A stretch of 61,143 nt of DNA, counting the filler, from Hausera hauseri (taxonomy: Eukaryota): assembly GCA_046269625.1 (NCBI GenBank). It is 12 parts of 12 records of this genome, joined end to end, with 100 filler letters (N's around TTAATTAATTAA, not from the genome) between each part and the next. Parts side by side here need not be neighbours in the genome. Positions count along the whole stretch, not along the records: positions 18,639 to 25,234 come from JBJURY010082769.1; 11 more parts are not named here. One strand, 5' to 3'. The translations under genes and the position numbers were made by a program. Shown piece by piece: positions 1-61,143 of the stretch. Positions within the stretch are counted from its first letter, which is position 1; every line of letters begins with the position of its first letter. The notes beneath the pieces were generated by a model. That model saw nothing but the letters and a program-made list of their open reading frames with translations, had not been told where the DNA came from and ran no database searches.

Positions 1-540
1 CCATGTCATGCCATGTCGTGTGCTTACAATCGATATAAGATTTTGTACCCTCTCCGAGGCCCTGTTTGTAGCTATGCTACTGCTGTTGTAGCTGTCTGGA
101 TCACAAGGAAGTTCGAGCCCGACGTCCTCAAGGAGGACCCACAAGGTTAGGGGTTAAGAACACAGTTACATATGGATAATAGTCTGTCGCATAGCTTATA
201 TGGTGGTTGGAGCGCCGCCTGTGCCACGTTTCAATGTATTCTCTTCATTGAAAATTGCTAGAGTTTTTAATCGTGTTTTCTGTTCATTTCTGGATAATAC
301 CTGCCCATCGCATCTTTGCTGTTTGTTTTCTTGCACCATTGACTGTCCCTTCCAAACTGGTGTTTGACTCTCCGTTCGCTTTTGATATATGTCCACACCA
401 CTGCAGCTTGCGTGATTTTACTGCTCTTTCAGGTATTTGTTACTTCTAGTGTTTGTATCTGCAACTTCCATGTCTGATATTACAAGGATAATCCTGAAAC
501 ATATTGTTTCAACTGCTGCATTTTGTTTTAAAATACTCCA
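1..540 (-). mobile_element. 3' end fragment of an RTE-clade non-LTR retrotransposon
   Basis: Minus-strand translation VKSRKLQWCGHISKANGESNTSLEGTVNGARK...MRW resembles the RTE C-terminal motif RKLxWxGHxxR...LxGxVxGxRxRGRxxxRW. A short (CATGR) repeat at 1-20 could be the tail. Confidence 0.5.
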
Positions 541-1149
541 ATTAATTTTATTTTCACATACATAATACAGAGCTGACCAAAGTAACAATCAACTTGGCAT
601 GTAAATAGTGGTACGTAACTAGATAAATAGGGGATAAAGGAGGTGAATCAGATAAATAAAGAGGTAAATATGTGTAAACATGATATTCTTGTTTCTCCAA
701 AGTGGCTTTAACTTGACCAGTATGGACTAAGTGTGTGCATGAATATATTGCTAGCTCTGTGAATATGTGGATGATTGTGTTTTGTTTATTGATGGAATGT
801 GCTTTGCACATATTTTAATTTCATTTCAGTCAATCGGTGACTTTTGTTCAATGTTATTTTGTTACCCGAACTTTTACATTTTTTTTAAATTTCATTCACA
901 TTAACTGGAAGTTTGTTAAAACTACGTTATTGTTCAATCAGATTGGTCGTTTCAATTTCATCTCTATTAATTGATCTTCCATTGTGTAAATGTCATCAAG
1001 ATTTAACTTTGCAATTAATTGGTTTGGATCAGTGATTTATTCGACTGTTTAGTATATAAAATGTAAAAATTAGTAAATGATATCGATTGAAAATTAATAA
1101 AAAATTGTTGTCGTTGGAAATTATTTTCAATAGCTCTGTTATCATTATT

Positions 1150-1622
1150 GTATCGTTCTGATTATGAAAGGATCTATTAACGAAGATTACCCTTATTCTA
1201 AAGTTACTATTCTATTCTACGAATTGTTTCCGTATGTAAACGAACTTCACCAGGTTTTGCCACAGGTTCTGCTCTTTCACCTGCTTGTTTCGAGCTCCCT
1301 TTTCGTTGTACATTGTTGTACAGGATCCATTTTTCATCGCTTGTTACGATTCGATCCGAAAAAGATTCTTTCATGGCTACCAAGTAGGGAAACGTCCACA
1401 GAGATGCGGTCCAGTTTATTCTTTTCTTTCAAAAAATGCAGAACCCATGTATCGTGTTTGGAAGTGAATCCAAGTTTTTTTAAATGGCGAAATGCAGACG
1501 AATTGTCAATATTCAGCATCTTAGCAATTTCCTCAGTGGTAATTCTTCGGTTATTTTCCACTTGTTAAGCACCGGGGTCAAATGCAAACTTTCAATCTTT
1601 GTTTTATGCCAACATATAATAT
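1150..1622 (-). mobile_element. Degraded mariner transposase fragment
   Basis: ENNRRITTEEIAKMLNI...RHLKKLGF...WVLH (HTH and WVPH-like motif), followed after a frameshift by IVTSDEKWILYNN (first catalytic Asp region). Confidence 0.75.
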
Positions 1623-3737
1623 AATTGAACAGGCAGAGCAAATAATGAGATGGTTGTTAATCCTATTATGTTATACTGGCATCTTAGATGTTTTGTATAT
1701 GCTTACAATTTCTATTAATGTCTAGGCCACACGTATCGGGACAGAGACGTTATAGCATACTTATGTTAGGATTTGACTATTTCTCCACCATTTTGGTTGA
1801 TTTCCAAGACATTTCACTATCTGGCTGATGCTTCCTTCCAAAGGCAAAATTATTATATCTCAACAATGACTTTCAAGGATCCTAGCTCGCGTTTTATATA
1901 TTAATATTGTACTTGCCCTCTTTGACGTGTGCAACCATACAATCCAGCGTACAAAATGACGTATCAATTATAAGACCCTTGCACTGATTATCATCGAAAT
2001 GTAATTTAATATCGGTCTACGTCTGTGTACAATCATCCATTAATTTATACTCAATGACAATAACCTGCAAAATTACTCATTCGTATCGTCGTGGGATTAT
2101 CGTTTCAAATTGTAACTAATCGTTACCATTTTACAACGTTGACACTTTCTCATATGTCGTTTAACATTATACAGCTCATCCTCGATGTTTCCAAAGGTAT
2201 TATTACATATATACAATAGATCAATGATCCGGTTGGATTATTAATACACTAATCCTATTCTACAATTTTCAAATCCCGCGTGCGCGGACATTACACGAAC
2301 CCTGAAAATCCTGAAAATTAATTTATTAACAAGTAAACTATTTTTATGTCGTCCCCTTAAGGGCATATTTTATAGAGAAATTTAATGATCCGAGAGCATC
2401 TAGTTGCTAAATTATAGATCTATTTTGATCCACCTCTGGAACAAATTCCATACACAACTAATTAAACTCATCCTGGGACTGTAGAAAATATATTCCGCAT
2501 TCTTCCCGCCTGATTCCATAAAGACGTAAACGGCCATTGAGATTTGTTACCTTTCGAGTACGTGAACACATCTTTCTTGCTTCACAATTTGTCGTCGATC
2601 TAAAATATAATGACGTGCCAGGGATGAACATTATTCCTATGAGGAAATCGTACCTCCTCATAAAAATATTCATTTGTGCAAATAATTATGTAATTTCAAG
2701 TGATAAAGATTTATTTATATCACAAACAGTATACAAACAATTCGCCTGAGGTTCAAATAAGAATAATAGAGGCATACCGATTTAATGAATATTCAAATTC
2801 AAATTAACATTAAACTCATCTATTGATCTGTCGTTATTCGTTCCTGATGCAGCCATATTTCTAGAGATTATTTTCAAATCTTTCTTCAATTGTACTAGAA
2901 TTGGTAGTAATCAACGTTAGTAAATCTATAATTAACTACTGCTTCGAAATCGACCAATATTTTATAATTGGTAAACTTTCGTATCGCACTGTATAATAAT
3001 ACAATGAAATAATCAATGGAATATCTATAGAATTTCAGTGTTAGTGGTTTTGTTTTTTAGCTAGTTTATATACCAGTTTTGTGTCCTTCCAGAATTTTCT
3101 TAATGGATTAATTTTGTAAATAAATTGTCAATTTGCCTTTATTGATTTTTTTAATTGCAATTGCCATGTTTCGCATTTTATTAACAATTTCTTGTGTCTT
3201 TCTGCTATTAAAATAATTAACATGTTTTTCACATTGTGTCGGCTTTCGATTAGTAATAACGTTCCTGATTTCTTTGGTATTATTCAATTTCTGCAATTTA
3301 ATTACCTTATATGACATACTATTTTATTTTAATTGTACTTGTAATTTTAATTATTATTTGTTTGTTAATATTTTTCTCAATATTCGATTTCAATCTACAC
3401 CTCTGATACTTGTGAATATTCATACACACGACAGTGGCAATAAAAATACCCATCAATGGGGTTAACACAATAAAAATAAAGAAGGAACTTTATGTACAAT
3501 GATATATAATTACAATGTCATAGAATCTATGTAACAAGTCAATGTCATTTTGTTACGTTCATTGATGTATAACATACAAACACGAATATTAGCATGTGGA
3601 TCTTTTCCATATTACTCAAAGGAAAATGTTCTAATCACAGTACGCCATTTGTTGTTGAAATATACTTTCAGTCACATTTAAAATATGGAATTTATCTACT
3701 TGTCAATTTTCATATATTTCCAGCCTTTGTTAAACGC

Positions 3738-4214
3738 ATGATTATCGATTTATTGGAAAATAAGAATAACAATGATGAAGACCATGATAACGCAAAAGAA
3801 GAAATAGATGAAGAAAGCGAAGATTCAAATGGGAATGAAAACGACGAAGAGAAAGATTTTAAAAACAAATTTGTTTTTTATTGCTGTAATCCTGTATGTT
3901 GTGGCCATTGTGTATTTGCTGTTTGCTGTTACAACCTGACTCTCCAAGAAATATTTAAAAATCTTGGGTGTTTTAAAGTCGGAGCTATAATTTTGGCATG
4001 TTTGTTTGGTTGTGTTCCATGCTGGCTGTGTTGCCCCTGTGTAATATTCTGCTTAAGACAACGATTTAGGAAAAAGCATAATTACAAGAAGAATACTTGT
4101 TTTGATTGTTTGGTATCATTCTTCTTTCCATTTCGAGCTTTAACTCAGCTTTTACACGAAGTGAGGGATCAGCATCTGGAAGCCAAAAGACTGGCAGAAG
4201 AAACAGGGAATTAA
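3738..4214 (+). CDS. PLAC8/cornifelin-family Cys-rich protein
   Basis: CCNPVC...CWLCCPC...RQRFRKKHNY...CFDCLVSFFFPFRALTQLLHE matches the PLAC8 pattern, with an acidic N-terminus. A TTTCCAG acceptor-like site lies just upstream of ATG 3738 and AATAAA downstream (~4290). The ORF track starts at 3594. Confidence 0.7.
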   Translation: MIIDLLENKNNNDEDHDNAKEEIDEESEDSNGNENDEEKDFKNKFVFYCCNPVCCGHCVFAVCCYNLTLQEIFKNLGCFKVGAIILACLFGCVPCWLCCPCVIFCLRQRFRKKHNYKKNTCFDCLVSFFFPFRALTQLLHEVRDQHLEAKRLAEETGN

Positions 4215-4387
4215 GAGACAAGCTGTTTTGAACTTATTTGATTTTTGTTTTTATTTTAAAATTTTTACAAACGCTGACACTGTTTTAAAAATAAATCGAT
4301 TATCGCTTTTGAATTCAAACTTGATGAGCTTGAATTTGAAGGTCATCCAACGGTTTTCATAAGTTACGAATGTACAATCGCAATTCT

Positions 4388-4487
4388 NNNNNNNNNNNNN
4401 NNNNNNNNNNNNNNNNNNNNNNNNNNNNNNNTTAATTAATTAANNNNNNNNNNNNNNNNNNNNNNNNNNNNNNNNNNNNNNNNNNNN
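4388..4487. other. Artificial contig-joining linker (N44-TTAATTAATTAA-N44)
   Basis: The same six-frame-stop linker recurs at 9554, 13890, 18539, 25235, 29409, 35222, 40042, 44812, 49579 and 53838. Segments on either side are not physically linked. Confidence 0.97.
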
Positions 4488-7400
4488 AGGCCACACCATG
4501 GAAGTCCACACCATGAAAGACCACATCATGGAAGTCCCCACCATGAAAGACCATAGTATGGAAGACCACACCATGAAAAACCACATCATGGAAGTACCCA
4601 CCCTGAAAGATCACTTCATGCATGTCCCCACCATGAAAGACCATAGTATGGAAGTCCACTCCATGAAAGGCCACACAAAAGAAATCCACATCATTAAAGA
4701 CCACATCATTGATGATTCGCCATGAAAGACCCTAGTATGGAAGTCCACACCATGAAAGACCAATCTATGGATGTCAATACCATGAAAGACCATATCATGG
4801 AAGACCACGCCATAAAAGACCGCATCATGGAAGTCCCCACCATGAAAGAACATAGTATGGAAGTCCACACAATGAAAGGCCACACCATGGAAAACCACAC
4901 CATGAAAAACTATATCAGGGAAGACCACGCCATGAAAGAGCACATCATGGAAGTCCCCACCATGAAAGAACATAGTATGGAAGTCCACACAATGAAAAAC
5001 CACACCATGGAAAACCACACCATGAAAAACTATATCAGGGAAGACCACGCCATAAAAGACCGCATCATGGAAGTACCCACCATGAAAGACCACTTCATGC
5101 ATGTCCCCACCATGAAAGACCATAGTATGGAAGACCACACCATGAAAAACCACATCATGGAAGTACCCACCATGAAAGACCACTTCATGCATGTCCCCAT
5201 CATGAAAGACCATAGTATGAAAGTCCACACCATGAAAGGCCACACAAAGGAAATCCCCACCATGAAACACCACAGTATAAAAGTCCACACCATGAAAGGC
5301 CACACCATGGAAGTCCGCACCATAAAATACCACTTCATGAATGTCCACACGGTGAAAGACCACATCATGGTTGTCATCACCATGTAAGAACATAGTACCG
5401 AAGTCCAAACAATGAAACGCGACACCATGGAAATCCACACCATGAAAGACCATGTCATGGAATTCCCCAATAAGAAAGACAATATCATGGAAGCCCACAC
5501 CATGAAAGGCCACATCATAAAAGTCCCCACCATGAAAGACCATATCATGAAAATCCCCACCAAAAATACCACACCTGAAAGTCCCCACCATGAAAGACCA
5601 TAATGTGGAAGTCCACACCATGAAGGACCACATCTGGAAGTCCACACATTCAAAGGCCACATCATGGAAGGCCCCACCATGAAAGACCATAGTATGGAAG
5701 TCCACACCATGAAAAACCACATCATGGAAGTCTCCAACCTGAAAGACCACTTCATTGATGTCCCCACCATAAAAGACCATAGTATGAAAGTCCACACCAT
5801 GAAAGGCCACACCAAGGAAGTCCACACCATGAAAGACGACATCAATGATGACCAACCATGAAAGACCATGATATGGAACTCCACACCATGAAAGACCACA
5901 CTATGGTAGTCAACACCATGAAAGACCATATCATGGAAGTCCCCACCCTAAAAGACCATTTCATGGATGTCCCAACCATGAAAGACCATAGTATGGAAGT
6001 ACACACCATGAAAGACCACACCACGGAATTCCACATTATGAAAGTCCACATCATTAATGACCCACCATGAAAGACCATAGTATGGAAGTCCACACCATGA
6101 AAGACCACACTATGGAAGTCAACTCCATGAAAGACCATATCATGAAAGACCACGCCATAAAAGACCACGTCATAAAAGACCACATCATGGAAGTCCCCAC
6201 CATGAAAGACCATAGCATAAAAGTCTACACCATGTAAGGCCACAGTATAGACGTCCACACCATTAAAAGCCACACCATGGAAGTCCACACCATGAAAGGC
6301 CACACCATGGAAGTTCCCACCATGAAAGACGAGTGTATAGAAGTTTACACCATGAAAGACAACACCATGGAAGTCAACACCATGAAAGACAATATCATGG
6401 AAGACCACGCCATGAAAGACCACATCATGGAAGGTTCCACCATAAAAGACCATAGTATGGAAGTCCACACCATGAAAGGCCACATCATTGATGTAAACAC
6501 AAAGAAACACCATATTATGGAAGTCCACACCATGAAAGATCACTCTATAGAAGTCAACACCATGAAAGACCATATCATCGAAGAGGACACCATGAAAGAC
6601 GACATCATGGAAGTCCCCACCATGAAAGACCATTGAATGGAAGTCCACACCATGAAAGACCACATCAAGAAAGTCCCCACCCTAAAAGACAAATTCATGG
6701 ATGTCCCCAGCATGAAGGACCATAGAATGGAAGTCCACACCATGGTAGACCACACTATAAAATTCAACACCACAAAAGACCACATCATGGAATTCTCCAC
6801 CATGAAAGACAATATAATGGAAGACAACAACATGAGAGACCACATAATGGAAGTCCCCACCATGAAAGACCACAGTATAAAATTCCACACCATGAAAGGC
6901 CACACCATGAAAGTCCACACCATGAAAGACCACATCATAAAAGTCTCCACCGTGGAAGACCACATCATGGAAATCCCCACCATGAAAGACCACTTCATTG
7001 ATGTCCCCAGCATGAAAGAGCATAGTATGGAAGTCCACACCATGAAATACCACATCATGGAAGTCCCCACCATAAAACACCACAGTATAAAAGTCCACAC
7101 TATGAAAGGCCACACCATGGAAGTCCACACCATGAAATACCACATCATAAATGTCCACACGGTAAAAGACCACATCATGGTTGTCATCACCATGTAAGAA
7201 CATAGTACCGAAATCCACACAATGAAACGCGACACCATGGAAATCCACACCATGAAAGACCATGTCATGGAATTCCCCACCAAGAAAGACAATATCATGG
7301 AAGTCCACACCATGAAAGGCCACATCATGGAAGTCCCCACCATGAAAGACCATATCATAAAAATCCCCACCTTGAAATACCACATCTGAAAGTCCCCACC

Positions 7401-9553
7401 ATGAAAAACCATAATATGGAAGTCCACACCATGAAGGACCACATCTGGAAGTCCACACATTCAAAGGCCACATCATGGAAGGCCCCACCATGAAAGACCA
7501 TAGTATGGAAGTCCACACCATGAAAAACCACATCATGGAAGTCTCCAACCTGAAAGACCACTTCATTGATGTCCCCACCATAAAAGACCATAGTATGAAA
7601 GTCCACACCATGAAAGGCCACACCAAGGAAGTCCACACCATGAAAGACGACATCAATGATGACCAACCATGAAAGACCATGATATGGAACTCCACACCAT
7701 GAAAGACCACACTATGGTAGTCAACACCATGAAAGACCATATCATGGAAGTCCCCACCCTAAAAGACCATTTCATGGATGTCCCAACCATGAAAGACCAT
7801 AGTATGGAAATACACACCATGAAAGACCACACCACGGAATTCCACATTATGAAAGTCCACATCATTGATGACCCATCATGAAAGACCATAGTATGTAAGT
7901 CCACATCATGAAAGGGAACACCATGGAATTCTACGCCATGAAAGACCATATCATGGAAATCCCCACCTTGAAATACCACATCTGGAAGTCCCCACCATGA
8001 AAGCCCATAATATGGAAGTCCACACCATGAAAGATCACATCATGGAAGACCCGACCCATAAAGACCATTTTAAGGGTGTCCACACCATGAAAGGCCACAC
8101 AATGGAAGTTAACACGATGAAAGACCACATTATGGAAGACCACGCCATGAAAGACCACATCATGGAAATCCCCACCATGAAAGACCACAGTATAGAAGTC
8201 CCCACCGTGAAAGACCACACCATTGATGTCCATACCATGATAGACCACATCATGGAAAGCCCCACCTAGAAATACCACATAAGGAAGTCCCCACTATGAA
8301 AGAACATACTGTGGAAGTCCACACCTTGAAAGGCCACACCATGGAAGTCCACACCATGAAAGACCACACCATAGATGTCCACACCAAGAAAGATCATAGT
8401 ATGGAAGTCCACACCATGAAAGACCACACTATGGAAGTCAACACCATAAAAGACCATATCAAGGAAGACCACGTTATGAAAGACAACATCATGGACGTCC
8501 CGACCATGAAAGAACATAGTATGGAAGACCACACAATGAAAGTCCACACCATGGAAGTTTACACCAAAAAAGATCATAGTATGGAATCCAAACCATGAAA
8601 GGCCACATTATGGCAGTCCACATTATGAAAGACCATATCAATGATGACCCACTATGAAAGACCACATCATAGAAGTCCCCACCATGAAAGACCATAGTAT
8701 GGAATTCCACACCATGAAAGGCCACAATGTAGAAGTTCACACCATGAAACGCCACACCATGAATGTCCACACCATGTAAGACCACAGTATAGAAGTCCAC
8801 ACAATGAAAGGCCACACCATGGAAGTTCCCACCATAAAAGTCCACTGTATAGAAGTCCACACCATGAAGGGCCACACCATGGAAGTCCACACCATGAATG
8901 ATTACATTAATGAAGTCCACACCATGAAAGGCCACACCATGGAAGTCCACACCATGAAAGACCACATGATGGAAGACCACGCCATGAAAGACCACATCAT
9001 GGAAGTCCACACCATGACAGGCCACACCATGGATATCCACACCATGAAATACGACATCTTGGAATGCCCCACCTAGAAATACCACATTTGGAAGTCCCCA
9101 CCATGAAAAACCACATCATGGAAGTCCATACCATGAAAGGCCATAGTATGGAAGACCAAACCATGAAAGACTACATCATCGAAGTACGCACCCTGAAAGA
9201 CCACTTCATGCATGTGCCCACCATGAATTACCATAGAATAAAAGTCCACTCCATGAAAGGCCACACCATGGAAGTCCACACCATAAAAGACCACATCATT
9301 GATGACCCACGATGAAAACCATAGTATGGAAGTCCACACCATGAAAGACCACATTATGGAAGTCAACACCATGAAAGACCATATCATGGAAGATTACGCC
9401 ATGAAAGGCCACATCATAAAAGTGGCCACCATGAAAGACCATAGTATGGAAGTCCACACCATAAAAGGCCACAGTGTAGAAGTCCACACCATGAAAGGCC
9501 ACACCATGGAAGTCCACACCATGAAAGACCACATCATTGATGACCCACCATGA
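4488..9553. repeat. Degenerate 15-bp/30-bp tandem minisatellite (GAAGTCCACACCATG AAAGACCACATCATG)n with ~1.8-kb higher-order duplication
   Basis: The whole contig is built of 15-mer variants. The ORF at 5664-5861 recurs identically at 7475-7672 (offset 1811). Translates as (MEVHT/MKDHI)n on + and (HGVDF/HDVVF)n on -. Confidence 0.95.
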
Positions 9554-10245
9554 NNNNNNNNNNNNNNNNNNNNNNNNNNNNNNNNNNNNNNNNNNNNTTA
9601 ATTAATTAANNNNNNNNNNNNNNNNNNNNNNNNNNNNNNNNNNNNNNNNNNNNCTTACGCTTATTAAAAAATAGTCACAAAACTCCCCTTATATTTCGCG
9701 GCATTCGGATTTGGATATTTTCTACAAGGTAATTTTGGTGCTTTCATACAGTTCAAATTTTGAAATTTTTTACAATATTTTTCAAATTTTATTCAATAAT
9801 CCTTGTATTTCCTTTTTATGCTGTTTTTGTACACAGCCGCGTTATCACTTTTATAACTTTATTTTACGTGCCAGAACATTTTGATTTAATAACGTTAAAA
9901 GACAATAATGAGATAAATGCCANNNNNNNNNNAAAGGAACTTCCAAATCTTATCGACGATTTGTTTCCTTCGGGATTGACTGACCATGTGAAACTTACGA
10001 TCACAACTGAGAGTTCTTCAATGCCCAAGTATGCAATGTCGAACAAATAAAGGTAAGATTATTAGAGAAATTTAAACCACCGAGAAATCTAGGGCGACTG
10101 TTCAAATATGACAAAAATTATTCTCATTTAAAAGTCAGAATGTTATTTCATAAATTTTTCAAACGACGCAAGAATGAATTTATTTCAAAGTTATCACCCG
10201 TTGATAATAATTTTATTGTTTATCATGCTTTAGTAAAAAGTCAAT

Positions 10246-10760
10246 ATTATTGATGACGCACGTCGTTTCAAATATAAGCCAGGTAAAACTTTTGAAGGAT
10301 TGAAAACGTCCGATTTAAGACTCCTAGTTCTACTCATAGGCTCACCACCTCACAATAACGCACAAGAATTATCTAATCTGTCAAATTTTTGGAACTTTTG
10401 AAGTTTTTCTTAGAATCAGATTTTTTAATGACATACGTAGATTTAAGAAGTGAAGAGCAAGTTGCCAGTCTGAAGTTACTGTTGAAACTCATGATGTTGC
10501 GTCGTTCGGAAAATGTTGAGAAGAGTTTGGCTCCAAAAGAAATCATTGTTGTAGTAGTACTAACCAATATGCAGAAAACATATCACCGTGCAATACTCGA
10601 AAGAAACTTTTCATTTTCGCCCAAAGGAACTTCCGGTAACAATGTGCCAACTTTAATGAACACCACGCTAGAATTAGAAAAATGTTGTAATCACCCTTTT
10701 CTTATCAAAGACGCCGAAGAAGCAATTCTGCATAATTTGAGAAAGAGTTCTGATAAGGGC
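10246..10760 (+). pseudogene. CHD7: Intronless CHD6-9/kismet-type SNF2 helicase fragment (LTR cargo)
   Basis: IIDDARRFK..., LLIGSPPHNNAQEL, DLRSEEQV...MMLRRSENVEKSLAPKE, YHRAILERNF, LEKCCNHPFLIKDAEEAIL match the CHD7-subfamily ATPase. Frameshift near 10388; the DEAH motif is degenerate. Confidence 0.8.
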
Positions 10761-10785
10761 AATATCACGAAATACTTGCGAAAAA

Positions 10786-10920
10786 TACTGATGAAGAAAC
10801 ATTGCATGCGGGGAACTCGGTCACCCCGAATTTTGGGATTTGCCACAGCGAGGCTGAAGTCTTGGTCGCCCACCCTATACCATTGAGTCGGACGGCACCG
10901 TTCGCTGACGCCCCACGACA
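10786..10920 (+). repeat. Family-A LTR right terminus (motif Y), ends ...CACGACA
   Basis: Near-identical to the reverse complement of 31110-31245. Followed by the family-A leader and gag. Confidence 0.8.
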
Positions 10921-13889
10921 CGCCCCTGGCCATACGATCACTTCATTTTCTTTTTTTTAAACAACCAAAACATTTGCACAATTGCATCAACATACGAGAA
11001 CACCGCAGATTTCTATAACGTCATCTCCACTTCTATTCACTCATCTGACTTTTATCTTACACACAATGGCTCTACGGTACCTATCACCGGAACCCTACAA
11101 TCTTCTTCAACTTATATCTACCTTCACATACACTTCCGCATCCGTGGTGGCATGAATTCATTACCCGTCATAGACACCACGGATAATCCTATCAAATCAC
11201 CGATGTCCATCACTTACCTACCCAAACAAAGTGCTTCAAACATTCCGACACAGCGAACACTCCCCACTTATTCACCCAACACAGAATACTTCCTCGACAG
11301 CCAAAAGTTTACCCAAACATGGTTAAAACTGCATCAATTCTGTCTCCAATCACAAAACGTCGTCGACCCCTTATCCAAAGCCAACAACCTGTTTTTCCGT
11401 TTACCTACTTCTATCAAAACCAAAATTACGAACATCATCGACATCCTTCACCACACCGATCCATATGCTCAACTTTACAATGCTATTCTTAAGCTTACTG
11501 AGCCGTCAATCGACTCTGTCATTCAAATGTTCTTCAGTGACAACGCCATGGACCTACAGAAGCCTTCTGAATTCTTGCGCACATCCTTATCCCACCTTAA
11601 TACCATTGGCATAACATCTGAGCATAGTCCAGAACTTCTTCGTCGCTACTTTTTAAACATTGCCCCTTCAAATAAGAGCTTTGCTCACTTTGGTCGAAGA
11701 CTCCACGACACTGGGAAAGTTAGCCGAACTGGCGGATAAAGCCTATGAAGTGCTGCACTCACACAGCACCAACTGTCTCCGCGGCATTAATAACAAACCA
11801 CCAACGACAAAATGTAATGCTAAAGCAACAAATTTCGCAATTACGTACAGACAACGAAATGTTGCAAAAACAATTAATAATATAAATGAAAAATTAAATG
11901 AATTGACGCTGCCTCGACGAGGTTTTTCTAGGGCTGCTTCCCCTGATGTATTTCGTCAAGGACAAAGACGGTCGCCTTCGCCCGCGCGGTCGTCGATCTG
12001 CTACTATCATAGCAAATTTGGTAACAATGCTCAGAAATTCTGCATCGGTTTTAAATTTTACATCCCCGATTTATATAGTTTTCATCTATCACGCAAAATT
12101 TGGAACAAAAGTACAAAAATGCCTACCAGGCTGTAACCACAACACGCACAATAAAATCAACACTATTAAACTCACACAAAATATTAGGCCAAACTTATCA
12201 GCTGCAAAAAACTGATTTCGCCGCTAGGACACACGGCAAGTTCTAACAAGAGCAACTATCTACAAAAAACCTGGCAGACACATTTGCTGTATTCACGTTT
12301 GAAGCGGCAGTCGTCAGTCCAACAAAGCAAAACATTAATTTTGTTATAGACATCGGCGCAGCAATCTCTTTACTACTATTAACACAGCACGTCCAAAACA
12401 ATTTTGCTTCAAAAAACAAATGTTCACTGCGTCCGGTGAAGCTTTACAAACTTTTGGAATTACTAAATTAACTTTTATCCCACCAAATTTTCCAAACACA
12501 TTCACCTGGAAATTCACAGTAGCCAATATACACACCTGTATTGGGTTCAGACTTTCTGTTCCACTACCATTTACTTGCAGACTGCAAACGATGTTCCTTA
12601 AAGAGCGGAAATAACATTAATTAAATTAGCAGCATTTCGGTGACCATCCGGGCGACTGCTGCCAGCAAGTCAATACCAAAGAAAACGACTTCCGATTTGA
12701 ATTATTTTTTACTCATTCATTATATAGAAATTTTTATTACGGTAACAAATACGATATTGCTAACTGCGTGGCACCCATTACTGATAGCACAGCTTCCAAC
12801 ACTATCTTCAACACGAACATCCTGCACCTATTACCACCCTGTCACAACACCTCGTCTACAACTCATACCTCAACTTCATCCAGTCACGATGCATCGACAC
12901 CATTTGAAAATTTTTCATCATTACCCTCTGACCTACACCAATATTTCGTCTTCCTGCACGCGTCTGTTCTAAAAGGACAAATCATTCATACCACCTAAAT
13001 CCACCTTCCATCACATAGTTACAGCACATCAAAGACCAATACGTCAAAAGGTCCGCCCACTATCACCTCTCCGCAAACAGGCAGTGGAGGCTGAGTTTCT
13101 CGAACTGGAAAAATCAGGAATAATCAGAAGATCCAAATCCCCTTGGTTTTCACCACTACATGTGGTTCCAAAAAAGATGGCACCTTTTGCTCATGCGGTG
13201 ATTACCGTCAACTCAACATTAGAACAACAATGGATGCCTACCCTCTGCTATTAATCAACGATATGCTTCACAGGCTCCATGGCTTGACCATTTTCCTGCA
13301 TTTATTTGCACAGAGCATACCACCAAATTCCGGTGGTCCCAGCAGACATTCCGAAAGCGGCTGTCATTACACCTTTCGGCCTTTTCCAATACTTTTTCAT
13401 TCCTTTTGGACTTTAGCGCTTCCCAGAACTTCCAGAGGCATATCGATACAGTCCTATGAGGTTTAGACTTCACCTATCCCTATATAGATGAGATCCTAGT
13501 TGCATCACCTTCCTCGAAACAACACTCCGAACACTAACGTTTAATCTTCCAGCGTTTGCACCAAAACAATTTGCAAATCAATTTCACCAAGTGCTCTTTT
13601 TTTCAACAAAGTCAACTTCCTAGGACATGTTATTAGCTTCTCCGGACATTCACCTCAGCCAGAGCGCATCACACAGCTCAAAAACATACAGTTACCACGA
13701 ACATCAACAGAGATGCGTTCTTTCCTCGGAACCTTGCACTTTATTCATAAGTATATTTCACACTGCTCCACTCTAGCCTCTGCATTTGCCTTACTAAACT
13801 CTGGCAAGAAAAAACAGCCTATTCAGTGGACCGCCGAGCTAATCTACGCTTTCGATAACCTCAAAGACAATTTAAAAACCGTGGAAATC
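10921..13889 (+). mobile_element. Ty3/Gypsy family-A internal region (gag, protease, RT), frameshifted
   Basis: Gag-like 11152-12136 (DPYAQL..., QKPSEFLR, CYYHSKFG). Protease-like FVIDIGAAISLL ~12340. RT motifs [29 protein letters not shown]. Confidence 0.85.
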
Positions 13890-15496
13890 NNNNNNNNNNN
13901 NNNNNNNNNNNNNNNNNNNNNNNNNNNNNNNNNTTAATTAATTAANNNNNNNNNNNNNNNNNNNNNNNNNNNNNNNNNNNNNNNNNNNNTAAATTAATTT
14001 TTCAATTGATTTAATACAAAAAGCCTCAAAAATCAACAGGAAAAATTATATAAAATGTAAATGTCTAAATCTACTGACAAACTGAACAGTAGTTTCAATT
14101 TGTGAAATTACTTATATAGAATTTGAGAAATTTTAACAAATTTTAGACCTTCATTCAAATGTGTTTTGGGACTAAAATATGCAACTTTCGACCAAAATTT
14201 TTTACGGTTTATAGAGGCGAAACTGGGCTATAAGATTCTGTTATCGCTTCTAAATTAGCATGTTTAGAAATATGAAAAAATTGCTTTTGAAAAAATGGTC
14301 GAATTTTCAGTAATTTCTCAATTTTGACAAACTTTAGATCATAATTCAAATGTGTTTTATTGACGAATGTTGAAATTTGGTAGAATTGAATAATTTAGTG
14401 CGATGTTTATAATGTATTCCCACAATAAGAAATAAAAAAAGAATACACATCCATGGAATTTTTGCAGACTGTCGTAACATTTATTTATATTTTTTTATAG
14501 TTTCCATTGCAATAAATATCATATTTTTTGTGTTTGCAATATAGGATTTCATTTGCATTGTTATTACTTGAGTTTTACGAACACATTCATTCTAATTTTT
14601 AAAATGTGTATAAATGTTGTTGAAAAGCCTAGCTTAGACTTATTTATTAATTTTGGAATTCGACAGAAAACATGGAACTTCTTAGTCAACGGAATCGATG
14701 CAGAGCTTCCAAAATGTAATCCATATAAATATAGTGCAGTTTGGATTTTTATCGCACATCTCATAGATTTCATGAACCGACAAAATTGTTTATTACTTAT
14801 GTCGAATTCCCACGTTGAGAAAGTACATAAAGTCAATTCAACTGAATCCACATTAATAAATTTCTTTTCGATAGAACAATTAAACATTACCCTTCCACAA
14901 AAGGTAAGAATAAAACTGTTCGCAATACTCCGTAAAATAAAACGCAAACAAAAGTCGAGCGAAAAAAATTTATTTTTGAATTAAGAATCTAATCAAAACT
15001 GCCGTGAATGCGTGTGAAAGAATAATCGCAAATCATGTAAACTACAACCATCAAGTCAAATTGGGAGGTCGCGCAAACAATAACAACGCAGACACACACA
15101 CAAACACAGACAAAGAAGAATTGTGGTATTTACATGAGATTTCATCATCATCAATATCGTCGTCCTCATAGGGTTTGTTGTTGATTCGTGAATTTCTTTT
15201 TTGGTTTTAGCTGCATTTCTGTGATGATTTTCATGATGATGACGACGATATTATCATCATCACATCATCTATATCCAACAATTATTCGTTTTTGCCAATT
15301 TTCTGTATTTTACTAACATCCTCATCAATTATACCTCTGTCCAATCTTCATTCGATAAATCTCTTCATCAAACCGTTGAACATCCGTCTGAATATCCCTC
15401 GTCAATTGCTCCTTGACCTTCAAATTCTCCATTTCCAACAGCCGTTCATAGGAATAAATTTCTGACAAATACTCACGAGATTGTTGGAAACGTCAA

Positions 15497-18239
15497 CTAA
15501 AGGTTGAGATTGGGATGTAGTAAATGATGAATTTTTCGGAACGTTTGTAGGTTCTCGATCGGTCGGTATCGGCGGTTATTCTGATGATTGGTGACTGGTG
15601 AAACATGTCGGTCCAGTCGTTGTTGCTGAGGAAGATGCGGATAACGCTGCTGGTATCGTGGCGAATTGGTCGGGATTCGGAGTGAATTTGTCTCCAGAGC
15701 TTTTGACGCTACGAGAAGCGTCTTCTGATGAATTGGTTCGGATTTGTTTAACACTGGACTTAAATGATTCGTAACCGGCATCCGATCGGTTTCCTTTGTG
15801 TCTCTGTTTACGCGAAAATTTGTGATAATCCTTGTCGTCGGGTAATCTACAAATTAGAAATCAGAAAACAACAAACTCCATTGACAATGCAACATACTTT
15901 ATCAACTGTACTTGTTTCGGATTAACTTTGCGTAACCAATAACAACACAAAGCCTGTTCCGTTGAGCATCGACGATTTGGATCTAGTTGTAACATCCAAT
16001 CCAACATATCCAGGGCATCGATAGACAATCTGAAACAAACGTCAGAGAAACAGACAGGCGAATAATTGACGTACTTTCAATAATAGTCTTTCAGACGACG
16101 CTTGTAATTGGTTTTCGGTTTATATGATTGATACAGTGGTAATTTAATGATATCAGGCCAACTACCAGTATTTGGTGTACCGCATATTCGAGATATCTCA
16201 ACCAATTGATCGAATTCCGCATTGGCGACAAACATAGTCCGACGGGAAATAATTTCCCCCATCACACACCCGATAGACCAAATGTCTATTGGCGGCCCGT
16301 AGCACTATTCACCGAGCAACAATTCCGGTGCACAATACCACAGCGTAATAACTCGATTCGTATACGGTCGCTTTTTATTCTCCGCATCGTATCGCCTGGC
16401 GAGACCAAAATCGGCCAATTTCACTTTGCCTCTAAAAATATCGATGACATAAACCAATGAGCTTGTGCAGCGTTGTTCCTGAACGAATAACCAAGCGAAG
16501 CACAAAAAACGAACGTGAAAAATAATTAAGAGATATATACACCAATGTCTTACCGTTGTGTCAAATGGAACGAACTTCCTGTGAAGTTTTATCAAATACT
16601 AACACAAAACTTATCACAACTGTTTTAATAAAACAACGAAATGGTTTCAGGTTTTCTAGTCCAGTCAATACGGTAAACAGTTAAAGAAATAAATTTAACT
16701 ATCATGCTGATATCAAATTGTTTTGTTTTAAATCTCGAATAAAACCAAAACAATGGTTTATATCTGAAAATTAATTTAAAAAGCAATAAAGAACATAAAT
16801 TTGTACCTAAGTTGAAAAAGTAAAATCAATACAAGACTCAAGAGCAGCCAATCCATGAACCAAGCTACCAATGATGACACATTCACAAAGCAGCGAAAAC
16901 AGTCAGACAACTAATCGATACAAGACTAAATTCTTGGGAACCATAACGATTAGTCAATAAAAAATGGACTGGTCGATTTATGTAAAATGATCAAATTGGT
17001 TGTCAAATGAGATAACGTAACATAATGACAGTACACCACATTAATTACGGAATTATGTTGATTAGCAAATAAATAATAAATACCTTTTGTTTAGAATATT
17101 CGAGCATTTGATATCCCGATGGAGAAACTGTTTTTTGTGACAATAATTGACACCTTCGACTATCTGTTTTACAATAGACGCAATCTGTATCTCGCTCATT
17201 ACAACTCCGGAATCGATTATTCCGAATAGATCATGATCCATGTACTCGAACACGAGATAGAATCCGCTGTTCTCAATGTCATTTTTCGATTCGTCATCCG
17301 TTACGACTTCCATTAGTCGTACGATATTGCTATGGTGCAATCTCTGTAGAATTTTCACTTCTCGCACGGTAGTTATCGAGAACCTTTCTCGTTCATTTTG
17401 TACTAGAATTTTCTTTAATGCTCTCATGGCATTAGCTTTTTTTGTGAAGTGCCTTAAACACCTGACCATATGTACCTTCACCGATCTCGCTGATAATCGT
17501 AAAACTGTCGACGGATCGATGAATCCAGTCAAATGCTGAAATCGCCTTTTGCGATACTGGTACATCCTAACATTCCGGTATCATTTGACATGATTACGCA
17601 ATTCGCCTTACTTTGGTAACTTTAATATCCTTTCTTGTTCTATAACCTTTCTCTGACTGTTCGAATTTGCCATGCTTTTTGACGGTTTGCCAGAAGATTG
17701 CCTTCAAACACAATTTTTATAGAACAATCGTCTGAATTACTCGTCAACAGTATCGATCTTACGGCGCTTCTCGTAGAGTTTATAGTTTTCCGTATGTCAT
17801 CTTTTCGATTTCTTGGACTTGTCATCGGGTAATGGAACTTGGGTCAAGTCAAATTTAAAGTCCGAAGCCGACGGTTTCGTTTCAGCAGTATCATTTGATT
17901 TTAACGTACGATCAGTTCGAAATTCACTTTTGGTGGTTAAAAATGTGGTTGTGAATTAGCTGGATATGATTTTATAATGTTCATCAAAGAACTATTTTCA
18001 TTTGCGCCGGTAAAATTCGACGCCGGGTCACCAATTACAGACACATTGGAGAGCGAAGCATTCATTTGCGAATTATTCTCGCAGACTTTTGCTGTATTCG
18101 TTTTCAGTGGACCGGAATAATTATTCATGCTGCCTAAGTAACTTCAAACACGTAATAATAAACCAAATCGATTCGATCAAACGTCTTACTTAATTTTTGT
18201 CGGACCGTATCCGATCATGGGATTTGTCTGTTTAGGCAT
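15497..18239 (-). pseudogene. CDK12: Intron-containing CDK12/CDK13-like kinase gene with inactivating lesions
   Basis: EIGEGTYGQVFKA, ITTVREVKIL, FYLVFEYMDHDL, HRDIKCSNIL, GT-AG intron 16432-17083, [37 protein letters not shown]. Frameshift in an A-run (~17440) and in-frame stops at 16305 and 16077. Paralogue assignment 12 vs 13 is uncertain. Confidence 0.8.
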
Positions 18240-19462
18240 CTAAACACAACCAAATTGAAACTTGATTGAAATATGATTGGTTTACGCTATATTTATTTTT
18301 AAAATCTTTAATAAAATATTAATTAAAAAATATTTACATGATTGTTTTAAAAATAAAACCAATAAATTACACTTACAATTTTAAATTGTAAAAATTCGCC
18401 ATTATTTAAACAAAATCTTACGGTCATTTTTCAATTGAATTGTGCGCGAAAAGCAATAATTATGACACAGTATCATTGTTCTTTGATGGTGATATTTTTA
18501 GTCGAATGTCAATTACGAATTGTTATTTTTAAAACAAANNNNNNNNNNNNNNNNNNNNNNNNNNNNNNNNNNNNNNNNNNNNTTAATTAATTAANNNNNN
18601 NNNNNNNNNNNNNNNNNNNNNNNNNNNNNNNNNNNNNNATAATAGATGAATGGCTATTTTTGGGTGTAACTGGGACCTTGTGTACACAGTTTCGTTCCAC
18701 CTCATGTACCACGTGTGATGCGAATGGCAATAAAGATTCTTGAACTTGATACAGTAAGCTTTTGATACTGATTTGAGCTCTACTAACCAATACTGAGATG
18801 GATGACTTTACGTGCATCTCTTATTATTTGTTCCGAGGAACAGACATTTCACTTGGCCATATTTCTTCTGTGGACCAAGCGTCCTTTGTCTGAATTAATA
18901 TCTTTTACCTCATACTAATAGCGTCACCACTGGGAAAATGTCCTTCTCTAACAGCTGAGTTTCTACCCTGAAACAATCAGCGTTTCAACCAGGTGAACCA
19001 ATACCTTTAACTCTGAGTGGTGTTAATGTATCGAGTTGCTCCAACTTTACCAATACCAGAGTTGCTCCAGCTGCATGAGCTGTTTCTATCTGATTGAGTG
19101 AGAGTGCCATTGACCTTCAGCCATTTTACTGGGACTGTATTAAAAAGGCCCAGCCAGAGCCCTGATTTTATAGCTGAGCCTTTCCAAGGTCCCACTGACC
19201 TGATGGATATTACGAGGATAAATCAAACGTCCATGCCAGCACTCTCATTCAGAGCAGGGGTTGGAGCATGACTGTTTGCTGAAGAATGGCATGACTTCCA
19301 GCTCAGTGTGTCTAAGTGCGACATTTCACAGTTTGTTGGATAAAAGTGTAATATTCTTCTATCAAACAGTTACATAGATTTTAATTGACACGGAAACGAA
19401 TTTTACTGTAAATCTGGTTATTTTATAACAAATAATCAGAAACGTGCACAATATAATGTTTA

Positions 19463-20074
19463 CTACTGTGGACAAAAAGCAATGAGACTGATTAAATAGA
19501 ACACAAGAAAATACTCCATTCAACCAAATTTATTGTGTTTCCTTCAAAGTAATCCCTTACAACTTGAATACACTTATTTCAACATTTTTCCAGTCCATGA
19601 AACAGTTATTATACGCAGCTTCCGGTATAGCCTGCAAAGCGGCCAGAGAATTCTCTTGGATGGCTTCTGTTGATTCCAATCGATGTCCACGAAGTGGTAA
19701 TTTGAATCGAGGAAAAATGAAAAATCAGACGGAGCCATATTTGGCGATTACCGTGCTTGTGTTACGACATTTACTTGATTTTTGATGAAATACTGACAAA
19801 TAATTAAGGCTGTAAATAAAAGGCATAAATAATATTCTTTGGTGACTGTTTGGCTAGTTGGAAGGAACCTTTTGTGGACAACGCTACAGTGATTGAAGAA
19901 AACAGTCAACATGACCTTGATTTTTGACTTGCTTCGATGTGGTTTTTTCAGTTTTGGTTCACCTGCAGAACGATATTTATTGGATTGTTGAGCTGTTTCC
20001 AAGTCATGAGCATAGATCCATGTCTCATCGCCAGTAATTATGCATTTCATATCATCATCAGTCATAGAAAGCAT
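19463..20074 (-). mobile_element. Mariner transposon 3' part, truncated by an LTR insertion
   Basis: IITGDETWIYAHDLETAQQS, KSKIKVMLTVFF and a C-terminal DYFEG-like end. TIR-like TACTGTGGACAAAAAGCAATGAGACT at ~19464. Confidence 0.8.
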
Positions 20075-20883
20075 TGAGAAGACGCACGAGAGAATCCCAA
20101 ATAGTCCTTTAAAATTGTGATAAGTTTAAAGGTGTAGAATTTATTTGGTCCAACGACCTTAAACTTATGCTATCAATACTCAACTTGGACCCTCTCCTTG
20201 TCCCAAGTTGGATTTATTTAGTTACAGTATTCGGCAGCCTGTGGGTCTGCCGAAAGTTAGGAATGTTATTTATTTACTTTCTCTTAATGTGTGAGTTCGG
20301 TCGGGAGGTACACCGACGTTGCTCTCCCTTATTTAATGTAAATTAGACAACCGACCTGTATTAAAGGAAGGTATACCAAAAGAGGGATGCCCAAAATTTA
20401 CGTTATTTACGTCTATTGCAATACTATACCTTTTAATTATTTTATACTAAATCAATAAATCAAAACAAATGAAACTACCGGAATATTTAATAAAGTATTA
20501 AATCAAATAATCAATCAAAATATGATAAGAAAATATGAACAAAAGAAATAACAAAACATGACTTACAATTATCATATGTGAGATTCATGATGTATCAGAG
20601 ATCAGTCAAAAGGAAATTGTGTGAGTTGTACAAATAACGCCAGTATTTATAATAAAATTTTGTGTCACCATATGGAAGAAAAATTACAAAAAAATTTAAA
20701 ATGATTAAGGAATAAATCAAAAATAAATTTTTAAACATATGTCAATTATTGGAGAATCAAACATTTCATTTTCTCCACGCAATAAAATAAGCTTTTAAGC
20801 GTATGTCGATTATTGGAGAGTCGCTTTTAAGCACATGTCAATTATTGGATTTCATTTTCGAAATATGTCATTTATTCTGAACA
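20075..20883 (-). repeat. 3' LTR (~809 bp) of the integrase-FN3-exonuclease Gypsy element
   Basis: On the - strand the PPT AAGGAGGGAGAAGA is followed by TGTT at 20883. The LTR ends ...TCTCA at 20075, exactly where the mariner sequence resumes. TATA-like and AATAAA signals lie inside. Confidence 0.7.
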
Positions 20884-23800
20884 TCTTCTCCCTCCTTGGA
20901 TGATGCTGTCCGCAGCATCAAGGGGTAGGCTTCGATAATTCCATTTGAATCTTGATAATCGACGGATTTGATATGGAGTAGTCTTCCTTTCTTCTTAATT
21001 TGTCTCTTTAGGGTAACTGTTTCTGTTTTTGGGATTTTCTTTTTCTTTTTCGGAACTCTGGTTAGGTCAACGACGATTGATTCTGTGGAACTAGCTGCCG
21101 TTATTGGGTTTAGATTAATATAACAGTCTTTTATAGAAGTCAATGCTTGATCACCGGAAGATTGGGTGGATGTCGAGTGGGTGGCAATTGATCGGGTATC
21201 TGGAGATTCTTGTATTTCCATCGGAACTGGGAATTGTTCATTTTTGTATTCCGGAATAAAATTGTAAATTTTTAATATTGTTACTGCTTTCTCTTTTGTT
21301 CTTTGAGGATATATGTTACCATTGTACTGGGTAAAAATCTGTTTGGCCGTGTATGTTCCTTGAGGATTAATACTGTCATGGTATAACAATTCTCTAATTC
21401 CCAATAGATTGTTGTAATCATACCTGAAGGTAGTTGCAAGGGTGTGATAAACATCAATGCCTATGATTACTTTTCCAACGATCATTTTCCTTATGAAGGG
21501 TTCCTCGTGATACGAGTCCTTTTTCCCAATAATATGATCTTCTTTCAGTCCAGTTACGTGGCTGTTATAATTATCAATCTTTTCTCTAGGGCATAAAATT
21601 TCGTCCAAAACAATTCCGCCATCTAGATTCATCAAGGTTACTTCTACCGAAGTCATTTCAGTATTTCTGATAGGGGTGAATAGGTATATAGGATTTACGG
21701 CCATGATTAGCATCTCTTCTTTTAATATTATTGGTTTTCTTGTGAAAGATAGGCCTTGTTTTACGTCGATTTCTTTTGGTTTGGGAGTAGTGTATTTGGG
21801 AATTTCGTAATCCAAATGTGGTATTAGGTCTTTTTTTATAACTTCAAGGTAGATTATTGGGAACACTTCTTGACACGTTCGTATGGTAATTGTAGAATTG
21901 GCGTACAATCTAGGATCCAAACGAATTGTTACACGGGTTAAGACTTCCATCACGTCTGTAATTCCATTGGAGTGTGATTTGCTTTTTAATTGAATAGTCC
22001 CTTTTGCCACGGAGATATATATGGCATAAGTGCGTCCGGAAGTATCAATTAAATCGGAGAGGTTAATTGAACTCTGTCGTACTTTAATTATAAGGCTGCT
22101 CCTTTGCTGGACTGAATAACCTTTGAGATTGTTAGGGATAAAAACGGCTCTTCCATAGTAACAGTAGTCTTTGTTAGAGGTGGCCCATAAATTAGATAGG
22201 ATATGATTGTAAAATGAGTTGGGTCTTTCGGTCCTCTCTGCACCTTCTTGGACTAAAAATAAAAACATTAATGTTAGCCAAGCGGTTTTAGAAGAAGGAA
22301 TATTATCACGTTTTGATTGTTTGTTTTTTATATAGGTCGCTAGGAATTTTGCGGCCTGATTCTGGATTTTTATACAGAGACATACGGTTATGTCTTTTAA
22401 CGGTCGGGTCTGCCGCTCTTGATCGGTAAGTTTTTCAACTTGCCGTTGATTTTCTAAGAAGGGCGCGCTTATGTCTCGTAACGATACCTGGGAATCTTCC
22501 CTTAAAATTTTTAATTGCTCTAATATTTCCCTTGTTCTACTTTGTCGTCGCTTTATTTTAGAAAAGTAAATTACTAAAGGTAAAAGTATAGCTAGTAATA
22601 TTAAAAGGACACATAGTAAACTGATTATCCAAAGATGTTTATTCGAGGTTTGTTCTGGTTTCTGTGTAGTTGTCCTTGGTATAATCCTAGGAGTAGTTAT
22701 TGTCTGTTTTAAAGTCTTCTCTGTACGAAAAACTGTTCGTAACTTTTCTCCTTCGTCATCTAATTCTGTTATGACGACTTTATAATTTGTGTCAGTTTTT
22801 AGGAACATACACGCAGATGTCGGTTCTTCAGGAGTTAGAACTCCTTCACTAATCACTTTATGGTTAAGATGACATTCGAATTTTATGTTTGTATTCTTTA
22901 GGTCAGGCACTGTAATAACTAATGAATGACTTGTTGGTTGGATAATTATATCCAGTTCTTTAATATCCTTCTGGGATTCCATCATTGGAGTAGTTACTAC
23001 TGTTTGTAATGTGGTTGATGTACTTGGTTTTGTTACTGAGGCAGTTGTTTTTCTTGTTGAAGTAGGGGTTACCTTTATCGGAGATCTGACTATTATCTCT
23101 GGACCGTCTGCTGTTTTTGACCATGTATAGCCGTTATACGTGGTCCAGTAATATATCATATACTGTTTATCAAAAGCGATAGGACAACACATATATGGAT
23201 TTCGGTAATTCGGTTTACAATATGTGGTATTAGTGCCATCGGATATTTCATATTGGAATGTTACATACCTCGTGATTTGTACTTCTGGCTCTGCTGTTAT
23301 ACAAGGTCCATTTTTCATAATTTTCGAATAAAATGAGATAAGGAAGTATGGTCGATGGAAATAATGTGTAGTACCAGGGTATGAGAAATATGTTCTATAA
23401 CTCTGGTCGCTTTTTCCTGTTGCGTATTGAATCCTGTACGTTTCTCCGAATGAAAGTCCACAGCAATTATGTATCGAGTGATTATAATATAGATCACAAT
23501 TTTCCGGTGTCGCTTTTTCCACTATAGGTAATTTCGATATGAATATGTGTATATACTCGTCTATTGTTAAGTTCCGATTAGCCGTAATCTTTATACAAGG
23601 GTATTTTCCAACTTGTACGGCCTTGTAATTTACATCTAAGGACTGAGCTGACACGTTAGTCACTAAAATTAGCATCATAAGTGTTATCATTAGCGATGGA
23701 CTAAAGTTTTCATTTCTTATTTTTAACTCTATTGGTGCAGGCTTGCATCTATTCACATGAACTTTTATTGGGTTCATCTTACCTCTTTTATTTTTGTTTA

Positions 23801-25234
23801 AGTAGACGTTGGTTTCGTCTACTTTCTGAATCATGTATGGACCTTTATATGGTCTATCTAGTTTTGGTGTCTTTCCTTTCTTACTTAAGGGTGTGTGCAG
23901 CATGACTTTATCTCCAGGTTTGAAGTCATGTGGCTTAGCCTTTTCGTCGTAACGACTTTTATATTCTTTCTGACATATTTTTGTGTGTCGTGAGGCCAAA
24001 CTCCATACGTATCCTAATTTTTCCTCTAGTAATTCTTTATATTCCAAGTCTTTTAAATGAGATACAGGCGTTTTGAAGTCCAAATCGATCGGCATATGAG
24101 TATCTCTAAGATACATCAGATAGAAGGGAGTTTCTTTTGTTGCCGGGTGGATTGTGTTTCTAATAGCGAATAAGCATGGTTTGATATACTCATCCCAATC
24201 ATCCTGTCTTTCATTTACCATAGTGGCCAACATGTTGGTTAAGATTCCGTTAAATCTTTCCACTGTTCCATTCGTTTGAGGATGATACGGGGTAGTTTTT
24301 AGTTGTAGTATGTGGAATATTTTCGATATTTCTGCCATAACTTCTCCTGTGAAGTTTGGTGCTTGATCCGTCAATAGTTTGGTTGGTGCACCATAATTAA
24401 AAACGATTTCTTCGACGAAAGCTTGAGCGATGGTTTGGGCCTTTTGATCAGGTATTGGTATTACAACTGGCCATCTAGAAAATAGATCGACAAACACTAA
24501 CATGTATTTATTTCCATTAATCGTTAGAGGCAGTGGTCCCAAGATATCCATTGCTGAAAATTCCATAGGGGCTGGTGGACATTCTATTGGTTTGAGAGGG
24601 ACTCTGATTTTTGAACCGGTGTTCTTTCTAGTGGCACAGACTGGACAACTCTTACACCAGTCTTGAACATCTTTAGTCATAGTATACCAGTAGTATTTTC
24701 TTTTCAGTCTTCCTAATGTCCTCTTTACTGATTGATGTCCTCCCATCATACCATCGTGGTATTGCGTCAACAACAATTTAATATCTTCTTGAGGAACGAC
24801 AACAACTAATTTTCCTTTATAATTGTAGTGCAATATGTCATTTTTTGTCTCATAATTTTCAGCAAACTGTTTCAGGTGAGTGTAAAGATTGATATCACTC
24901 GGTACCGTTTTCCTTTTTAAATACTCCTTGATTTCTTTGATTTGTTCGTCATTTTGTTGTTTTCGTAGTAACGACTCTTCTTGTTCTGTGATACTCCATA
25001 TAGCTGCTATGACACCAGGTTTATCTGTAGATTCTTCTTCTGATTGACCTGTATCTTCTGGTATTCGTGACATGTAATCGGCGTTCGCATTTGCTTTCCC
25101 CATTTTATATTCAAATTTAAGATCATACGGTTGGAGTAACATAGCCCATTTCATTAATCGACTATTCGGGTTTTTGTGATTTTTCAGCCACTGTAATGGT
25201 TTGTGATCCGTATAAACAACGATGGGTTTGGTTT
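20868..25234 (-). CDS. Gypsy Pol C-terminus (RNase H end, integrase) fused in frame to a signal peptide, FN3-like repeats, Thr-rich stalk, TM helix and DEDDh-exonuclease-like domain
   Basis: The frame is open to the contig edge (YTDHKPL). Motifs in order: ANANADYMSR; HHCC (YHDGMMGGH...CKSC); DILGP, TDQAPNF, VERFN; GPY; SLMITLMMLILVTNVSA; CGLSFGETYRI/CPIAFDKQYMI/FLKTDTNYKV; LWIISLLCVLLILLAILLPLVIYF; VEVTLMNLDGGIVLDEILCPREKIDNYNSHVTGLKEDHI. Confidence 0.9.
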
Positions 25235-27449
25235 NNNNNNNNNNNNNNNNNNNNNNNNNNNNNNNNNNNNNNNNNNNNTTAATTAATTAANNNNNNNNNN
25301 NNNNNNNNNNNNNNNNNNNNNNNNNNNNNNNNNNCCGTCAAAAGAAAAATATCAATCGAATACCGAGTTGTACGAACGGATTTTTGAACCTTTCGACAGT
25401 TAATTTTACGACGAACTTTCGTGAACAAAGATTATTTTAGAAAGGCCTTGTGTTCATTCATTCTCAAGAAATAAAAAATATGAAGAAAATGTCAAAAACC
25501 CTGAAATTTTAGTTAGAAGCCACCCAGATAATGCAATTGGAGAATTTAAATTTGACAGTTTTTCTCGATTCTCTGGTCTTTTGATACATTTCATTTGTCT
25601 CAATATATATTATCTGTTATATGTATTACTGCGTTGTATCTGGTTAAGTTGTTATTAATTTATTATAGATTATTGGAAAAAAATTTTAAAACAATAAACA
25701 AGTATTCAGCGTATTCAGTTGTTATTTTCTTTTGACACACTATTTATTCTCTATCGGAATTATTCATTGTCTATGGATATTTATCCCATTGTAACTATTG
25801 GAATTTCTGCAAATTTAACACGGTGCCGTCTGTTATACTACAATATGAATAAAGTTGTTATACATGATATCTATCGAACTGTCAAAAACAAAACCTAAAG
25901 ATTCGTTGATTTACCAAAAATCCATGTAGTTCGTGTCGTTGTTGAACCACAAAATATGCCGACGGTTTAAAAAGATTTGCCAAATCATATTCGTCGGTCC
26001 AAACCGACTGGGAAGAGTCAAAAAATAACGGTATAGCTGACGTTGGTGAATCCCAATTAGAAATCTGTTTGAAGGAGAGAGAAGAAGATTGGATGGAGAG
26101 ATGCGACCCACACAGATACTCAGAGTGTCGATGTCGAGTAATCATAATTGATTGATTAAAGGTCGATATCTAATTGAAATGTATAACAGCGAAGTGACTG
26201 TATCGAAGGGATGATGAGTCGTTATTGCTGATATGATAAAAATGTACACTACTCGAAGGAAATTCCAGATAGAATCGTTGTGATCTTTAACAGGGAGACG
26301 GAGACGGTGGACGAGGGGTTTACCAATCATCAGTATTGTAAAGCTACGCTTGAACGAACAGATATATCGATGTAACATTCAGGACCCAGAAATCGTACTT
26401 TGTGGAACTTGCCGTGTATTTGAAAGAACGTAGTTTTACGAATGAACTAGTTAGAATATTCGATGGATGAAAATAAAATTACAGACTTGAAAAATTCTGA
26501 AGGTGAAAATTTAAGCCAGGCACAAAAATTAAAAATGGCAAAATATTCGTAACATTATTCGGACGTTTGATTCTATTGACATAAGGCCAAAACACCACTA
26601 ACACAAATGACAACTTACCACACAGTTTTAAAATGGCCGCCAACACTTCATTGGATACATTTCCTTGAAATTTCACAGCACTTTCTGGATGGGAATATTC
26701 CAGTCCACGGGATCGCATTCGGTTCAGTCTTTGGAACATGACTTTTAGCTGAAATAGTGATAAGTTGTTATGTACATAGAGGATTCATATGACGATCGTG
26801 TACCCAATGAGTAATTATGTTTTAATTTAATTATTAATTTCAATATTAATTATTAGTAGGTAGAAGTGTCCTCTCCTGACCACTACCCAAAATGTGCTCA
26901 GATCAAGCTGGAAATCAGTTTTCCCCACCTATCTGGAAATTCTGAACATTTGATGTCTGATGGTCGGAGACCCCTCCGAGGGAAAGAAGAAGGTCGAGCA
27001 AAGGACTTTGAACCGAGACCAATCGGTCAAGCCGGACAAGGCGAAGAAAAGTTAACAGCGTCACGAAGCCGAAAAGTGCAACCCCGCGGCACAGGAGGCG
27101 GACGAAGAAAAACGGGCAATGTGCAACTGGCAACGCATCACATGTTGCTGGTATACCGAAATTTTGTACAGAGGTAAAATTGATGTTGGCAAGTCGAATG
27201 GACACGGTTTCATCGTCGTGCGACCAAGAAAACATAGGGAAAACCGGTTAGGAAAATTTCCGTCGGGTAAAATTTCCCCATGTTCAAGTCTGTCGGTCTC
27301 ATACATTGCCCATAAGTTGGAGAAAATTTCATATTATAACCGCCTCACGATCAGACCAACGGATCCGGGTGAAAAATGTAATTGAAAAACGCATTGCTAA
27401 AATGTCATCATTTTAAATGCGTTCGTTGTTTGTAGAAAAATTGTGAATT

Positions 27450-27573
27450 TTATTTTGTACGACGACGACGACGCTTAAAGTCGATCGCACAAATTACCAC
27501 GAGCATATTCGGACTCACCGCAATGTGTTGAGTCGGAAAAATTTTTGGATTGACCCAGTTCCGGACACTCACA

Positions 27574-27616
<43 letters not shown>

Positions 27617-27672
27617 CGACGACGACGAACGTACAAATTACCACGAGCTTGTAATTGAGTACTACTACTACT
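27450..27672. repeat. (GAC)n microsatellite, 16-bp direct repeat and ACTACTACTACT (possible Polinton terminus)
   Basis: (GAC)n runs at 27459-27473 and 27575-27627. ACAAATTACCACGAGC occurs twice. ACTACTACTACT at 27661-27672 matches the complement of the AGTAGT Polinton terminal motif. Confidence 0.5.
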
Positions 27673-27836
27673 CACAAGGTGGTGACAGTCTGTCTACAAA
27701 CTAATGATTACCACCACCACGAAATGTGTAACAGATATACTGAAATGATATAACAACAGCAACAGCTATATAACAAATTGTATATTTCAAAATCACAAAA
27801 CCAGTCTGTATGTCCAATCAAAAAAGCGGAATACGT

Positions 27837-28214
27837 TCACAATAATGTCTGTAATGTAAGCCACAATAGGCAGCAATGTCCGCGCAATACGGTAAGTGGA
27901 TGTTGATAACGAAGTCAATGATATTCAACACGATGATATGATTGCCTTTCAATTTGAGAAACTAACGATGACGGGTAATAAAACCCGGGGGGATCGAATA
28001 CCTTGACGACGGTCGGATGTACGTACACCGCAATTTAATGTTCGCCAGGTAACGATGAACTGTGTGTATTGACAATGAAAGCTCCGCCACCATTTTGTCG
28101 TAAGTCACGCGGCACACGGTCCAGTAAAAACACATATCGGAATTTCACACCCAAGAGGAGTTTTCCATAGTGACAGAGTTCAGTTGAAATAAACGTAAAA
28201 CGTGATTTAATCAT
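27837..28214 (-). pseudogene. Polinton/adintovirus adenain-like cysteine protease, disrupted
   Basis: Manual translation gives FIVNTHSSSLPGEH*IAVYV...VFDPPG...YQHPLTVLRGHCCL (VNT...GxHW, FD, Q...CG motifs), with stops replacing the W and other residues. Confidence 0.7.
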
Positions 28215-28269
28215 AATAGTAATAGTAATAATAAATTACTTCATCGTACAAAGAGGAAGAGGATTTTAT

Positions 28270-29408
28270 TTATACTATGACAATTCCGTTTTTCGTTATT
28301 TCAACCTCGGCATCAAATACACCGTAAATGTACATCATAGTAGATTGCTCCAACGCTTTAGCAAAGTGAACCTTCAATCTCAGGTTTCCTTGCTAAAGTA
28401 GTTGAGGCTGTTCAACGACATAATCCGGAGCCAGTAAAAAGGTGAAGAATGGATAGGTGGACTTAAACAAATCCATCGATATGCCATTGTTGATGTTTTT
28501 CGTTCATCAAACCCAAGTTGCGCACGATAGATTGCATATATGTGCAAACATAATCGCCGGTCTAGAAATCCTGCTTGTATGTCTCAACGAAATCCGCATT
28601 ACGATCCAGAGTGATGTAATTCACATTGCTGTGGGTAAACGTTTCCGAATCGGTGGTATAACTTCCCCTTTTGTTGAACAGTCGTTTGAAATGTAGCAAG
28701 CACAAATTTCGGCAATTGCATGTCGCCAAACAGTGCATCTTTGTACAACATAGTTAAACCTTTGGGTGTGGTGTAAAAGACGAGTTCTGTGCGTTGTATC
28801 GGGTAACAGGCATTTAGAGTTTCCAAACCCAATCGATGTTCCATGAGCACAGCTTGTTCTACCTTTAATCGACGTACGCATAATCGTGCCTCGGTAATTT
28901 TCAGTATGGGTTTGAGACTTGCAACGGTGGTTTTCAAACAAAAGACATTGTCGCTGCGCTTGAGCCGAATCATGGCTTTAACACCAGGCAGCAAGTATTT
29001 CGACTGATCCAAAAAGTCGAAGTACAGCAGCCGAAACATTGTAAGTGCTTTTGATTCAGCCACTCATGGCTTACGGTTTGCTGCTGTGTCGTCATATTCA
29101 ATGGTTTTCGTCAAATGAGTCGTTTTCGCCTCAACACTCTAATTTAGAGCCATTTTAATGAGTGCATTGATACAGTATAGACTGGTGTTGCCTTCGATTT
29201 GGCGCTGTTTAGAGTCAGTGAAGCCTCCTGGAACAGTGTAATGAAAAGGTAATTGGCCGGCGTGACAGTGTCTGTTGCAGTGAGAACCGTTGATGCATCC
29301 TTTTTAACAATGACTTTTACATAGAGTAGCCTATCGTTCAAATCCAGGTATTCATTGTCCGATGCCATAATGTTGAATTGAATGTCAATGTTATCGTCCG
29401 TCGAGACG
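28270..29408 (-). pseudogene. Polinton/adintovirus major capsid (double jelly-roll) protein, frameshifted
   Basis: EYLDLNDRLLYVK, PANYLFITLFQEASLTLN, QSKYLLPGVKAMIRLKRS, KITEARLCVRRLKV, ACYPIQRTE, QLPKFV, and C-terminal GNLRLKVHFAKALE...VFDAEVEI, typical of animal Polinton MCPs. Adjacent to the protease. Confidence 0.75.
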
Positions 29409-29508
29409 NNNNNNNNNNNNNNNNNNNNNNNNNNNNNNNNNNNNNNNNNNNNTTAATTAATTAANNNNNNNNNNNNNNNNNNNNNNNNNNNNNNNNNNNN
29501 NNNNNNNN

Positions 29509-31109
29509 AGGAAATTTTGTTAAGATTAAAGATAATTAACCATGCCAGAAATGTGCAGCGGTTGACCTGAAGCGGTGTATAAGCGTTTAGTTCTGAATGG
29601 TAAACTTTGTACAGGAAAGGTTTGTGGTAATAAAGAAATTGCTGCACCTGTATCGATGAGGAAATTAACGGATTGCGTTGTAGGAGCGGTGATTGCAGCC
29701 TTTAGGGTAAAAACAGCAAAAGAAGCGTGTCGGCATTCAAAAAGTGACGCAGTGCCTTTGCCAGAGTTTGCCGTGATTTCAGGCGGCAAACTTAGTTATT
29801 TTGGAAAGGTAAACTAAGACGACTATTAAAAGAAAAGATAGCACGTCCGTTGTTCGTATCTGGTTTGACAGTGCAGCCTAGAATGCATTTGCGAGCTTGA
29901 TTTTTAAACTTTGCGTGGTAAATGCAAATTACGGTGTCTGAAACAGCTTTTATTACAAAATTTGCACACTGGGCAGCATTTCTTGGCATTCTTATTGAAT
30001 CTGCTGTGATAGTAGCAGATTGACGACCGCGCAGGAGATGGTAACCGGTTTCTAGATGCGAAATGGGCGCGGTCAGCAACAAAATTTCTTTGCCGGGACA
30101 AGGAAAGCTCGTTTAATTTGATGTTTATATTGTTAATTGTTGCTTGTAGTGCTGTATTTTCGGCACGTAACTGATTTAGTTGTTGCTCTATTGATGCATT
30201 ATTGTTTTGGATACCGATAGTGACAACTGCGGCAGAAACGACTGGTGGGGAATTTAAGTGTTAAACGTCGTGTCTTTTATCGGCTAATTCGGCCAATTCT
30301 TCAAGAGCCGTGAAGTCCTCCACCACGGAAAGTAGAGCCCGAATTTGGATGGGTAATGCGTTGAGAAAGTAGTGACGCAGTAGTTCGGGGTTGTGTTCAT
30401 TAGTGACGCCGAAAGTGTGCAGATGTGTCAAAGACGTGCGTAAAAATTCTGATGGTCGTTATGTGACTATAGCATTGTCGTGGAAGAAGCGTTGTTTGAT
30501 CGTGTCCATTGAGGGTTCTGTGATTTTAAGAACGGCGTTGGAAAGTTGTGAATATGGATCAGGAAGTTCAAATATTTCAAGGATGTTGTGAATTTGTGTT
30601 TCAATATTGTTAGGGAGTAGGAAGAGAAGATTGTGTGCCTTAGTTAAGGAATCGGTGACGTTATTGGCTTGTAGCCACAGTTGGTGGAATTGTAAGCAAG
30701 TTTTGCTGGAGCCTTGGTTGTCAATGAAGAATTCGGTGCAGTGAAGGAAAGGAGCGGAAGAGGTAGTAGCTGAAGGGTTATTAGCGGAAGTAGGGGTGGG
30801 TTTTTGAAGCAGTATTACAGATTTTTGTTTCATGGTGGTTTTATCCGTGGTGTCTATGGTTGGCGATGAGTTCATGCCACCGTGGATACGGAAGTGTATG
30901 GGAGGTGGATATAAGTTAAAGAAGGTTTCAGGGTCCCAACAAGAAATACTGTGGAGCCGTGGTGTGTGAGGTAAAAGTCAGGTGAGCGAAGAAAAGTGGA
31001 GAAGACATTGTAGATAGCCGCATTGTTTAAATGTGTTAATGCAGTTGTGTAAATATGTTTATTATTTAAAAAAGAAAAGGGAATACAGAGAGGTCAGTAG
31101 CCTGGGGCG
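29509..31109 (-). mobile_element. Gypsy family-A internal region copy 2 (leader, gag, protease)
   Basis: Gag MNSSPTIDTTD homologous to the ORF at 11152; SICYYHSRF; protease FLIDTGAAISLLP. Confidence 0.85.
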
Positions 31110-31239
31110 TGTCGTGAGGCGTCAGCGAACGGTGTCGTCCGACCCAATGGCACAGGGTGGGCGGCCGGGACTTCAGCCTCGCCGCGTCAAATCCCAAACT
31201 TCTGGGTGACCGAGTTCCCCGCATACAATGTTTTCTTAT

Positions 31240-32135
31240 CAGTCACTTTCGGATATGATAGAACGAATTTTGTTCTTTTAATTTGTGCAGAATTTGTCAT
31301 TGAATTTTTTAGTACTTCTGGAATATTCTCTTCTTCTCGTTTGCGTTTTAATTCTACGTCTTTCAAAGTTCCCGCTTTTCGCGTTGTTCTCAAGTTTCAA
31401 ACTTTAATTCGCTCACTTTTTACCAATAGCCGACCCAAATGGCTGATAAACTTCGTTGGATGTGTCGTGGAATCCGCGTGGAATTGCCTGGTAAAATGGA
31501 ATTTCATCGCTGTAGTTTATACCAGGTTTCTTCTTGTTGTTTATCGGTTTTTCGATTATTCTCACTTCTGCATATTTACGTTTCTCCTGTACAGCCGCCA
31601 ATCTCCTTGCCATTATCAGCTGCCTTTCTTGTCCTTTACGTTTGGCCTCTTTTTCTTGGATATTTGTCAGCCTAGCACGTGCCCCATTCAACATATCAAT
31701 TTCATCTCTTGCCATGTCAATTGGATCAGGTTTGGCTGGTCCACTCTCTGGTCCGACGTCGGTATCATCTTGCCGTATATTATCTATGTTTGTAGTTCCT
31801 TCTGTATCAGCACGACTTTTATCAATCAATAAATTGTACTGCTGTACGCATTGTGATGCTATACGTCCAATTATATCTGATATAGTTCGCCATTGCATCG
31901 GCAAAACCTTTCCTAAATGTAACAGTTTTTTATTTTTATCTTGCGTCCTTTCGGTCTTTCTCACTGTCGGTGATAACCATTCGTACCATTTGGATTTGCA
32001 CTGCTGTGCTGATTTACGATTTAACAATGGGGTTACTCTGGCCCACTGATTTGTGTCGTATTTTATGATGGTCGATTTAAGAACTTCATCCTCAACATTT
32101 GTCTAAATACCACCCTTCCACAAACGACTCGTATT
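31240..32135 (-). pseudogene. CDC5L: Intronless CDC5L (Myb-repeat splicing factor) N-terminal fragment
   Basis: KGGI*TNVEDEVLK, QWARV, RKSAQQCKSKWYEWLSP, LLHLGKVLPMQWRTI, ESGPAKPDPIDM, ARARLTN, INYSDEIPF, PRGFHDTS, KRTKFVLSYPKVTD. Contains stops and frameshifts. Confidence 0.88.
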
Positions 32136-32199
32136 AGAACCGTTTCTCAGATTAGACGGGGCTTTCTTGGTTGTTGTTTGCACGGAGCAAATAAATTCT

Positions 32200-33090
32200 T
32201 GCCTCTACTTAGCGTTTTTTTGTTGATTTGTATAAACCGATGTCAACAATGCGGCTCTTTGTTAATCCATCAGGCATGTGTGCCTTCCTGCTGTATACCT
32301 CAACATATCTCGGAACCTTACTGGGATCAGCAAAATTGATGCCGATGCATACACCAACGATTACTGAGTCCGGTCGCCGGTTGCTAACGACCATTGCTAC
32401 TGGCTTTTTGCAAACAAATGTGATACTCTGTTCCTGATTGGCCGTGCGACTATTAAGTACATTCTGAGTACAATTTCAACAGCCGATCTTCACTGAATGA
32501 AACGTCGTTCGTCTGTTCACAGTGTTTGCAAAAATTAACGGGAATATGACCACATAATGGATCATAAAGAAAAACGCTATCCTGAGTCTTGTGCTGTTTT
32601 TGTTGACCTTCAATGGTTGTTGTTGGACCATCGGTAATATGTTTAAACACAGGTGTGCGATCAAAACAATGATATAAATATGAATTTCTGAATGAGTCGC
32701 ATAGCAAGCACAACCCATCAGAAGTAGCGACCATAGATACTGTAGCAGTGCGACTACCTCCGTTATTGATTGTGCGCCATGGAAAGATGATAGCATCCGT
32801 AACTTTGGTAAGACTGCCTACCTATATATCGGACATCTCAAGTGATACTGGCCCAGCACCACAGTGACTCTCCGCTACCAGATAGGCAAATCTGTCCGGC
32901 CCAACAGCCAAGCAGAACAGTATGTTGTTGTGTGCGCAAGCGGCCGTCAGTAAACCTGGTTGGGAGGGAACAAATGCCCATCTGGTTAGAGTTAGCGGAG
33001 GGTCGTTACCAGTTGTATCGAGAAAGTAGTTGGTATCGACGTACAGATCATCAACACCCGTTTGCAAAACGGAGCAGAACATGTATCCGT
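32200..33090 (-). pseudogene. UBR4: Intronless internal UBR4 (p600/purity of essence) fragment
   Basis: LTRWAFVPSQPGLL...AVGPD, IPVNFCKHCEQTNDVSF...LLKLY and DSVIVGVCIGI...VPRYVEVYSR...SRIVDI align by eye, in order, with UBR4 LCQWSEV..HPGLV, FPIDFFEH..QLTDVEFGG.DLLQVY and MVMTGMRIQIG...APSYIEIFGR...SRWFDF. Confidence 0.65.
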
Positions 33091-33399
33091 GATTATTATT
33101 AGAATTTTTAAAATTTGAAACGGATGGAAATAACAGCATTACCTTTTTGAAAATATCCATATCCGAGTGCCACAAATTCTTCTGACACCATTTGTTATTC
33201 TTTATGCTGTCGAATAATTTCAATGACCCTTGTATTTGATTTGTTGTCTCGTCCTCGGCCCATTTCTTGAGATGTTCAGTACTTTGTTATTGAAAGCAGT
33301 AGATACTTTGTTATCTTAGTATTATTGATCATAAGTATAAGACTTTGATAAAAAAAATTAGAAATTCGAAAATTCGGAGAAAGCATATAGAAATGGCAA

Positions 33400-34560
33400 A
33401 GAAAGACCAATCAAAATTTTAAAGTTCGTCTGCCGACTCTTTAGTTTCTTTGGCTGAGAAAATTTATTTATGCATGAAATGTTTTTTAGTTAAACGGATG
33501 AAGAAGAGATAGCTTTATCCTCGTTGATTTCTTTCACGGCGTGGAATTAAAAGTATTTAAACTGTATTCATAGTCAGGTGCTATGCTTCTCGACTCCAAG
33601 AATCTATTCCAAGTTATGTCATTCAAAGCAGTTTTTGATGCATATGATACCAAACCACTTGGATCCAATGCATTTTCCTTAATCTTATTTGAAAACTTTA
33701 TTGACCCCTATCTTCAACTGTTGATTGTTCTAATTCTGAAGAAATGAGATCTTTTGTGAAATTCGGATTGACATCATTGTATACTGAATTACGATATTCA
33801 TTTTTGGAGAATTCATTCTCGTCCAAACATTGAACTGTATCTTCTGTTTTATCAGAAAGTAAGAAGCTGTCTTTAAATTCATCTAATTCATTAAGGTCGC
33901 GATCTGAAAATTGGTCATCGGTTTCATCGTCTGCTCCCGTCTGTGATGATGCACCATATGGACTAAACGAACAATTCTTCCGACTTCGATAACTAATGAA
34001 GCTATCAGCGATTTCATCTGAATCCCTTCTATTAACGTCATTTTAGTTTTCTTCAAACGAAATATCATCTTCATCAGTAACAATCCTCTCGTCGTCTTCA
34101 TTATTAACCATTTGACTCGCTGTCAACGATGATGAATGTGAAGTGCATGGCGCTGTAGTATTTTCAAAGCTTTGATTACAAGAATTGCTAATTTCTATCT
34201 CTCCGTGAGGATAACAATTTACAGATTCGATATTATCAATACGGGGAGTACAAAAGTCCTCTAATGTTATGATGGGCTTTTCGGGAAAATCGTCGTCTAA
34301 AACATTTCGAACGACTAGATTAACAACTTCATTCTGCGAATTTAATTCATAGTCTCGATGAGAATATAACTTTGACGTGCTTGATGTGCTGAAAGCCATT
34401 GAGGTATTTGAATGAACCTTTATATGGGATTTGTTAATATCAGTTACTTTTGGCAAAGCAACATTTGAGACCATTCGATGATTAGGGTCAAATCGTAAAA
34501 GGTCGCTAATAAGATTTCGAAACTTTCTGTCGACACGTCGCAATACACCTCGGCATGACC
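33400..34560 (-). pseudogene. Unidentified degraded coding fragment(s) inside the LTR
   Basis: 166-aa ORF 34043-34543 with an acidic/Ser-rich continuation and coding-like composition. No family recognised. Confidence 0.35.
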
Positions 34561-34612
34561 AAATCCTGTTTATCTATATGCCTTCTATATTCACGGATTG
34601 CATTCTTAAAAC

Positions 34613-34712
34613 GAAGAGTCGGACCCGATTATCGATCCGACGCGGCGATAGCGGACGCCCGGCCGTGCCCGACCAAATGGGCCAGAGGACACCGGCCGCG
34701 ATGGGCACCACA
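34613..34712 (-). repeat. Family-A LTR left terminus (motif X)
   Basis: GC-rich ~100-bp motif homologous to 41279-41377 and 50341-50445. Confidence 0.85.
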
Positions 34713-35221
34713 GTATAGACGAATCAAAAAGAAGGGGACGCGGAGATGTAGTGATGGATAAAAGGACACAGGAAAAAGTACGGAAATTTATGAAAACTGA
34801 AAATTTCCAGGAATTATTCTTCAACGGAATGGAGGGAAGTTGGAACGATAAGCAGATCTTCATGCTGGAAGAATTATACGTCGAACAGATGTCATACACG
34901 AAGTTTTTGCTGGACGACCAGGAATCAAATTAAAGATGCAAGACAGACGGGAAGATTGCTTATTGGACACAGGGCTACGGTAAATGTCATAAGCAAGAAG
35001 GTCGTGGATAATCTTGCAAACACACACATAGAGAAATCAGATATCACACTACCATGTGCGCACAATAGCCCCTTAGATTGTCTGGGCACACTCACAACAG
35101 ACGTAGAAATCAAGAGTCTAAAGAGACGCCTGACATTTCTGGTTGTGTCGGATTTACGGCCAGAAATAATAGGTGGAGTGGACCTGCAAAAGGCATTCGG
35201 AATAGAACTGGGATGGAAACG
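34713..35221 (+). mobile_element. Gypsy family-B gag/protease fragment (insertion target)
   Basis: Homologous to the reverse complement of 52300-52805 (CLLDTGLR protease-like site; LRPEIIGGVDLQKAFGIELGWK). Confidence 0.8.
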
Positions 35222-35593
35222 NNNNNNNNNNNNNNNNNNNNNNNNNNNNNNNNNNNNNNNNNNNNTTAATTAATTAANNNNNNNNNNNNNNNNNNNNNNN
35301 NNNNNNNNNNNNNNNNNNNNNGTGGAAATTTGGCATACTTATAAGGCTTTTCTTCAATAGTTATCGACGACACTATACGTATCTCCTAGAGTAGTATAAG
35401 CATGGAGTCTTACGAGTTCCGAACTTCCTATCTTTAGGGTTTCTTATGCCTTTATTTGGTCTGATCTCTATTAATTTTCCTGTTTGCAAGTCGATTGCTA
35501 TGTTTGGTAACCTTTTCAATAAATTACATTCTAAGACTACGTCGTCGGTTAATTGTTCCATAACTGCAAATTCATGACGAAAATTCTGTCAAA

Positions 35594-36160
35594 CTATTTG
35601 GACTTCTGGGTTCCATTTAAACATCGGTTTCGACATTTGGCCAAAAGCTCCCGTACTCCCTGGATTTTTTGTGTATGGTGGGTATAATTGTCCCTTAACG
35701 ATTGAGGTATTGAATTGTTTTTAATGTAAGACATTTCAGACCCTGTATCGATTAAGGCATAAACTTCCCAATCTTCGATAATAATTTTGGCGAAGGGCCT
35801 TTCTTCTATCACCGTTCCGAAGCAGTTTGATGCATCCATTGAGCGTTTTGCCGCCGATATCTTATGTCCGTTGATTCGGATTTCTGGGGAGGATACTATA
35901 TTCTCTGCCAGTTGCCTTAACTCTCCGTTTGGGTATAATTCATTGTTTTCGATGTTTAAGTTTTCTGCTTCGTGAGTACTGATTAATGATTTTCGATTGT
36001 TAGTATGTATTTCGGTAGTCTGGAAGGTTTTTAATCTTGGATTGTCCCAAACTGGTGATCTAGTTTCTATATTTCGAGGTTTTCTCGGGGAATACAACAT
36101 CCGGGGATTATCTACGGGCCGTTGGTAACACATTTTCCGTAGGATCCTGTAGCGTTTCAT
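35594..36160 (-). CDS. Retroviral-type aspartic protease region of a retroelement polyprotein
   Basis: RPFAKIIIEDWEVYALIDTGSEMSYI. Confidence 0.75.
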   Translation of the reverse strand: MKRYRILRKMCYQRPVDNPRMLYSPRKPRNIETRSPVWDNPRLKTFQTTEIHTNNRKSLISTHEAENLNIENNELYPNGELRQLAENIVSSPEIRINGHKISAAKRSMDASNCFGTVIEERPFAKIIIEDWEVYALIDTGSEMSYIKNNSIPQSLRDNYTHHTQKIQGVRELLAKCRNRCLNGTQKSK

Positions 36161-36177
36161 GCATTCATACGAGTCTT

Positions 36178-38320
36178 CTACATTAATTGTCCTTTTATAT
36201 ATTTCCGTCTGGATGAACTCATGGATCGTTTGTCACAGTCTTCGTAGACTGTAGCAGTCGGAGGTGACATAGTCAATGGTGCTTTAATGACAGAGTACAT
36301 CTTATGTTTGTTTATTCCTGAAAGTACTTCTCCTCCATTAGGCTCGTCATCACCTGAATTATTTCCTCGTATATTAGGTTTTGTAAGTTTCTGCTTTCGC
36401 AAGGATATAGGCCTTCCTTTACGTTTACGATTATAGTAACCGACATGGCGTTCTACGTCCGATTTCCATCTATTTTCTTCGTATGCCTTTAAGAATTTTC
36501 CAAAGGGCGTTCTGATTGCAGTCAGTATCTTACATGAAAATCCAGTCAATGTAAATATTTCATACCCATTTATTACTGCTAGGATGACTGCTTTAATCAT
36601 TTGTATCAGAAAATATATCGCTAAGAAACCGGATGCGGCTTGGCCAAAAATCAAAAATCTTCTCCAAATTTTGTAGAGTATTTCTGTTGTTACTCGCTGA
36701 TAATGGTTTACACCGAGTAACGATTCCCATTTGGCCTGATGTCGTGTATCGTCTACTACGGAAGCCATGGCTCGGTTTAATTCATGTGTTCTTTGTCGCG
36801 GAAAAGCAAGGAATTGTCTAAAGGCTTCGATTTCCTTAGGCCTGTATATGCCTTTTGACGAGGTGTCTTGAAATTCATAGTCCATAATTCCTTTCGCAAG
36901 GTTTATGCCTGTTAATTTATTTGGGGAGGCAGTAATGCCTCCATTTGGCAAACTAACCCCGTCTGTTTTACTACGTCTAAACATGGGCTCTCCTAAGCTT
37001 GCCTCACAATCCTTAAGGATAGTTGGTTGGGTTGCATTATCCAGTAACACTCTCGTCAATGGTGTAGCCAATCTGGGAATATTCTGATAGATGACAGGTA
37101 GTTCCTGAATGCAACGTTTTTCGTCCACGTTAATGGATACATCTCTCTTTTCGCATTTATAGGTCAGCAGTACCTCGCCCGTAACCCGACCGAAAATTCC
37201 CTCTGTTATAGGAATTATTGGAGAAGCCAATTCTGGGTTGGCGTATATAACGGACAGTTTCGTCCTCATGATTTCGGTATCTAATTTTCAGTCGTTAGTT
37301 ATCATTTTGTGATATAATTCAGCTATTCCGACTAGCCTCTTGTAGTAGAAGTAATCGTCTCTGTTTTTCAGATAATCCTCAATTCGGACATCCTGCGTCT
37401 CTAGTTTGTAAGTCTTTGCATTTATTTTCGTTTCTGCGACGAAAAATGCCTCATAGTTAGTAGCGAACATCACTACGTCACAACGAGAGACAATCTCTTT
37501 TTTGATAAATCTTAGTCCATGTTGATCCGAGATCAATATAGTGGATGTAGGATGTTTTGATACGTTCTTGCGTATCCTTGAATTGGTATCCGATTTATTT
37601 ATATAACGTTTTCCGGTAGTTTCATTAAACTTCAGTTCCTTAATTTTAATAAAATTACGGCTTCTTCCAGAAGGTGGTTCCCATATTATAACGGAATTTC
37701 TAAAAGCACAGGTTCCATCTTGTAAGTGGCACTTACAAGATTTTCAGTGTATAACTTAGTGACACTATGAAACATTACTTTCTGTGAATGCATCTCCGAT
37801 TCGTAGAAATCCACTACTACCACATTTGCTTCCAATCCTTTTCCAGTATCGTATTACGCTCCGTAACAATGTCCGTTATGCATGTCTAACCTTCCCGCCA
37901 CTATTTTGTATGCCCTAATTAAATGTCCTTGTTGAATTTCCAATTGCATATTGCCCAGTTGTACTCTTCCAGTTTCCTTAGCCTGTTTGCAGTGCTGGCG
38001 TTCTAGGTTTATTGGAATAAGAAGAGTGGTTGGTTTGATTATTGAGGAATGTCCGTATACTAAACCACAGTGAAAAATTCTACGAGATCGTCTCAGCATA
38101 CATTCCATCTCATCTAGCGATATCAGGTCTTGATGTTGATACAAGAAGTAATTTTTCTCTCTTGTTTCCAACTTGTGCGGTCTGGAATCCTCGCACACTT
38201 CCAGATCCATTAGGGAATGTCTTTGTCCTAGTTTAAACTTATCGCAGTGGTAGACGGTTACAGTGCCTATGTGCTTTATTAGCATCATTAAGGTGAGTAA
38301 GCTAATTAGCCAATTTGATT
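36178..38320 (-). pseudogene. Chuvirus-like (class III-type) envelope glycoprotein, frameshifted
   Basis: Signal WLISLLTLMMLIKHIG; VYHCD...SLMDLEVC; CMLRRSRRIFHCG; CKQAKETG; VAGRLDMHNGHCYG; GEVLLTYKC; CIQELPVIYQN...TPLTRVL; GIYRPKEIEAFRQFLAFP; TM FGQAASGFLAIYFLI...INGY. Confidence 0.8.
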
Positions 38321-39990
38321 TATTTTTCCGGCATCCAACATCCGCCGTTGTCAAATTACGTAACATTTTGTCGAATTTATTACCGGTCCGTCTGTCTTCT
38401 TCCTTGACAAACAGTCTTAACCAATTTACTTCACACGGCAGTCTTCTTGCCACTTTCCGTGCTAGGCTTATAGCCTTATTGATTTTATTCTCTCGATTGG
38501 GGTTTATTTTAATATCTAAGTTTAGTAATACTTTTCTCAATTCCTCATTGATGTTTTCTACCATAATCTTTTCGATTACCGATTCATCGGTTAAGTTACT
38601 TTTCGACAGCTTAAAACGTGAACTTCTCATCATTTTAGCTCCTTCGAAAATTATCTTTTCTTTGTCATCTAATACGTCACCTCGAAGGCTCGAATAATTT
38701 ACGATTCGTATTAAATTCTTCATTAGCTCGCTTAATTCCTCATTGTTTGTACTGTTAGTCGGAATCGATATCTGCCTCAGTTCTCTAATCATTTCCCCAT
38801 TATAGTCAACTTCTTCTCTCGTTTTCTTAGGCCTACCAACTGGGCGTTTCGGCCTTTGGCATTTAGTGGTTAGTTCACTGAATGGTACAAAATTTATATC
38901 GTATTGTTCCTTATCTTTATCTGTTTGTAAATACTCGAAATACATTGCAGCGTCTCGGAATCCCATGATTTGTCCTACGCATTGTCCCGTCTTGGCTTTA
39001 CGTCTGGCCTCTTCTTTTGTCTGTTTGTTAGCTATTATAACTACTATCCGATTTGTTTCGTCGGGGATAATCACGACATCTATTAATTGTTCTAGGTCGT
39101 CAAGTATTCTACCTCTAAAGTAAAACCTAGAATTTAACTCGCCTGTTCCTCCATTATTTAATAACCATTCTCTTACGTCTCTCACATAGAAATAAGTAGT
39201 TAATTTCCATTCTTTTTCAGCCATCCACTGGTATGATATTATTACTTTCATCGCTACCTCAGGTTTAGCCCTCAAGATTTTAGCGTATTTCTTTATCAAA
39301 AGCTTCGGCACCGTGCTATAAATCGTATTCTTACTAGATAAATTAGTTAATATCGGAATAAGTTGTCTTAACTTACTTTAAGTAATGTTTACATTAATTA
39401 GCTCGATTAAATCCGTTTCAATTTGCGCTGAATCCAGTATCATTCCACATTGAATCTCCTGTTCTGCGTGCATGTTTCTGTCTCATTTAGTTGTACTGGA
39501 GTCACGGGGTTTTCGGCAAGCATTGCGTCGAAGTATGCATCCCATACGGGTTCGTTTCCAGCATCTGGAAATCCATATTCTACTGTATTCGTTTTTTCAC
39601 GTTTTCCCTAATTTCTTTTAATCTTCGTTGTATTTCTTTCATCTGCGTGGTTTGGAAGCCTATTCCATTTCTACAGGCATACTGAATAATTATCAGTAAT
39701 TCGCCTAATTCATTAGAATTGATGAATCCCTTTTGGTGATAATCAGTTATTTCGATAATTTTATCTCTTTGCCATCTTTGTACGAATTCTTGCTTGTTTT
39801 TAATTTCTGATTTGGTAAAAGCATATTTGTTTCGGTAGCTTTCGAACTCTTTTGCTAGATCATCTAGTCTCGTTGCTCTTTGTTTTGTTCTGATGCACGT
39901 TTCTTCTACTTGCTGTAATTTGGGAATCAATTGCCTCATCTTTTTGTCATTAATTTCCACCATTTCTACCAATAAGTAGGCGGGATCCAT
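38321..39990 (-). CDS. N-terminal polyprotein region with ubiquitin-like segment and AT-hook
   Basis: VRDVREWL...SRFYFRGRILDDLEQLIDV resembles the Ubl motif RLIFxGKxLxD; RPVGRPKK is an AT-hook. Same ORF (37854-39311) as the start of the glycoprotein. A helical ORF lies upstream at 39580-39990. Confidence 0.5.
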
Positions 39991-40141
39991 TGCGTCCTAC
40001 AATTTCTTTACGAACTTACATTCCTGAAAACTAAGATGCCTNNNNNNNNNNNNNNNNNNNNNNNNNNNNNNNNNNNNNNNNNNNNTTAATTAATTAANNN
40101 NNNNNNNNNNNNNNNNNNNNNNNNNNNNNNNNNNNNNNNNN

Positions 40142-41270
40142 ATCATCAGTTTCATCCAAATTGCTGAATTTTACAAGAACACCTTTGCAACGATTTAGTT
40201 CATTATTTTTCAATCCGAAAAGTATATTGCCCTCTGTAGAAATGAAGCACATATAACCAATGAAATCCGATTCATTGAGAATTTATTTTGGAATAGTTGA
40301 GTAATTTTGACCGCATTTAATAAAGTTATCTTTGAAGTCAACGGAAGCCATATTATCTGCGTAACTAGGAGGTCCACGTAACATGCTTTTAACAAGCACC
40401 CTTTGGCAATGAGAAAAAATAAAAATTTATACGTTTATGCATATTTAATAAACTGTTAAACAAAACTAAGTGTTGTTCTGCCGTATAAAACATAGCCATC
40501 GGCAATGCAGTATAATTTTTTAACCAGAATTGCATCTAGCACCTAAAGAAAATGTTTGAAACATTTTTACTTCATCGCCAATTCTGACCTGTCGTCGGTG
40601 CACTCTCCATACTTGGTGACCAGAGGTTCAAAGTAAAACAAACTGCCCTTAACCGAGCAAGGTATCCACGGTAAGTTAGAAAACTTAGGAATTAATTGAT
40701 TTCAGAATATTTGAGAGTAGTTTTGTCGACCGTAAACTTGAATAGGATGTTCTGAGAATATAATGTGGTGATCAACTAATTTCTGATTTCAAGCGACGTG
40801 TAGAACATTTTATACCAATTGAGAGCGCTATTTATCACTTGGTTGGAAAACACCAACGATAACGGCAAATCACCAGCCGTTGTTGAAATCAGTTCGCCTT
40901 CACAAAGTTGATGGAAGCCTTTCATGCAGGACATGTCCCCGAAAACACCTTCAAGAATTGGTAGTTCCTCGCAGTCGGATTTAAAAAAGAATTTCACATA
41001 ACTTTTGCAAATCCCTTCCAAAATGTTAAATGCTGCAGTTACTCTCTTAGTTCTGGCAATTAATTCCTTTTTAATATTATCTGCCTTGTTCTGAAACATT
41101 GCTGTTCGAGTAGATGATTGATTATCGCTGTCGGTAAAATGACAAATCGAAACTAACATATATATCCGCTTGAAGAGTGGAAAATATTTCCTTTAAAATC
41201 TTTTTGGTTTTCGTCGTTTTCGTTTCCATCAAAACATCGAAACGACACAAAAATATGCTCACTGAAACCC
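40142..41270 (-). pseudogene. Unidentified degraded coding fragment in the 3' LTR interior
   Basis: ORFs 40776-41159 and 40210-40395 lie on the element's sense strand directly after motif X. No family recognised. Confidence 0.35.
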
Positions 41271-41278
41271 CCGAGGCA

Positions 41279-41377
41279 GAAGATCGGGTCCGCCTACGGG
41301 CCCGACGCGGCTGCAGCGGACGCCCGGCCGTATCCCACCAAATGGGCCAAAGGGCACTGGTCGCCGTGGGCACCACA
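41279..41377 (-). repeat. Family-A 3' LTR start (motif X) preceded by PPT
   Basis: The - strand reads GGGAGGTGA|TGTGGTGCCC just downstream of the family-A pol end. Confidence 0.85.
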
Positions 41378-44300
41378 TCACCTCCCGTGGCAAGGTGAAA
41401 ACTATAAAGATCAAAACAGACGGAAAGAAAAAATCGCTAAGCGGAAAGTGTGTATATCAGTTGGTCTTAATGTGAACAAGACGCTGGGTGCCTTCTACTG
41501 ACTTTTTCCTGCTATACTTGCTAAATGTGACTCTGCGTGTTTTGTCTCTATGCGGTGTGTTTGCTAGCAGAGGTTGAAGTTGGGGAAAAATATTATCGGA
41601 TTTTCTTGTGAGTGTTGTGTCGTGCGAAGATGAGTCAAAATAAGGAGAGGAAGAAGGTGAAGGAGGAAGAGAGATTGTCGAAGACGGATGATTAAAGGTA
41701 TTCAAGAGGGTGTTAGAAGGCGAAGGAATGATGAAAGGTGTAGTAGCGGGTGAAGAAAGAGAGATGAATAGTGGAGTAGAAGTTGGAATTGTATAAGATG
41801 AAAGAGTGGAAGTGGAAGACGAAACAGAGGTAGTGATAAAGAGAGGAAGAGAGATAGGGATAGAAGTAAAGGGAGAAGGAAGTTGTGAAGCGGAAATGAA
41901 AGGAGTAAAAGACGATGTGTAAGGAGAAAGGGAGGTCGAAGGCGCCGAAAATGAGGAAGGTGTGGAAGGAGAAAGAGAGTGAAAGAGAAAAGACGACGAA
42001 GAGGGACAAAGCGAAAAAGAGCAAGAAGATTGAGAAGGCGAAGGAAAGTAGTTGGAAGGTGGTATGAAAAAGGCTGGAATGATGAAAGGGGTAGATGGAG
42101 AAATTGGTGAAGTCGAAGTGGTGTTTGGCGGAGGAGGTCTTGTAAATGGAGAAAACAAGTTGTCATCAGGGGATGGAGGAGCTGTTATAAGGCTTGAAGG
42201 TGCAAAATTGGATGGGCAAAAAAAGGCTTAACTGTCAGAGAAAATTGAAGTAAAAGTCTTGCGAGAAAAGGTAGGGAAAAGTGGACTAAAAGATTGATCA
42301 GAGATGGAAAATGAATTGTTGTGTTGCTGCGCGTAGTCTAAAGATGTTAGTGGAGAAGTGTTTCGACGATAAATGTACCGTCAGTAAAGAAAGCTGGCTT
42401 AGCGTTGTTAATGTGGACTGTTACTTCTTTGTCGTCCTTGAGAATGATGATGTTTCGAGAGTGTAAACAAATTACTTTGTAAGGGCCAACATACTGAAGC
42501 TGAAAACCTCACGGAATCTGATTCTTCAGCCGTACGAACTTGGCAGTATATAAATAGTCCGGTATGTTGGGTTTATTTCCGTGTAATAGTCTACAAAATG
42601 ACTCTTTGCTGATCGCAACGAAGTGTCTCTGGGCCGCTTGTATGGTTTAGTCTGTAAGAATATTGTCGAGCTCAGCCATCACGAATAATGATTTAATAGA
42701 AGTACAAAATAATGCCTCTGCAGGTGAACAGCCTGTAGAAGTAGATGGTGTGTTTCGCCAGCCAAGCAGAACGTACGGAAGGAGTGTAGTCCAACTGCAA
42801 TTAGACTCAGCAAGGATTTTGAGAGGCGTTTTCATCGTTCGGTGAAAGCGTTCGAGAAGGCCATTCGATTGAGGATGATAGGGTGACGTGTGTGTATGGT
42901 TAATTCCAAATCGATTGACAAGAGCTTTAAACAGGTTGGATTCGAACTGTGGGCCTGGGTCCGAAATAATTTGGCGAGGTGATGCAAACCTGCTGATCCA
43001 AGTGCGGATGAAAACGTCTGCGATTGTTTCTGTGTTAATGCTCCGAAGCGGGATAGCCTCTGGCCATCGTGAGGAACGCTGCATCGTTGTGAGGATGAAT
43101 TGATGGCCGTTGTCTAAGGGTAGTGGGCCTACAAGGTCAATGTGAACAGATTCAAAACAAGACGTGCAGGGAAAATGATATAGTGGTGACTTTAAATGCT
43201 TAGTAGCTTTGCATTTTTGGCATGCTACACACTGTCTAACCCATGCCTGCACGTCAGAGCGCATCGACGGCCATACTACTTGGCGTTGTAAGAGTCGAAA
43301 AGCGGCCTTGGCACCGGGATGATGCAACGAATTGATGTTGTTGAATGCTTCTTTTTGAAGCGATTCAGAAAGGATGACTTTAGGATTATTAGGTTTAAAG
43401 GTGTCAAAGGCCACAACGTCGATGGTTTTGCACGATTTAAATTATTTAAGGATGTCAGGAGGTAGCTTATTTTGTTGATGTTTGGATTGAGGGAAGATTG
43501 GTTTAAAGTCAATCGAGCTGACCGATCGGAACAAAAAGTCAGCTACTAAATTGTCGCCTCCGTTTAGGTGCTTAACTTCGTAACTAAATGTGAACAAATA
43601 CGATATTTGCCTGTCCTGACGCAGGGAAGGCGATTTCATGGTGAGAATTTGAAGCAAGGGCTTGTGGTTTGTTTGTATTGTAAAGGTTCGTGCGGTTAGC
43701 AGATGCTTAGAGTGTCTTACGGCAAGGACCATGGCAAGCAACTCTCTGTCAAAGGTGGAATATCTTTGCTCTTGTGCCGTAAATTTTCGAGAAAAGAATT
43801 TTAATGGCTCATGAGATCCATTTTTAAATTGATAGAAAACAGCACCTGCAGCTGTTGTAGATGCATCCGTGGTTAAGAAGAATTCTGCATGGGAGTCGGG
43901 ATAGACCAGGATTTCCACAGTTTTTAGATTGACTTTGAGGTGTACGAAAGCGTTGACTAGCTCTGCGGTTTATTGAATAGGCTGTTTTTTATTGCCAGAG
44001 CTTATTGATGCAAAGGGAGCGATTAGCGAGGAGCAGTGTGGAATATACTTATGAATAAAGTGCAAGGTTCCGGGGAAAGAACGCATCTCTGTTGATGTAC
44101 GTGGTAGCTGTATGTTTTTGAGCTGTGTGATGCGCTGTGGCTGAAATGAATGTCCGGATGAGCTAATAACATTTCATAGGAAGTTGACCTTATGTTATAA
44201 CAAGGAGCATTTGGGGAAATTAATTTGCAAGTTGTTTTGGTGCAAGCACTGGAAGATTAAGCGTAAGTGCTCGGAGTGTTGTTTCGAGGAAGACGATGCA

Positions 44301-44811
44301 ATTAAGATATCATCTATATGGGGATAAGCAAAGTCTAAACCTGGGAGAACTGTATCAATATGCCTTTGAAGGTCTGGGAGGTGCTACGGAGTCAAAAAGG
44401 CATGAAAATACATTCGAAAAGGCCGAAAGGTGTAATGACAGCCGTTTTCCGAATGTTTTCTGGGGCTGCCGGAATTTGGTGGTATGCTTTATGCAAATCA
44501 ATGCAGGAAAAATGGTCGAAACATGGAGCCTGTGAAGGATGTCGTTGATTAACGGTAGACTGTAGGCATCCATTGTTGTTATGATGTTGAGTTGGCGGTA
44601 ATCACCGCATGGGCAAAAGGTACCATCTTTTTTTGGAACAACATGTAGTGGTGAAGACCAAGAGAATTTGGATCTTCTGATTATTCCTGATTTTTCCAGT
44701 TCGAGAAACTCAACCTTCACTGCCTGTCTGCGGCGAGACGACAGTGGGCGGACCTTTTGACGTATTGGTCTTTGATGTGCTGTTACTATGTGATGGAAGG
44801 TGGATTTAGGT
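41378..44811 (-). mobile_element. Gypsy family-A pol (RT, RNase H, integrase, Ser/Pro-rich tail)
   Basis: [25 protein letters not shown] (nucleotide-homologous to 12990-13889); TTDAS...RYSTFDRELLA; HIDLVGPLP, SDPGPQF, HPQSNGLLERFH; low-complexity tail 41457-42300. Confidence 0.9.
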
Positions 44812-45359
44812 NNNNNNNNNNNNNNNNNNNNNNNNNNNNNNNNNNNNNNNNNNNNTTAATTAATTAANNNNNNNNNNNNNNNNNNNNNNNNNNNNNNNNN
44901 NNNNNNNNNNNAATCTAAAGTAAAAACACAATCAATTTATAAAAATAACAAAATGCAAACCTTCGATCGAATAAAAAGTCTAAAGAAAAGTAATAAAACA
45001 ATTTCCAACTGAATGACGAACAATAACTCACTTCCTCCCGATCAAAATAATTATATTTTGTTTTTCTTTTATTGATGTAAAAATACTTTATTTCTTGTAC
45101 ATTTTATGTGTTGACAAACTGGTATATGTATCAGTCGTAATTTTGTGGTAAACAGAACAAAATTTTGACTTGAACTTATATTGTGTTATAACTATGAACC
45201 CTTAATAGATGTGAGTATTTATTTATTCACTGATTTTAGTTATTAATTTTCAATTTTGAATTTTATTGATTGTTTTGTTAGAGTATTAAATCTTTATTTT
45301 TACTTTCTCTATTAATCATAGATAATATTAATTGCTAAATAAACTATAATAAATTAACC

Positions 45360-46160
45360 ACGTGCCCACACTTTTGTATACCGTACCACAAAGTCGGTTG
45401 TATAAATATATAATTAAATGGAAGAATATTGCTAATGTACATCCTAGCGATCGACTCACATTAAGGTTAATTAATACCTAAGTAAAATAGCAACCCACAG
45501 GTTGCTGCTTGACTGCTAAGTAAAGTTTAAGTTTGAGGTCGAGAGACAAACTAATCTCAGATAATTAAACTTAACACAAAGAATCGTGGGTTTCCCCGTG
45601 CTGTTAAATATACATCCTCCGAAAATAAGTGTTATTATAAAACTGCAGGAATGATTTTAAAATCTAACGTCGCAAAAGTCTACATAGACTTGAGTGAAAA
45701 CTAAACTAAAGTTTTAGATAAATTTCAAAAAGGCAATCAAAGTTGAGCGATAGAGATAAAATATCTATTATCAGAAAAGTTGAAAAATGATTTAAGAACG
45801 ATTGCATTTGAAATGGCTAAAGATGGTCAAAAAGTTACATAAATAGATATACGTCCAGAATGTTTTAGAAAATGGAGGGTTCCAAGAAGAAAATCCATTA
45901 TTTCAAAGGTAAATTTGTTGCGATGTGATCTTTTGTTCAATCGCCTTTCTGAAAGTCACGTGCCTGTCTCACTGATTTATGGAGGACGACCTTGGATATA
46001 ATTTGTGCTAAGTGTCGCCTAATTTTACAAAGTTGTCCACCACAGTTGTTGAGCGATCGATTAATTTAGCAATTTTACAATTGGTGTAGCCCCTGCATTT
46101 TTGTAAGCCTTGATTTTTCCTATTTCTTCCTCATTCAAAGGAGTGCTTTTTCGAATCTGA
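45360..46160 (-). mobile_element. Degraded Tc1-like transposon fragment
   Basis: LNEEEIGKIKAY...GRPP HTH/linker-like translation; TIR-like CCCACACTTTTGTATACCGTA at ~45366. Confidence 0.45.
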
Positions 46161-48746
46161 AAAATTAATGAATTATCAACAAGACATTCGTATATGATAA
46201 TAAAAATTATTCTCCTTACCTTTGATTTTGAATGTTATTGATTTTTGATTGATTCAATCTTTCTTCTACCCAAAAATTACTAATATCTGAGTAGGAGGTA
46301 ATGTGGTTTTCACAGACACTTATTACACTTTAATACTTAATCATTACTTAATAAGTACAGTTTATTAGAAATAAAACTGACGGAGAAAATTATAAAAACG
46401 TGCTTGTCCTTAACCTTTTATCCACAACTGTCAAGTCAAACAAAATCATGAATTATTTTGTAAAGTTCAAAAGACAGTTCAAATTTTTCAAAGAAAACTG
46501 TACTTATTAAAACATAATTCATGGAAATGTTTTATGTAATTATATTCCATATAAGCCAAAATAATTATACTAATTATTGAAATGTACTTTTAATAAAATA
46601 CTAAATTTTATACTCTACAAATTTGAATAAGTTTTAGTCAGGTGTTTAACTTGTATTACGCATGTACATATTTTGAAATTGATAATCACAGACTAATCGT
46701 GTTCGATATGTCTTGCTATTGTTATTATTCCGCAGTGCTGGTTTAATTAAATCATTGTCAATTGATAAGGAAACAAAACATAAATCAGTGTTTCAGACGT
46801 GGACAAACTTTTTCGATGAGGGATCAACTTGCACACATAGACTGATTGAACGTCAAACTTTCGGTAATACATCAATTATTATTGACGTAAAATTACCATA
46901 ATTGAAAATCAGTACCAACTACAGCCGACCAATGAATGGGAAACGAATAATTAATTAATAATAAAACAAATTATAAATTAAAAATACGTTATACCATTAT
47001 AAAACTACATAACAATTATACAGAGAGTATCTTTTTAATATTAAACAAATCACTTTTATGAATTGCTTTCAGTATTTTAATTTCGATACAAATTGGTAAT
47101 CTAGAATTAACAATATTTTAGGGTAATTGACTTAAAAGAATTATACTACATATTAATGTACCAAACTTTTCTTTAATATTTGCTTTCCTTCAAGTATTCT
47201 ACCAAACATTCGCATTGATGATTCTTCAAATAGAGCTGGAAAAAGGCACAAATGCAAGCTTCTCAAAATCCGCTAGTTTCCACAAACTCGTCAAACGAAC
47301 AACCAGCTGTCACCATCGAGGCACGCCAAAAGGTACACTTTAAACCATGTAGTCATGTACAGTATCCTTCTGGTAGAATTAGGTTGACTTAGTGTTTAGG
47401 TTTTTGGACAAATTCGTCAAAAGTGATGTTAAATATAATTTCTTAACTTTTCACGGGGGCTATGTTGTACCTAAAAATAATAGAATTTCGGGCATGATTT
47501 TTCATTGACATCGGATTTGCTAAATTTAACGAATTCGTAATTACATACCATATTTACAACATCTCTAATACCTTATTTTTTATTTACATTTTAAATTTAT
47601 GGTAGATACGAGTAATAGGTGGGGAAGCAGAATATTTACCGTGACAGCAATTGAAAAGCAATTACAAAACCGCAAACATTTTAATTTTTATTTTGTTTGT
47701 ATCGAAATTCAAATTCTTTTTCGGTGAACTTACATCTGAACTGTTCTATTTATACATTCTTTATATGTTTTTCTAAGTTGCTCTGTTCTATATCGTAGCT
47801 TTTGTACATAGTTTCTATTTGGAGATGTATGTTGAATGAAGGGAGACCTAAATTTATGACTAAATGAAGTGTATTTACTAAATTTCGGTAGAAATTAATA
47901 ATTACTTGATATTCAAGCCTGTAATATTTAAAAGGGCATTGGTTGAGTGAAAAGTACACATAGAATTTCGAACTATAAATTAACCGGAAGGCAACGGGAT
48001 AGCACAAAGGAATCACCTAACAGTACTGAACATGATCGGAAGATCTAGACATGACATTTATTCTGCCCTGTTTTAATATAGTAATACTACGAAAGTATCT
48101 GATACACTCCAAGAGCGAAGGAATTACACGTCGTTCCAAGCATAACAATTAATCGAAGTTATGATGAATCAGACAGTCGACTTAAGTTTGATTCCGTATT
48201 TCAAAAGGCCAATGTACTGTTGGTTAAACCATTGAAAGACAATATGAACTAAAATTTAAATACCATTGACGATCAAAAATCTAATATCTTAACTTAAAAC
48301 ACGGAGTTAAATGTGCTTAAGCCACGTTCCCTCGCCATGAAGAAAATTTGAGTTGTTGGTAAGTTAATGCGAGTAAATAAAAAAGCGGATTGGGCATTAA
48401 GTTTTAACAACGCATAAGTTGGACAACTGGTTTTATAGTGTTGATGATTTTGAAGAATTCACTGATGAATAAAAGTAAATGAAAACGACTGCAGATTTTT
48501 TTCAACATGATTTAATATTTTCGGTAAAAGCGTGTTTAGATTAATATCGTGCCATTGAGTATGATAGTTCGTATGGGGTTATGCACTTTAATTTTTGCCA
48601 CAATATTTTGGCTGAGAAAAAATCACGTGTATTTACAGTATTGTTACTATAAATGGATTATTTATTGCACAATGTCTCTTGATTTAATCACGATTTACGA
48701 AAATAATTTATTAGTATAATCGATTTTCTTTTTATTCAAAACAAAT

Positions 48747-49020
48747 CTATGGAAGGCCTCTCAAATCAACCAATTCAAAACCTTCTACAATCACGAGAAC
48801 TATTTCAGCAACCGGAGGGCACCCAAGCAATTGCAATGTTTTACGAAGGCTGTACCCAAGTCGCTCGGAAATGTCCTTTATAACTATAAAAAATGAAACA
48901 GTTACTTTTACCAACCCTTGATTTACACCAGCAACTAAATTTACCAAGAAATAGCCGATTTAATATTATTGTCCTTTCTTTCCTTTGTAGTTAAAGTTTA
49001 TCAACACATCAATTTAACAA
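48747..49020 (-). pseudogene. Possible degraded FKBP-type PPIase fragment
   Basis: NYKGRKD...LVAGVNQGL...ISERLGYS.R...CPPVAEIV...ELVD loosely fits the FKBP pattern VIxGWxxGL...IPPxLGYG...IPPNA.LVFEVEL. Confidence 0.25.
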
Positions 49021-49466
49021 GTCAAGGGTACTAGACGCAGTCGTTCACCGAATGGTCCACTTCTAAACCCAGCCAAATCAAGCTATTTTTGCAACTAATC
49101 GATCTCTCTCTTTTATTGGGCCCAATTAATTCTAATGACTAATGTTTACTTTCAAAACAAAAAGGAATCGACAATTAAGTTAATTACAAATAAGGAAAAC
49201 AAAAAAGCAATACCCGCTTGTTTGTTTAATCGTTGTACAATTACTGACTCATCCAACCAAGGAATGGAAGTAAATGAGAGCCACCACAATGTCCCAGAAT
49301 TGATCTCCACCGAAGTCAAAATTTATTTATTGAAATGTAAATACAGCAATATTTTCTACATTCTAACCTCCTCTTGATTTTTGTCAAAATGTTCATACTA
49401 TGTGATAAAATGGCGGTTCTGCCCCACCCCGGGGGGTAATCAATAAATCGCTTTTGCGCATGTGCT

Positions 49467-49574
49467 GATCGATAGTACACACTGTGTACTATCGATCCAA
49501 AAATGCCTAGCAACGGTGCCGCTAGGCACCGTTGCTAAGGGCACTTTTCACTTATCGATCGCTGCACAGTGCAG
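49467..49574. repeat. Cluster of perfect hairpins
   Basis: GATCGATAGTACACA-C-TGTGTACTATCGATC (49467-49497), TAGCAACGGTGCC-GCTA-GGCACCGTTGCTA (49508-49537) and CTGCAC-A-GTGCAG (49562-49574). Confidence 0.9.
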
Positions 49575-49678
49575 TATTNNNNNNNNNNNNNNNNNNNNNN
49601 NNNNNNNNNNNNNNNNNNNNNNTTAATTAATTAANNNNNNNNNNNNNNNNNNNNNNNNNNNNNNNNNNNNNNNNNNNN

Positions 49679-50247
49679 TGAGATACCACACTACGATGTG
49701 CGAATAATAGCCCCTTAGATTGCCTGGACACATTGACAATAAAGTAGAAATCAAGGAACTTAGGAGACGCGTAACATTCCTGGTAGTGTCGGAATTACGC
49801 CCAGAAATAATAGGTGGTGTCACCTGCAAAAGGCATTTGGAATAGAATTGGGATAGAAACGCACGGACACGGAAACATTACAACAAGACATATGCAGCCT
49901 GGAAGCAAAATTCGGCCTGAAGATGACTAACCAAGAACGAGTCAACAGGACGAAGAAAACTCTTCAGGTGAGTGACAACAAGGAGCTATTCATCATCGTA
50001 CAAAAATACCCAGAGGTATTCATGGCCGACAAGTAGAACATAGGGTGCACACCTCTCATCAAACACCGAATAGACAAGACAGAAGCGCCGATTAATATTA
50101 AACCTCATAGGCAAGCGGTAAACCTAGAGAAGAAAATCGACCAAACCATCCAAAACCTGTAGATAAACGACATTATCAAGCCATGTAACTCAGCATGGAA
50201 TATACCAATGATGTGCGAATGGAAGAAAGTCAAGAACGATGTGAGAA
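49679..50247 (+). mobile_element. Gypsy family-B protease/RT-start fragment
   Basis: Homologous to the reverse complement of ~51920-52490. Confidence 0.8.
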
Positions 50248-50340
50248 CCTATTCGGATGTATAAGAGCTGATGAATTTCTCAAGTTTATGGCCCATTTTA
50301 TTAAACACTCAAATGCATCGAAAGATGTGCCAACTTTCTT

Positions 50341-50445
50341 TGTGGTGCCCACCGCGGCTGGTGCCCTTTGGCCCATTTTGACTGGGTTGGGCCGGGCGTT
50401 CCTTTATCGCCGCGTCGGATTCATAGTTTGGTCAGATTCTCTACC
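50341..50445 (+). repeat. Family-A LTR motif X, third copy
   Basis: TGTGGTGCCCACCGCGGCTGGTGCCCTTTGGCCCATTT...GGCCGGGCG...TCGCCGCGTCGG. Confidence 0.85.
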
Positions 50446-50581
50446 TCTAGAGTTTTACCGGTAGATTAAAAGTCAGAAGACCAGTGGAATTCATAAATAT
50501 CAATGACAGTGCCACAAAGATGCAGAGTGTTTATATCCATTCAAATTTCCACAACAATTTAACGAAAAACCGAGTTTAATT

Positions 50582-50900
50582 AAGGAAATTATTCCCATTA
50601 ACACAGGTTAAGCTGGAGCAAAATTATCCAATGCAGTGTGGAACTATTTCATATCGAATATGGAGTACAAACCAAAGGAACTCTGGACGAACGTTTAAGA
50701 GGTGACGACAGTTATACCTGTAAAGCATTCTGCAGGAAGTCCCGATGAAGAATTACTTCCCGAGAACAATTTCTATTGATTTGGAACCAACCGTTATTGA
50801 TGAAGTTAGAACAAGAAACTACCGAAACTTATGATGCCCAGATCAACATATATTTAATTTTGAAGAAGCTCCAAGAACATTTTACATTAAACGAATGGCT
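50582..50900 (+). pseudogene. Alpha-tubulin N-terminal fragment (LTR cargo)
   Basis: KEIIPINTG*AGAKLSNAVW/ELFHIEYGVQ and FPRTISIDLEPTVIDEVRTRNYRNL; DLEPTVIDEVRT is alpha-tubulin-specific. Not in the ORF track because of stops and frameshifts. Confidence 0.85.
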
Positions 50901-51046
50901 AAGAACAGTTGCAGTTTTGACAACGAACTCAGGGCGTTTGACAAGTACTTTATAGTCAGAATAATCAAATGTGTCTGTATCGTTTCAATTTGTTGGCTGC
51001 GTGCGCATCCACACCATCCACATCATCGCCCAGCCGGGGTTATACA

Positions 51047-53837
51047 GTTCCTTCCGAGTTATACAGTATCCTTTTTCATGGTTGTTCATTGCGTGTGATC
51101 CATACGCAATCACTCTCTCGCGCCCCAAACTATCCTTCTGTGATAGTACCGCTCCAATTGTGTCGAAGCTTGCGTCCGTATCGAGGATAAATTCTCTGTT
51201 GAAGTCAGGGAAACCTAGTATTGGCGGTGTGGCTAAGGCTCTTTTCATTGACTCGAAAGCCTTGTTACATTGCTCGGTCCATATTAGTTTCTTGTTATTC
51301 AATCCGCATAGTTGCTCCAATATCTTGGCTTTTGCTGCGTAACCTTGGATAAATCTTCTGTAATGGTTGCAGATCCCTAAGAAGCTTCTCAAATTCTTGA
51401 CACATTTTAGTTTCTCAAAGGACTTTATTGCTTCCAGTTTTGCTGGGTCTGTCTGTATCCCCTTGTCATTCACTATATGCCCTAAAAATTTTAATCCTTT
51501 CTTGAGGATGTGACATTTCTCGGGTTTTACTGTGAGATCTGCTTCCCTGATCTGCTGCAATACCTTTTATAGTATTCTATAATGCACTTCAAGAGTCTTG
51601 GAGAATATTAGTATATAACTAGATATACCACTGTTTGTTCAATGTTTTCTAGTACTTTATTCATTAGTTTGTTGAAGGCACCCGGAGCTGCTGCTATACC
51701 GAATGGCATCCTGTTGAAACAGAACTGCCATAATTTGGCTGAAAACGTCGTCTTTAATTTGGAGTCTTCCTCTACCTTGACTTGATAGTATGCATTCCCT
51801 AGGTCGATTGAAGTGAAAAACGTGGTCCCGTATAACCTGTCCAATATCTCTACCACGTTAGGCATGGGCAAGGCCTCCCGTTCTGTTATAAGATTCAGCT
51901 GTCTGAAGTCCAGGAATATTCTGACATCGTTCTTGTCTTTCTTCCGTACGCATATCATTGGTGTATTCCATGCTGAGTTACATGGCTTGATAATGTTGTT
52001 TTCCCATAGGTTTTGTATGGTCTTGTCGATCTTTCCTCTAGGTTTACTGGTTGCCTGTGAGGTTTGATATTATCGGCACTCTTGTCGTGTCTATTCGGTG
52101 TTTGATGAGAGATGTGCACCCTATGTCCCACTTGTCGGCCACGAATAATTATGGATATTTCTGTATAACATTGAGTAGCTCTTTGTTGTCACTGATCTGA
52201 AGAGCTTCCTTCGCCCTGTTGACTCGTTCTTGTTTTGTCACCTTACGACCGAACTTGGCTTCCTGGTTGCATATATCTTGCTATATCTTCCGTTTCCAAG
52301 CATTTCCATCCCAGTTCTATTCCGAACGCCTTTTGCAGGTCCACACCACCTATTATTTCTGGGCATAATTCCGACACTACCAGTAATGTTACACGTTTCC
52401 TTAGACCCTTGATTTCTACATCTGTTGTCAGTGTGCCCAGGCAATCTAAGAGGCTATTTTTCGCACATCGTAGTGTGGAATCTGATTTCTCTATATGTGT
52501 GTTTACATGTTTATCCACTGTCTTTTGCTCATGACGTTTACCCTGACCCCGTGTCCGACAAGCAATCATCCCATCTATCTTGTATCTTTAATTTGATTCC
52601 TGGTCGTCCATTAAACTTCTTCTATGATACCTGTTCGACATACAATTCTTCGAGCGTAAAGATCTGCGTATCGCTCCCACTTTCCTCCATTCCATTGAAG
52701 AACACTTACTGGAAATTTTCCGTTTTCATAAATTTCCGTACTTTTCCTGTGTCCTTTTATCCATTACTATATCTCCGTGTCCCCTTCTACTTGATCCGTC
52801 TATACTGTTTGATATACTACTACTATTATACATAACGATATTTTGGGAGACTGAATCTATTGTAGTGTTCCGATTTGCTCCATTTCTATCCCCCGTTTTC
52901 TGTACAGATTATCCCGAACCTTCTTTTCGCTTTGCATATATCCTACCCTGGTTGTCTTTTCCCCTCAAGCCTGGTGTAGCACTCCTTTTCAGCATGTCCC
53001 CTATTGTGACATCTCGCACAGCTAAGGTTTGTACAATATCGTCTGATGTGCCCTAGCTGACCACATCCGTAGCATCTTATTGGTTTTCTTTCGGGACACT
53101 GCCTGCTTATGTATCCTTGTTTTCCGCATCCAAAGCATTTAATTGGTCTCCATGTAGTGCAAGTTTTGCTCGTATGTCGTTCTTTCTGGCATGTCCAACA
53201 CATTAATTTGCTAATTTGGTGGTCTAATTGGCGTCATGTTGATTCCCTGAACTGGTTTCCTGATATTCTGTGCTGCCACTTCCTGGTAGCTTCTTCTACC
53301 GGACCCGGATACTCTTTGACCGTGTTAACTTCTGTCTTAATCTTTACTTCGTGTGTCTTCCGTATTTTCACATTTATGGTTTCCGCGTCTCGTTTGTAAC
53401 TGAGGCAAATTTCTCTTCTCATCTCTCTGTTTTTACGACATTGGAACAATAATTCCTCTTTTAAAACCTAGCGTAAAAGATTGTGCTTCATGACTTTATC
53501 TAGCAGTTTCTATATTTCTTCGAAGTAAGCCTCCGGTTCCGCTCCATTCATTCTGTACTCAAGCGCTTCTTTTAGATCTTCACACAGCGTTGAGGTCGGG
53601 CGCAATCCTTCCGTAGTCGGTTTAGGTATCCAGTTATCTTCGCATCTACTGCCTCGTATCTTTGTTGTTCTTCTTCATCCAAGAGGCATTCAACCATGAT
53701 TTCCCGTTTTGCTGCCGGGATGTTTATATATTTAAAAAAGTTTTCACATCCTTTAATGAACTTCTCCACGTCGTCGCCTTTCCTGAAATGGTTTGGTAAC
53801 AATTGATTCGCAAAAATGTCCACTGTGGAGTAAGTCG
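51047..53837 (-). mobile_element. Gypsy family-B element: gag with four CCHC knuckles, protease, RT, RNase H
   Basis: CWTCQKERHTSKTC/CFGCGKQGYISRQC/CYGCGQLGHIRRYC/CARCHNRGHAEKEC; LSDTG; DFRQLN, IDLGNAYYQ, RMPFG; LRSFLG, FILDTDAS, YCITRKEL. Confidence 0.9.
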
Positions 53838-53937
53838 NNNNNNNNNNNNNNNNNNNNNNNNNNNNNNNNNNNNNNNNNNNNTTAATTAATTAANNNNNNN
53901 NNNNNNNNNNNNNNNNNNNNNNNNNNNNNNNNNNNNN

Positions 53938-56900
53938 AGAAAAGAAAGGCACGTCTCTTAAGCTTACCAGGACAGGGAGAGGACCTTATGAAGTTACCAA
54001 TATTACGCCGGCCACAGTCTATATAAATAAAAACGGCAAGGAAGAGGTTATATCGATTCAAAGAGTAGTTAAAATGGAGATAAAACCCGCCAAACGTTAC
54101 AATTTGCGCTCGAGCAAAGCGGGTAAAGAAAAGAAAACGTCGACGATAGTGACCAGACCAGTATCATACGTGCGGATAATCCTTGCCTTATCGTTAATCG
54201 CTTCATATGTGCCGAAGGCAAAATCGATGACCGAGACTGAAAAATTACAATATGCAGCAAGACGGAAGGATATCCAAAACTTACAATCACTTTGAGTACA
54301 CGATATGGATTGGAGAAAACCATGTGCATGGCTCGAAACAAGCGAACCTATTCAGAGCCACGTAAAATTTCAAATAATATTTATAACCGGGAACACGATG
54401 AGAACGTGCGATTTTCCGTACGGAGTTCATAGGAGATGTTGTAATTTGGATTTTGGACAAGCCCACGGATACAGTTTTTAGAGGTTTTATTCCTATCAAT
54501 TTGGAGCTCAAGCCTACATAACTACGGAACTCTCAGTAAGAATGCCCCAACGAAAGGACGCAAATCAGGCTAAGACAGACAAAACAATTCTAAGCACGGA
54601 TCCATTTAAGAGGCTTTTAGATTACAACATTGTTGGGATTCACAAGGACTTGAAGAACCAGTGTATTTGAATTGATACCAAAATCCAACTGCCAGGAGAC
54701 AGAGAGATTTCTGTCCAATTTATACCCCTGAACACTTCGATTCCTAAACCAGAGTATTGTTATTTGGCCAGACGACGATCTACTGTGTGCTGTGTACTGC
54801 AACTAGGACAGGAATATCAGTTGCAACTAGACTTGTATAATACGTACCCCGGAGAGCAAAGTATCTATTTACGGGTATATCGCCCAAAAACGGAATATGA
54901 AAGCTTCCGTTTCCAACCACTACGGGAAGACCGTCTACTGCTCCGAGTACAACTTTCACTACTACGATCGTCACTTCGGACGAAATGCCAGTAAGCATAC
55001 CGGTTAAAATTTTGGCAAAAAGCGATAGAATTCTATTTTACGCTGAAGAGACGTTAAATCGAGACGTCAAAATTGAATGTCGCACCCTGCACACCAACCA
55101 AGTTGTGATCCTGAAAAAGAATAGTCAAGAAGCTAAATGTAAGTCCTTACGGCCACAACATGTCTATATAATCCAAATTACTGCGAGGGGTAAGAACCCT
55201 AAAACTTTTACAGTACGAACTCTTGGCAATAAAGTTGAAGTAATGCCATATAAAGTGTCAGTACTCAAAATGTGTTCACCACGGAAAGTTCTATTGAGCC
55301 GAGTAATTTACCGATAATAACTATGTTCAGTTTGTCAATTTTCGTTCTTGTCATAATAGCAGCAATGATTTTTCTAGTTCCCAAAAATTGTAATAAACGC
55401 TGTAAAAATCAAAATGGAGATAAATGGGTAAACGGGCACCGAGACGGACCTTATGATAGCATAACCTGATAACTACAGATCGGGTTAACCTATCATCAGA
55501 CATAAAAAATGTTTTGTTTCAAAACGATGATCTGTCTTAGGATTACTCTTTATTTTTATTTCAGCAGAGTAAGTATGACCGAGAAGGCAAAGAATTCATC
55601 AGTCAGTCCCAATTTCGATATCGATAATTTCTTGCAGAAGCACGTCGCTGTCCTTAAACCATTATCCAAAAATCTATACCGACAAATTGGAGAAAATCTG
55701 AAAACCCAGGCTATATAGAGTTCAACCAAGAGAGTAAAATGCCAAATGGGCTAAAATTGGGTTTAGAAGAGAATCGACTGGTCTGATTATATGCTATGAG
55801 AAATCCCAAGGATGCACGGGCATATATTTTAAGAGACCTGATTCCATATGAGCCGACACATAAGCAATTGTACATACATGTCGCTGATGGAGAAATTCAA
55901 CACAGGATCGTAGGACATTCCTGGAGTACTCAGAAGGGACAGCAATGTAAGTTTAGCACTTACGAGCTATGTTGTTATAGCCTCATGAATTATGCTCTGG
56001 AATTCAGGATCGCGGACCTTCCGACCAAAATCATGATCGAAATGACGTGGCGAACAGAAGTAATGAAGCCGCCACCACCGTTACTATATGTACAGAAGCC
56101 ATCGGAGGATGAGATAGAGCAAAATGGAGAATCTTACAGATTAGTTCCAGATGGCCGAAATACTCGGATATTGGCCGTAAACTATTGAGAAAAAAATGAT
56201 AAATGGTACTTTCCGATTGAGGTTTCCATCAGAAATGCTAATCGAGAGGAAATCATAAACAAAATAATAGCACCGCGGGCCAGAATAAAAGATACTTTTC
56301 CCGACGTTACTGGAATCACGAGGTCACAGCTCAAAAAGGGAAAAGTTTTTTGGAAATCCAAGAAGATATAAGCCATTGCTTATATGGATACGTGGTTACC
56401 GGATTTCGAGTGCACAAAGCACTGGAACGACTAGGAATTAGGCACGAATACATAGCCGGAATTCGAGAATTGAGCCGGAACCCAGCAATAGTGAGCCAAG
56501 TGGAAAATACATTGATGCGGAAAAGAGGTTGTCTGCTTCCGTCATCATCCCGCGAATCGCAATTTAAGATGATGCTAGAAGCCATGAGTGGCGATCGATT
56601 CAAATTTCCTAAGCTAATGACAGCAAGTCAAAGGACCACATTTATAAAAGATATCTATAACTCGTTACGATGGATTCACGAATGGAAACCCAAAAGTCCC
56701 ATACAGAATGCGATATCTGACAACAACCCCAAGGCACTAATACAGAAATTCCAAAAAGGGTTTAGTAAATACCCTAGTTATCGACAGATCGAAACCCGTG
56801 AACATAACCGATTCCGAATAACAGTCTATAATAACCAAACGGAAGTTCCAAGCAATCAACAGAAACCATCAACCAGTAAAGCCCAAGCAGAAGTGACAAT

Positions 56901-57996
56901 AAGAGCTGATAATTTAGAGAAACCGAAGAGTCAAAAGACAAAGACCTCTTTTCTGGACTACATTAACAAAAAAGAAGCAAGACCAGCAAAGGCCCTGCGA
57001 CAGATAACCTAATCCCGGAGAAACCCATAAATGATTAGAAATGAGTATGGAATGGAAAAACTGGAAAGAAGATAGAGAAAACTAACTAGAAATTATTAAG
57101 CCTAAAACCCTTAAAACGGAAGTTAACGTTCTTCAAAAGAACTGGGAAGAAGATACCCCAATTATCGTCACATAATTTGGCCAAGTAAAAAAATATAAAC
57201 GAATCCTCTTTATGGCCGAATACTACAGCAAAAGAAAAATCAAAGTGGCTATATTTTACGTATTTATTGCTCCAAGACGAATAGTGAGTGGAAACGGATA
57301 TGCCAGAGAAGATTACACTATCGGCATATACCTAGCTCCAATATTTCAATCAAAAAGTGAAACTAGCAGATTAACAATTCCCGTGGATACCCAAGTGAGG
57401 ATTCAACTAAAAAGACAGTACAAGAAGACTGGAGTACCAGATTTGGACAAATAAGAAATAGTCGAATGGACCTTAGTCGCAGTATCCGACGACCCAAAAA
57501 AAAGCTTAATAGACCCAAATCAAAAGAGGTTGTACGGATACTTATATCAAGATAAGAAAGGACTGGTATTTGAGAGAATAGAAGTTGACGAAGACCTTGT
57601 GGACATTGATGCGGCCGAAAAAGAAGAATGTCCCGTTTGTGACGCGGATCTTTATCAAGGCTTCGTAGCAATAGATAACAAGGATTGCAGTCATAAATAC
57701 TGCCGATATTGCTTGGAAACGTGGACCCTGAAAATGGGAAAACAACCTGCCCAGTATGCCGAGCCGAAGCTACAAGGCTAAGGTACTACTCGAATGGAGA
57801 GAACAAGAAAATAGTAGAGATATTTCCCGAACAAACCACTACATCCTATCACATTAATCAACAATCACCATCAAACAAAACAGATTCGGAAGCGGACTTA
57901 CGCGAACGAATGGACCAATTACACCGATTTCCCGGCACCTCTACTGACGCAATGGGCACATCCGAGAGTGCCGTTCAGGGAGGAGAAATGTTGTAG
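53938..57996 (+). pseudogene. Second, diverged and frameshifted integrase-FN3-TM-exonuclease-RING polyprotein
   Basis: GPYEV integrase tail; signal VRIILALSLIASYV; CCVLQLGQEYQL and CKSLRPQHVYII; TM ITMFSLSIFVLVIIAAMIFLV; IEVSIRNANREEIINKIIAPRARIKDTFPDVTGIT...GIREL; RING CPVC...CSHKYCRYC...CPVC. Confidence 0.75.
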
Positions 57997-58759
57997 AATG
58001 GCCATGAACCGTGAATTGTAAATATGTAAATTAAAACGAAACTGAAAAACGAAACCGAAACTAAAAGCGAAACTAATGTTTAACGTTAGAAATTGAAAAT
58101 TATTATTAATCAGAGAAGTTGTAGTGAAAATGTAAATATGAAAATACTTATTTGGAAAAGAAAATAGTTGAATATTGTACAAAATTTTGAAGAATCAATT
58201 TGTAAATAATAAATGTGAATTTATGCATGAAATTGCTTATGACTGCCGACTATATAAGGCAGTACCAAATCGGTTTATACGAACATTTTTTGAAGTTGAG
58301 TTGAATCGTATTGAGCTATTGGGAAAGCTCTGAAGATTGCAGAATTCAAATTTGTTCAAGCTATTGAAGTATTCTACAATATTCGAATCGTCCTCAAAAG
58401 ATTCTCAGTTCATTGTTAAAGACTTGAAACATTATTGATTGTTAATCCGACGACTGTATCGTCCGGTATATTTTTTTATTTGTTAATAAATTTGTATAGT
58501 AAAATTCTCTTATAGTTTTCCGTCGCTCCTTACGAGAGACTTGTACCACATTAAGGATTAAAATCATATTAAACTTTATAGTTAAGTTGAGAGTTTTGTA
58601 ATTTACGCAATCACTGCACGCAGTACACGCATCTTAAAATAGTGCAAACATTCTAACGAGAACGTTAGATCTTACCTGCTCAATAATATTATCTAAATTT
58701 TGCAATTTACTCATTGTTATAGTTGGGTGTTGGATAGGGCCCACCTTCAACTACTAACA
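57989..58759 (+). repeat. 3' LTR (~771 bp)
   Basis: PPT AGGGAGGAGAAA then TGTT...AACA; TATATAAG at ~58251; AATAAA at ~58485. The right end is inferred from the terminal 4-bp inverted repeat only. Confidence 0.6.
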
Positions 58760-58779
58760 TTTGGCCCAAGGCCCACTGA

Positions 58780-60520
58780 CCTCTAGGCAAATGTGTCAGC
58801 ATTTGCTTCAGATCATTATTTATGTGTGCTGGTAAGAGAGATATTTTTTTGCATCGTCCCAGTGCATTGTTGTTGCTAATGATTCATATTCACGTAAGAA
58901 ATCTTCTAATTATGATACTCATTTCTCGTAGGGTTGGAGGCAAGGAAGCGTTTGGTATTTCTCCTCCATGCGTCTTTCATTGTAATTTGGTTGTGCACAA
59001 GCGAAATTATTGTTGACGTCTCTTCTGACAAGCGGGTCAGTTTACTGTTCGACCAAACGGATCTCCGTTGTTCTGTTGTCGCACCATGTTCATTCTAACT
59101 GTATCGGATGTTTCGCAAGGTGTGGAACTCGGTTCTGTCGAAAGTTTGTTTGCCGGTCATATATCTTCTAATCGTTTGTTTAGCTGGTTCAGTAGTTCTT
59201 CTGGTCTTAAGTGTTCAAAACGTTCTATCAGTTGGTTTATATCTCTTAGCAAGATATCGATCTGGTATCTGGTAAGATTATGGTCTGCTTGTATCAATTC
59301 TTGTTCGTCCACTATGAATGCTACTCTATTTTGTATTTCGTTGATTCTCTGATTTATTTGTCTTTCATTGTCGTCTATTCGCAGCGATTTTCTAGTCAGT
59401 TCTTCATAAACTTGGATATTTTCTTGTTCCATGTTACGTATTCGTCTCGTACTGCCGTTTACTTTTTCAACGTGATTTGTTCTCTCTTCTAACTCGTCTA
59501 GTATTCTACTATTGTAATTACTTCTATTTAATTCTATTGCTATTGTATTTACTTCTACAAAACTGTCATCTAGATGAAGAGGAATCTTTTGTATTTCTTG
59601 AGTTAATTGTCGTATAGTACCGTTCATACAATTTTGCCTTATTCTTAGTTCATTCACATTTATTTGTTGTACTTCGTCTCGTGTTGTAGTTCTCACGACA
59701 TTGTAGTTCTTAATTAGCGGTTTTCTGTGTAAGTTGTCGGGAGTTAACGTTTTGGTATTGGCCTCGAGATGCCCGAAGATGGCCAATATCTCCTTGAGTC
59801 CAGTGGTGCTGGACTACGATGGGGCTAATTGAACTGATTAAGGGTTGGTTGTTTGTTGTTATCGATGTTTGTAATCCTTCTTGGGTATATGCTGTACTTA
59901 ATGCGTCTGAAATAGCAGCAGATCTAGCACTGCTACTGGAACTATTTTGGTCTGAGTTTATTTTATTTATTGCTGTTGGTCTATTTTGTGCTAAACGTCC
60001 TCTGGATTGAGTATTGTAGGGGCTTTCTTTTGTCATGATGATCAAAGGAGACTAAGGTAGTGTCCATTTTTATTGCCCATATATTGTACATGATGCGTCT
60101 TTTGGCAGTTCGCAAATATTAAACTTTAACAATGTTATATGTCCAGTAAGGCATGCTTTACAGTGGATTATATCTCACATGGTAAATGAATTATGTTTTG
60201 TTGATTCTGCTTCCATAATATACGCTTCCAAATCGTTCGCCTGATTGACGTACATTTTTCTTCTAATTCTCTCTTGCCCTTTTAGTGTTGCTATTAGGTA
60301 TTGAATATTTCAATAGTATTTGTTGTCCATTAGCTGTACTTGGTATATGTTGAAAACTATGATTGGTATTGATTCGTATTTAGGTTCTTCATTTGTTGTG
60401 ATAGCAACCATAGCCAAGTATTTGGAATATCCTAAGTTCACAATCTTATCGAGCAGTGTATTAGTATACAGTTTGTGCCATCTGTAAATCACGGTTGAAA
60501 ATTGGTCTTCTATGGTTATC
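58780..60520 (-). other. Degraded coiled-coil ORF region, probably the 5' ORF of another retroelement
   Basis: 209-aa heptad-rich ORF 59157-59786 with overlapping frameshifted ORFs. No diagnostic motif. Confidence 0.35.
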
Positions 60521-61143
60521 AACTAGGTTATCCATTTGTTGAGGTTAGCCAAGGTCATGCTGTTATTGTTGGCATTTACCAGATCTACAATCAGAATTCA
60601 ATTATTAGTTTGTCATGTAGTGCCTACATCTACATGAGTACTCGAGGTCGATAATATAAATATTTTGTCTTCTGGCATAGCTGAGAAAATAGATTTAACT
60701 ACATAAATCTGCTTTTTCCATGTTTTATTATATTGTGTTGAGAATACTGACATTCCGTCCACTGAATGTGTCACAACAAATGCATTATGATCTTTCAAGG
60801 AGCAAAGGTTTCCAGCTAGAAATCTGCTTTGCTCTGTACAAGGTTTCTCCATGACTTCACATTCCCCACACCATCCTTCTCCATGTGTTGCTAGACCTAA
60901 CTTCTTCCCCCAAGTGGATTCCACAACAAGGAACTTGTAATGCTGTAGCCAACTGTGTGTGTATGTATACCTTTTTTAACATAACAGTTTGAAGAATGTT
61001 TAAGATCTATGCATAAATCTGACTTCCTTACACAAAAAAACTGATCAATAAACTTGTTGTGCAATCAGTGACAACAGTTAGCAAAAGTGAAAGAAACATC
61101 AATATTAATAAATAATCAAATGTCAACAGTTTGCAGTATACAA

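Follow-up and report, generated by a model that had tools for sequence, protein, structure and literature searches.

Reading frame and backbone of the element

The window, the whole 61,143-nt stretch of Hausera hauseri DNA that was analysed, consists of contigs joined by N44-TTAATTAATTAA-N44 spacers. The element lies at 18639-25234 (JBJURY010082769.1), where a minus-strand ORF runs uninterrupted from the contig edge to a stop at 20868, an intact frame of 1450 codons whose amino-acid numbering is counted from 25286. The features of this element, and of a decayed relative (element 2), are as follows.

25119..25232, minus: C-terminal end of a Gypsy RNase H (PF17917, E 1.8e-7); the ORF is cut by the contig edge (spacer 25235-25334)
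23739..24797, minus: Gypsy integrase, aa 164-516 (PF17921, E 2.6e-20; PF00665, E 7.7e-13)
23646..23702, minus: predicted internal signal peptide, aa 529-547, cleaved between VSA and QS (hydropathy; a signal-like segment likewise begins the ectodomain behind the integrase in the 10 closest long relatives)
23382..23630, minus: Cys4 beta repeat 1, probable FN3 (homology with repeat 2 and with the repeats of element 2; low pLDDT)
23076..23339, minus: Cys4 beta repeat 2, probable FN3 (all-beta model, pLDDT about 40-60)
22971..23075, minus: Thr/Ser-rich spacer (49% S/T)
22698..22970, minus: FN3 domain, repeat 3, Cys2, the clade-wide repeat type (predicted fold)
22563..22697, minus: membrane-proximal stalk and predicted TM helix (aa 886-908) with a basic stop-transfer (hydropathy 3.29)
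22254..22562, minus: 103-codon stop-free linker, from the cytoplasmic tail into an acceptor-like site
22253..22277, minus: predicted 3' splice acceptor, made up of a CTAAC branch point, a T tract and TAG
21834..22241, minus: AlkB-like double-stranded beta-helix domain lacking the HxD/E..H metal triad (Foldseek; column conservation)
21246..21719, minus: ISG20/REXO4-like DEDDh fold (RNase H-like DEDD fold, ISG20-type sequence)
20868..21245, minus: low-complexity tail with Lys/Arg clusters, a possible nuclear signal, and the stop codon
20720..20854, no strand assigned: 3' untranslated region with an imperfect 39-nt repeat in three copies
20133..20330, minus: probable polypurine tract (20322-20330) and 3' LTR ending TACA (purine runs, AATAAA; boundaries uncertain)
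53939..57800, plus: element 2, carried by a different contig (end of an integrase, signal, 2+1 repeats, TM, tandem stops after the tail, acceptor-like site at 55564, AlkB-like and AVN pseudo-DEDD regions as in the window element, RING-like Cys pattern)

The backbone has the Ty3/Gypsy order, an RNase H followed by an integrase with an HHCC zinc finger, a DDE triad (D247-D307-E343) and a GPY/F motif (here GPY). The ORF begins inside the RNase H, so gag, any env, the protease and the reverse transcriptase (RT) lie outside the contig. A second LTR was looked for on the contig and none was found; only the probable 3' LTR was seen, and contig depth is raised at 20180-20399. Contigs of runs X1, which may be the source sample, and X2 (10551 and 6962 records, mostly 90-95% alike) cover 30 of 30 bins of the contig, and the element family is therefore multi-copy. 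What the contig holds is the 3' portion of a Gypsy retroelement present in many copies, likely a flatworm errantivirus of the GAG-ENV-POL type, whose own env is not on the contig; its nearest described relatives are flatworm elements. Its probable 3' end is adjoined by a mariner-like transposase fragment at 19500-20125.

The predicted surface protein behind the integrase

The segment that follows the integrase is predicted, from hydropathy and the FN3 fold, to be a type I membrane glycoprotein, in line with the FN3 membrane protein originally proposed. Three FN3-like repeats had been proposed. Repeat 3 is modelled as a seven-strand beta-sandwich with the Leu/Tyr motif of FN3 domains, whereas repeats 1 and 2 give low-pLDDT models with an hhalign score not above that of shuffles. 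BLASTP found no match between repeats 1 and 2, and repeat 1 had none to the FN3-type family profile; the local alignment of the two repeats was better than 999 of 1000 shuffles, and the score of repeat 2 against each element-2 repeat was reached by none of 1000. Atlas features placed repeats 1 and 2 at 0.85 to fn3, which is a lead only. With a profile of 11 relatives' FN3-type repeats, from which the window was excluded, the window ectodomain scored 26.6 bits, against at most 10.8 in 500 shuffles. A Pfam scan of the ectodomain gave no domain, and a weak Fn3_Dep-1 match located in the AlkB-like region was treated as chance.

Integrase neighbours were sought with the RNase H-integrase region among proteins of 2546-5000 aa (E <1e-60), which gave 16 matches and, with locus L002 added, 17. 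The 10 best share 49-58% integrase identity with the window, and the neighbours are 2700-4100 aa long. All 10 contain a Monjiviricetes/gB-type fusion glycoprotein (PF24664), upstream of the RT where positions were read, and all 10 end in a signal peptide, an ectodomain, a TM helix, a tail of 18-116 aa and a stop; the 11th neighbour (40% identity) has neither the fusion glycoprotein nor the surface-protein ending. Cys-bearing FN3-type repeats occur in six of the ten (P0043-P0046, P0049 and L002), while the ectodomains of P0050 and P0052 are Cys-free. The number of repeats varies, and unrelated domains have been swapped in at P0047, P0048, L012/L013 and L015, as is expected of a host-facing module. 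The integrase tree does not resolve the placement of the window copy among these relatives, and clade membership therefore rests on identity and shared cassettes.

The virus-like accessory cassette proposed for the window copy is real and common to the clade, not peculiar to one copy. The FN3 protein is no substitute env: the clade has a gB-type env upstream of pol, which makes it a second surface protein. It is likely to act in attachment, as a second envelope protein; the adhesin or decoy role and the anti-silencing role first put forward are candidates. Relatives were also sought among viral contigs, where none was found, and by an Atlas search with the N-domain, which gave no usable match.

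Several further features were seen in these relatives. A YxLR motif (often YNLRPR-like), reminiscent of the chromatin-binding motif of foamy virus Gag, follows GPY/F in 10 of 10 relatives and is not in the window copy. The membrane cassettes are flanked by further aspartic-protease domains: L002 has three, and P0043, P0044, P0046, P0047 and P0050 each have one directly after the integrase. L002 (1-9624) has a second FN3-TM cassette ahead of protease/pol. Elsewhere in the window, at 35594-39377 (minus), is a broken gB-type env (PF24664) with a signal-like segment ahead of it and an aspartic protease behind it; it is about 30% identical to the relatives' env and might represent the 5' portion of a clade member.

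Errantiviruses of the GAG-ENV-POL, gB-type class have been described in flatworms, nematodes and bryozoans (Chary and Hayashi, PMC13524379); the nine flatworm rows listed there span 12-18 kb. Like the nearest relatives here, these elements have a Gypsy pol and a gB-type (HSV/gB) env between gag and pol, and the L002 env shares with the Schmidtea rows, by eye, YQESD, VREC, PENC, AFQT, ELRE and G(I/V)YVS. They differ in that the main text describes neither a glycoprotein behind the integrase nor an AlkB-DEDDh ORF, and fibronectin, exonuclease, AlkB, accessory and splic- have 0 occurrences in it. The planarian giants Burro/GYPSM1 (PMC6431247) likewise encode a single giant polyprotein with env between gag and pol, and ankyrin repeats in P0045, one relative here, are a further likeness. 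As described there, they exceed 30 kb, with about 5000 aa and BIR, BCL2 and MATH domains, compared with 2700-4100 aa here; BIR and BCL2 families are absent from the relatives' precomputed Pfam accessions. That review contains no fibronectin and mentions DEDD for Terminons only. Elements of the gB-type GAG-ENV-POL class were already known in flatworms, and the FN3 plus AlkB-ISG20 cassette was not found described in literature searches; Repbase, Dfam, figures, subscription papers and the original Burro report may annotate the architecture.

The AlkB-like and ISG20-like domains

The C-terminal part, taken originally for a single ISG20-like domain, comprises two domains. The upstream one is modelled with the double-stranded beta-helix and N-terminal helix of the AlkB fold. 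Its assignment is based on Foldseek alone, with matches to ABH8, Ofd2 (rmsd 4.7), PHD2, ALKBH7 (4.8) and viral AlkB domains (4.3); cupins are also among the matches, so the AlkB-like subfamily is not fixed. The iron triad and terminal Arg are lacking: with strands mapped from the DSSP line, there is a single conserved His column (18 of 21; Ser in the window), one Glu and no HxD/E. At E 0.1, Pfam 2OG-oxygenase families matched 0 of 21 proteins.

The second domain has an RNase H-like DEDD fold by Foldseek, with profile matches to ISG20L2, ISG20 and SDN1. Intact relatives keep a His in motif III and so are not of the DEDDy (RNase D) type. In the window all five catalytic positions (D, E, D, H, D) are replaced, by A1196, N1198, T1282, Q1328 and K1333, and the ISG20/REXO4-like domain is a pseudo-nuclease, as had been suggested. 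Structure prediction with Foldseek, the check set beforehand, found both the FN3 fold (repeat 3) and the DEDD fold. A Pfam scan of the window C-terminal part gave no credible domain, and the AlkB-like plus ISG20-like family matched no Pfam architecture beyond the exonuclease domain.

Among 1.84 billion representatives the AlkB-DEDD region had 33 matches, all of 660 aa or less, and the ectodomain drew none; part of the short ones are ordinary cellular exonucleases, and the AlkB-DEDD homologues are ORFs of 420-660 aa. The catalytic set is kept in 13 of 20 aligned homologues, with six degenerate and one truncated. A branch with 89% bootstrap support separates the six other dead members and the window copy from the rest, in a clade made of long branches. 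The accessory family has active and dead branches, and the window lineage is dead.

In the 15 loci examined, the AlkB-DEDDh gene is a separate ORF. Where there is upstream coding DNA (L002, L003, L012/L013, L015 and element 2), it comes after the TM-protein ORF and its stop. Short coiled-coil ORFs adjoin it at L002:11571-12005, L003:1773-3058 and L004:588-1166.

Copy differences were read as the best 40 of 184 at 22120-22720 and the best 40 of 1089 over the contig. In the AlkB and DEDD domains, 17 synonymous and 3 non-synonymous changes are found among the differences listed, against an expected (neutral) synonymous share of 34%, a bias with p 7e-7 when rows that are not independent events are counted. 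In the best 40 of 184, again not independent events, the domains flanking the linker have 19 synonymous to 3 non-synonymous changes (Fisher versus linker, p 2.7e-4), and the 18 differences listed for the linker are 5 synonymous, 13 non-synonymous and 0 stop (p 0.63 versus neutral). The arrangement is under selection, clade-wide. The intact frame had been read as a sign of recent activity or selection; the many copies and the synonymous bias in the domains agree with this, but the linker changes at the neutral rate.

Exonuclease-fold accessory proteins past pol have a precedent in the bdelloid LTR elements Juno and Vesta (Rodriguez et al., PMC5408684), whose ORF3s, according to that paper, are typically expressed from spliced messages. 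ORF3 there belongs to the DEDDy/RNase D type, keeps its catalytic sites and lacks a TM helix, whereas here a DEDDh ISG20-like domain with an AlkB-like barrel, both dead, stands behind an FN3 glycoprotein. Maelstrom and EXD1, discussed in the same source, are dead nucleases and offer a functional analogy.

Human ISG20 and ISG20L2 and the AlkB domains of plant viruses have the folds found here, with the difference that the catalytic residues are gone in the window. The exonuclease of arenavirus NP is another functional analogy. The dead AlkB-ISG20 protein would be an RNA-binding shield. The active and dead branches would form a natural pair for asking whether catalysis or decoy binding acts against host RNA trimming and modification.

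The linker, the predicted splice acceptor and the expression of the cassette

The 'second hydrophobic segment' of the original prediction (best 19-residue hydropathy 0.88; 11-residue, 2.46) is hydrophobic when translated, but it coincides with the predicted splice acceptor. By a crude score, a simple untrained T/C count, the acceptor at 22253 is the best of 164 YAG sites in the contig, and the one at the same place in element 2 is the best of 107. Among 13 relative loci, counted without the duplicates L013 and L015 and including several near-copies, a YAG lies 0-3 nt upstream of the ATG in 8. By score it is one of the three best of its locus in 8 and ranks below third in 5. The acceptor block (22237-22293) has 0 differences among the best 40 of 184. 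RNA folding gave z -2.4 for 22230-22360 and found no stable structure in the conserved linker block 22380-22480 (z -0.6). We infer that 22253 serves a subgenomic mRNA as its 3' splice site. Past the acceptor, the first Met in frame is M1113, which lies inside the barrel, and a spliced product would therefore need an upstream phase-1 exon; Drosophila gypsy env is a comparable spliced product with such an exon. The C-terminal part had been thought to be released by signal peptidase. Splicing is the more likely route, since the relatives with DNA context keep this part in an ORF of its own, preceded by a splice-acceptor-like site. What reads as a hydrophobic segment of a fused protein can be a predicted splice acceptor in translation. 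A 47-nt linker block (22425-22471) is matched alone by X1, X2, X4 and X5 run contigs that diverge on either side, and is a possible cis-element.

The explanation we favour, which could go either way, is that of a gB-type errantivirus with an FN3 attachment partner and a mostly spliced, dead AlkB-ISG20 RNA shield. The long ORF would be threaded into the ER, where signal peptidase would open the FN3 ectodomain, and the element's aspartic protease would free the integrase. The FN3 glycoprotein, made one-for-one with the gB-type fusogen and so able to enter the same membrane, would serve as its variable attachment partner. Splicing at the 22253 acceptor, with the start codon on an upstream exon, would give free AlkB-ISG20 protein; unspliced RNA has no stop and would also yield a membrane-tethered cytosolic form. 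The dead protein would bind and shield the element RNA, where intact relatives would trim RNA.

In the papers compared here, retrotransposon envelopes are treated as single fusogens. If the attachment role is true, a clade-wide second glycoprotein with a variable FN3 ectodomain would offer a testable handle on the choice of target cell, for example stem or germ cells. Herpesvirus gB needs separate receptor-binding proteins and is a functional analogy. A bolder version, which we hold only tentatively, gives flatworm gag-env-pol retroelements a two-part, herpesvirus-like entry (a gB-type fusogen with a swappable FN3 attachment glycoprotein cut from one polyprotein) and this lineage a dead RNA decoy, derived from an AlkB-ISG20 RNA-processing enzyme and expressed twice, spliced and tethered, that would protect the genome from host RNA surveillance.

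The fusion is real as sequence and may stem from a lost stop between two genes. It might instead be the working form, the AlkB-ISG20 part being made mainly by read-through, tethered at the inner face of the membrane, packaged and coating genomic RNA. The linker is stop-free in only 13 of 20,000 shuffles, with 14 and 6 stops in its other two frames; the listed linker differences contain no stop, two compensating +1/-1 indel pairs (one per run, in two runs) keep the frame, and there is no Met from the acceptor to aa 1113. We nevertheless think this rather unlikely. The relatives' tails of 18-116 aa mean that an open tail this long is expected anyway, and its frame would match by chance one time in three; linker residues change at the neutral rate while the acceptor block is conserved, and one X1 contig (84 of 1616 depth, 5%) carries a 1-nt deletion that frameshifts the linker. 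No fused relative was found by a profile search among 1156-3300-aa proteins, which is weak evidence, and a word-based search with aa 510-1454 gave nothing among 799-2545-aa proteins. A lumenal fate, with the second hydrophobic segment acting as a genuine internal signal peptide to direct the C-terminal domains into the ER, draws on its 11-residue hydropathy and on a similar stretch in the closest homologue, P0001. It is barely credible: the segment coincides with the best acceptor-like site, the P0001 stretch ends I-Q-M, which is the translated acceptor plus ATG in L006, L010, L011 and L014, and the C-terminal domains combine nucleic-acid folds with basic clusters and lack any conserved Cys.

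The FN3 protein could also be a host-modulating surface decoy, a receptor mimic or cell-adhesion modulator that is not involved in particle entry. Its Foldseek matches include FN3 domains of cytokine receptors and Ig-CAMs, rapid domain turnover fits host conflict, and L002 has its second copy ahead of the protease. This reading is doubtful, as the FN3 matches are generic (7-16% identity, no receptor family prominent) and the protein shares an ORF with env in relatives, which would favour co-assembly. That the modules are neutral passengers, host pieces captured by a decaying element, is improbable. Catalytic residues are lost in both enzyme folds and the window copy departs at several positions from nearly every other copy, but the arrangement persists between elements whose integrases share about 50% and whose accessory proteins share 17-25% identity, and the synonymous bias and the intact frame also stand against decay.

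Two observations concern other parts of the window. An intronless CDK12/13-like kinase fragment at 17062-17580 (minus) is possibly a retrocopy. A long 15/30-nt tandem array within 4400-9115 adjoins a pentapeptide-repeat ORF at 8489-9115.

Follow-up and report, generated by a model that had tools for sequence, protein, structure and literature searches.

A probable inverted copy of the LTR head in the 5' leader of a Ty3/gypsy family with captured host sequence in Hausera hauseri

The elements of the CsRn1 clade (CsRn1, PwRn1, AgCR; PMC2582038) have a DUF7041-like Gag with a CX2HX9CX3C motif, the order PR-RT-RH-IN, LTRs that start with TGT, and a primer binding site (PBS) for tRNA-Trp. In Ty1 a 5' sequence downstream of the PBS, CYC5, pairs with CYC3 at the 3' end of the genomic RNA, and the pairing is required for reverse transcription; circularization of the HIV-1 RNA is cited in the same paper (PMC3592414). 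An RNA fold-back has been proposed for the Tf1/sushi elements, which have no tRNA site beside the apparent U5 end (PMC7175516). The Steamer elements of bivalves are a known case of a gypsy PBS made up of the tRNA-Leu 12-mer (PMC8905726), and LTR-mediated retroposition in animals proceeds by template switches at short stretches of shared sequence (Tan et al. 2016, PMC5131818).

The window analysed here is a whole stretch of 61,143 nucleotides from Hausera hauseri (GenBank assembly GCA_046269625.1), 12 short contigs joined by N linkers, the relevant ones 4–7 kb long. It holds pieces of a Ty3/gypsy family, family A, in which the GC-rich head of the LTR (X) has an inverted counterpart (Y) upstream of gag. 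Family A is similar to the CsRn1 clade in its Gag (the motif is present in contig 7), its gene order and its LTR start. Its PBS, as well as that of the metagenome loci L001, L002 and L008, is of the tRNA-Leu type and not of the tRNA-Trp type, and for this reason we keep family A out of the CsRn1 clade, though it is CsRn1-type in its workings. It also differs from that clade in having a ubiquitin-like domain before Gag, an LTR body and leader made up of host pieces, and a long inverted LTR head. As in Ty1 there is a pairing partner downstream of the PBS, the pairing here being a predicted one, but in family A the 5' partner duplicates the PPT and LTR head in inverted orientation over 70–110 nt and lies 2 kb from the PBS. 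The family shares with Tf1/sushi a proposed fold-back and the absence of a tRNA site beside the apparent U5 end; unlike them, it has no 11-nt complement after the CA of Y, and a tRNA PBS lies upstream. The likeness to Steamer rests on the same 12-nt PBS, since the Steamer LTRs are short and ordinary, 153–219 bp, and start with TGTAACA. Intron-free, partial pieces of several host genes joined to an LTR element are common to family A and the LTR-mediated retrocopies. However, the retrocopies replace the internal ORFs between the LTRs, whereas family A keeps gag-pol and has the pieces in its LTR body and leader, and in relatives of family A the host pieces are in frame with Gag. Neither a long inverted LTR-head copy in a leader, nor host mRNA replacing the LTR body, nor a natural ubiquitin-Gag gypsy element was found in the literature that we could consult, mainly non-subscription and in part (for the last including PMC3601003 and PMC2836005).

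The nearest metagenome relatives (L001–L005 and L008) have 40–45% integrase identity and form one clade with the integrase of the window (support 99; FastTree, 39 rows). This clade is sister to a set with Trp-type PBS, a type that occurs only in the sister group; the joint support of 87 comes from FastTree only, in a tree without a named CsRn1 reference.

Layout of family A and the start of its LTR

Pieces of family A occur in four contigs. The 5' part, including Y and gag, is found in contigs 3 and 7; pol, the PPT and an X are in contig 9, and contig 11 has a third X. All copies are broken and none in the window has both element ends. Read together, they begin with X and host cargo, followed by the tRNA-Leu PBS and a second stretch of host cargo; then come Y, the ubiquitin-like domain, Gag and Pol, and finally the PPT and X. 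Contig 9 has the RT-RNase H-integrase order of Ty3/gypsy and a DDE integrase. DIRS elements also have inverted ends, and carry a tyrosine recombinase instead of an integrase; a DIRS identity was ruled out by the matches to rve and Integrase_H2C2.

In contig 7 the element lies on the minus strand, inserted into an element of another gypsy family, family B, within its protease region (34713–35221, minus strand, 86% identical to 52303–52808). X, the head of the 5' LTR (34615–34712), is followed by a first cargo zone of host-like sequence, the inferred LTR body (33191–34600), the PBS (33179–33190), a conserved post-PBS block (33094–33171), and a second cargo zone in the leader (31252–33090). Then come Y (31110–31251), which on the element strand ends with CACGACA, a mirror of the PPT (31060–31109), a broken ubiquitin-like leader with a di-glycine end (30876–31109), and a broken Gag with the start of the protease (29509–30875), all on the minus strand. 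The plus strand of contig 3 carries a second post-PBS block (9700–9777), a second Y (10779–10920), and a broken ubiquitin-like leader (to 11151), Gag, protease and RT (10921–13889). On the minus strand of contig 9, RT, RNase H and integrase, also broken, end in the PPT (44811–41378, the PPT itself at 41386–41378), directly followed by an X (41270–41377) which opens a 3' LTR with TG (41386–41371 for the junction); the sequence onward to the contig end is unassigned. The X of contig 11 is on the plus strand (50341–50450), and its left flank is unrelated.

The word TGTGGTG thus opens X after three unrelated flanks. In contig 9 the flank is the PPT, and in contig 7 X starts at the exact point where an uninterrupted copy of family B diverges. 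The three flanks mark X as the 5' end of the LTR. The 4–5 bases to the left of X have no copy after any CA in contig 7. This is expected where no 3' end is present, and it does not help the model of the earlier note on this DNA, in which X and Y are the two termini of one LTR.

Primer binding site, host cargo and Gag leader

The sequence TGGTGTCAGAAG occurs exactly once in the window, on the element strand (33190–33179, 12 of 12 bases). It lies within the supposed interior of the LTR, 1.5 kb after X and 2.1 kb upstream of Y, and is the 3' end of tRNA-Leu(CAA), known from a mouse probe (PMC7997516). There are no tRNA genes in the window, and the identity of the PBS rests on this probe and the bivalve paper. 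The chance expectation of an exact 12-mer PBS in the X–Y interior is about 1.6e-4. Among 80 metagenome loci three have the same 12-mer (L001, L002, L008), all of them in the integrase clade of the element, and there it closes LTRs at 340–690 bases after the LTR start. In translation, within the first 300 residues and upstream of the domain, the PBS was seen in 9 of 15 proteins with ubiquitin-like Gag, as compared to 1 of 383 controls. The 15 are full-length proteins with one long match reaching into Gag, picked by hand out of 150 listed profile-search matches, mostly ubiquitin repeats, and the controls are the other proteins analysed. The presence of this PBS in the three nearest loci and in 9 of the 15 Gag relatives implies that it is the clade's own.

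The earlier statement that there is no tRNA PBS is therefore probably wrong, and a PBS typical of the clade, upstream of Y, contradicts its premise that the LTR ends with Y. It was correct that no TGG stands right after Y: both copies read CA followed by CGCCCCWGGC, the nearest TGG being at +7 in contig 3 and none occurring within 59 nt in contig 7. Most likely, the 5' LTR consists of X and host-gene cargo up to the tRNA-Leu PBS.

The post-PBS block of 78 bp is the sole part of the X–Y interior common to contigs 3 and 7 (60/78 identical), and in contig 3 it is present with the PBS itself missing. Pairwise alignments over 60 bases of this block between the window and L001, L002 and L008 were not significant. 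A short post-PBS motif is common to the window, L001 and L008 and has 4 matches in 825,750 bases against 0.1 expected, with a pattern chosen after seeing the sequences. A GT stands behind the PBS block, and in two copies read by eye no conserved AG was seen after the pyrimidine tract as a splice acceptor.

One public run, X1, holds the stretch and may be the source of the window; its contigs are short pieces, and depth here is summed contig depth, not copy number. The depth of the PBS block is 108–234 as compared to thousands over gag, and many copies may lack a close match to the block. At the PBS the depth drops from 227–424 on the gag side to 56–129 on the X side. One bin includes just about 50 bases of X and has an average of 6283, as compared to 56 in the adjoining bin, and by arithmetic from the bin average the depth of X is several times that of Y. 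Y peaks at 6184, below the 8616 of the ubiquitin-like region. The loose ends at the CA end of Y, among 6 of 137 rows, are leader-like and none has a random flank.

The proposal that the variable interior comes from host mRNA was borne out in so far as pieces of host mRNA fill it, and all identified pieces are on the element sense strand. The first cargo zone of contig 7 ends with a G-alpha coding piece (about 33265–33191, minus strand), found as weak matches in Pfam (E 5.7e-4) and PDB (G(o) alpha, E 0.014). It runs into the PBS without a spacer, and its codons N-N-K-W share the TGG with the PBS. The second zone contains an intron-free 5' part of CDC5L (31416–32102, minus strand), with 150 of 217 residues (69%) identical to protein P0121 in an ungapped alignment and 47–53% identity to the proteins of named animals, in keeping with an animal host of divergent proteins; in contrast, a GT-AG intron is present in a host kinase gene of contig 4. 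In contig 3 the corresponding zone has a piece of a CHD-type helicase (10377–10778, plus strand). The piece behind the PBS in contig 7 we take to be UBR4-like, the one upstream of G-alpha is presumably kinase-like, and another piece was assumed to be tubulin; database comparisons gave no confirmation of these three labels. The relatives have host pieces on either side of the PBS as contig 7 does: histone H2A (P0365, P0406) and Hsp90 (P0322) in the open frame before the PBS word, and in P0409 a 5'-nucleotidase piece in frame between the PBS word and Gag. After the cargo, gag is kept in both contigs 3 and 7.

Ubiquitin precedes Gag in the relatives L004 (Pfam E 1e-24) and L008 (6e-19). Otherwise the domain in this place is a diverged one with a di-glycine end, and this is the form of family A. 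The alignment of the contig 3 leader with L004 extends through the di-glycine (whole-ORF E 7e-12); Pfam ubiquitin had no match in the window copies. The reading frame of the relatives stays open from a point before the PBS into Gag, and it is conceivable that host proteases would cut Gag loose from its variable front at the ubiquitin domain. Family A has an in-frame stop inside Y and an ATG right after the di-glycine, which suggests that its Gag has its own start, as judged from the reading frames. The CX2HX9CX3C motif is imperfect in the copy of contig 3. The window Gag had no homologues among 223 candidates, and scans of viral and prokaryote genomes for the proteins gave nothing but one ubiquitin-only match.

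Y as an inverted copy of the LTR head and its predicted pairing

The motifs quoted for X and Y in the earlier note are all present, and the inverted repeat is real. In the same-copy pair of contig 7 (X7/Y7), 49 of 70 positions are identical in the best local alignment, with a score of 44 against a mean of 18.6 and a maximum of 34 in 1000 dinucleotide shuffles (z 8.5). The Y of contig 7 gives z 4.2 with the X of contig 9 and 6.1 with that of contig 11, and the three pairs with the Y of contig 3 (Y3) give 1.5, 2.8 and -0.2. X and Y are two separate sequence groups with 48–59% identity over about 114 aligned columns, so the 110 bp claimed for the repeat are its extent and not a uniform stem. Ordinary LTRs from the fetched loci had perfect terminal inverted repeats of 0–7 bp in 9 of 9 cases, with a best z of 2.6 (two of the nine had offset coordinates and were scored 0), in agreement with the view that such repeats are normally only a few bp.

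Both copies of Y end with CACGACA and are then followed by the PPT mirror, as had been proposed. The mirror is pyrimidine-rich on the element strand and just 60–70% purine on the antisense strand; it overlaps the start of the ubiquitin-like frame, and its sense strand partly codes for the first residues of that domain. No relatives of X or Y were seen in the 80 metagenome loci, and a 15-mer comparison gave 77 viral matches, none extending beyond 23 bases. L004 has, 85 nt before its ubiquitin ATG, an inverted copy (18/25) of its own, different, AT-rich PPT and LTR head. Over the contig 13 of 3000 shuffles were as good, and in the first 420 nt 1 of 3000. This mirror ends with CG and not CA, and the last 6 bases of the PPT match it exactly. 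A mirror was thus found in one of five relatives, where it was first seen by eye, and in none of nine ordinary elements.

Between contigs 3 and 7 the identity of Y is 121/141, or 86%, the highest between the two copies, as compared to 77% for the post-PBS block, 74% for the ubiquitin-like part and 63% for gag, and the cargo adjoining Y is wholly different. That Y is better conserved than gag suggests that it is probably under selection, in so far as two copies can tell. Y repeats the PPT and LTR head of family A in inverted orientation and most likely lies in the 5' leader, not at an LTR end, and we consider it likely that it is a leader element in tRNA-primed copies.

In element-sense RNA the predicted X7/Y7 duplex has -120.9 kcal/mol (z -7.2), which fits the earlier suggestion that the two could pair in the genomic RNA. 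After self-folding the predicted binding is -32.8, as compared to -11.4 ± 4.4 for shuffles. All 6 pairs of X and Y are predicted to be more stable on the sense strand. Y3, whose own X lies outside the window, is predicted to bind X weakly (-14.5 to -20.2, about -12 for shuffles). Of 21 fixed differences between X and Y, 8 leave a G-U pair intact in the sense RNA, as compared to 2 in the antisense, and 11 are transversions that break the pairing; there is no CpG depletion in the window that could cause the G-U bias. The common Y variants of run X1 agree with X in 12 cases, only slightly ahead of the 9 for Y7. Covariation, suggested earlier as a check, did not support the pairing: among the columns varying in both groups 1 of 4 is concordant, a count with no power as it comes from five sequences with one same-copy pair.

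On their own, X and Y fold no better than shuffles (z -1.96 to +1.70, 10 strands), and the inner hairpin of X, which pairs in 72.5% of cells, is equalled by 211 of 500 shuffles. A Tf1-type pairing of the bases after the CA of Y with X or the PPT was rejected, as 30–176 of 200 shuffles were as good and the longest exact complement is 5 nt. In Rfam nothing in the window reached the gathering score, and the matches around X, Y and the PBS are at chance level (E up to 10), which implies no known ribozyme or RNA gene.

Explanations for Y and their meaning

The best explanation, held at somewhat less than even confidence, is that Y is a leader inverted copy of the PPT and X that is predicted to close the genomic RNA into a panhandle. 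Minus-strand synthesis would start on tRNA-Leu at the PBS, and reverse transcriptase would often cross onto a co-packaged host mRNA by short homology, as at the TGG shared by G-alpha and the PBS in contig 7. With the 3' X kept close to the 5' region by the Y–X stem, the growing strand would come back at X's inner edge, and in this way X would stay constant through the turnover of the LTR body. The stem would thus act like CYC5/CYC3 of Ty1 and guide the strand transfer back to X. Of the panhandle put forward in the earlier note, the predicted pairing survives as an aid to strand transfer, and its non-tRNA priming becomes a minority reading, the Tf1-style pairing after the CA being no better than chance.

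It is possible, if rather unlikely, that Y functions without pairing with the 3' X, as a duplicated promoter (sense subgenomic or antisense) or as a translation element which lets ribosomes reach Gag past the cargo, perhaps by pairing with the 5' X. Such a role would suit the 71 ATGs between X and Y, 37 of them between the PBS and Y, and the position of Y, which abuts the ubiquitin-like frame and holds the in-frame stop. X and Y are also GC-rich (56–72%) with GC-box-like words, in contigs of about 40% GC, and many of their fixed differences break the pairing; however, the mirrored PPT, the G-U bias of the sense strand and the AT-rich mirror of L004 are left without explanation. It is unlikely that X...Y is the LTR after all, with the CA of Y as integrase end, the Leu PBS as a relic in the cargo and no tRNA needed, for example with the PPT end annealed to its mirror and priming across Y. 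The CACGACA end and PPT mirror of both Y copies are consistent with this, as are the exact match of the last 6 PPT bases in L004, the missing PBS of contig 3, the low depth over the PBS block, and a contig of run X1 (depth 6.5) in which X and Y are joined with 14 letters between them and no PBS. Against it, the PBS of contig 7 is intact and typical of the clade, the depth of Y is not above that of the leader and no loose end among the 6 of 137 rows has a random flank, the bases after the CA pair no better than shuffles, and the mirror of L004 lacks the terminal CA.

The same joined contig, together with other joints in run X1 that skip parts of the X–Y interior and with contig 3, could also mean that tRNA-primed copies like that of contig 7 coexist with derived copies that have lost their PBS and in which X...Y serves as a short palindromic LTR. 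This is very improbable, as it is a single contig and a plain deletion explains the joint. It is improbable, too, that Y is a functionless trace of one old inverted template switch that brought a copy of the PPT and of the LTR head into the leader. The division of X and Y into two groups at 48–59% identity would agree with this, family A captures sequence freely, and L001, L002 and L008 work without a mirror, but Y is kept better than gag (86% vs 63%) beside wholly different cargo. A more far-reaching reading, distinctly unlikely when taken as a whole, is that family A is abandoning tRNA priming. The 3' PPT and X would anneal to the mirror in Y, RNase H would cut at the PPT/X border, and the PPT end would prime the minus strand across Y, one tract thereby priming both strands. 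X...Y would become the LTR, the interior with the old PBS would be exchangeable host mRNA, and the ubiquitin domain of the clade would free Gag from borrowed host reading frames.

Replication of LTR elements is thought to need a conserved R-U5 beside the primer site. In contrast to this, a host coding piece in contig 7 runs straight into the PBS. If the explanation by a panhandle is true, a whole gypsy clade tolerates, and perhaps uses, host mRNA in place of its LTR body and leader, and the clade would steadily give rise to shuffled retrocopies that escape LTR finders. Through the long complement between Y and X one could directly study how strand transfer is guided once the terminal homology is down to a head of 100 bases. 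It is likely that the mirror lets the ends of the RNA pair, and this would help the element to go on replicating even as host sequence overwrites its ends.

The primer-binding position and inverted copies in the leader

On contig 3, a short C-rich tract following a CA (within the 47 available bases, 9654-9700) occupies the position of the primer-binding site (PBS). Read on the opposite strand it resembles a polypurine tract (PPT) followed by TGTG, and judged from the sequence it is a possible second mirror, that is, an inverted copy of the PPT and LTR head. The related metagenome locus L004 carries its own PPT and LTR head as an inverted copy ahead of the ubiquitin ATG (83-107), and a copy of this type is not present in the close relative L008. 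It was also possible to observe a splice-donor-like AG|GTAAT about 30 bases past the PBS position in both copies of the element (33151-33178 and 9700-9730).

Family B and other elements in the window

Two of the three copies of the GC-rich LTR head lie within or next to family B, a second gypsy family. Family B is broken in the window (34713-35221 and 49679-53837), has three zinc knuckles, and is present twice on contig 11, the copies being oppositely oriented. Its abundance in the public sequencing run X1 is very high, with a summed contig depth of 170,000-420,000, a depth which is not a copy number.

At 35597-39996 lie the pieces of a broken element whose fusion glycoprotein gene is of the Monjiviricetes type (Pfam E 6e-34). 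A reading frame that stays open for at least 1454 codons (20871-25232) runs from the end of an RNase H through an integrase into a long tail, in which there is a weak Fn3-like match. A long array of 15-base units with a 30-base period (4488-9553) contains open frames whose products would have a high content of His, Met, Thr and Lys. The broken frames at 28602-29407 may be pieces of a Polinton-like capsid; Pfam gave no match for the one frame tested.

Host-like pieces

A short stretch within 50450-51040, past the third LTR head, is possibly tubulin-like, a label that was not confirmed on checking. P0121, the protein nearest to the CDC5L piece of contig 7, has an unrelated RING-like tail at its end; this frame, too, is possibly a chimera.

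A ubiquitin-Gag clade of gypsy elements

A ubiquitin or ubiquitin-like domain is fused N-terminally to Gag in a clade of gypsy elements comprising the metagenome loci L001-L004 and L008, the proteins P0249-P0409, and the window at 10921-11151 and 30876-31109. The reading frame is often open already upstream of the tRNA-Leu PBS, and its start can fall in a host-derived piece (histone H2A, Hsp90 or 5'-nucleotidase). The papers listed by our literature searches include no description of such a clade, and its importance may be greater than that of the mirrored LTR head, our main finding.

What the first reader, a model, noticed from the sequence alone, without database searches (positions are those of the whole stretch)
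31110..34712. 'Pack-LTR' Gypsy family: conserved LTR termini enclosing copy-specific captured host gene fragments
Seen: motif X (TGTGGTGCCC...) follows the PPT at the end of family-A pol (41377). Motif Y (...CACGACA) precedes the family-A leader/gag (10920, 31110). In this contig X and Y bracket 3.6 kb containing an unknown ORF, a UBR4 fragment and a CDC5L fragment, and the TG end of X abuts an unrelated element like an integration junction. Other copies carry different interiors: CHD7-like before Y (10246-10760), alpha-tubulin after X (50582-50900) and an unidentified ORF after X (40142-41270). All recognisable cargo is sense to the element and appears intronless. Inference: the LTR interior is repeatedly rebuilt from host mRNAs during reverse transcription, giving an RNA-based analogue of Pack-MULEs located in the LTR itself. 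I know of gene capture in LTR-element internal regions, but not this systematic form.
Basis: partly seen in the sequence, partly recalled or inferred. Interest (0 to 1): 0.93.

Follow-up and report, generated by a model that had tools for sequence, protein, structure and literature searches.

The report
Retrotransposon ends built from host mRNAs
In this animal genome, a family of decayed jumping genes has end repeats made of a short fixed cap followed by pieces of the host's own genes (intron-free where we could check) right up to the last base, likely copied in from messenger RNA; the process is known, but not in this place or at this scale in the papers we searched.

Summary
The idea holds but the anatomy was wrong. 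X is a true LTR start. Y is not the LTR end: in 44 of 44 contigs it runs on into the gag leader. The LTR ends at 33193, before a tRNA-Leu primer site (33190-33179). The 3.6 kb is thus a 1.5-kb LTR, a primer site, a 1.9-kb cargo-filled leader and Y; UBR4-like, CDC5L and CHD pieces lie in the leader.

The LTR does carry host-gene pieces. Fourteen delimited LTRs share only a ~120-bp cap. Two solo LTRs (1.9, 2.5 kb) have 5-bp target duplications and empty-site matches. The G-alpha piece lacks both introns of its parent gene, and its codons form the LTR's last bases; 15 copies stop at that base. Pfam hits: 17 of 122 sense ORFs, 1 of 72 antisense. Cargo is inherited by subfamilies, not copy-specific.

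Likely mechanism: template switching onto co-packaged mRNAs at both strand transfers. No intact LTR pair was available; the one contig with both ends is damaged and its LTRs differ. The scan noted this family before on other pieces of this genome. New variant of LTR-mediated retroposition.

The parts
34593..34712 (-). Motif X: conserved GC-rich ~120-bp cap, the 5' end of the LTR (likely all of U3)
   Evidence: 140 copies collected, 57 after the purine tract, 81 after unrelated flank (purine-tract class enriched on purpose); shared similarity between copies ends at median 107, 95th percentile 143; 330 exact purine-tract/X junctions, control 1
33252..34592 (-). LTR interior: unidentified kinase-tail-like acidic coding piece, AT-rich stretch, first codons of a CDK-like kinase (sister copies hold a further ~925 bp: kinase and G-alpha front part, deleted here)
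   Evidence: shared at ~91% with purine-tract-preceded and flank-preceded copies; Pkinase and G-alpha hits in sister L092; parent gene not found
33193..33251 (-). Spliced G-alpha mRNA piece that forms the 3' end of the LTR (ends AATAACA)
   Evidence: parent gene L233 has a 47-nt GT-AG intron that is absent here; 12 of 15 copies end at this base before unrelated flank, 3 before the primer site
33179..33192 (-). AA spacer and 12-nt primer binding site, complementary to the 3' end of tRNA-Leu
   Evidence: 35 exact 21-nt matches genome-wide, control 0; tRNA-Leu(CAG) genes L311, L319 with the matching end
32103..33178 (-). Leader cargo, front part, including the UBR4-like piece (identity weakly supported); a 90-bp deletion relative to sister copies at 32224
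   Evidence: shared with L085, L086, L088, L096; PDB BIG E 0.91; deletion
31232..32102 (-). Leader cargo: CDC5L front part, sense, broken, joined to Y at an 11-nt microhomology
   Evidence: 91.5% over 398 nt to the probable parent L230, which reads on past the joint; 120 matches in the genome
31110..31242 (-). Motif Y: conserved internal leader segment before gag, not an LTR end
   Evidence: 44 of 44 contigs continue into the leader; in L314 it lies ~50 nt behind the primer site with no cargo
29509..31109 (-). Rest of leader, gag and protease of family A, broken by stops and frameshifts
   Evidence: (DUF7041 below cut-off)
34713..35221 (+). Unrelated Gypsy element (family B, protease region) into which the element inserted
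   Evidence: 86% to 52303-52808, no link to family A
40142..41395 (-). Purine tract, X and a different, unidentified interior: a 3' LTR of another subfamily
   Evidence: no Pfam hit
50341..50900 (+). X after unrelated flank, followed by a sense alpha-tubulin piece
   Evidence: LTR end not located
9654..10920 (+). Leader of another subfamily: cargo with a CHD-family piece, then Y
   Evidence: its front part matches the stretch just behind the primer site in L100 and in the finding

Best explanation
This is the 5' part of a decayed Ty3/Gypsy element whose LTR is a fixed ~120-bp cap followed by host-gene pieces up to its last base, and whose leader holds a second block of such pieces; both were likely copied in from host mRNAs by template switching during reverse transcription. 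Shown: layout cap - cargo - ACA - AA - tRNA-Leu primer site - cargo - Y - gag - pol - purine tract - cap; sense orientation; intron loss for G-alpha; inheritance of cargo by subfamilies; integration of cargo-filled LTRs with 5-bp duplications. Inferred: the cap is U3 with the promoter, so the cargo is R-U5 and is copied as minus-strand strong-stop DNA. Right after priming the enzyme moves (or the tRNA primes directly) onto a co-packaged mRNA that reads ACA-AA-TGGT, hops between mRNAs, and lands back just behind the cap; only products with a usable A(C/T)A end integrate. A second sloppy step, the plus-strand transfer, joins a tRNA copy of 11 to ~45 nt to host pieces that the minus strand picked up on leaving Y. 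Each product founds a subfamily that is copied and eroded further.
For: Real LTR end and primer site. 14 delimited LTRs of 196-2507 bp share the cap and only short patches otherwise. Primer site within 3.5 kb of X in 6 of 14 flank-preceded and 3 of 11 purine-tract-preceded copies with enough sequence, 8 of 500 shuffles. 12 of 20 multi-copy interior clusters hold both purine-tract-preceded and flank-preceded members, so the interior belongs to both LTR positions. Solo LTRs L200 and L094 with 5-bp duplications (4 of 5 bases each) and an empty-site match. Both G-alpha introns (45, 47 nt) precisely absent, plus a 45-nt GT..AG exon piece missing in the four sister copies aligned. Parent G-alpha reads AACAACA-AA-TGGT exactly where LTR end and primer site meet; CDC5L/Y joint has an 11-nt microhomology. 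Pfam: 17 of 122 sense ORFs (12 gene families, 9 over cut-off; 7 families inside LTRs) against 1 of 72 antisense, below cut-off. tRNA copies longer than 18 nt joined to unrelated DNA in 12 of 15 loci picked by that motif; one joins to a gag-like stretch, one to Y.
Against: No contig holds an intact LTR pair. In L186, the only one with both ends, the two LTRs differ beyond the cap, though its purine tract and first LTR bases are deleted. Intron loss is shown for one parent gene only; the CDC5L parent piece has no intron in the shared 398 nt, and parents of the kinase pieces were not found. Most LTR interior sequence has no database match, so part may be UTR, intron or genomic DNA. 57 of 77 interior clusters are single copies and may include truncated LTRs followed by flank. 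Only 2 of 12 copies with an empty-site candidate could be resolved at both ends. Start of transcription and poly(A) site are untested. An earlier unchecked note reports cargo with introns in this genome (e1-8614884).
Confidence: 0.78

Rival explanations
1. Read-through transduction: a short-LTR element sitting in a host gene is transcribed past its weak 3' end into the gene, the RNA is spliced, and recombination with a normal element RNA turns that tail into the new R-U5. The cargo next to the cap would then come from the insertion site and not from a free mRNA.
For: Explains the fixed joint at 100-150 bp behind the LTR start, the sense bias and splicing; a 196-bp LTR exists (L127); tandem pol-LTR-primer-site arrays are frequent (3 of 11).
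Against: Single LTRs stack several unlinked genes (kinase tail, CDK, G-alpha in L092; Pfam zf-C2HC and MYST hits in L102); it does not by itself give the host-derived end at the primer site or the leader cargo, which still need template switches.
Confidence: 0.13
2. DNA-level capture: processed pseudogenes or genomic pieces were inserted into or recombined with ordinary LTRs after integration and were then amplified with the element.
For: Nested insertions and deletions are common in these loci; the two LTRs of L186 differ.
Against: 17 to 1 sense bias; the cargo ends exactly at the integration end and primer site; microhomology joints.
Confidence: 0.05
3. One reading: X..Y is one 3.6-kb LTR with conserved ends and copy-specific filling.
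For: X and Y are colinear 2.9-4.0 kb apart in six contigs and their ends look like an inverted pair.
Against: 44 of 44 Y contigs run into the leader, also when the query stops at CACGACA; a primer site lies between X and Y in each of the six; X has about four times as many candidates as Y (2363 against 554-677); L314 has primer site - Y - gag.
Confidence: 0.02
4. Assembly chimeras in a fragmented short-read assembly.
For: 909,086 contigs; no laid contig spans the stretch.
Against: The same joints recur in many contigs at 85-93% identity, with different flanks and target duplications.
Confidence: 0.02

Closest known systems
LTR-mediated retroposition in metazoans (Tan et al. 2016, PMC5131818; abstract and passages read)
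   Same: Partial, spliced host mRNAs, multi-gene chimeras, microhomology at joints, further rounds of copying.
   Different: There the retrocopy replaces part of the internal ORFs between intact LTRs. Here the cargo fills the LTR behind a 120-bp cap, supplies the integration end itself, and also fills the leader while gag-pol is retained; there are dozens of interior types in one family.
Maize Bs1 and LTR-captured genes of rice and sorghum (PMC13317346, passages; PMC3726574, passages)
   Same: Several host-gene segments carried by an LTR element.
   Different: In the passages read the cargo lies between the LTRs.
BARE-2 and Veju: abnormal template switching (review PMC13317346, passage)
   Same: A foreign RNA enters the LTR region by a wrong switch during reverse transcription.
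   Different: Single events; in BARE-2 the donor is another retrotransposon, not a host mRNA.
Pack-MULEs and Pack-TIRs (PMC8277862, search listing only; otherwise recalled)
   Same: A family with fixed ends and many different host-gene chimeras.
   Different: DNA transposons that capture genomic DNA with introns; here RNA-based, and only one end is fixed.

Membership tests
Ty3/Gypsy LTR retrotransposon | gag, then pol in the order protease - RT - RNase H - integrase | tested here: met
   RNase H (43969-43445) precedes integrase (43441-42650) on the coding strand; gag and protease motif precede pol; integrase closest to foamy/Ty3 in PDB and to animal pol proteins. No tree was built.
Ty3/Gypsy LTR retrotransposon | tRNA primer site behind the 5' LTR and purine tract before the 3' LTR | tested here: met
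Ty3/Gypsy LTR retrotransposon | TG...CA ends and 4-6-bp target duplication | tested here: met
   Start TG in nearly all copies; of 14 delimited LTRs 8 end in CA, 4 in ATA, 2 otherwise; 5-bp duplications with one mismatch in two solo LTRs
Ty3/Gypsy LTR retrotransposon | two matching LTRs in one element | tested here: inconclusive
   No intact pair in the contigs fetched; L186 is damaged and its ends differ; indirect support from 12 of 20 mixed clusters
LTR-mediated retrocopy (Tan et al. 2016) | host sequence derives from spliced mRNA, in sense | tested here: met
   G-alpha introns lost (one gene); 17 of 122 sense against 1 of 72 antisense
LTR-mediated retrocopy (Tan et al. 2016) | microsimilarity at the joints | tested here: met
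   Two joints traced to parents, both with 9-11 nt of microhomology; no statistical test on so few
LTR-mediated retrocopy (Tan et al. 2016) | retrocopy lies inside, replacing internal ORFs between intact LTRs | tested here: not met
   One block is in the LTR and forms its end; the other is in the leader with gag-pol still present
Pack-MULE / Pack-TIR | terminal inverted repeats of a DNA transposon around genomic, intron-bearing cargo | tested here: not met
   Ends are an LTR start and a primer-site junction; cargo is spliced
   0 of 44 contigs

The most novel reading that the evidence does not exclude
The family has given up its own R-U5: its tRNA-Leu primer starts on, or jumps at once to, any host mRNA that reads A(C/T)A-AA-TGG, so host codons routinely supply the integrase attachment end, and LTR rebuilding from the transcriptome is a regular part of its life cycle that has multiplied fragments of hundreds of host genes.
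Probability: 0.35. Interest if true: 0.88.

Novelty: new variant of a known kind. Interest (0 to 1): 0.7.

Why it matters
LTR ends are thought to be the most constrained part of a retroelement because integrase and both strand transfers depend on them. Here the 3' end is interchangeable and, in the case traced, made of host codons. The family is a natural record of many strand-transfer errors, a source of large numbers of intron-free gene fragments (120 CDC5L matches) that will mislead gene annotation and copy counts, and a possible source of small RNAs against host genes (untested).

Tried and rejected
Y as LTR end: tested with two queries, rejected; my first notebook entry says 54 of 54, the count of distinct contigs is 44. 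Intact LTR pair: looked for in about 100 fetched contigs, none. Parents of the acidic piece and of the CDK piece: only further cargo copies found. UBR4 identity: no hit by homologue search, Atlas, representatives or two of three PDB searches. Expression: no RNA holder listed; the one run laid is contigs and covers all 30 bins. Folding: X z -1.9, Y z +1.3, no claim made. Loose TSD candidates L117 and L185 lack a primer-site partner or empty site and were not counted. Literature: nine searches found no report of host mRNA pieces filling LTRs family-wide; 'Pack-LTR' gave 0 papers; most subscription papers are not in the library and no supplements were read. The host group (earlier notes say flatworm) was not tested.

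Full report
Setting. The window is a pack of 12 separate stretches from an 869-Mb, 909,086-contig genome. The finding lies on the minus strand of one stretch (C200637). The cargo genes (G-alpha, CHD, NUP210, MYST, CDC5L) fit an animal; the group was not tested. All element copies seen are decayed: X copies are a median 85% identical to the window copy, and gag-pol carries stops and frameshifts.

X is an LTR start. Of 105 copies in the first collection 27 follow the purine tract at the end of pol and 75 follow unrelated DNA, with a sharp edge at TG. After adding purine-tract loci on purpose the set was 140 (57 and 81, two unclassed). The exact purine-tract/X junction occurs 330 times, control 1.

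Y is not an LTR end. I searched with Y plus 30 bases of leader and with Y cut at CACGACA. All 44 distinct contigs fetched continue into the family's leader; three leave it at three different points 50-150 nt further on. X has 2363 first-look candidates, Y 554-677. In L314 Y lies about 50 nt behind the primer site and is followed by gag. Y is an internal leader segment.

The real LTR end. Every X..Y interval contains AA plus a primer site; in the window it is 33190-33179. The full 18-nt form occurs 35 times, control 0, and two tRNA-Leu(CAG) genes carry the matching end. The window LTR is therefore 34712-33193 (1520 bp). Sister copies confirm the end: of 15 copies with this G-alpha-derived end, 12 pass into unrelated DNA at the same base and 3 into the primer site. 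A primer site lies within 3.5 kb of X in 6 of 14 flank-preceded and 3 of 11 purine-tract-preceded copies with at least 2.6 kb of sequence, against 8 of 500 shuffles; the second class are tandem elements sharing an LTR.

The LTR is a cap plus variable filling. Fourteen LTRs could be delimited, 196 bp and 1448-2507 bp long; they share the first ~120 bp (56-66% GC) and otherwise (32-35% GC) mostly short patches. Among 114 copies with enough sequence, positions 135-435 fall into 77 clusters; 20 have several members and 12 of those include both purine-tract-preceded and flank-preceded copies. So the filling is part of the LTR at both positions and is inherited by subfamilies; 77 is an upper bound, since single copies may be truncated. 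The 41 primer-like sites collected have 33 different upstream ends, 21 ending CA and 17 TA; not all are shown to belong to this family. Two solo LTRs, L200 (1874 bp) and L094 (2507 bp), have 5-bp duplications with one mismatch each, and the joined flanks match an uninterrupted repeat in the window at 82-83% (2 of 12 copies with an empty-site candidate).

The filling is host mRNA where it can be traced. Stop-free ORFs of at least 52 codons from 21 LTR and leader intervals were scanned: 17 of 122 sense ORFs hit Pfam, 1 of 72 antisense, below its cut-off. Inside LTRs: G-alpha, protein kinase, phosphodiesterase, MYST, and weaker tyrosine phosphatase, C2HC finger and LAIKA hits. In leaders: CDC5L, CHD/SNF2, NUP210, PRP8, Ufd2 core. 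An intact G-alpha gene (L233) was found by family search. Its 45-nt and 47-nt GT-AG introns are precisely absent from the cargo; the window copy spans the second junction. A 45-nt exon piece bounded by GT and AG is also missing in the four sister copies aligned, as expected from cryptic splicing or a short-homology deletion. The parent reads AACAACA-AA-TGGT exactly where LTR end, spacer and primer site lie, so the integration end is made of host codons. The probable CDC5L parent (L230) is 91.5% identical over 398 nt and reads on where the cargo joins Y; an 11-nt stretch is shared by parent and Y there. CDC5L gives 120 matches in the genome, many ending at that residue. UBR4 remains weakly supported. 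The window LTR lacks ~925 bp present in sisters, lost between short repeats.

How it likely works. Established retroelement biology (my knowledge): the tRNA-primed minus strand copies U5 and R, jumps to the RNA 3' end, and the plus strand later jumps by way of the primer-site copy. Inferred here: the cap is U3, so all filling is R-U5. A switch onto a co-packaged mRNA at the very start of synthesis, or direct priming on it, replaces U5 up to the end; more switches stack genes; the landing behind the cap gives the fixed joint; integrase selects usable ends. Leader cargo would come from the minus strand leaving Y for an mRNA, followed by a plus-strand jump on short homology. In line with this, primer sites are 11-12 nt in many elements and run to ~45 nt of tRNA copy, joined to unrelated DNA, in 12 of 15 loci picked by that motif. 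Read-through transduction is the main rival for the cap-side joint.

Against. No intact LTR pair was found. L186 has both ends but they differ behind the cap (79% in the cap), and its purine tract and first LTR bases are deleted, so it may be a recombinant. Intron loss rests on one gene, microhomology on two joints. Most filling is unidentified. Expression is untested.

Comparison. Tan et al. 2016 (PMC5131818; abstract and passages) describe the same process in animals, but with retrocopies replacing internal ORFs between intact LTRs. A 2026 review (PMC13317346; passages) lists Bs1, Veju and BARE-2, the last with retrotransposon sequence switched into an LTR. Passages of PMC3726574 and PMC8672886 concern genes between LTRs. 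Nine searches found no family-wide capture inside LTRs; supplements and subscription papers were not seen. Earlier unchecked notes of this scan describe what appears to be the same family on other pieces of this genome; they are not independent support, and none matched this LTR by sequence.

Verdict. Observation partly confirmed, interpretation partly supported with corrected anatomy; a new variant of LTR-mediated retroposition; interest 0.70.

Noticed in passing
window 20868-25235 (-): A 1454-codon open frame with RNase H and integrase followed by about 1100 further codons without a clear Pfam match: an unusually long extension behind a Gypsy integrase.
   Followed up: no
window 36178-39377 (-): Two frames with Monjiviricetes-type viral fusion glycoprotein matches (E 6e-34 and 5e-11), interrupted by stops: an env-like or endogenous viral piece.
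   Followed up: no
window 4488-9553: A whole stretch of degenerate tandem repeat with a 30/90-bp period.
   Followed up: no
window 49679-53837: Family-B Gypsy sequence present as an inverted pair (49681-50254 and 51914-52483) around the X-tubulin insertion.
   Followed up: no
window 17062-17580 (-) and 3573-4214 (+): A protein-kinase fragment and a weak PLAC8-like ORF outside any X or Y context.
   Followed up: no
L085:4291-7914, L100, L173, L323, L355: Tandem elements sharing one LTR (pol - purine tract - LTR - primer site) are frequent in this family.
   Followed up: partly
L315:986-1090: Two tRNA-Leu 3' copies in inverted arrangement about 85 bp apart.
   Followed up: no
window 31227 / 34622, run X1: One laid contig joins the start of Y to the end of X with 14 letters between, i.e. 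a form without cargo or primer site.
   Followed up: no
L058 / L226 (C131240): Y plus 50 nt is followed by a primer-like site and leader cargo: the element's own leader seems to have been used as an LTR end once.
   Followed up: partly
L138: Purine tract followed by 118 bp unlike X and then a full primer site: an LTR slot without the cap.
   Followed up: no

What the first reader, a model, noticed from the sequence alone, without database searches (positions are those of the whole stretch)
35322..40041. Chuvirus-like glycoprotein upstream of the protease in a polyprotein with Ubl and AT-hook
Chuvirus-like glycoproteins captured by LTR retrotransposons are known (e.g. BEL/Pao elements of insects), usually as a 3' env. 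Here the order is helical ORF, Ubl-like, AT-hook, internal signal, G, aspartic protease, so env lies 5' of pro-pol with no recognisable gag in between. It may be the 5' half of the same kind of giant element as the FN3/exonuclease cassette, since both use an internal signal peptide, but the contigs are unlinked.
Basis: partly seen in the sequence, partly recalled or inferred. Interest (0 to 1): 0.72.

Follow-up and report, generated by a model that had tools for sequence, protein, structure and literature searches.

The report
Decayed retrotransposon with envelope before protease
This is a broken copy of a highly repeated element, likely a flatworm retrotransposon, whose virus-type membrane-fusion gene sits in front of its protease gene; that order is already published for flatworm elements, and only the extra stretch ahead of it, which possibly holds a ubiquitin-like and a DNA-binding domain, looks undescribed.

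Summary
Observation largely confirmed; the main surprise is already in print. The 4.7-kb contig encodes, on the minus strand: helical ORF, ubiquitin-like candidate, AT-hook-like motif, helical region, internal signal peptide, chuvirus/gB-type glycoprotein (Pfam PF24664, E 1e-41), membrane anchor, retroviral protease. The copy is dead: six ORF pieces, at least seven breaks. It is not a nested insertion: thousands of divergent contigs from two runs cover all 30 bins, and some bridge the key joints. Env between gag and pol is published for gB-type errantiviruses of flatworms, nematodes and bryozoans (PMC13524379) and for planarian Burro elements, which also carry a SUMO-like domain ahead of env (PMC6431247). 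The glycoprotein shares a motif found only in Schmidtea rows of the published alignment. Two natural gag-G-protease-RT-integrase polyproteins turned up in the database. Still open: about 577 codons ahead of the signal show no capsid or zinc knuckle, so gag probably lies off the contig; the ubiquitin-like call rests on a pattern and one borderline Atlas hit. A link to the FN3/exonuclease contig is unsupported at family level. The scan noted this gene order (e1-8578005) and a helical+Ubl module (e1-9249965) before, on other DNA.

The parts
39580..39996 (-). ORF A, 138 aa, probably helical/coiled-coil; first Met codon at 39990, two codons after an in-frame stop and 51 nt from the contig end
   Evidence: no significant family match; gag profile E 2.5
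39378..39579 (-). Broken linker between ORF A and ORF B (stops in all three frames in this copy)
   Evidence: bridged by contigs of both runs, and other copies differ here
39030..39254 (-). Ubiquitin-like candidate (ORF B residues about 42-116); unconfirmed
   Evidence: Atlas ubiquitin cluster 0.90, rank 7 of 30; model with strand-strand-helix-strand-strand-strand order, pLDDT 61; no Pfam, PDB sequence or fold match
38823..38855 (-). Single AT-hook-like basic motif with GRP core (ORF B residues about 175-185)
   Evidence: 71 of 20,000 shuffles; no Pfam hit
38343..38819 (-). Helical region of unknown family (ORF B residues about 187-345)
   Evidence: predicted helices at low confidence; no match
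38259..38309 (-). Internal signal-peptide-like hydrophobic stretch
   Evidence: hydropathy 1.81; PF24664 match starts here
36658..38258 (-). Chuvirus/herpes-gB-type glycoprotein ectodomain; broken by stops at 37854-37856 and 37288-37290 and a frame break near 37735
   Evidence: PF24664 E 4.9e-11, 6.1e-34, 1.2e-41; motif shared with Schmidtea errantiviruses
36562..36657 (-). Transmembrane anchor of G (ORF D residues 211-242)
   Evidence: hydropathy up to 2.35; 581 codons after the signal, against 588 and 567 in P0017 and P0060
35807..36561 (-). Basic cytoplasmic tail and long linker (anchor to protease Asp about 271 codons); frame break near 36210
   Evidence: bridged by divergent contigs
35373..35806 (-). 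Retroviral-type aspartic protease, catalytic Asp codon at 35749; frame break near 35690 and stop at 35589-35591; contig ends 51 nt later
   Evidence: PF00077 E 4.2e-6; profile hits to both halves

Best explanation
The contig is a broken, internal piece of a highly repeated element, likely a flatworm Ty3/gypsy retrotransposon of the GAG-ENV-POL type, in which a chuvirus/gB-type fusion protein lies between an accessory block and the protease, with gag probably beyond the 5' contig end and RT-integrase probably beyond the 3' end. In working copies the region would likely be translated as one precursor. The internal signal would thread G into the ER and host signal peptidase would cut behind it. 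The membrane anchor would stop transfer, so the accessory block in front and the protease-RT-integrase behind would both stay in the cytosol. The element's protease would then release the enzymes from G's cytoplasmic tail. Pol would thus reach a budding particle tethered to Env, and trimeric G would fuse the particle with a neighbouring cell. The AT-hook-like motif would bind AT-rich DNA or RNA, and the Ubl-like domain would act as a protein-interaction module, as proposed for Burro cargo. SHOWN: gene order, G family, signal and anchor, protease, very many divergent copies, joints shared among copies, decay of this copy. INFERRED: host, gypsy pol, position of gag, single frame, processing, particle formation, roles of the accessory block.
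For: G and protease families. 16,299 contigs of run X1 and 1,021 of run X2 laid; 30 of 30 bins covered in both; only 0.02 and 0.08 of what was laid runs on into unlike sequence; most copies are under 95% alike. Among 16 pieces shown of 17,448, one X1 contig spans the G-tail/protease-ORF joint (35874-36351, 80 differences), one X2 contig spans helical region-signal-G start (38227-38630), and three (two X1, one X2) cover the A/B gap wholly or largely. At two stop codons nearly all depth differs from this copy, and other copies differ beside four broken places. 2 of 120 listed proteins (P0017, P0060) are natural single ORFs gag-knuckle-signal-PF24664-anchor-protease-RT-RNase H-integrase, with the same signal-to-anchor length. 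The motif RFIK, present in this G, occurs in 3 of 229 rows of the published gB-type alignment, all Schmidtea; TNY closes the aligned region in 6 of 6 Schmidtea rows and here, where 90 occurrences of TEHP mark the insect-type rows seen (comparison by eye). Published GAG-ENV-POL order in Platyhelminthes and Burro anatomy.
Against: No gag, RT, integrase, LTR or primer site is on the contig, so gypsy membership is not shown; no genome is held and no laid piece spans the whole stretch. About 577 codons precede the signal without capsid or knuckle, against 139 and 280 from knuckle to signal in P0017 and P0060. This G does not align pairwise with P0017 or P0060, so they show the architecture, not the family. 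No close protein relative was found. At the G/protease break only about half the local depth differs from this copy (6 contigs), so a natural frame change there is not excluded, although no slippery heptamer was found. X1 may be the source sample. One G cysteine of the Schmidtea pattern seems absent in this copy (by eye). Host phylum rests on the G motif and on unchecked scan notes.
Confidence: 0.8

Rival explanations
1. ORF A is the true start of a separately initiated accessory-Env-Pol gene, and the family has no capsid gene of its own (or ORF A/B is an unrecognisably diverged Gag); it would borrow a capsid or move in Env-coated vesicles.
For: Met two codons after an in-frame stop, with purine at -3 and G at +4 (sequence); no capsid or knuckle in about 577 codons; an unchecked scan note describes a helical+Ubl module with its own start directly before a protease (e1-9249965).
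Against: Only 45 nt of contig lie upstream of ORF A; that end is still repeat-covered and 139 X1 contigs run over the ends; a separate upstream gag ORF would fit the same data; published GAG-ENV-POL elements had gag found within 5 kb upstream.
Confidence: 0.12
2. The contig is the 5' half of the giant element whose RNase H-integrase-FN3/exonuclease half lies at 18639-25234.
For: The window's protease pieces score best against proteases of that integrase's closest relatives: ranks 1, 2, 4 of 57 (Mann-Whitney p 0.002, but the three are related). Both use internal signal and anchor stretches.
Against: Scores of 98-112 are well below the 156-221 those three give each other (decay lowers scores by an unknown amount). 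0 of 12 closest relatives list PF24664; the two with long sequence ahead of the protease (P0007, P0011) show no G there. No DNA similarity between the contigs. Read coverage of that contig was not obtained.
Confidence: 0.15
3. G is an endogenised chuvirus gene, or a piece of another element, inserted by chance next to an unrelated protease and host-gene scraps.
For: G fits a profile named after negative-strand RNA viruses better than P0017 and P0060 do (E 1e-41 against 2e-20 and 1e-14); G and protease are in different frames in this copy; this genome is full of gene-capture debris.
Against: Accessory block, signal and G start share one 507-aa ORF; all bins are multi-copy with bridging contigs in two organisms; no nucleoprotein or L gene on the contig; closest motif match is to Schmidtea retroelements.
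Confidence: 0.04

Closest known systems
GAG-ENV-POL errantiviruses with HSV/gB-type Env of Platyhelminthes, esp. Smed_errantivirus_1-6, cysteine class C1a (Chary and Hayashi, PMC13524379; read abstract, first parts of sections 5, 6, 9, all of 14, passages, supplement 1 rows and supplement 2 parts; figures and the GitHub sequences not seen)
   Same: gB-type Env 5' of pol; shared G motifs (RFIK, terminal TNY, most cysteines, by eye); multi-copy
   Different: This copy is dead; gag, RT and integrase are not on the contig; the text read describes no Ubl or AT-hook ahead of env. The listed Smed spans (14.5-18 kb, likely with 3-kb flanks) leave room for a similar block, which I could not check.
Burro / GYPSM1 giant gypsy elements of planarians (Arkhipova and Yushenova, PMC6431247, section 7 read in full; Grohme et al. 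2018 not held, known only through this review)
   Same: Env in frame between gag and protease; Ubi2/SUMO-like domain and a helical (BCL2-like) domain upstream of env
   Different: Burro env is described as gypsy/F-type (with hits to mononegavirus fusion proteins), here gB/chuvirus-type; no MATH, BIR or ankyrin on this contig; BCL2 not supported here beyond a faint by-eye likeness; no AT-hook reported for Burro in that section
   Same: Single ORF with internal signal, PF24664, anchor, then protease; signal-to-anchor length 588 and 567 against 581
   Different: Capsid and zinc knuckle lie directly before the signal; short anchor-to-protease linker (68 and 107 against 271); no pairwise similarity of the G proteins
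Anakin (Pao elements with chuvirus glycoprotein, mosquitoes; PMC7642597, passages) and Jingchuvirales-derived EVEs (PMC10084718, abstract and Results)
   Same: Same Pfam class of glycoprotein beside retroelement domains
   Different: BEL/Pao, arthropod; env at the 3' end (recalled; the passages read state this for Roo, Tas and Cer-7); the RFIK motif occurs in no row outside Schmidtea

Membership tests
GAG-ENV-POL gB-type errantivirus (Ty3/gypsy) | HSV/gB- or chuvirus-type Env with signal and membrane anchor | tested here: met
GAG-ENV-POL gB-type errantivirus (Ty3/gypsy) | Env directly 5' of pol, same strand, same element | tested here: met
   protease follows G; joint bridged by divergent copies; only the protease part of pol is visible
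GAG-ENV-POL gB-type errantivirus (Ty3/gypsy) | Gag (capsid, zinc knuckle) upstream of env | tested here: inconclusive
   none on the contig, but the contig ends 45 nt upstream of ORF A
GAG-ENV-POL gB-type errantivirus (Ty3/gypsy) | Ty3/gypsy RT-RNase H-integrase | not testable with these tools
   contig ends after the protease; no genome held
GAG-ENV-POL gB-type errantivirus (Ty3/gypsy) | LTRs and primer-binding site | not testable with these tools
   both element ends are off the contig
GAG-ENV-POL gB-type errantivirus (Ty3/gypsy) | Multi-copy dispersed family | tested here: met
   16,299 and 1,021 contigs laid, mostly 80-95% alike, 30 of 30 bins
Burro / GYPSM1 | F-type (gypsy/baculovirus/paramyxovirus-like) env | tested here: not met
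   G matches PF24664 over model positions 6-603; no F-type family listed
Burro / GYPSM1 | Ubi2/SUMO-like domain upstream of env | tested here: inconclusive
   Atlas ubiquitin 0.90 and Rad60-SLD clusters 0.87-0.88; no Pfam or fold match
Burro / GYPSM1 | BCL2-like domain between Ubl and env | tested here: inconclusive
   helical region in that position, but no sequence or fold match from a low-confidence model
Burro / GYPSM1 | Giant ORF (about 5,000 aa) with gag, MATH, BIR, ankyrin, dUTPase | not testable with these tools
   only 4.7 kb available; none of these domains on it
Anakin (BEL/Pao + chuvirus G) | BEL/Pao pol | tested here: inconclusive
   protease fragment hits only PF00077 at E<=10; RT absent
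Anakin (BEL/Pao + chuvirus G) | Env 3' of pol (position recalled) | tested here: not met
   G lies 5' of the protease
Non-retroviral chuvirus EVE | G beside chuvirus nucleoprotein or L, or solo in host DNA | tested here: not met
   flanks are a multi-copy accessory block and a protease

The most novel reading that the evidence does not exclude
A capsid-less enveloped retroelement: a self-started accessory-Env-Pol polyprotein in which a ubiquitin-like plus AT-hook module takes the place of Gag, binds the genome, and stays membrane-tethered by the signal anchor, while Pol rides on the cytoplasmic tail of a gB-type fusogen.
Probability: 0.08. Interest if true: 0.8.

Novelty: new member of a known kind. 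Interest (0 to 1): 0.3.

Why it matters
It extends the flatworm-type GAG-ENV-POL group to a very abundant family in two further organisms and suggests that gB-type elements can carry a Burro-like accessory block ahead of env, so Ubl cargo and env type may be swapped independently. Env in the middle of the precursor implies that Pol is made behind a membrane anchor and could be packaged through Env, a step I found untested in the text read. If gag were truly absent, it would be a new way to build a retroelement particle. As it stands, the order is known and the copy is dead.

Tried and rejected
No genome held. Homologue searches with G found nothing: 0 of 2,542 longer and 0 of 5,704 similar-length candidates (word-based, weak evidence). 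The 355-aa N-terminal part had 0 hits in 1.84 billion representatives. Viral and metagenome contig scans: 19 and 119 pattern matches, none confirmed. Single-sequence folding of the 355-aa part failed (pLDDT 34.5); its fold search gave best Z 5.1, uninformative. The isolated Ubl model gave no Foldseek hit at E<=0.001 and best Z 5.7 to unrelated folds; no ubiquitin among the rows shown; with pLDDT 61 this neither supports nor excludes the fold. The whole-region Atlas search scored under 0.8. PDB sequence searches of protease, Ubl and helical parts: nothing meaningful. Weak Pfam/NCBIfam hits (Maelstrom, DNA ligase, MerR) judged chance. No slippery heptamer at the G/protease break. No RNA holder listed. 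Troyka considered from the first fifth of PMC12440569: nothing links it. A BCL2 reading of the helical region rests only on a short by-eye likeness to the BH1 motif (recalled) and is not claimed. Sacco et al. 2022 and Grohme et al. 2018 could not be read. Searches for a Ubl or AT-hook ahead of a gB-type env returned only the Burro review as relevant, judged from listings; figures, GitHub files and Repbase entries were not seen and may hold it.
Full report
Setting. The window is a string of 12 unlinked contigs joined by N spacers, and the finding is one whole contig, 35322-40041. No genome is held. Neighbouring contigs carry gypsy relics and eukaryotic gene fragments and say nothing about linkage.

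Anatomy. Six minus-strand ORF pieces cover 4,307 of 4,720 bases: A 39996-39580 (138 aa), B 39377-37854 (507), C 37743-37288 (151), D 37287-36178 (369), E 36232-35594 (212), F 35588-35373 (71). Pfam PF24664 (Monjiviricetes_fusion) matches the end of B (model 6-155, E 4.9e-11) and D (340-603, E 6.1e-34); C plus D read through one stop with X gives E 1.2e-41. One hydrophobic stretch precedes G (B 357-373) and one follows it (D 211-242). E holds a DTGS protease (PF00077, E 4.2e-6) and F its C-terminal part. The copy is broken in the A/B gap, at two stops and one frame break inside G, at the G/protease-ORF joint, and twice in the protease. It is dead.

One element, not a nest. Two public runs hold the stretch. 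Laying their contigs at 80% likeness placed 16,299 (X1) and 1,021 (X2, another organism); in X1 517 were 99%+ alike, 2,183 were 95-99%, 6,156 were 90-95% and 7,443 under 90%. All 30 bins are covered in both runs and only 0.02 and 0.08 of laid sequence runs on into unlike DNA. Of 16 pieces shown (17,432 more not shown), a divergent X1 contig spans the G-tail/protease-ORF joint, an X2 contig spans helical region, signal and G start, and three cover the A/B gap wholly or largely. Nearly all depth differs from this copy at two of its stop codons, and other copies differ beside four broken places, which suggests one long reading frame in the family; at the G/protease joint about half the depth does so. 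Limits: X1 may be the source sample, depth is no copy number, and no piece spans the whole stretch.

Which G. No close protein relative was found. The published gB-type alignment in supplement 2 of PMC13524379 has 229 rows. The motif RFIK of this G occurs in 3 of them, all Schmidtea errantiviruses. TNY closes the aligned region in all 6 Schmidtea rows and in this G; the 11 other TNY occurrences lie elsewhere; insect rows seen mostly have TEHP there. By eye the start of the domain, most cysteines and an insertion before the RFIK motif also agree. This was a visual comparison, not a computed alignment. It points to the planarian GAG-ENV-POL group; the flatworm host is inferred from it and from unchecked scan notes.

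The order is known. PMC13524379 states that elements of Nematoda, Bryozoa and Platyhelminthes carry gB-type env in the order GAG-ENV-POL, and lists ENV-GAG-POL in two mites; nine flatworm elements are tabulated, with 1 to 215 copies. PMC6431247 section 7 describes Burro with env in frame between gag and protease and a Ubi2/SUMO-like domain further upstream. Independently, 2 of 120 proteins listed by a search with the neighbouring integrase are single ORFs gag-signal-PF24664-anchor-protease-RT-RNase H-integrase; their signal-to-anchor lengths (588, 567) match the window's 581, though their G does not align pairwise with ours.

What is left open. About 577 codons lie between the contig end and the signal, with no capsid or knuckle; in P0017 and P0060 the knuckle is 139 and 280 residues from the signal. 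Gag most likely lies just off the contig, fused or as its own ORF; ORF A's Met follows an in-frame stop and could be a real start. The Ubl candidate has the right strand/helix order in a pLDDT-61 model and a 0.90 Atlas hit to a ubiquitin cluster at rank 7 of 30, behind unnamed clusters, but no Pfam, PDB or fold match; I put it at about 65%. The AT-hook-like motif is single, differs from the recalled canonical core at one position, and arose in 71 of 20,000 shuffles. The helical region has no match.

Link to the FN3/exonuclease contig. The 12 closest relatives of its integrase (45-51% identical) list no PF24664, but most are cut at the N-terminus; two with long upstream sequence show no G there. 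The window's protease ranks three of those relatives 1st, 2nd and 4th of 57 (63 of the 120 proteins had no usable protease and were left out), at scores of 98-112 against 156-221 among themselves. This fits a related clade, not clearly the same family. Read coverage of that contig was not obtained.

Mechanism. From the topology, a precursor would be inserted at the internal signal, cut by signal peptidase, and anchored at the end of G, leaving the accessory block and Pol in the cytosol; the protease would free the enzymes from G's tail. Pol could thus be packaged through Env. The signal-peptidase reading was prompted by scan note e1-9373409 and is untested. A programmed frame change before the protease is a minor alternative: no slippery heptamer was found.

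Verdict. A real, decayed member of a known kind, with a possibly undescribed accessory block. Searches for that block in print showed only the Burro review, but figures, GitHub sequences and Repbase were not seen. Interest 0.3.

Noticed in passing
window 20868-25232 (minus): Open 1,454-codon frame: RNase H end, integrase, then in frame a signal stretch, threonine-rich/FN3-like ectodomain, membrane anchor and a further domain that looks exonuclease-like by eye (no Pfam support). Its 12 closest relatives carry varied post-integrase cassettes with anchors, ankyrins and extra proteases.
   Followed up: partly
window 53938-58000 (plus): Decayed second post-integrase cassette of similar build (weak tblastn to the 1,454-codon ORF, E 0.007 and 0.14), with a RING-like cysteine pattern at 57455-57778 (by eye).
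   Followed up: no
window 28599-29063 (minus): 154-aa piece that looks like a Polinton/Maverick major capsid protein (recalled pattern; not searched).
   Followed up: no
window 4488-9553: Contig made of a 15-nt tandem array that translates as pentapeptide repeats.
   Followed up: no
window 34615-34712, 41302-41377, 50341-50440: Shared 76-100-bp element head (80-84% alike) next to different host-gene-like pieces; fits the LTR gene-capture notes on this genome.
   Followed up: no
window 3573-4214, 10377-10886, 16308-17580, 31413-32102, 32822-33286: Host-gene fragments: PLAC8-like, SNF2-type, protein kinase, Myb-domain and G-alpha-like; several lie in or beside gypsy relics.
   Followed up: no
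window 49681-50254 and 51914-52483: Inverted duplicate of a protease-RT stretch within one contig, 84% alike.
   Followed up: no
window 19748-20125 (minus): Mariner-like transposase fragment (by eye).
   Followed up: no

Follow-up and report, generated by a model that had tools for sequence, protein, structure and literature searches.

A dead Ty3/gypsy retrotransposon of Hausera hauseri shares a post-integrase accessory cassette with an intact element

What is encoded at positions 53938 to 57996 of a 61,143-nucleotide stretch of Hausera hauseri DNA (the whole of which is called the window here), and how is it related to an intact element in the same window? A preliminary description had taken the region for a highly diverged second copy of that element, with the same order of domains and an added RING finger. 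The window was made of contigs chained by N44-TTAATTAATTAA-N44 spacers; the region in question, called B, starts at base 1 of the last contig (53938), and the intact element, called A, lies on a separate contig. The Pfam domain order of A was RT_RNaseH, Integrase_H2C2, rve, and its best PDB match was the Ty3-G Gag-Pol (E=4e-30). The RNase H ahead of integrase and the Ty3-type integrase, both recognised from sequence, identify A as a Ty3/gypsy LTR retrotransposon. The features of A were as follows.

20871-25232, minus: intact 1454-codon frame (frame and domain searches)
24797-23718, minus: integrase, preceded by an RNase H tail (Pfam, PDB)
23690-23646, minus: signal (hydropathy)
23630-22698, minus: three FN3-like modules
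22631-22557, minus: transmembrane (TM) helix
22253-22285, minus: splice-acceptor-like site (CTAAC branch-point motif, T tract, TAG ending at 22253), directly ahead of the jelly-roll
22226-21828, minus: jelly-roll (structure model)
21716-21234, minus: dead DEDDh domain, followed by a basic tail
20876-20897, minus: polypurine tract (20897-20884), then TGTT, the presumptive LTR start

B corresponds to the 3' half of a Ty3/gypsy LTR retrotransposon that has decayed. Its membership of Ty3/gypsy is based on the integrase tail, which aligned with that of A at z=8.3. The features of B were as follows.

53939-54151, plus: Ty3/gypsy integrase C-terminal tail, GPY/F-type module (19/49 identical to A's; phmmer iE 6e-5)
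54152-54229, plus: hydrophobic segment in frame with the integrase tail, a putative signal peptide by its hydropathy and by its place, as in A
54296-54520, plus: Cys-rich FN3-like module 1, in the integrase frame (stops at 54293 and 54479)
54590-54868, plus: Cys-rich FN3-like module 2 (stop at 54668)
54901-54985, plus: Ser/Thr/Pro-rich linker, matching A's linker in position
54988-55254, plus: FN3 module 3 (z=3.3 against A module 3)
55305-55385, plus: TM helix, then a short basic tail (hydropathy 2.28)
55540-55578, plus: splice-acceptor-like site (T-rich tract, CAG ending at 55564) and an ATG at 55576
55656-56110, plus: jelly-roll (DSBH) of AlkB-like fold, without metal triad (family profile; fold from A's model); frame change near 55710-55718, stop at 55784
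56150-56679, plus: ISG20/REX4-type DEDDh domain, catalytically degenerate (family profile; z=8.4 against A); stop at 56186, frame change near 56332-56344
56716-56904, plus: possible double-stranded-RNA-binding motif, a lead, B only
57089-57610, plus: unassigned segment, about 170 codons, upstream of the RING, B only (stops at 57173 and 57452)
57629-57759, plus: C3HC4 RING finger, split between its sixth and seventh ligand, B only
57977-57996, plus: polypurine tract (57977-57988), presumptive LTR start TG (57989), stop of the last frame (57994-57996)

The path through B that is homologous to A contained 6 frame changes and 10 in-frame stops; B is a dead element and not a single ORF. Its integrase tail, signal and modules 1 and 2 lie in one frame, so that B was once fused in frame to Pol, as A is. 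The contigs of A and B both begin inside pol, and the gag-protease region is absent from both. No second LTR copy was found in the window and, since neither contig holds a 5' LTR, the LTRs of A and B are presumptive. The earlier statement that both ORFs cross the polypurine tract into the LTR holds in so far as a purine tract followed by TGTT is crossed by a frame in each element, but not in its wording of an ORF for B or of a certain LTR there. The likeness of the two protein ends (GGE and EGE), which had been counted as a shared protein feature, is simply the translation of the purine tract. Adjoining the LTR of B on the opposite strand (58900-61143, minus) were two frames without a Pfam match at E<=0.01, one Cys-rich and decayed, the other encoding a coiled coil in 218 codons; they may come from another element, as its env-like and gag-like parts.

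Remains of LTR retrotransposons were abundant in the window, along with pieces of intron-containing host genes, and Rfam gave no match anywhere in it. At 49879-53837, on a contig separate from that of B, the minus strand carried a decayed element with gag, protease, RT and RNase H; this element contained an inverted partial copy (49879-50092 versus 52072-52285) and had a relative at 34774-35219. What we take to be a mariner-like transposase was also present; together with the gypsy elements and a chuvirus-type glycoprotein, it makes an animal host most likely. A long tandem array of a 15-base unit (4400-9600) had frames made of pentapeptide repeats, rich either in His/Met/Lys or in Val/Phe/His/Gly. 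The host-gene fragments, presumably a CDK12/13-like kinase with introns (15800-17700, minus), a CDC5-like Myb (31413-32102, minus) and an SNF2/CHD-like piece (10377-10886, plus), carried stops or frameshifts, and many were pseudogenic in appearance. Fragments at 28599-29452 (minus), in which we presume a resemblance to a Polinton/adintovirus-type capsid protein, had no Pfam match.

The scant nucleotide similarity of A and B noted earlier was borne out by blastn, which gave no match between them at E<0.01. The two were then compared by frameshift-tolerant protein-to-DNA alignment, with shuffled A segments as the null (30 shuffles each, but 12 for the longest segment). Beside the integrase tail, the signal plus ectodomain aligned at z=8.1, the exonuclease at z=8.4, the jelly-roll region at z=3.3 and everything after the integrase at z=8.8; the TM with linker (z=-0.8) and the C-terminal tail (z=0.0) did not align. 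Controls with the reverse strand and with the reversed protein were both at background. The kinship had been held to depend on whether the proteins align beyond the integrase, and the ectodomain and exonuclease alignments extend well past it. The aligned blocks are colinear, in agreement with the claim of a shared cassette order, which in both elements runs integrase, in-frame signal peptide, three FN3-like modules, TM helix, jelly-roll and ISG20-type DEDDh domain. Identity was about 22% (67/303 in the jelly-roll plus exonuclease unit), a low value that gives no date. The AVN, EVS/T, PR..I...VTG and GIREL motifs pointed out before were present in A and B, the shared AVN being the dead motif I of the DEDDh domain. 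When the A ectodomain was compared with all six frames of the window, the sole non-self matches were three stretches of B, in order and each weak alone. A profile of 27 relatives from which A had been excluded found B at 55712-56113 (iE 4e-10), 56162-56335 (2e-7) and 56353-56679 (3e-9), and nothing elsewhere in the window besides A and B. The proposal of an old, conserved lineage feature fits the jelly-roll plus exonuclease unit, whose database relatives were 15-26% identical, but not the FN3 and TM part: 0 of 34 database matches covered the ectodomain or TM, and the whole cassette including both was seen solely in A and B. These results demonstrate that B is a dead member of an animal Ty3/gypsy lineage in which integrase and 3' LTR flank an accessory cassette. 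We explain the cassette as two units, an FN3 surface protein (unit 1) and a pseudo-enzyme of jelly-roll and exonuclease (unit 2), with a RING added in the lineage of B, and give this explanation as a whole a probability of roughly 0.5; the element class, the order, the folds and the loss of catalytic residues are its demonstrated parts.

Modules 1 and 2 are mutual repeats (z 4.6-6.7) without significant likeness to A module 3. With 500 shuffles, B module 1 scored z=5.6 against A module 1 and z=6.7 against B module 2, and B module 2 scored z=6.7 and 5.9 against A modules 1 and 2. A module 3 was modelled as a seven-strand FN3 sandwich; single-sequence models of modules 1 and 2 were of low confidence (pLDDT 22-50), and no Pfam FN3 family matched them. 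Unit 1 would be a type I membrane protein (signal, three FN3-like modules, Ser/Thr linker, TM) translated in frame with Pol, from which signal peptidase would probably cut it free. It lacks an F- or gB/chuvirus-type fusogen ectodomain and is not a fusogen. Its most likely role, which we infer, is in adhesion or as a receptor decoy on the cell surface; the anatomy itself is observed.

The domains listed in the preliminary description did not include the AlkB-like jelly-roll; it had also been overlooked that the nuclease has lost its active site and that there are signs of a separately expressed cytoplasmic unit. The exonuclease domain has a DnaQ-like fold. A retains one of the five catalytic residues D-E-D-H-D, and B has A-V-N at motif I and G-F-R at motif II; the DEDDh catalytic residues are lost in both elements. 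All five are retained in 16 of 27 relatives. At motif III the intact relatives carry His, and RNase_T was matched by 20/34 at E<=0.01; the exonuclease is not of the RNase D-like DEDDy type found in bdelloid ORF3. AlkB and the 2OG-Fe(II) dioxygenases have an HxD...H metal triad and a C-terminal Arg pair. In the model of A, the jelly-roll is a double-stranded beta-helix with AlkB-type N-terminal elements, and the metal triad is missing: a single His is conserved (19/22 rows; Ser in A), and the second His column is absent. A profile search with the jelly-roll matched neither E. coli AlkB nor the Pfam 2OG families, and its Atlas structure matches were mostly cupins (TM-score 0.34-0.45); the link to AlkB is structural only, as predicted by the model. 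A Pfam "Dep-1 Fn3" match on A fell in the jelly-roll domain and was taken as chance.

Unit 2 belongs to a family with 23 longer relatives, which are unannotated, mostly catalytically intact and predicted to be stand-alone proteins, and whose genes may lie outside retrotransposons. In a tree of the 23 of 35 relatives that had at least 250 aligned residues, A and B were on long branches, A joining P0003 (94/95, not starred) and B joining P0011 weakly; a clade of A and B was neither shown nor rejected (AU p=0.24). The alignment still contained the catalytic columns, which makes the split between dead and intact members (support 74/68) partly circular. Ahead of the jelly-roll, P0003 and P0028 had a stretch rich in Phe, Leu and Ile whose last residue, Gln, directly precedes a Met, a sequence such as a read-through splice acceptor would give. 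In word-index protein searches, neither a full-length nor a fused relative came up: A residues 511-1454 gave 0 of 7999 candidates, profile A1 gave 0 of 3267 among proteins of 1156-3300 residues, and near lengths gave 2 of 7312. These negatives are weak, since the same kind of search missed most known relatives. No relatives were found among 50,697 phage records, and in bacterial and archaeal genomes 31 pattern matches gave 0 confirmed.

The cassette could be expressed as one product or two. By an acceptor score devised after the sites had been seen, the site at 22253 ranked first of 276 AG sites in A and that at 55564 first of 299 in B. The TM frame of B ends in two adjacent stops (55467-55472), meets a third 11 codons on and then reopens with the ATG at 55576; three stops there exceed the expectation from the decay rate of B (p about 0.015). 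In A, the linker of 105 codons from the TM to unit 2 is open, against 13 and 5 stops in the two alternative frames, so A is clearly able to make one polyprotein. Three observations together suggest a spliced, soluble unit 2: the acceptor-like sites of A and B, the post-TM stops of B and the stand-alone relatives. Unit 2 would probably also be made in soluble form from a spliced message, and a membrane-tethered read-through form is possible in A, whose frame is open from the TM. A single membrane-anchored polyprotein, with the FN3 modules outside and the jelly-roll, pseudo-nuclease and (in B) RING inside, would make the product a receptor with a cytoplasmic effector and the post-TM stops of B mere decay. 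The 1454 codons of A in one frame accord with such a product, as do the similar distances from TM to jelly-roll (about 105 codons in A, about 95 in B) and the frame shared by the TM and the jelly-roll start of B. We nevertheless consider it unlikely, if a serious contender, given that the first-ranked acceptor-like site of A and that of B fall at one and the same junction, and given the adjacent stops in B, a linker that fails to align and 34 of 34 relatives without ectodomain and TM. A different role for unit 1, as an env substitute that attaches particles to cells or spreads them between cells, would suit its env position and its signal, sequons and TM; env genes, in frame or spliced, are described as common in such elements in sections of PMC6431247 and PMC5408684. 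Against this, A and B were unmatched to viral fusion families in the Pfam scan that gave PF24664 Monjiviricetes_fusion (6e-34) in another element of the window, the FN3-TM protein has 3 sequons in 336 residues and the modelled module is FN3. The chance of an env substitute is slim in our judgement; attachment without fusion is possible. The element with the chuvirus/Monjiviricetes-type fusion glycoprotein (36178-39377, minus; second Pfam E 5e-11) has a 350-residue N-terminal extension and an aspartyl protease frame after the glycoprotein (35594-36232). By eye, we take the extension to contain a ubiquitin-like stretch and an AT-hook-like motif, for which Pfam gives no support.

Beyond the exonuclease, B has about 320 extra codons. 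The possible double-stranded-RNA-binding motif in this extension matched Pfam dsrm at E=0.027 (15.5 bits against a cut-off of 23), a size at which spurious Pfam matches were common in these scans; it had no PDB match, and 30/4068 window segments scored equally against RNase III. The segment at 57089-57610 matched nothing in Pfam or PDB, and its reading as a MATH/TRAF domain was unsupported by these searches and was dropped. The RING had eight zinc ligands with RING spacing, counted over two frames: six in one (57629-57730) and the last CxxC in another (57748-57759). It matched zf-RING_2 (E=5e-5), zf-C3HC4_2 (8e-5) and the HOIL-1 RING (E=9e-4), and its best Pfam score, from the first piece alone, was 23.9 bits, below the curated cut-off of 27.3. 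The RING motif claimed before is thus real but split by a frameshift and under the Pfam cut-off, and it is not terminal, since about 78 codons lie downstream. Known from one copy, with a frame change and stops lying between it and the exonuclease, it is the least secure part of the cassette, and by its sequence it may have acted as an E3 ligase. The host manipulation by an E3 ligase suggested earlier would depend on this single broken RING. The whole RING region could instead be a late passenger, a captured host fragment or insertion remnant without a role in the element; its single copy is broken, the RING is absent from A and, by Pfam, from 34/34 relatives, and the preceding segment is unmatched. 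Yet its strand and A-rich composition are those of the rest of B, its stops are no denser than in the homologous parts and its last frame crosses the purine tract exactly like that of A, so that we regard a passenger origin as improbable.

We return to the two-unit cassette. Because both enzyme folds are catalytically dead in A and B, unit 2 may be viewed as an RNA-end-binding pseudo-enzyme. It would most likely bind RNA ends, shielding element RNA or occupying host RNA-surveillance factors, and the RING appended in the lineage of B would make this RNA-binding protein an E3 ligase for bound host factors. ISG20 belongs to an enzyme family that hosts use against viruses. A gene after pol that encodes a signal peptide and a TM helix is usually classified as env; the one described here encodes a non-fusogenic FN3 array, and two elements with a residue identity of only about a fifth have kept it beside an ISG20-family derivative. 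If the cassette is a lineage trait, it provides testable candidates for action on host cells and on RNA surveillance, for which few proteins encoded by retrotransposons are known. An unannotated protein family also gains a fold assignment and a possible home. A far-reaching version, which is speculative and rather unlikely, would have A and B represent an undescribed old animal Metaviridae clade with a counter-defence kit like that of large viruses, combining an FN3 cytokine-receptor-like surface decoy with a spliced AlkB-fold/ISG20-fold RNA binder; the branch of B would have gained a dsRNA-binding motif and RING that ubiquitinate host RNA-silencing factors, and the stand-alone relatives would be third genes of the clade, with an active nuclease as the ancestral state. 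For the RNA binding of the pseudo-enzyme itself, the manner of Maelstrom or EXD1, both named in part of PMC5408684, may be a guide.

Accessory domains are reviewed in PMC6338049. The Juno and Vesta LTR retrotransposons of bdelloid rotifers carry a DEDDy exonuclease or GDSL ORF3 (Rodriguez 2017, PMC5408684). As described in parts of that paper, they are like A and B in being gypsy-type with a DEDD 3'-5' exonuclease downstream of pol, their ORF3s are typically spliced, and their RNase D-like DEDDy enzymes have intact catalytic residues and no TM. In A and B, by contrast, a dead ISG20/REX4-type DEDDh domain is fused to a jelly-roll and follows an FN3-TM protein that is read in the Pol frame. Ty3/gypsy elements of Phalaenopsis carry an AlkB m6A demethylase ORF and so share AlkB-fold cargo with A and B; in the relevant sections of PMC9289625 this is a recent capture in a plant and an active enzyme recognisable by sequence, whereas the animal elements A and B have an AlkB fold that is unrecognisable by sequence, lacks the metal triad and is fused to a DEDDh domain. 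The planarian Burro/GYPSM1 giant gypsy element encodes a polyprotein whose accessory domains, among them a RING-type motif and others related to ubiquitin, lie in frame, and accessory ORFs are reviewed there as either separate or polyprotein subdomains (PMC6431247). The passages of that source on Burro place its extras (BIR, BCL2, MATH, ankyrin, F-type env) between gag and protease and name neither FN3 nor DEDDh; the cargo of A and B lies downstream of the integrase. Env-carrying Ty3/gypsy elements, errantiviruses included, resemble A and B in having a signal-ectodomain-TM protein 3' of pol, but their env is an F- or gB-type fusogen, unlike the FN3 protein (PMC13524379); the terms exonuclease, fibronectin, RING and DEDD are all absent from the main text of that paper. 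Compared with the ISG20, ISG20L2 and REX4 DEDDh exonucleases, the domain in A and B has lost its catalytic residues, has an N-terminal jelly-roll partner and is encoded by a mobile element. The full-text literature searched held no gypsy element with FN3 modules or an AlkB-fold/ISG20-fold fusion; subscription papers, Repbase and supplements may hold such elements. The cassette, known from one intact and one dead copy, is a new variant among accessory-gene-bearing Ty3/gypsy elements: DEDDy, AlkB and RING cargo each has a precedent in other gypsy elements, and their combination is new among the literature found.
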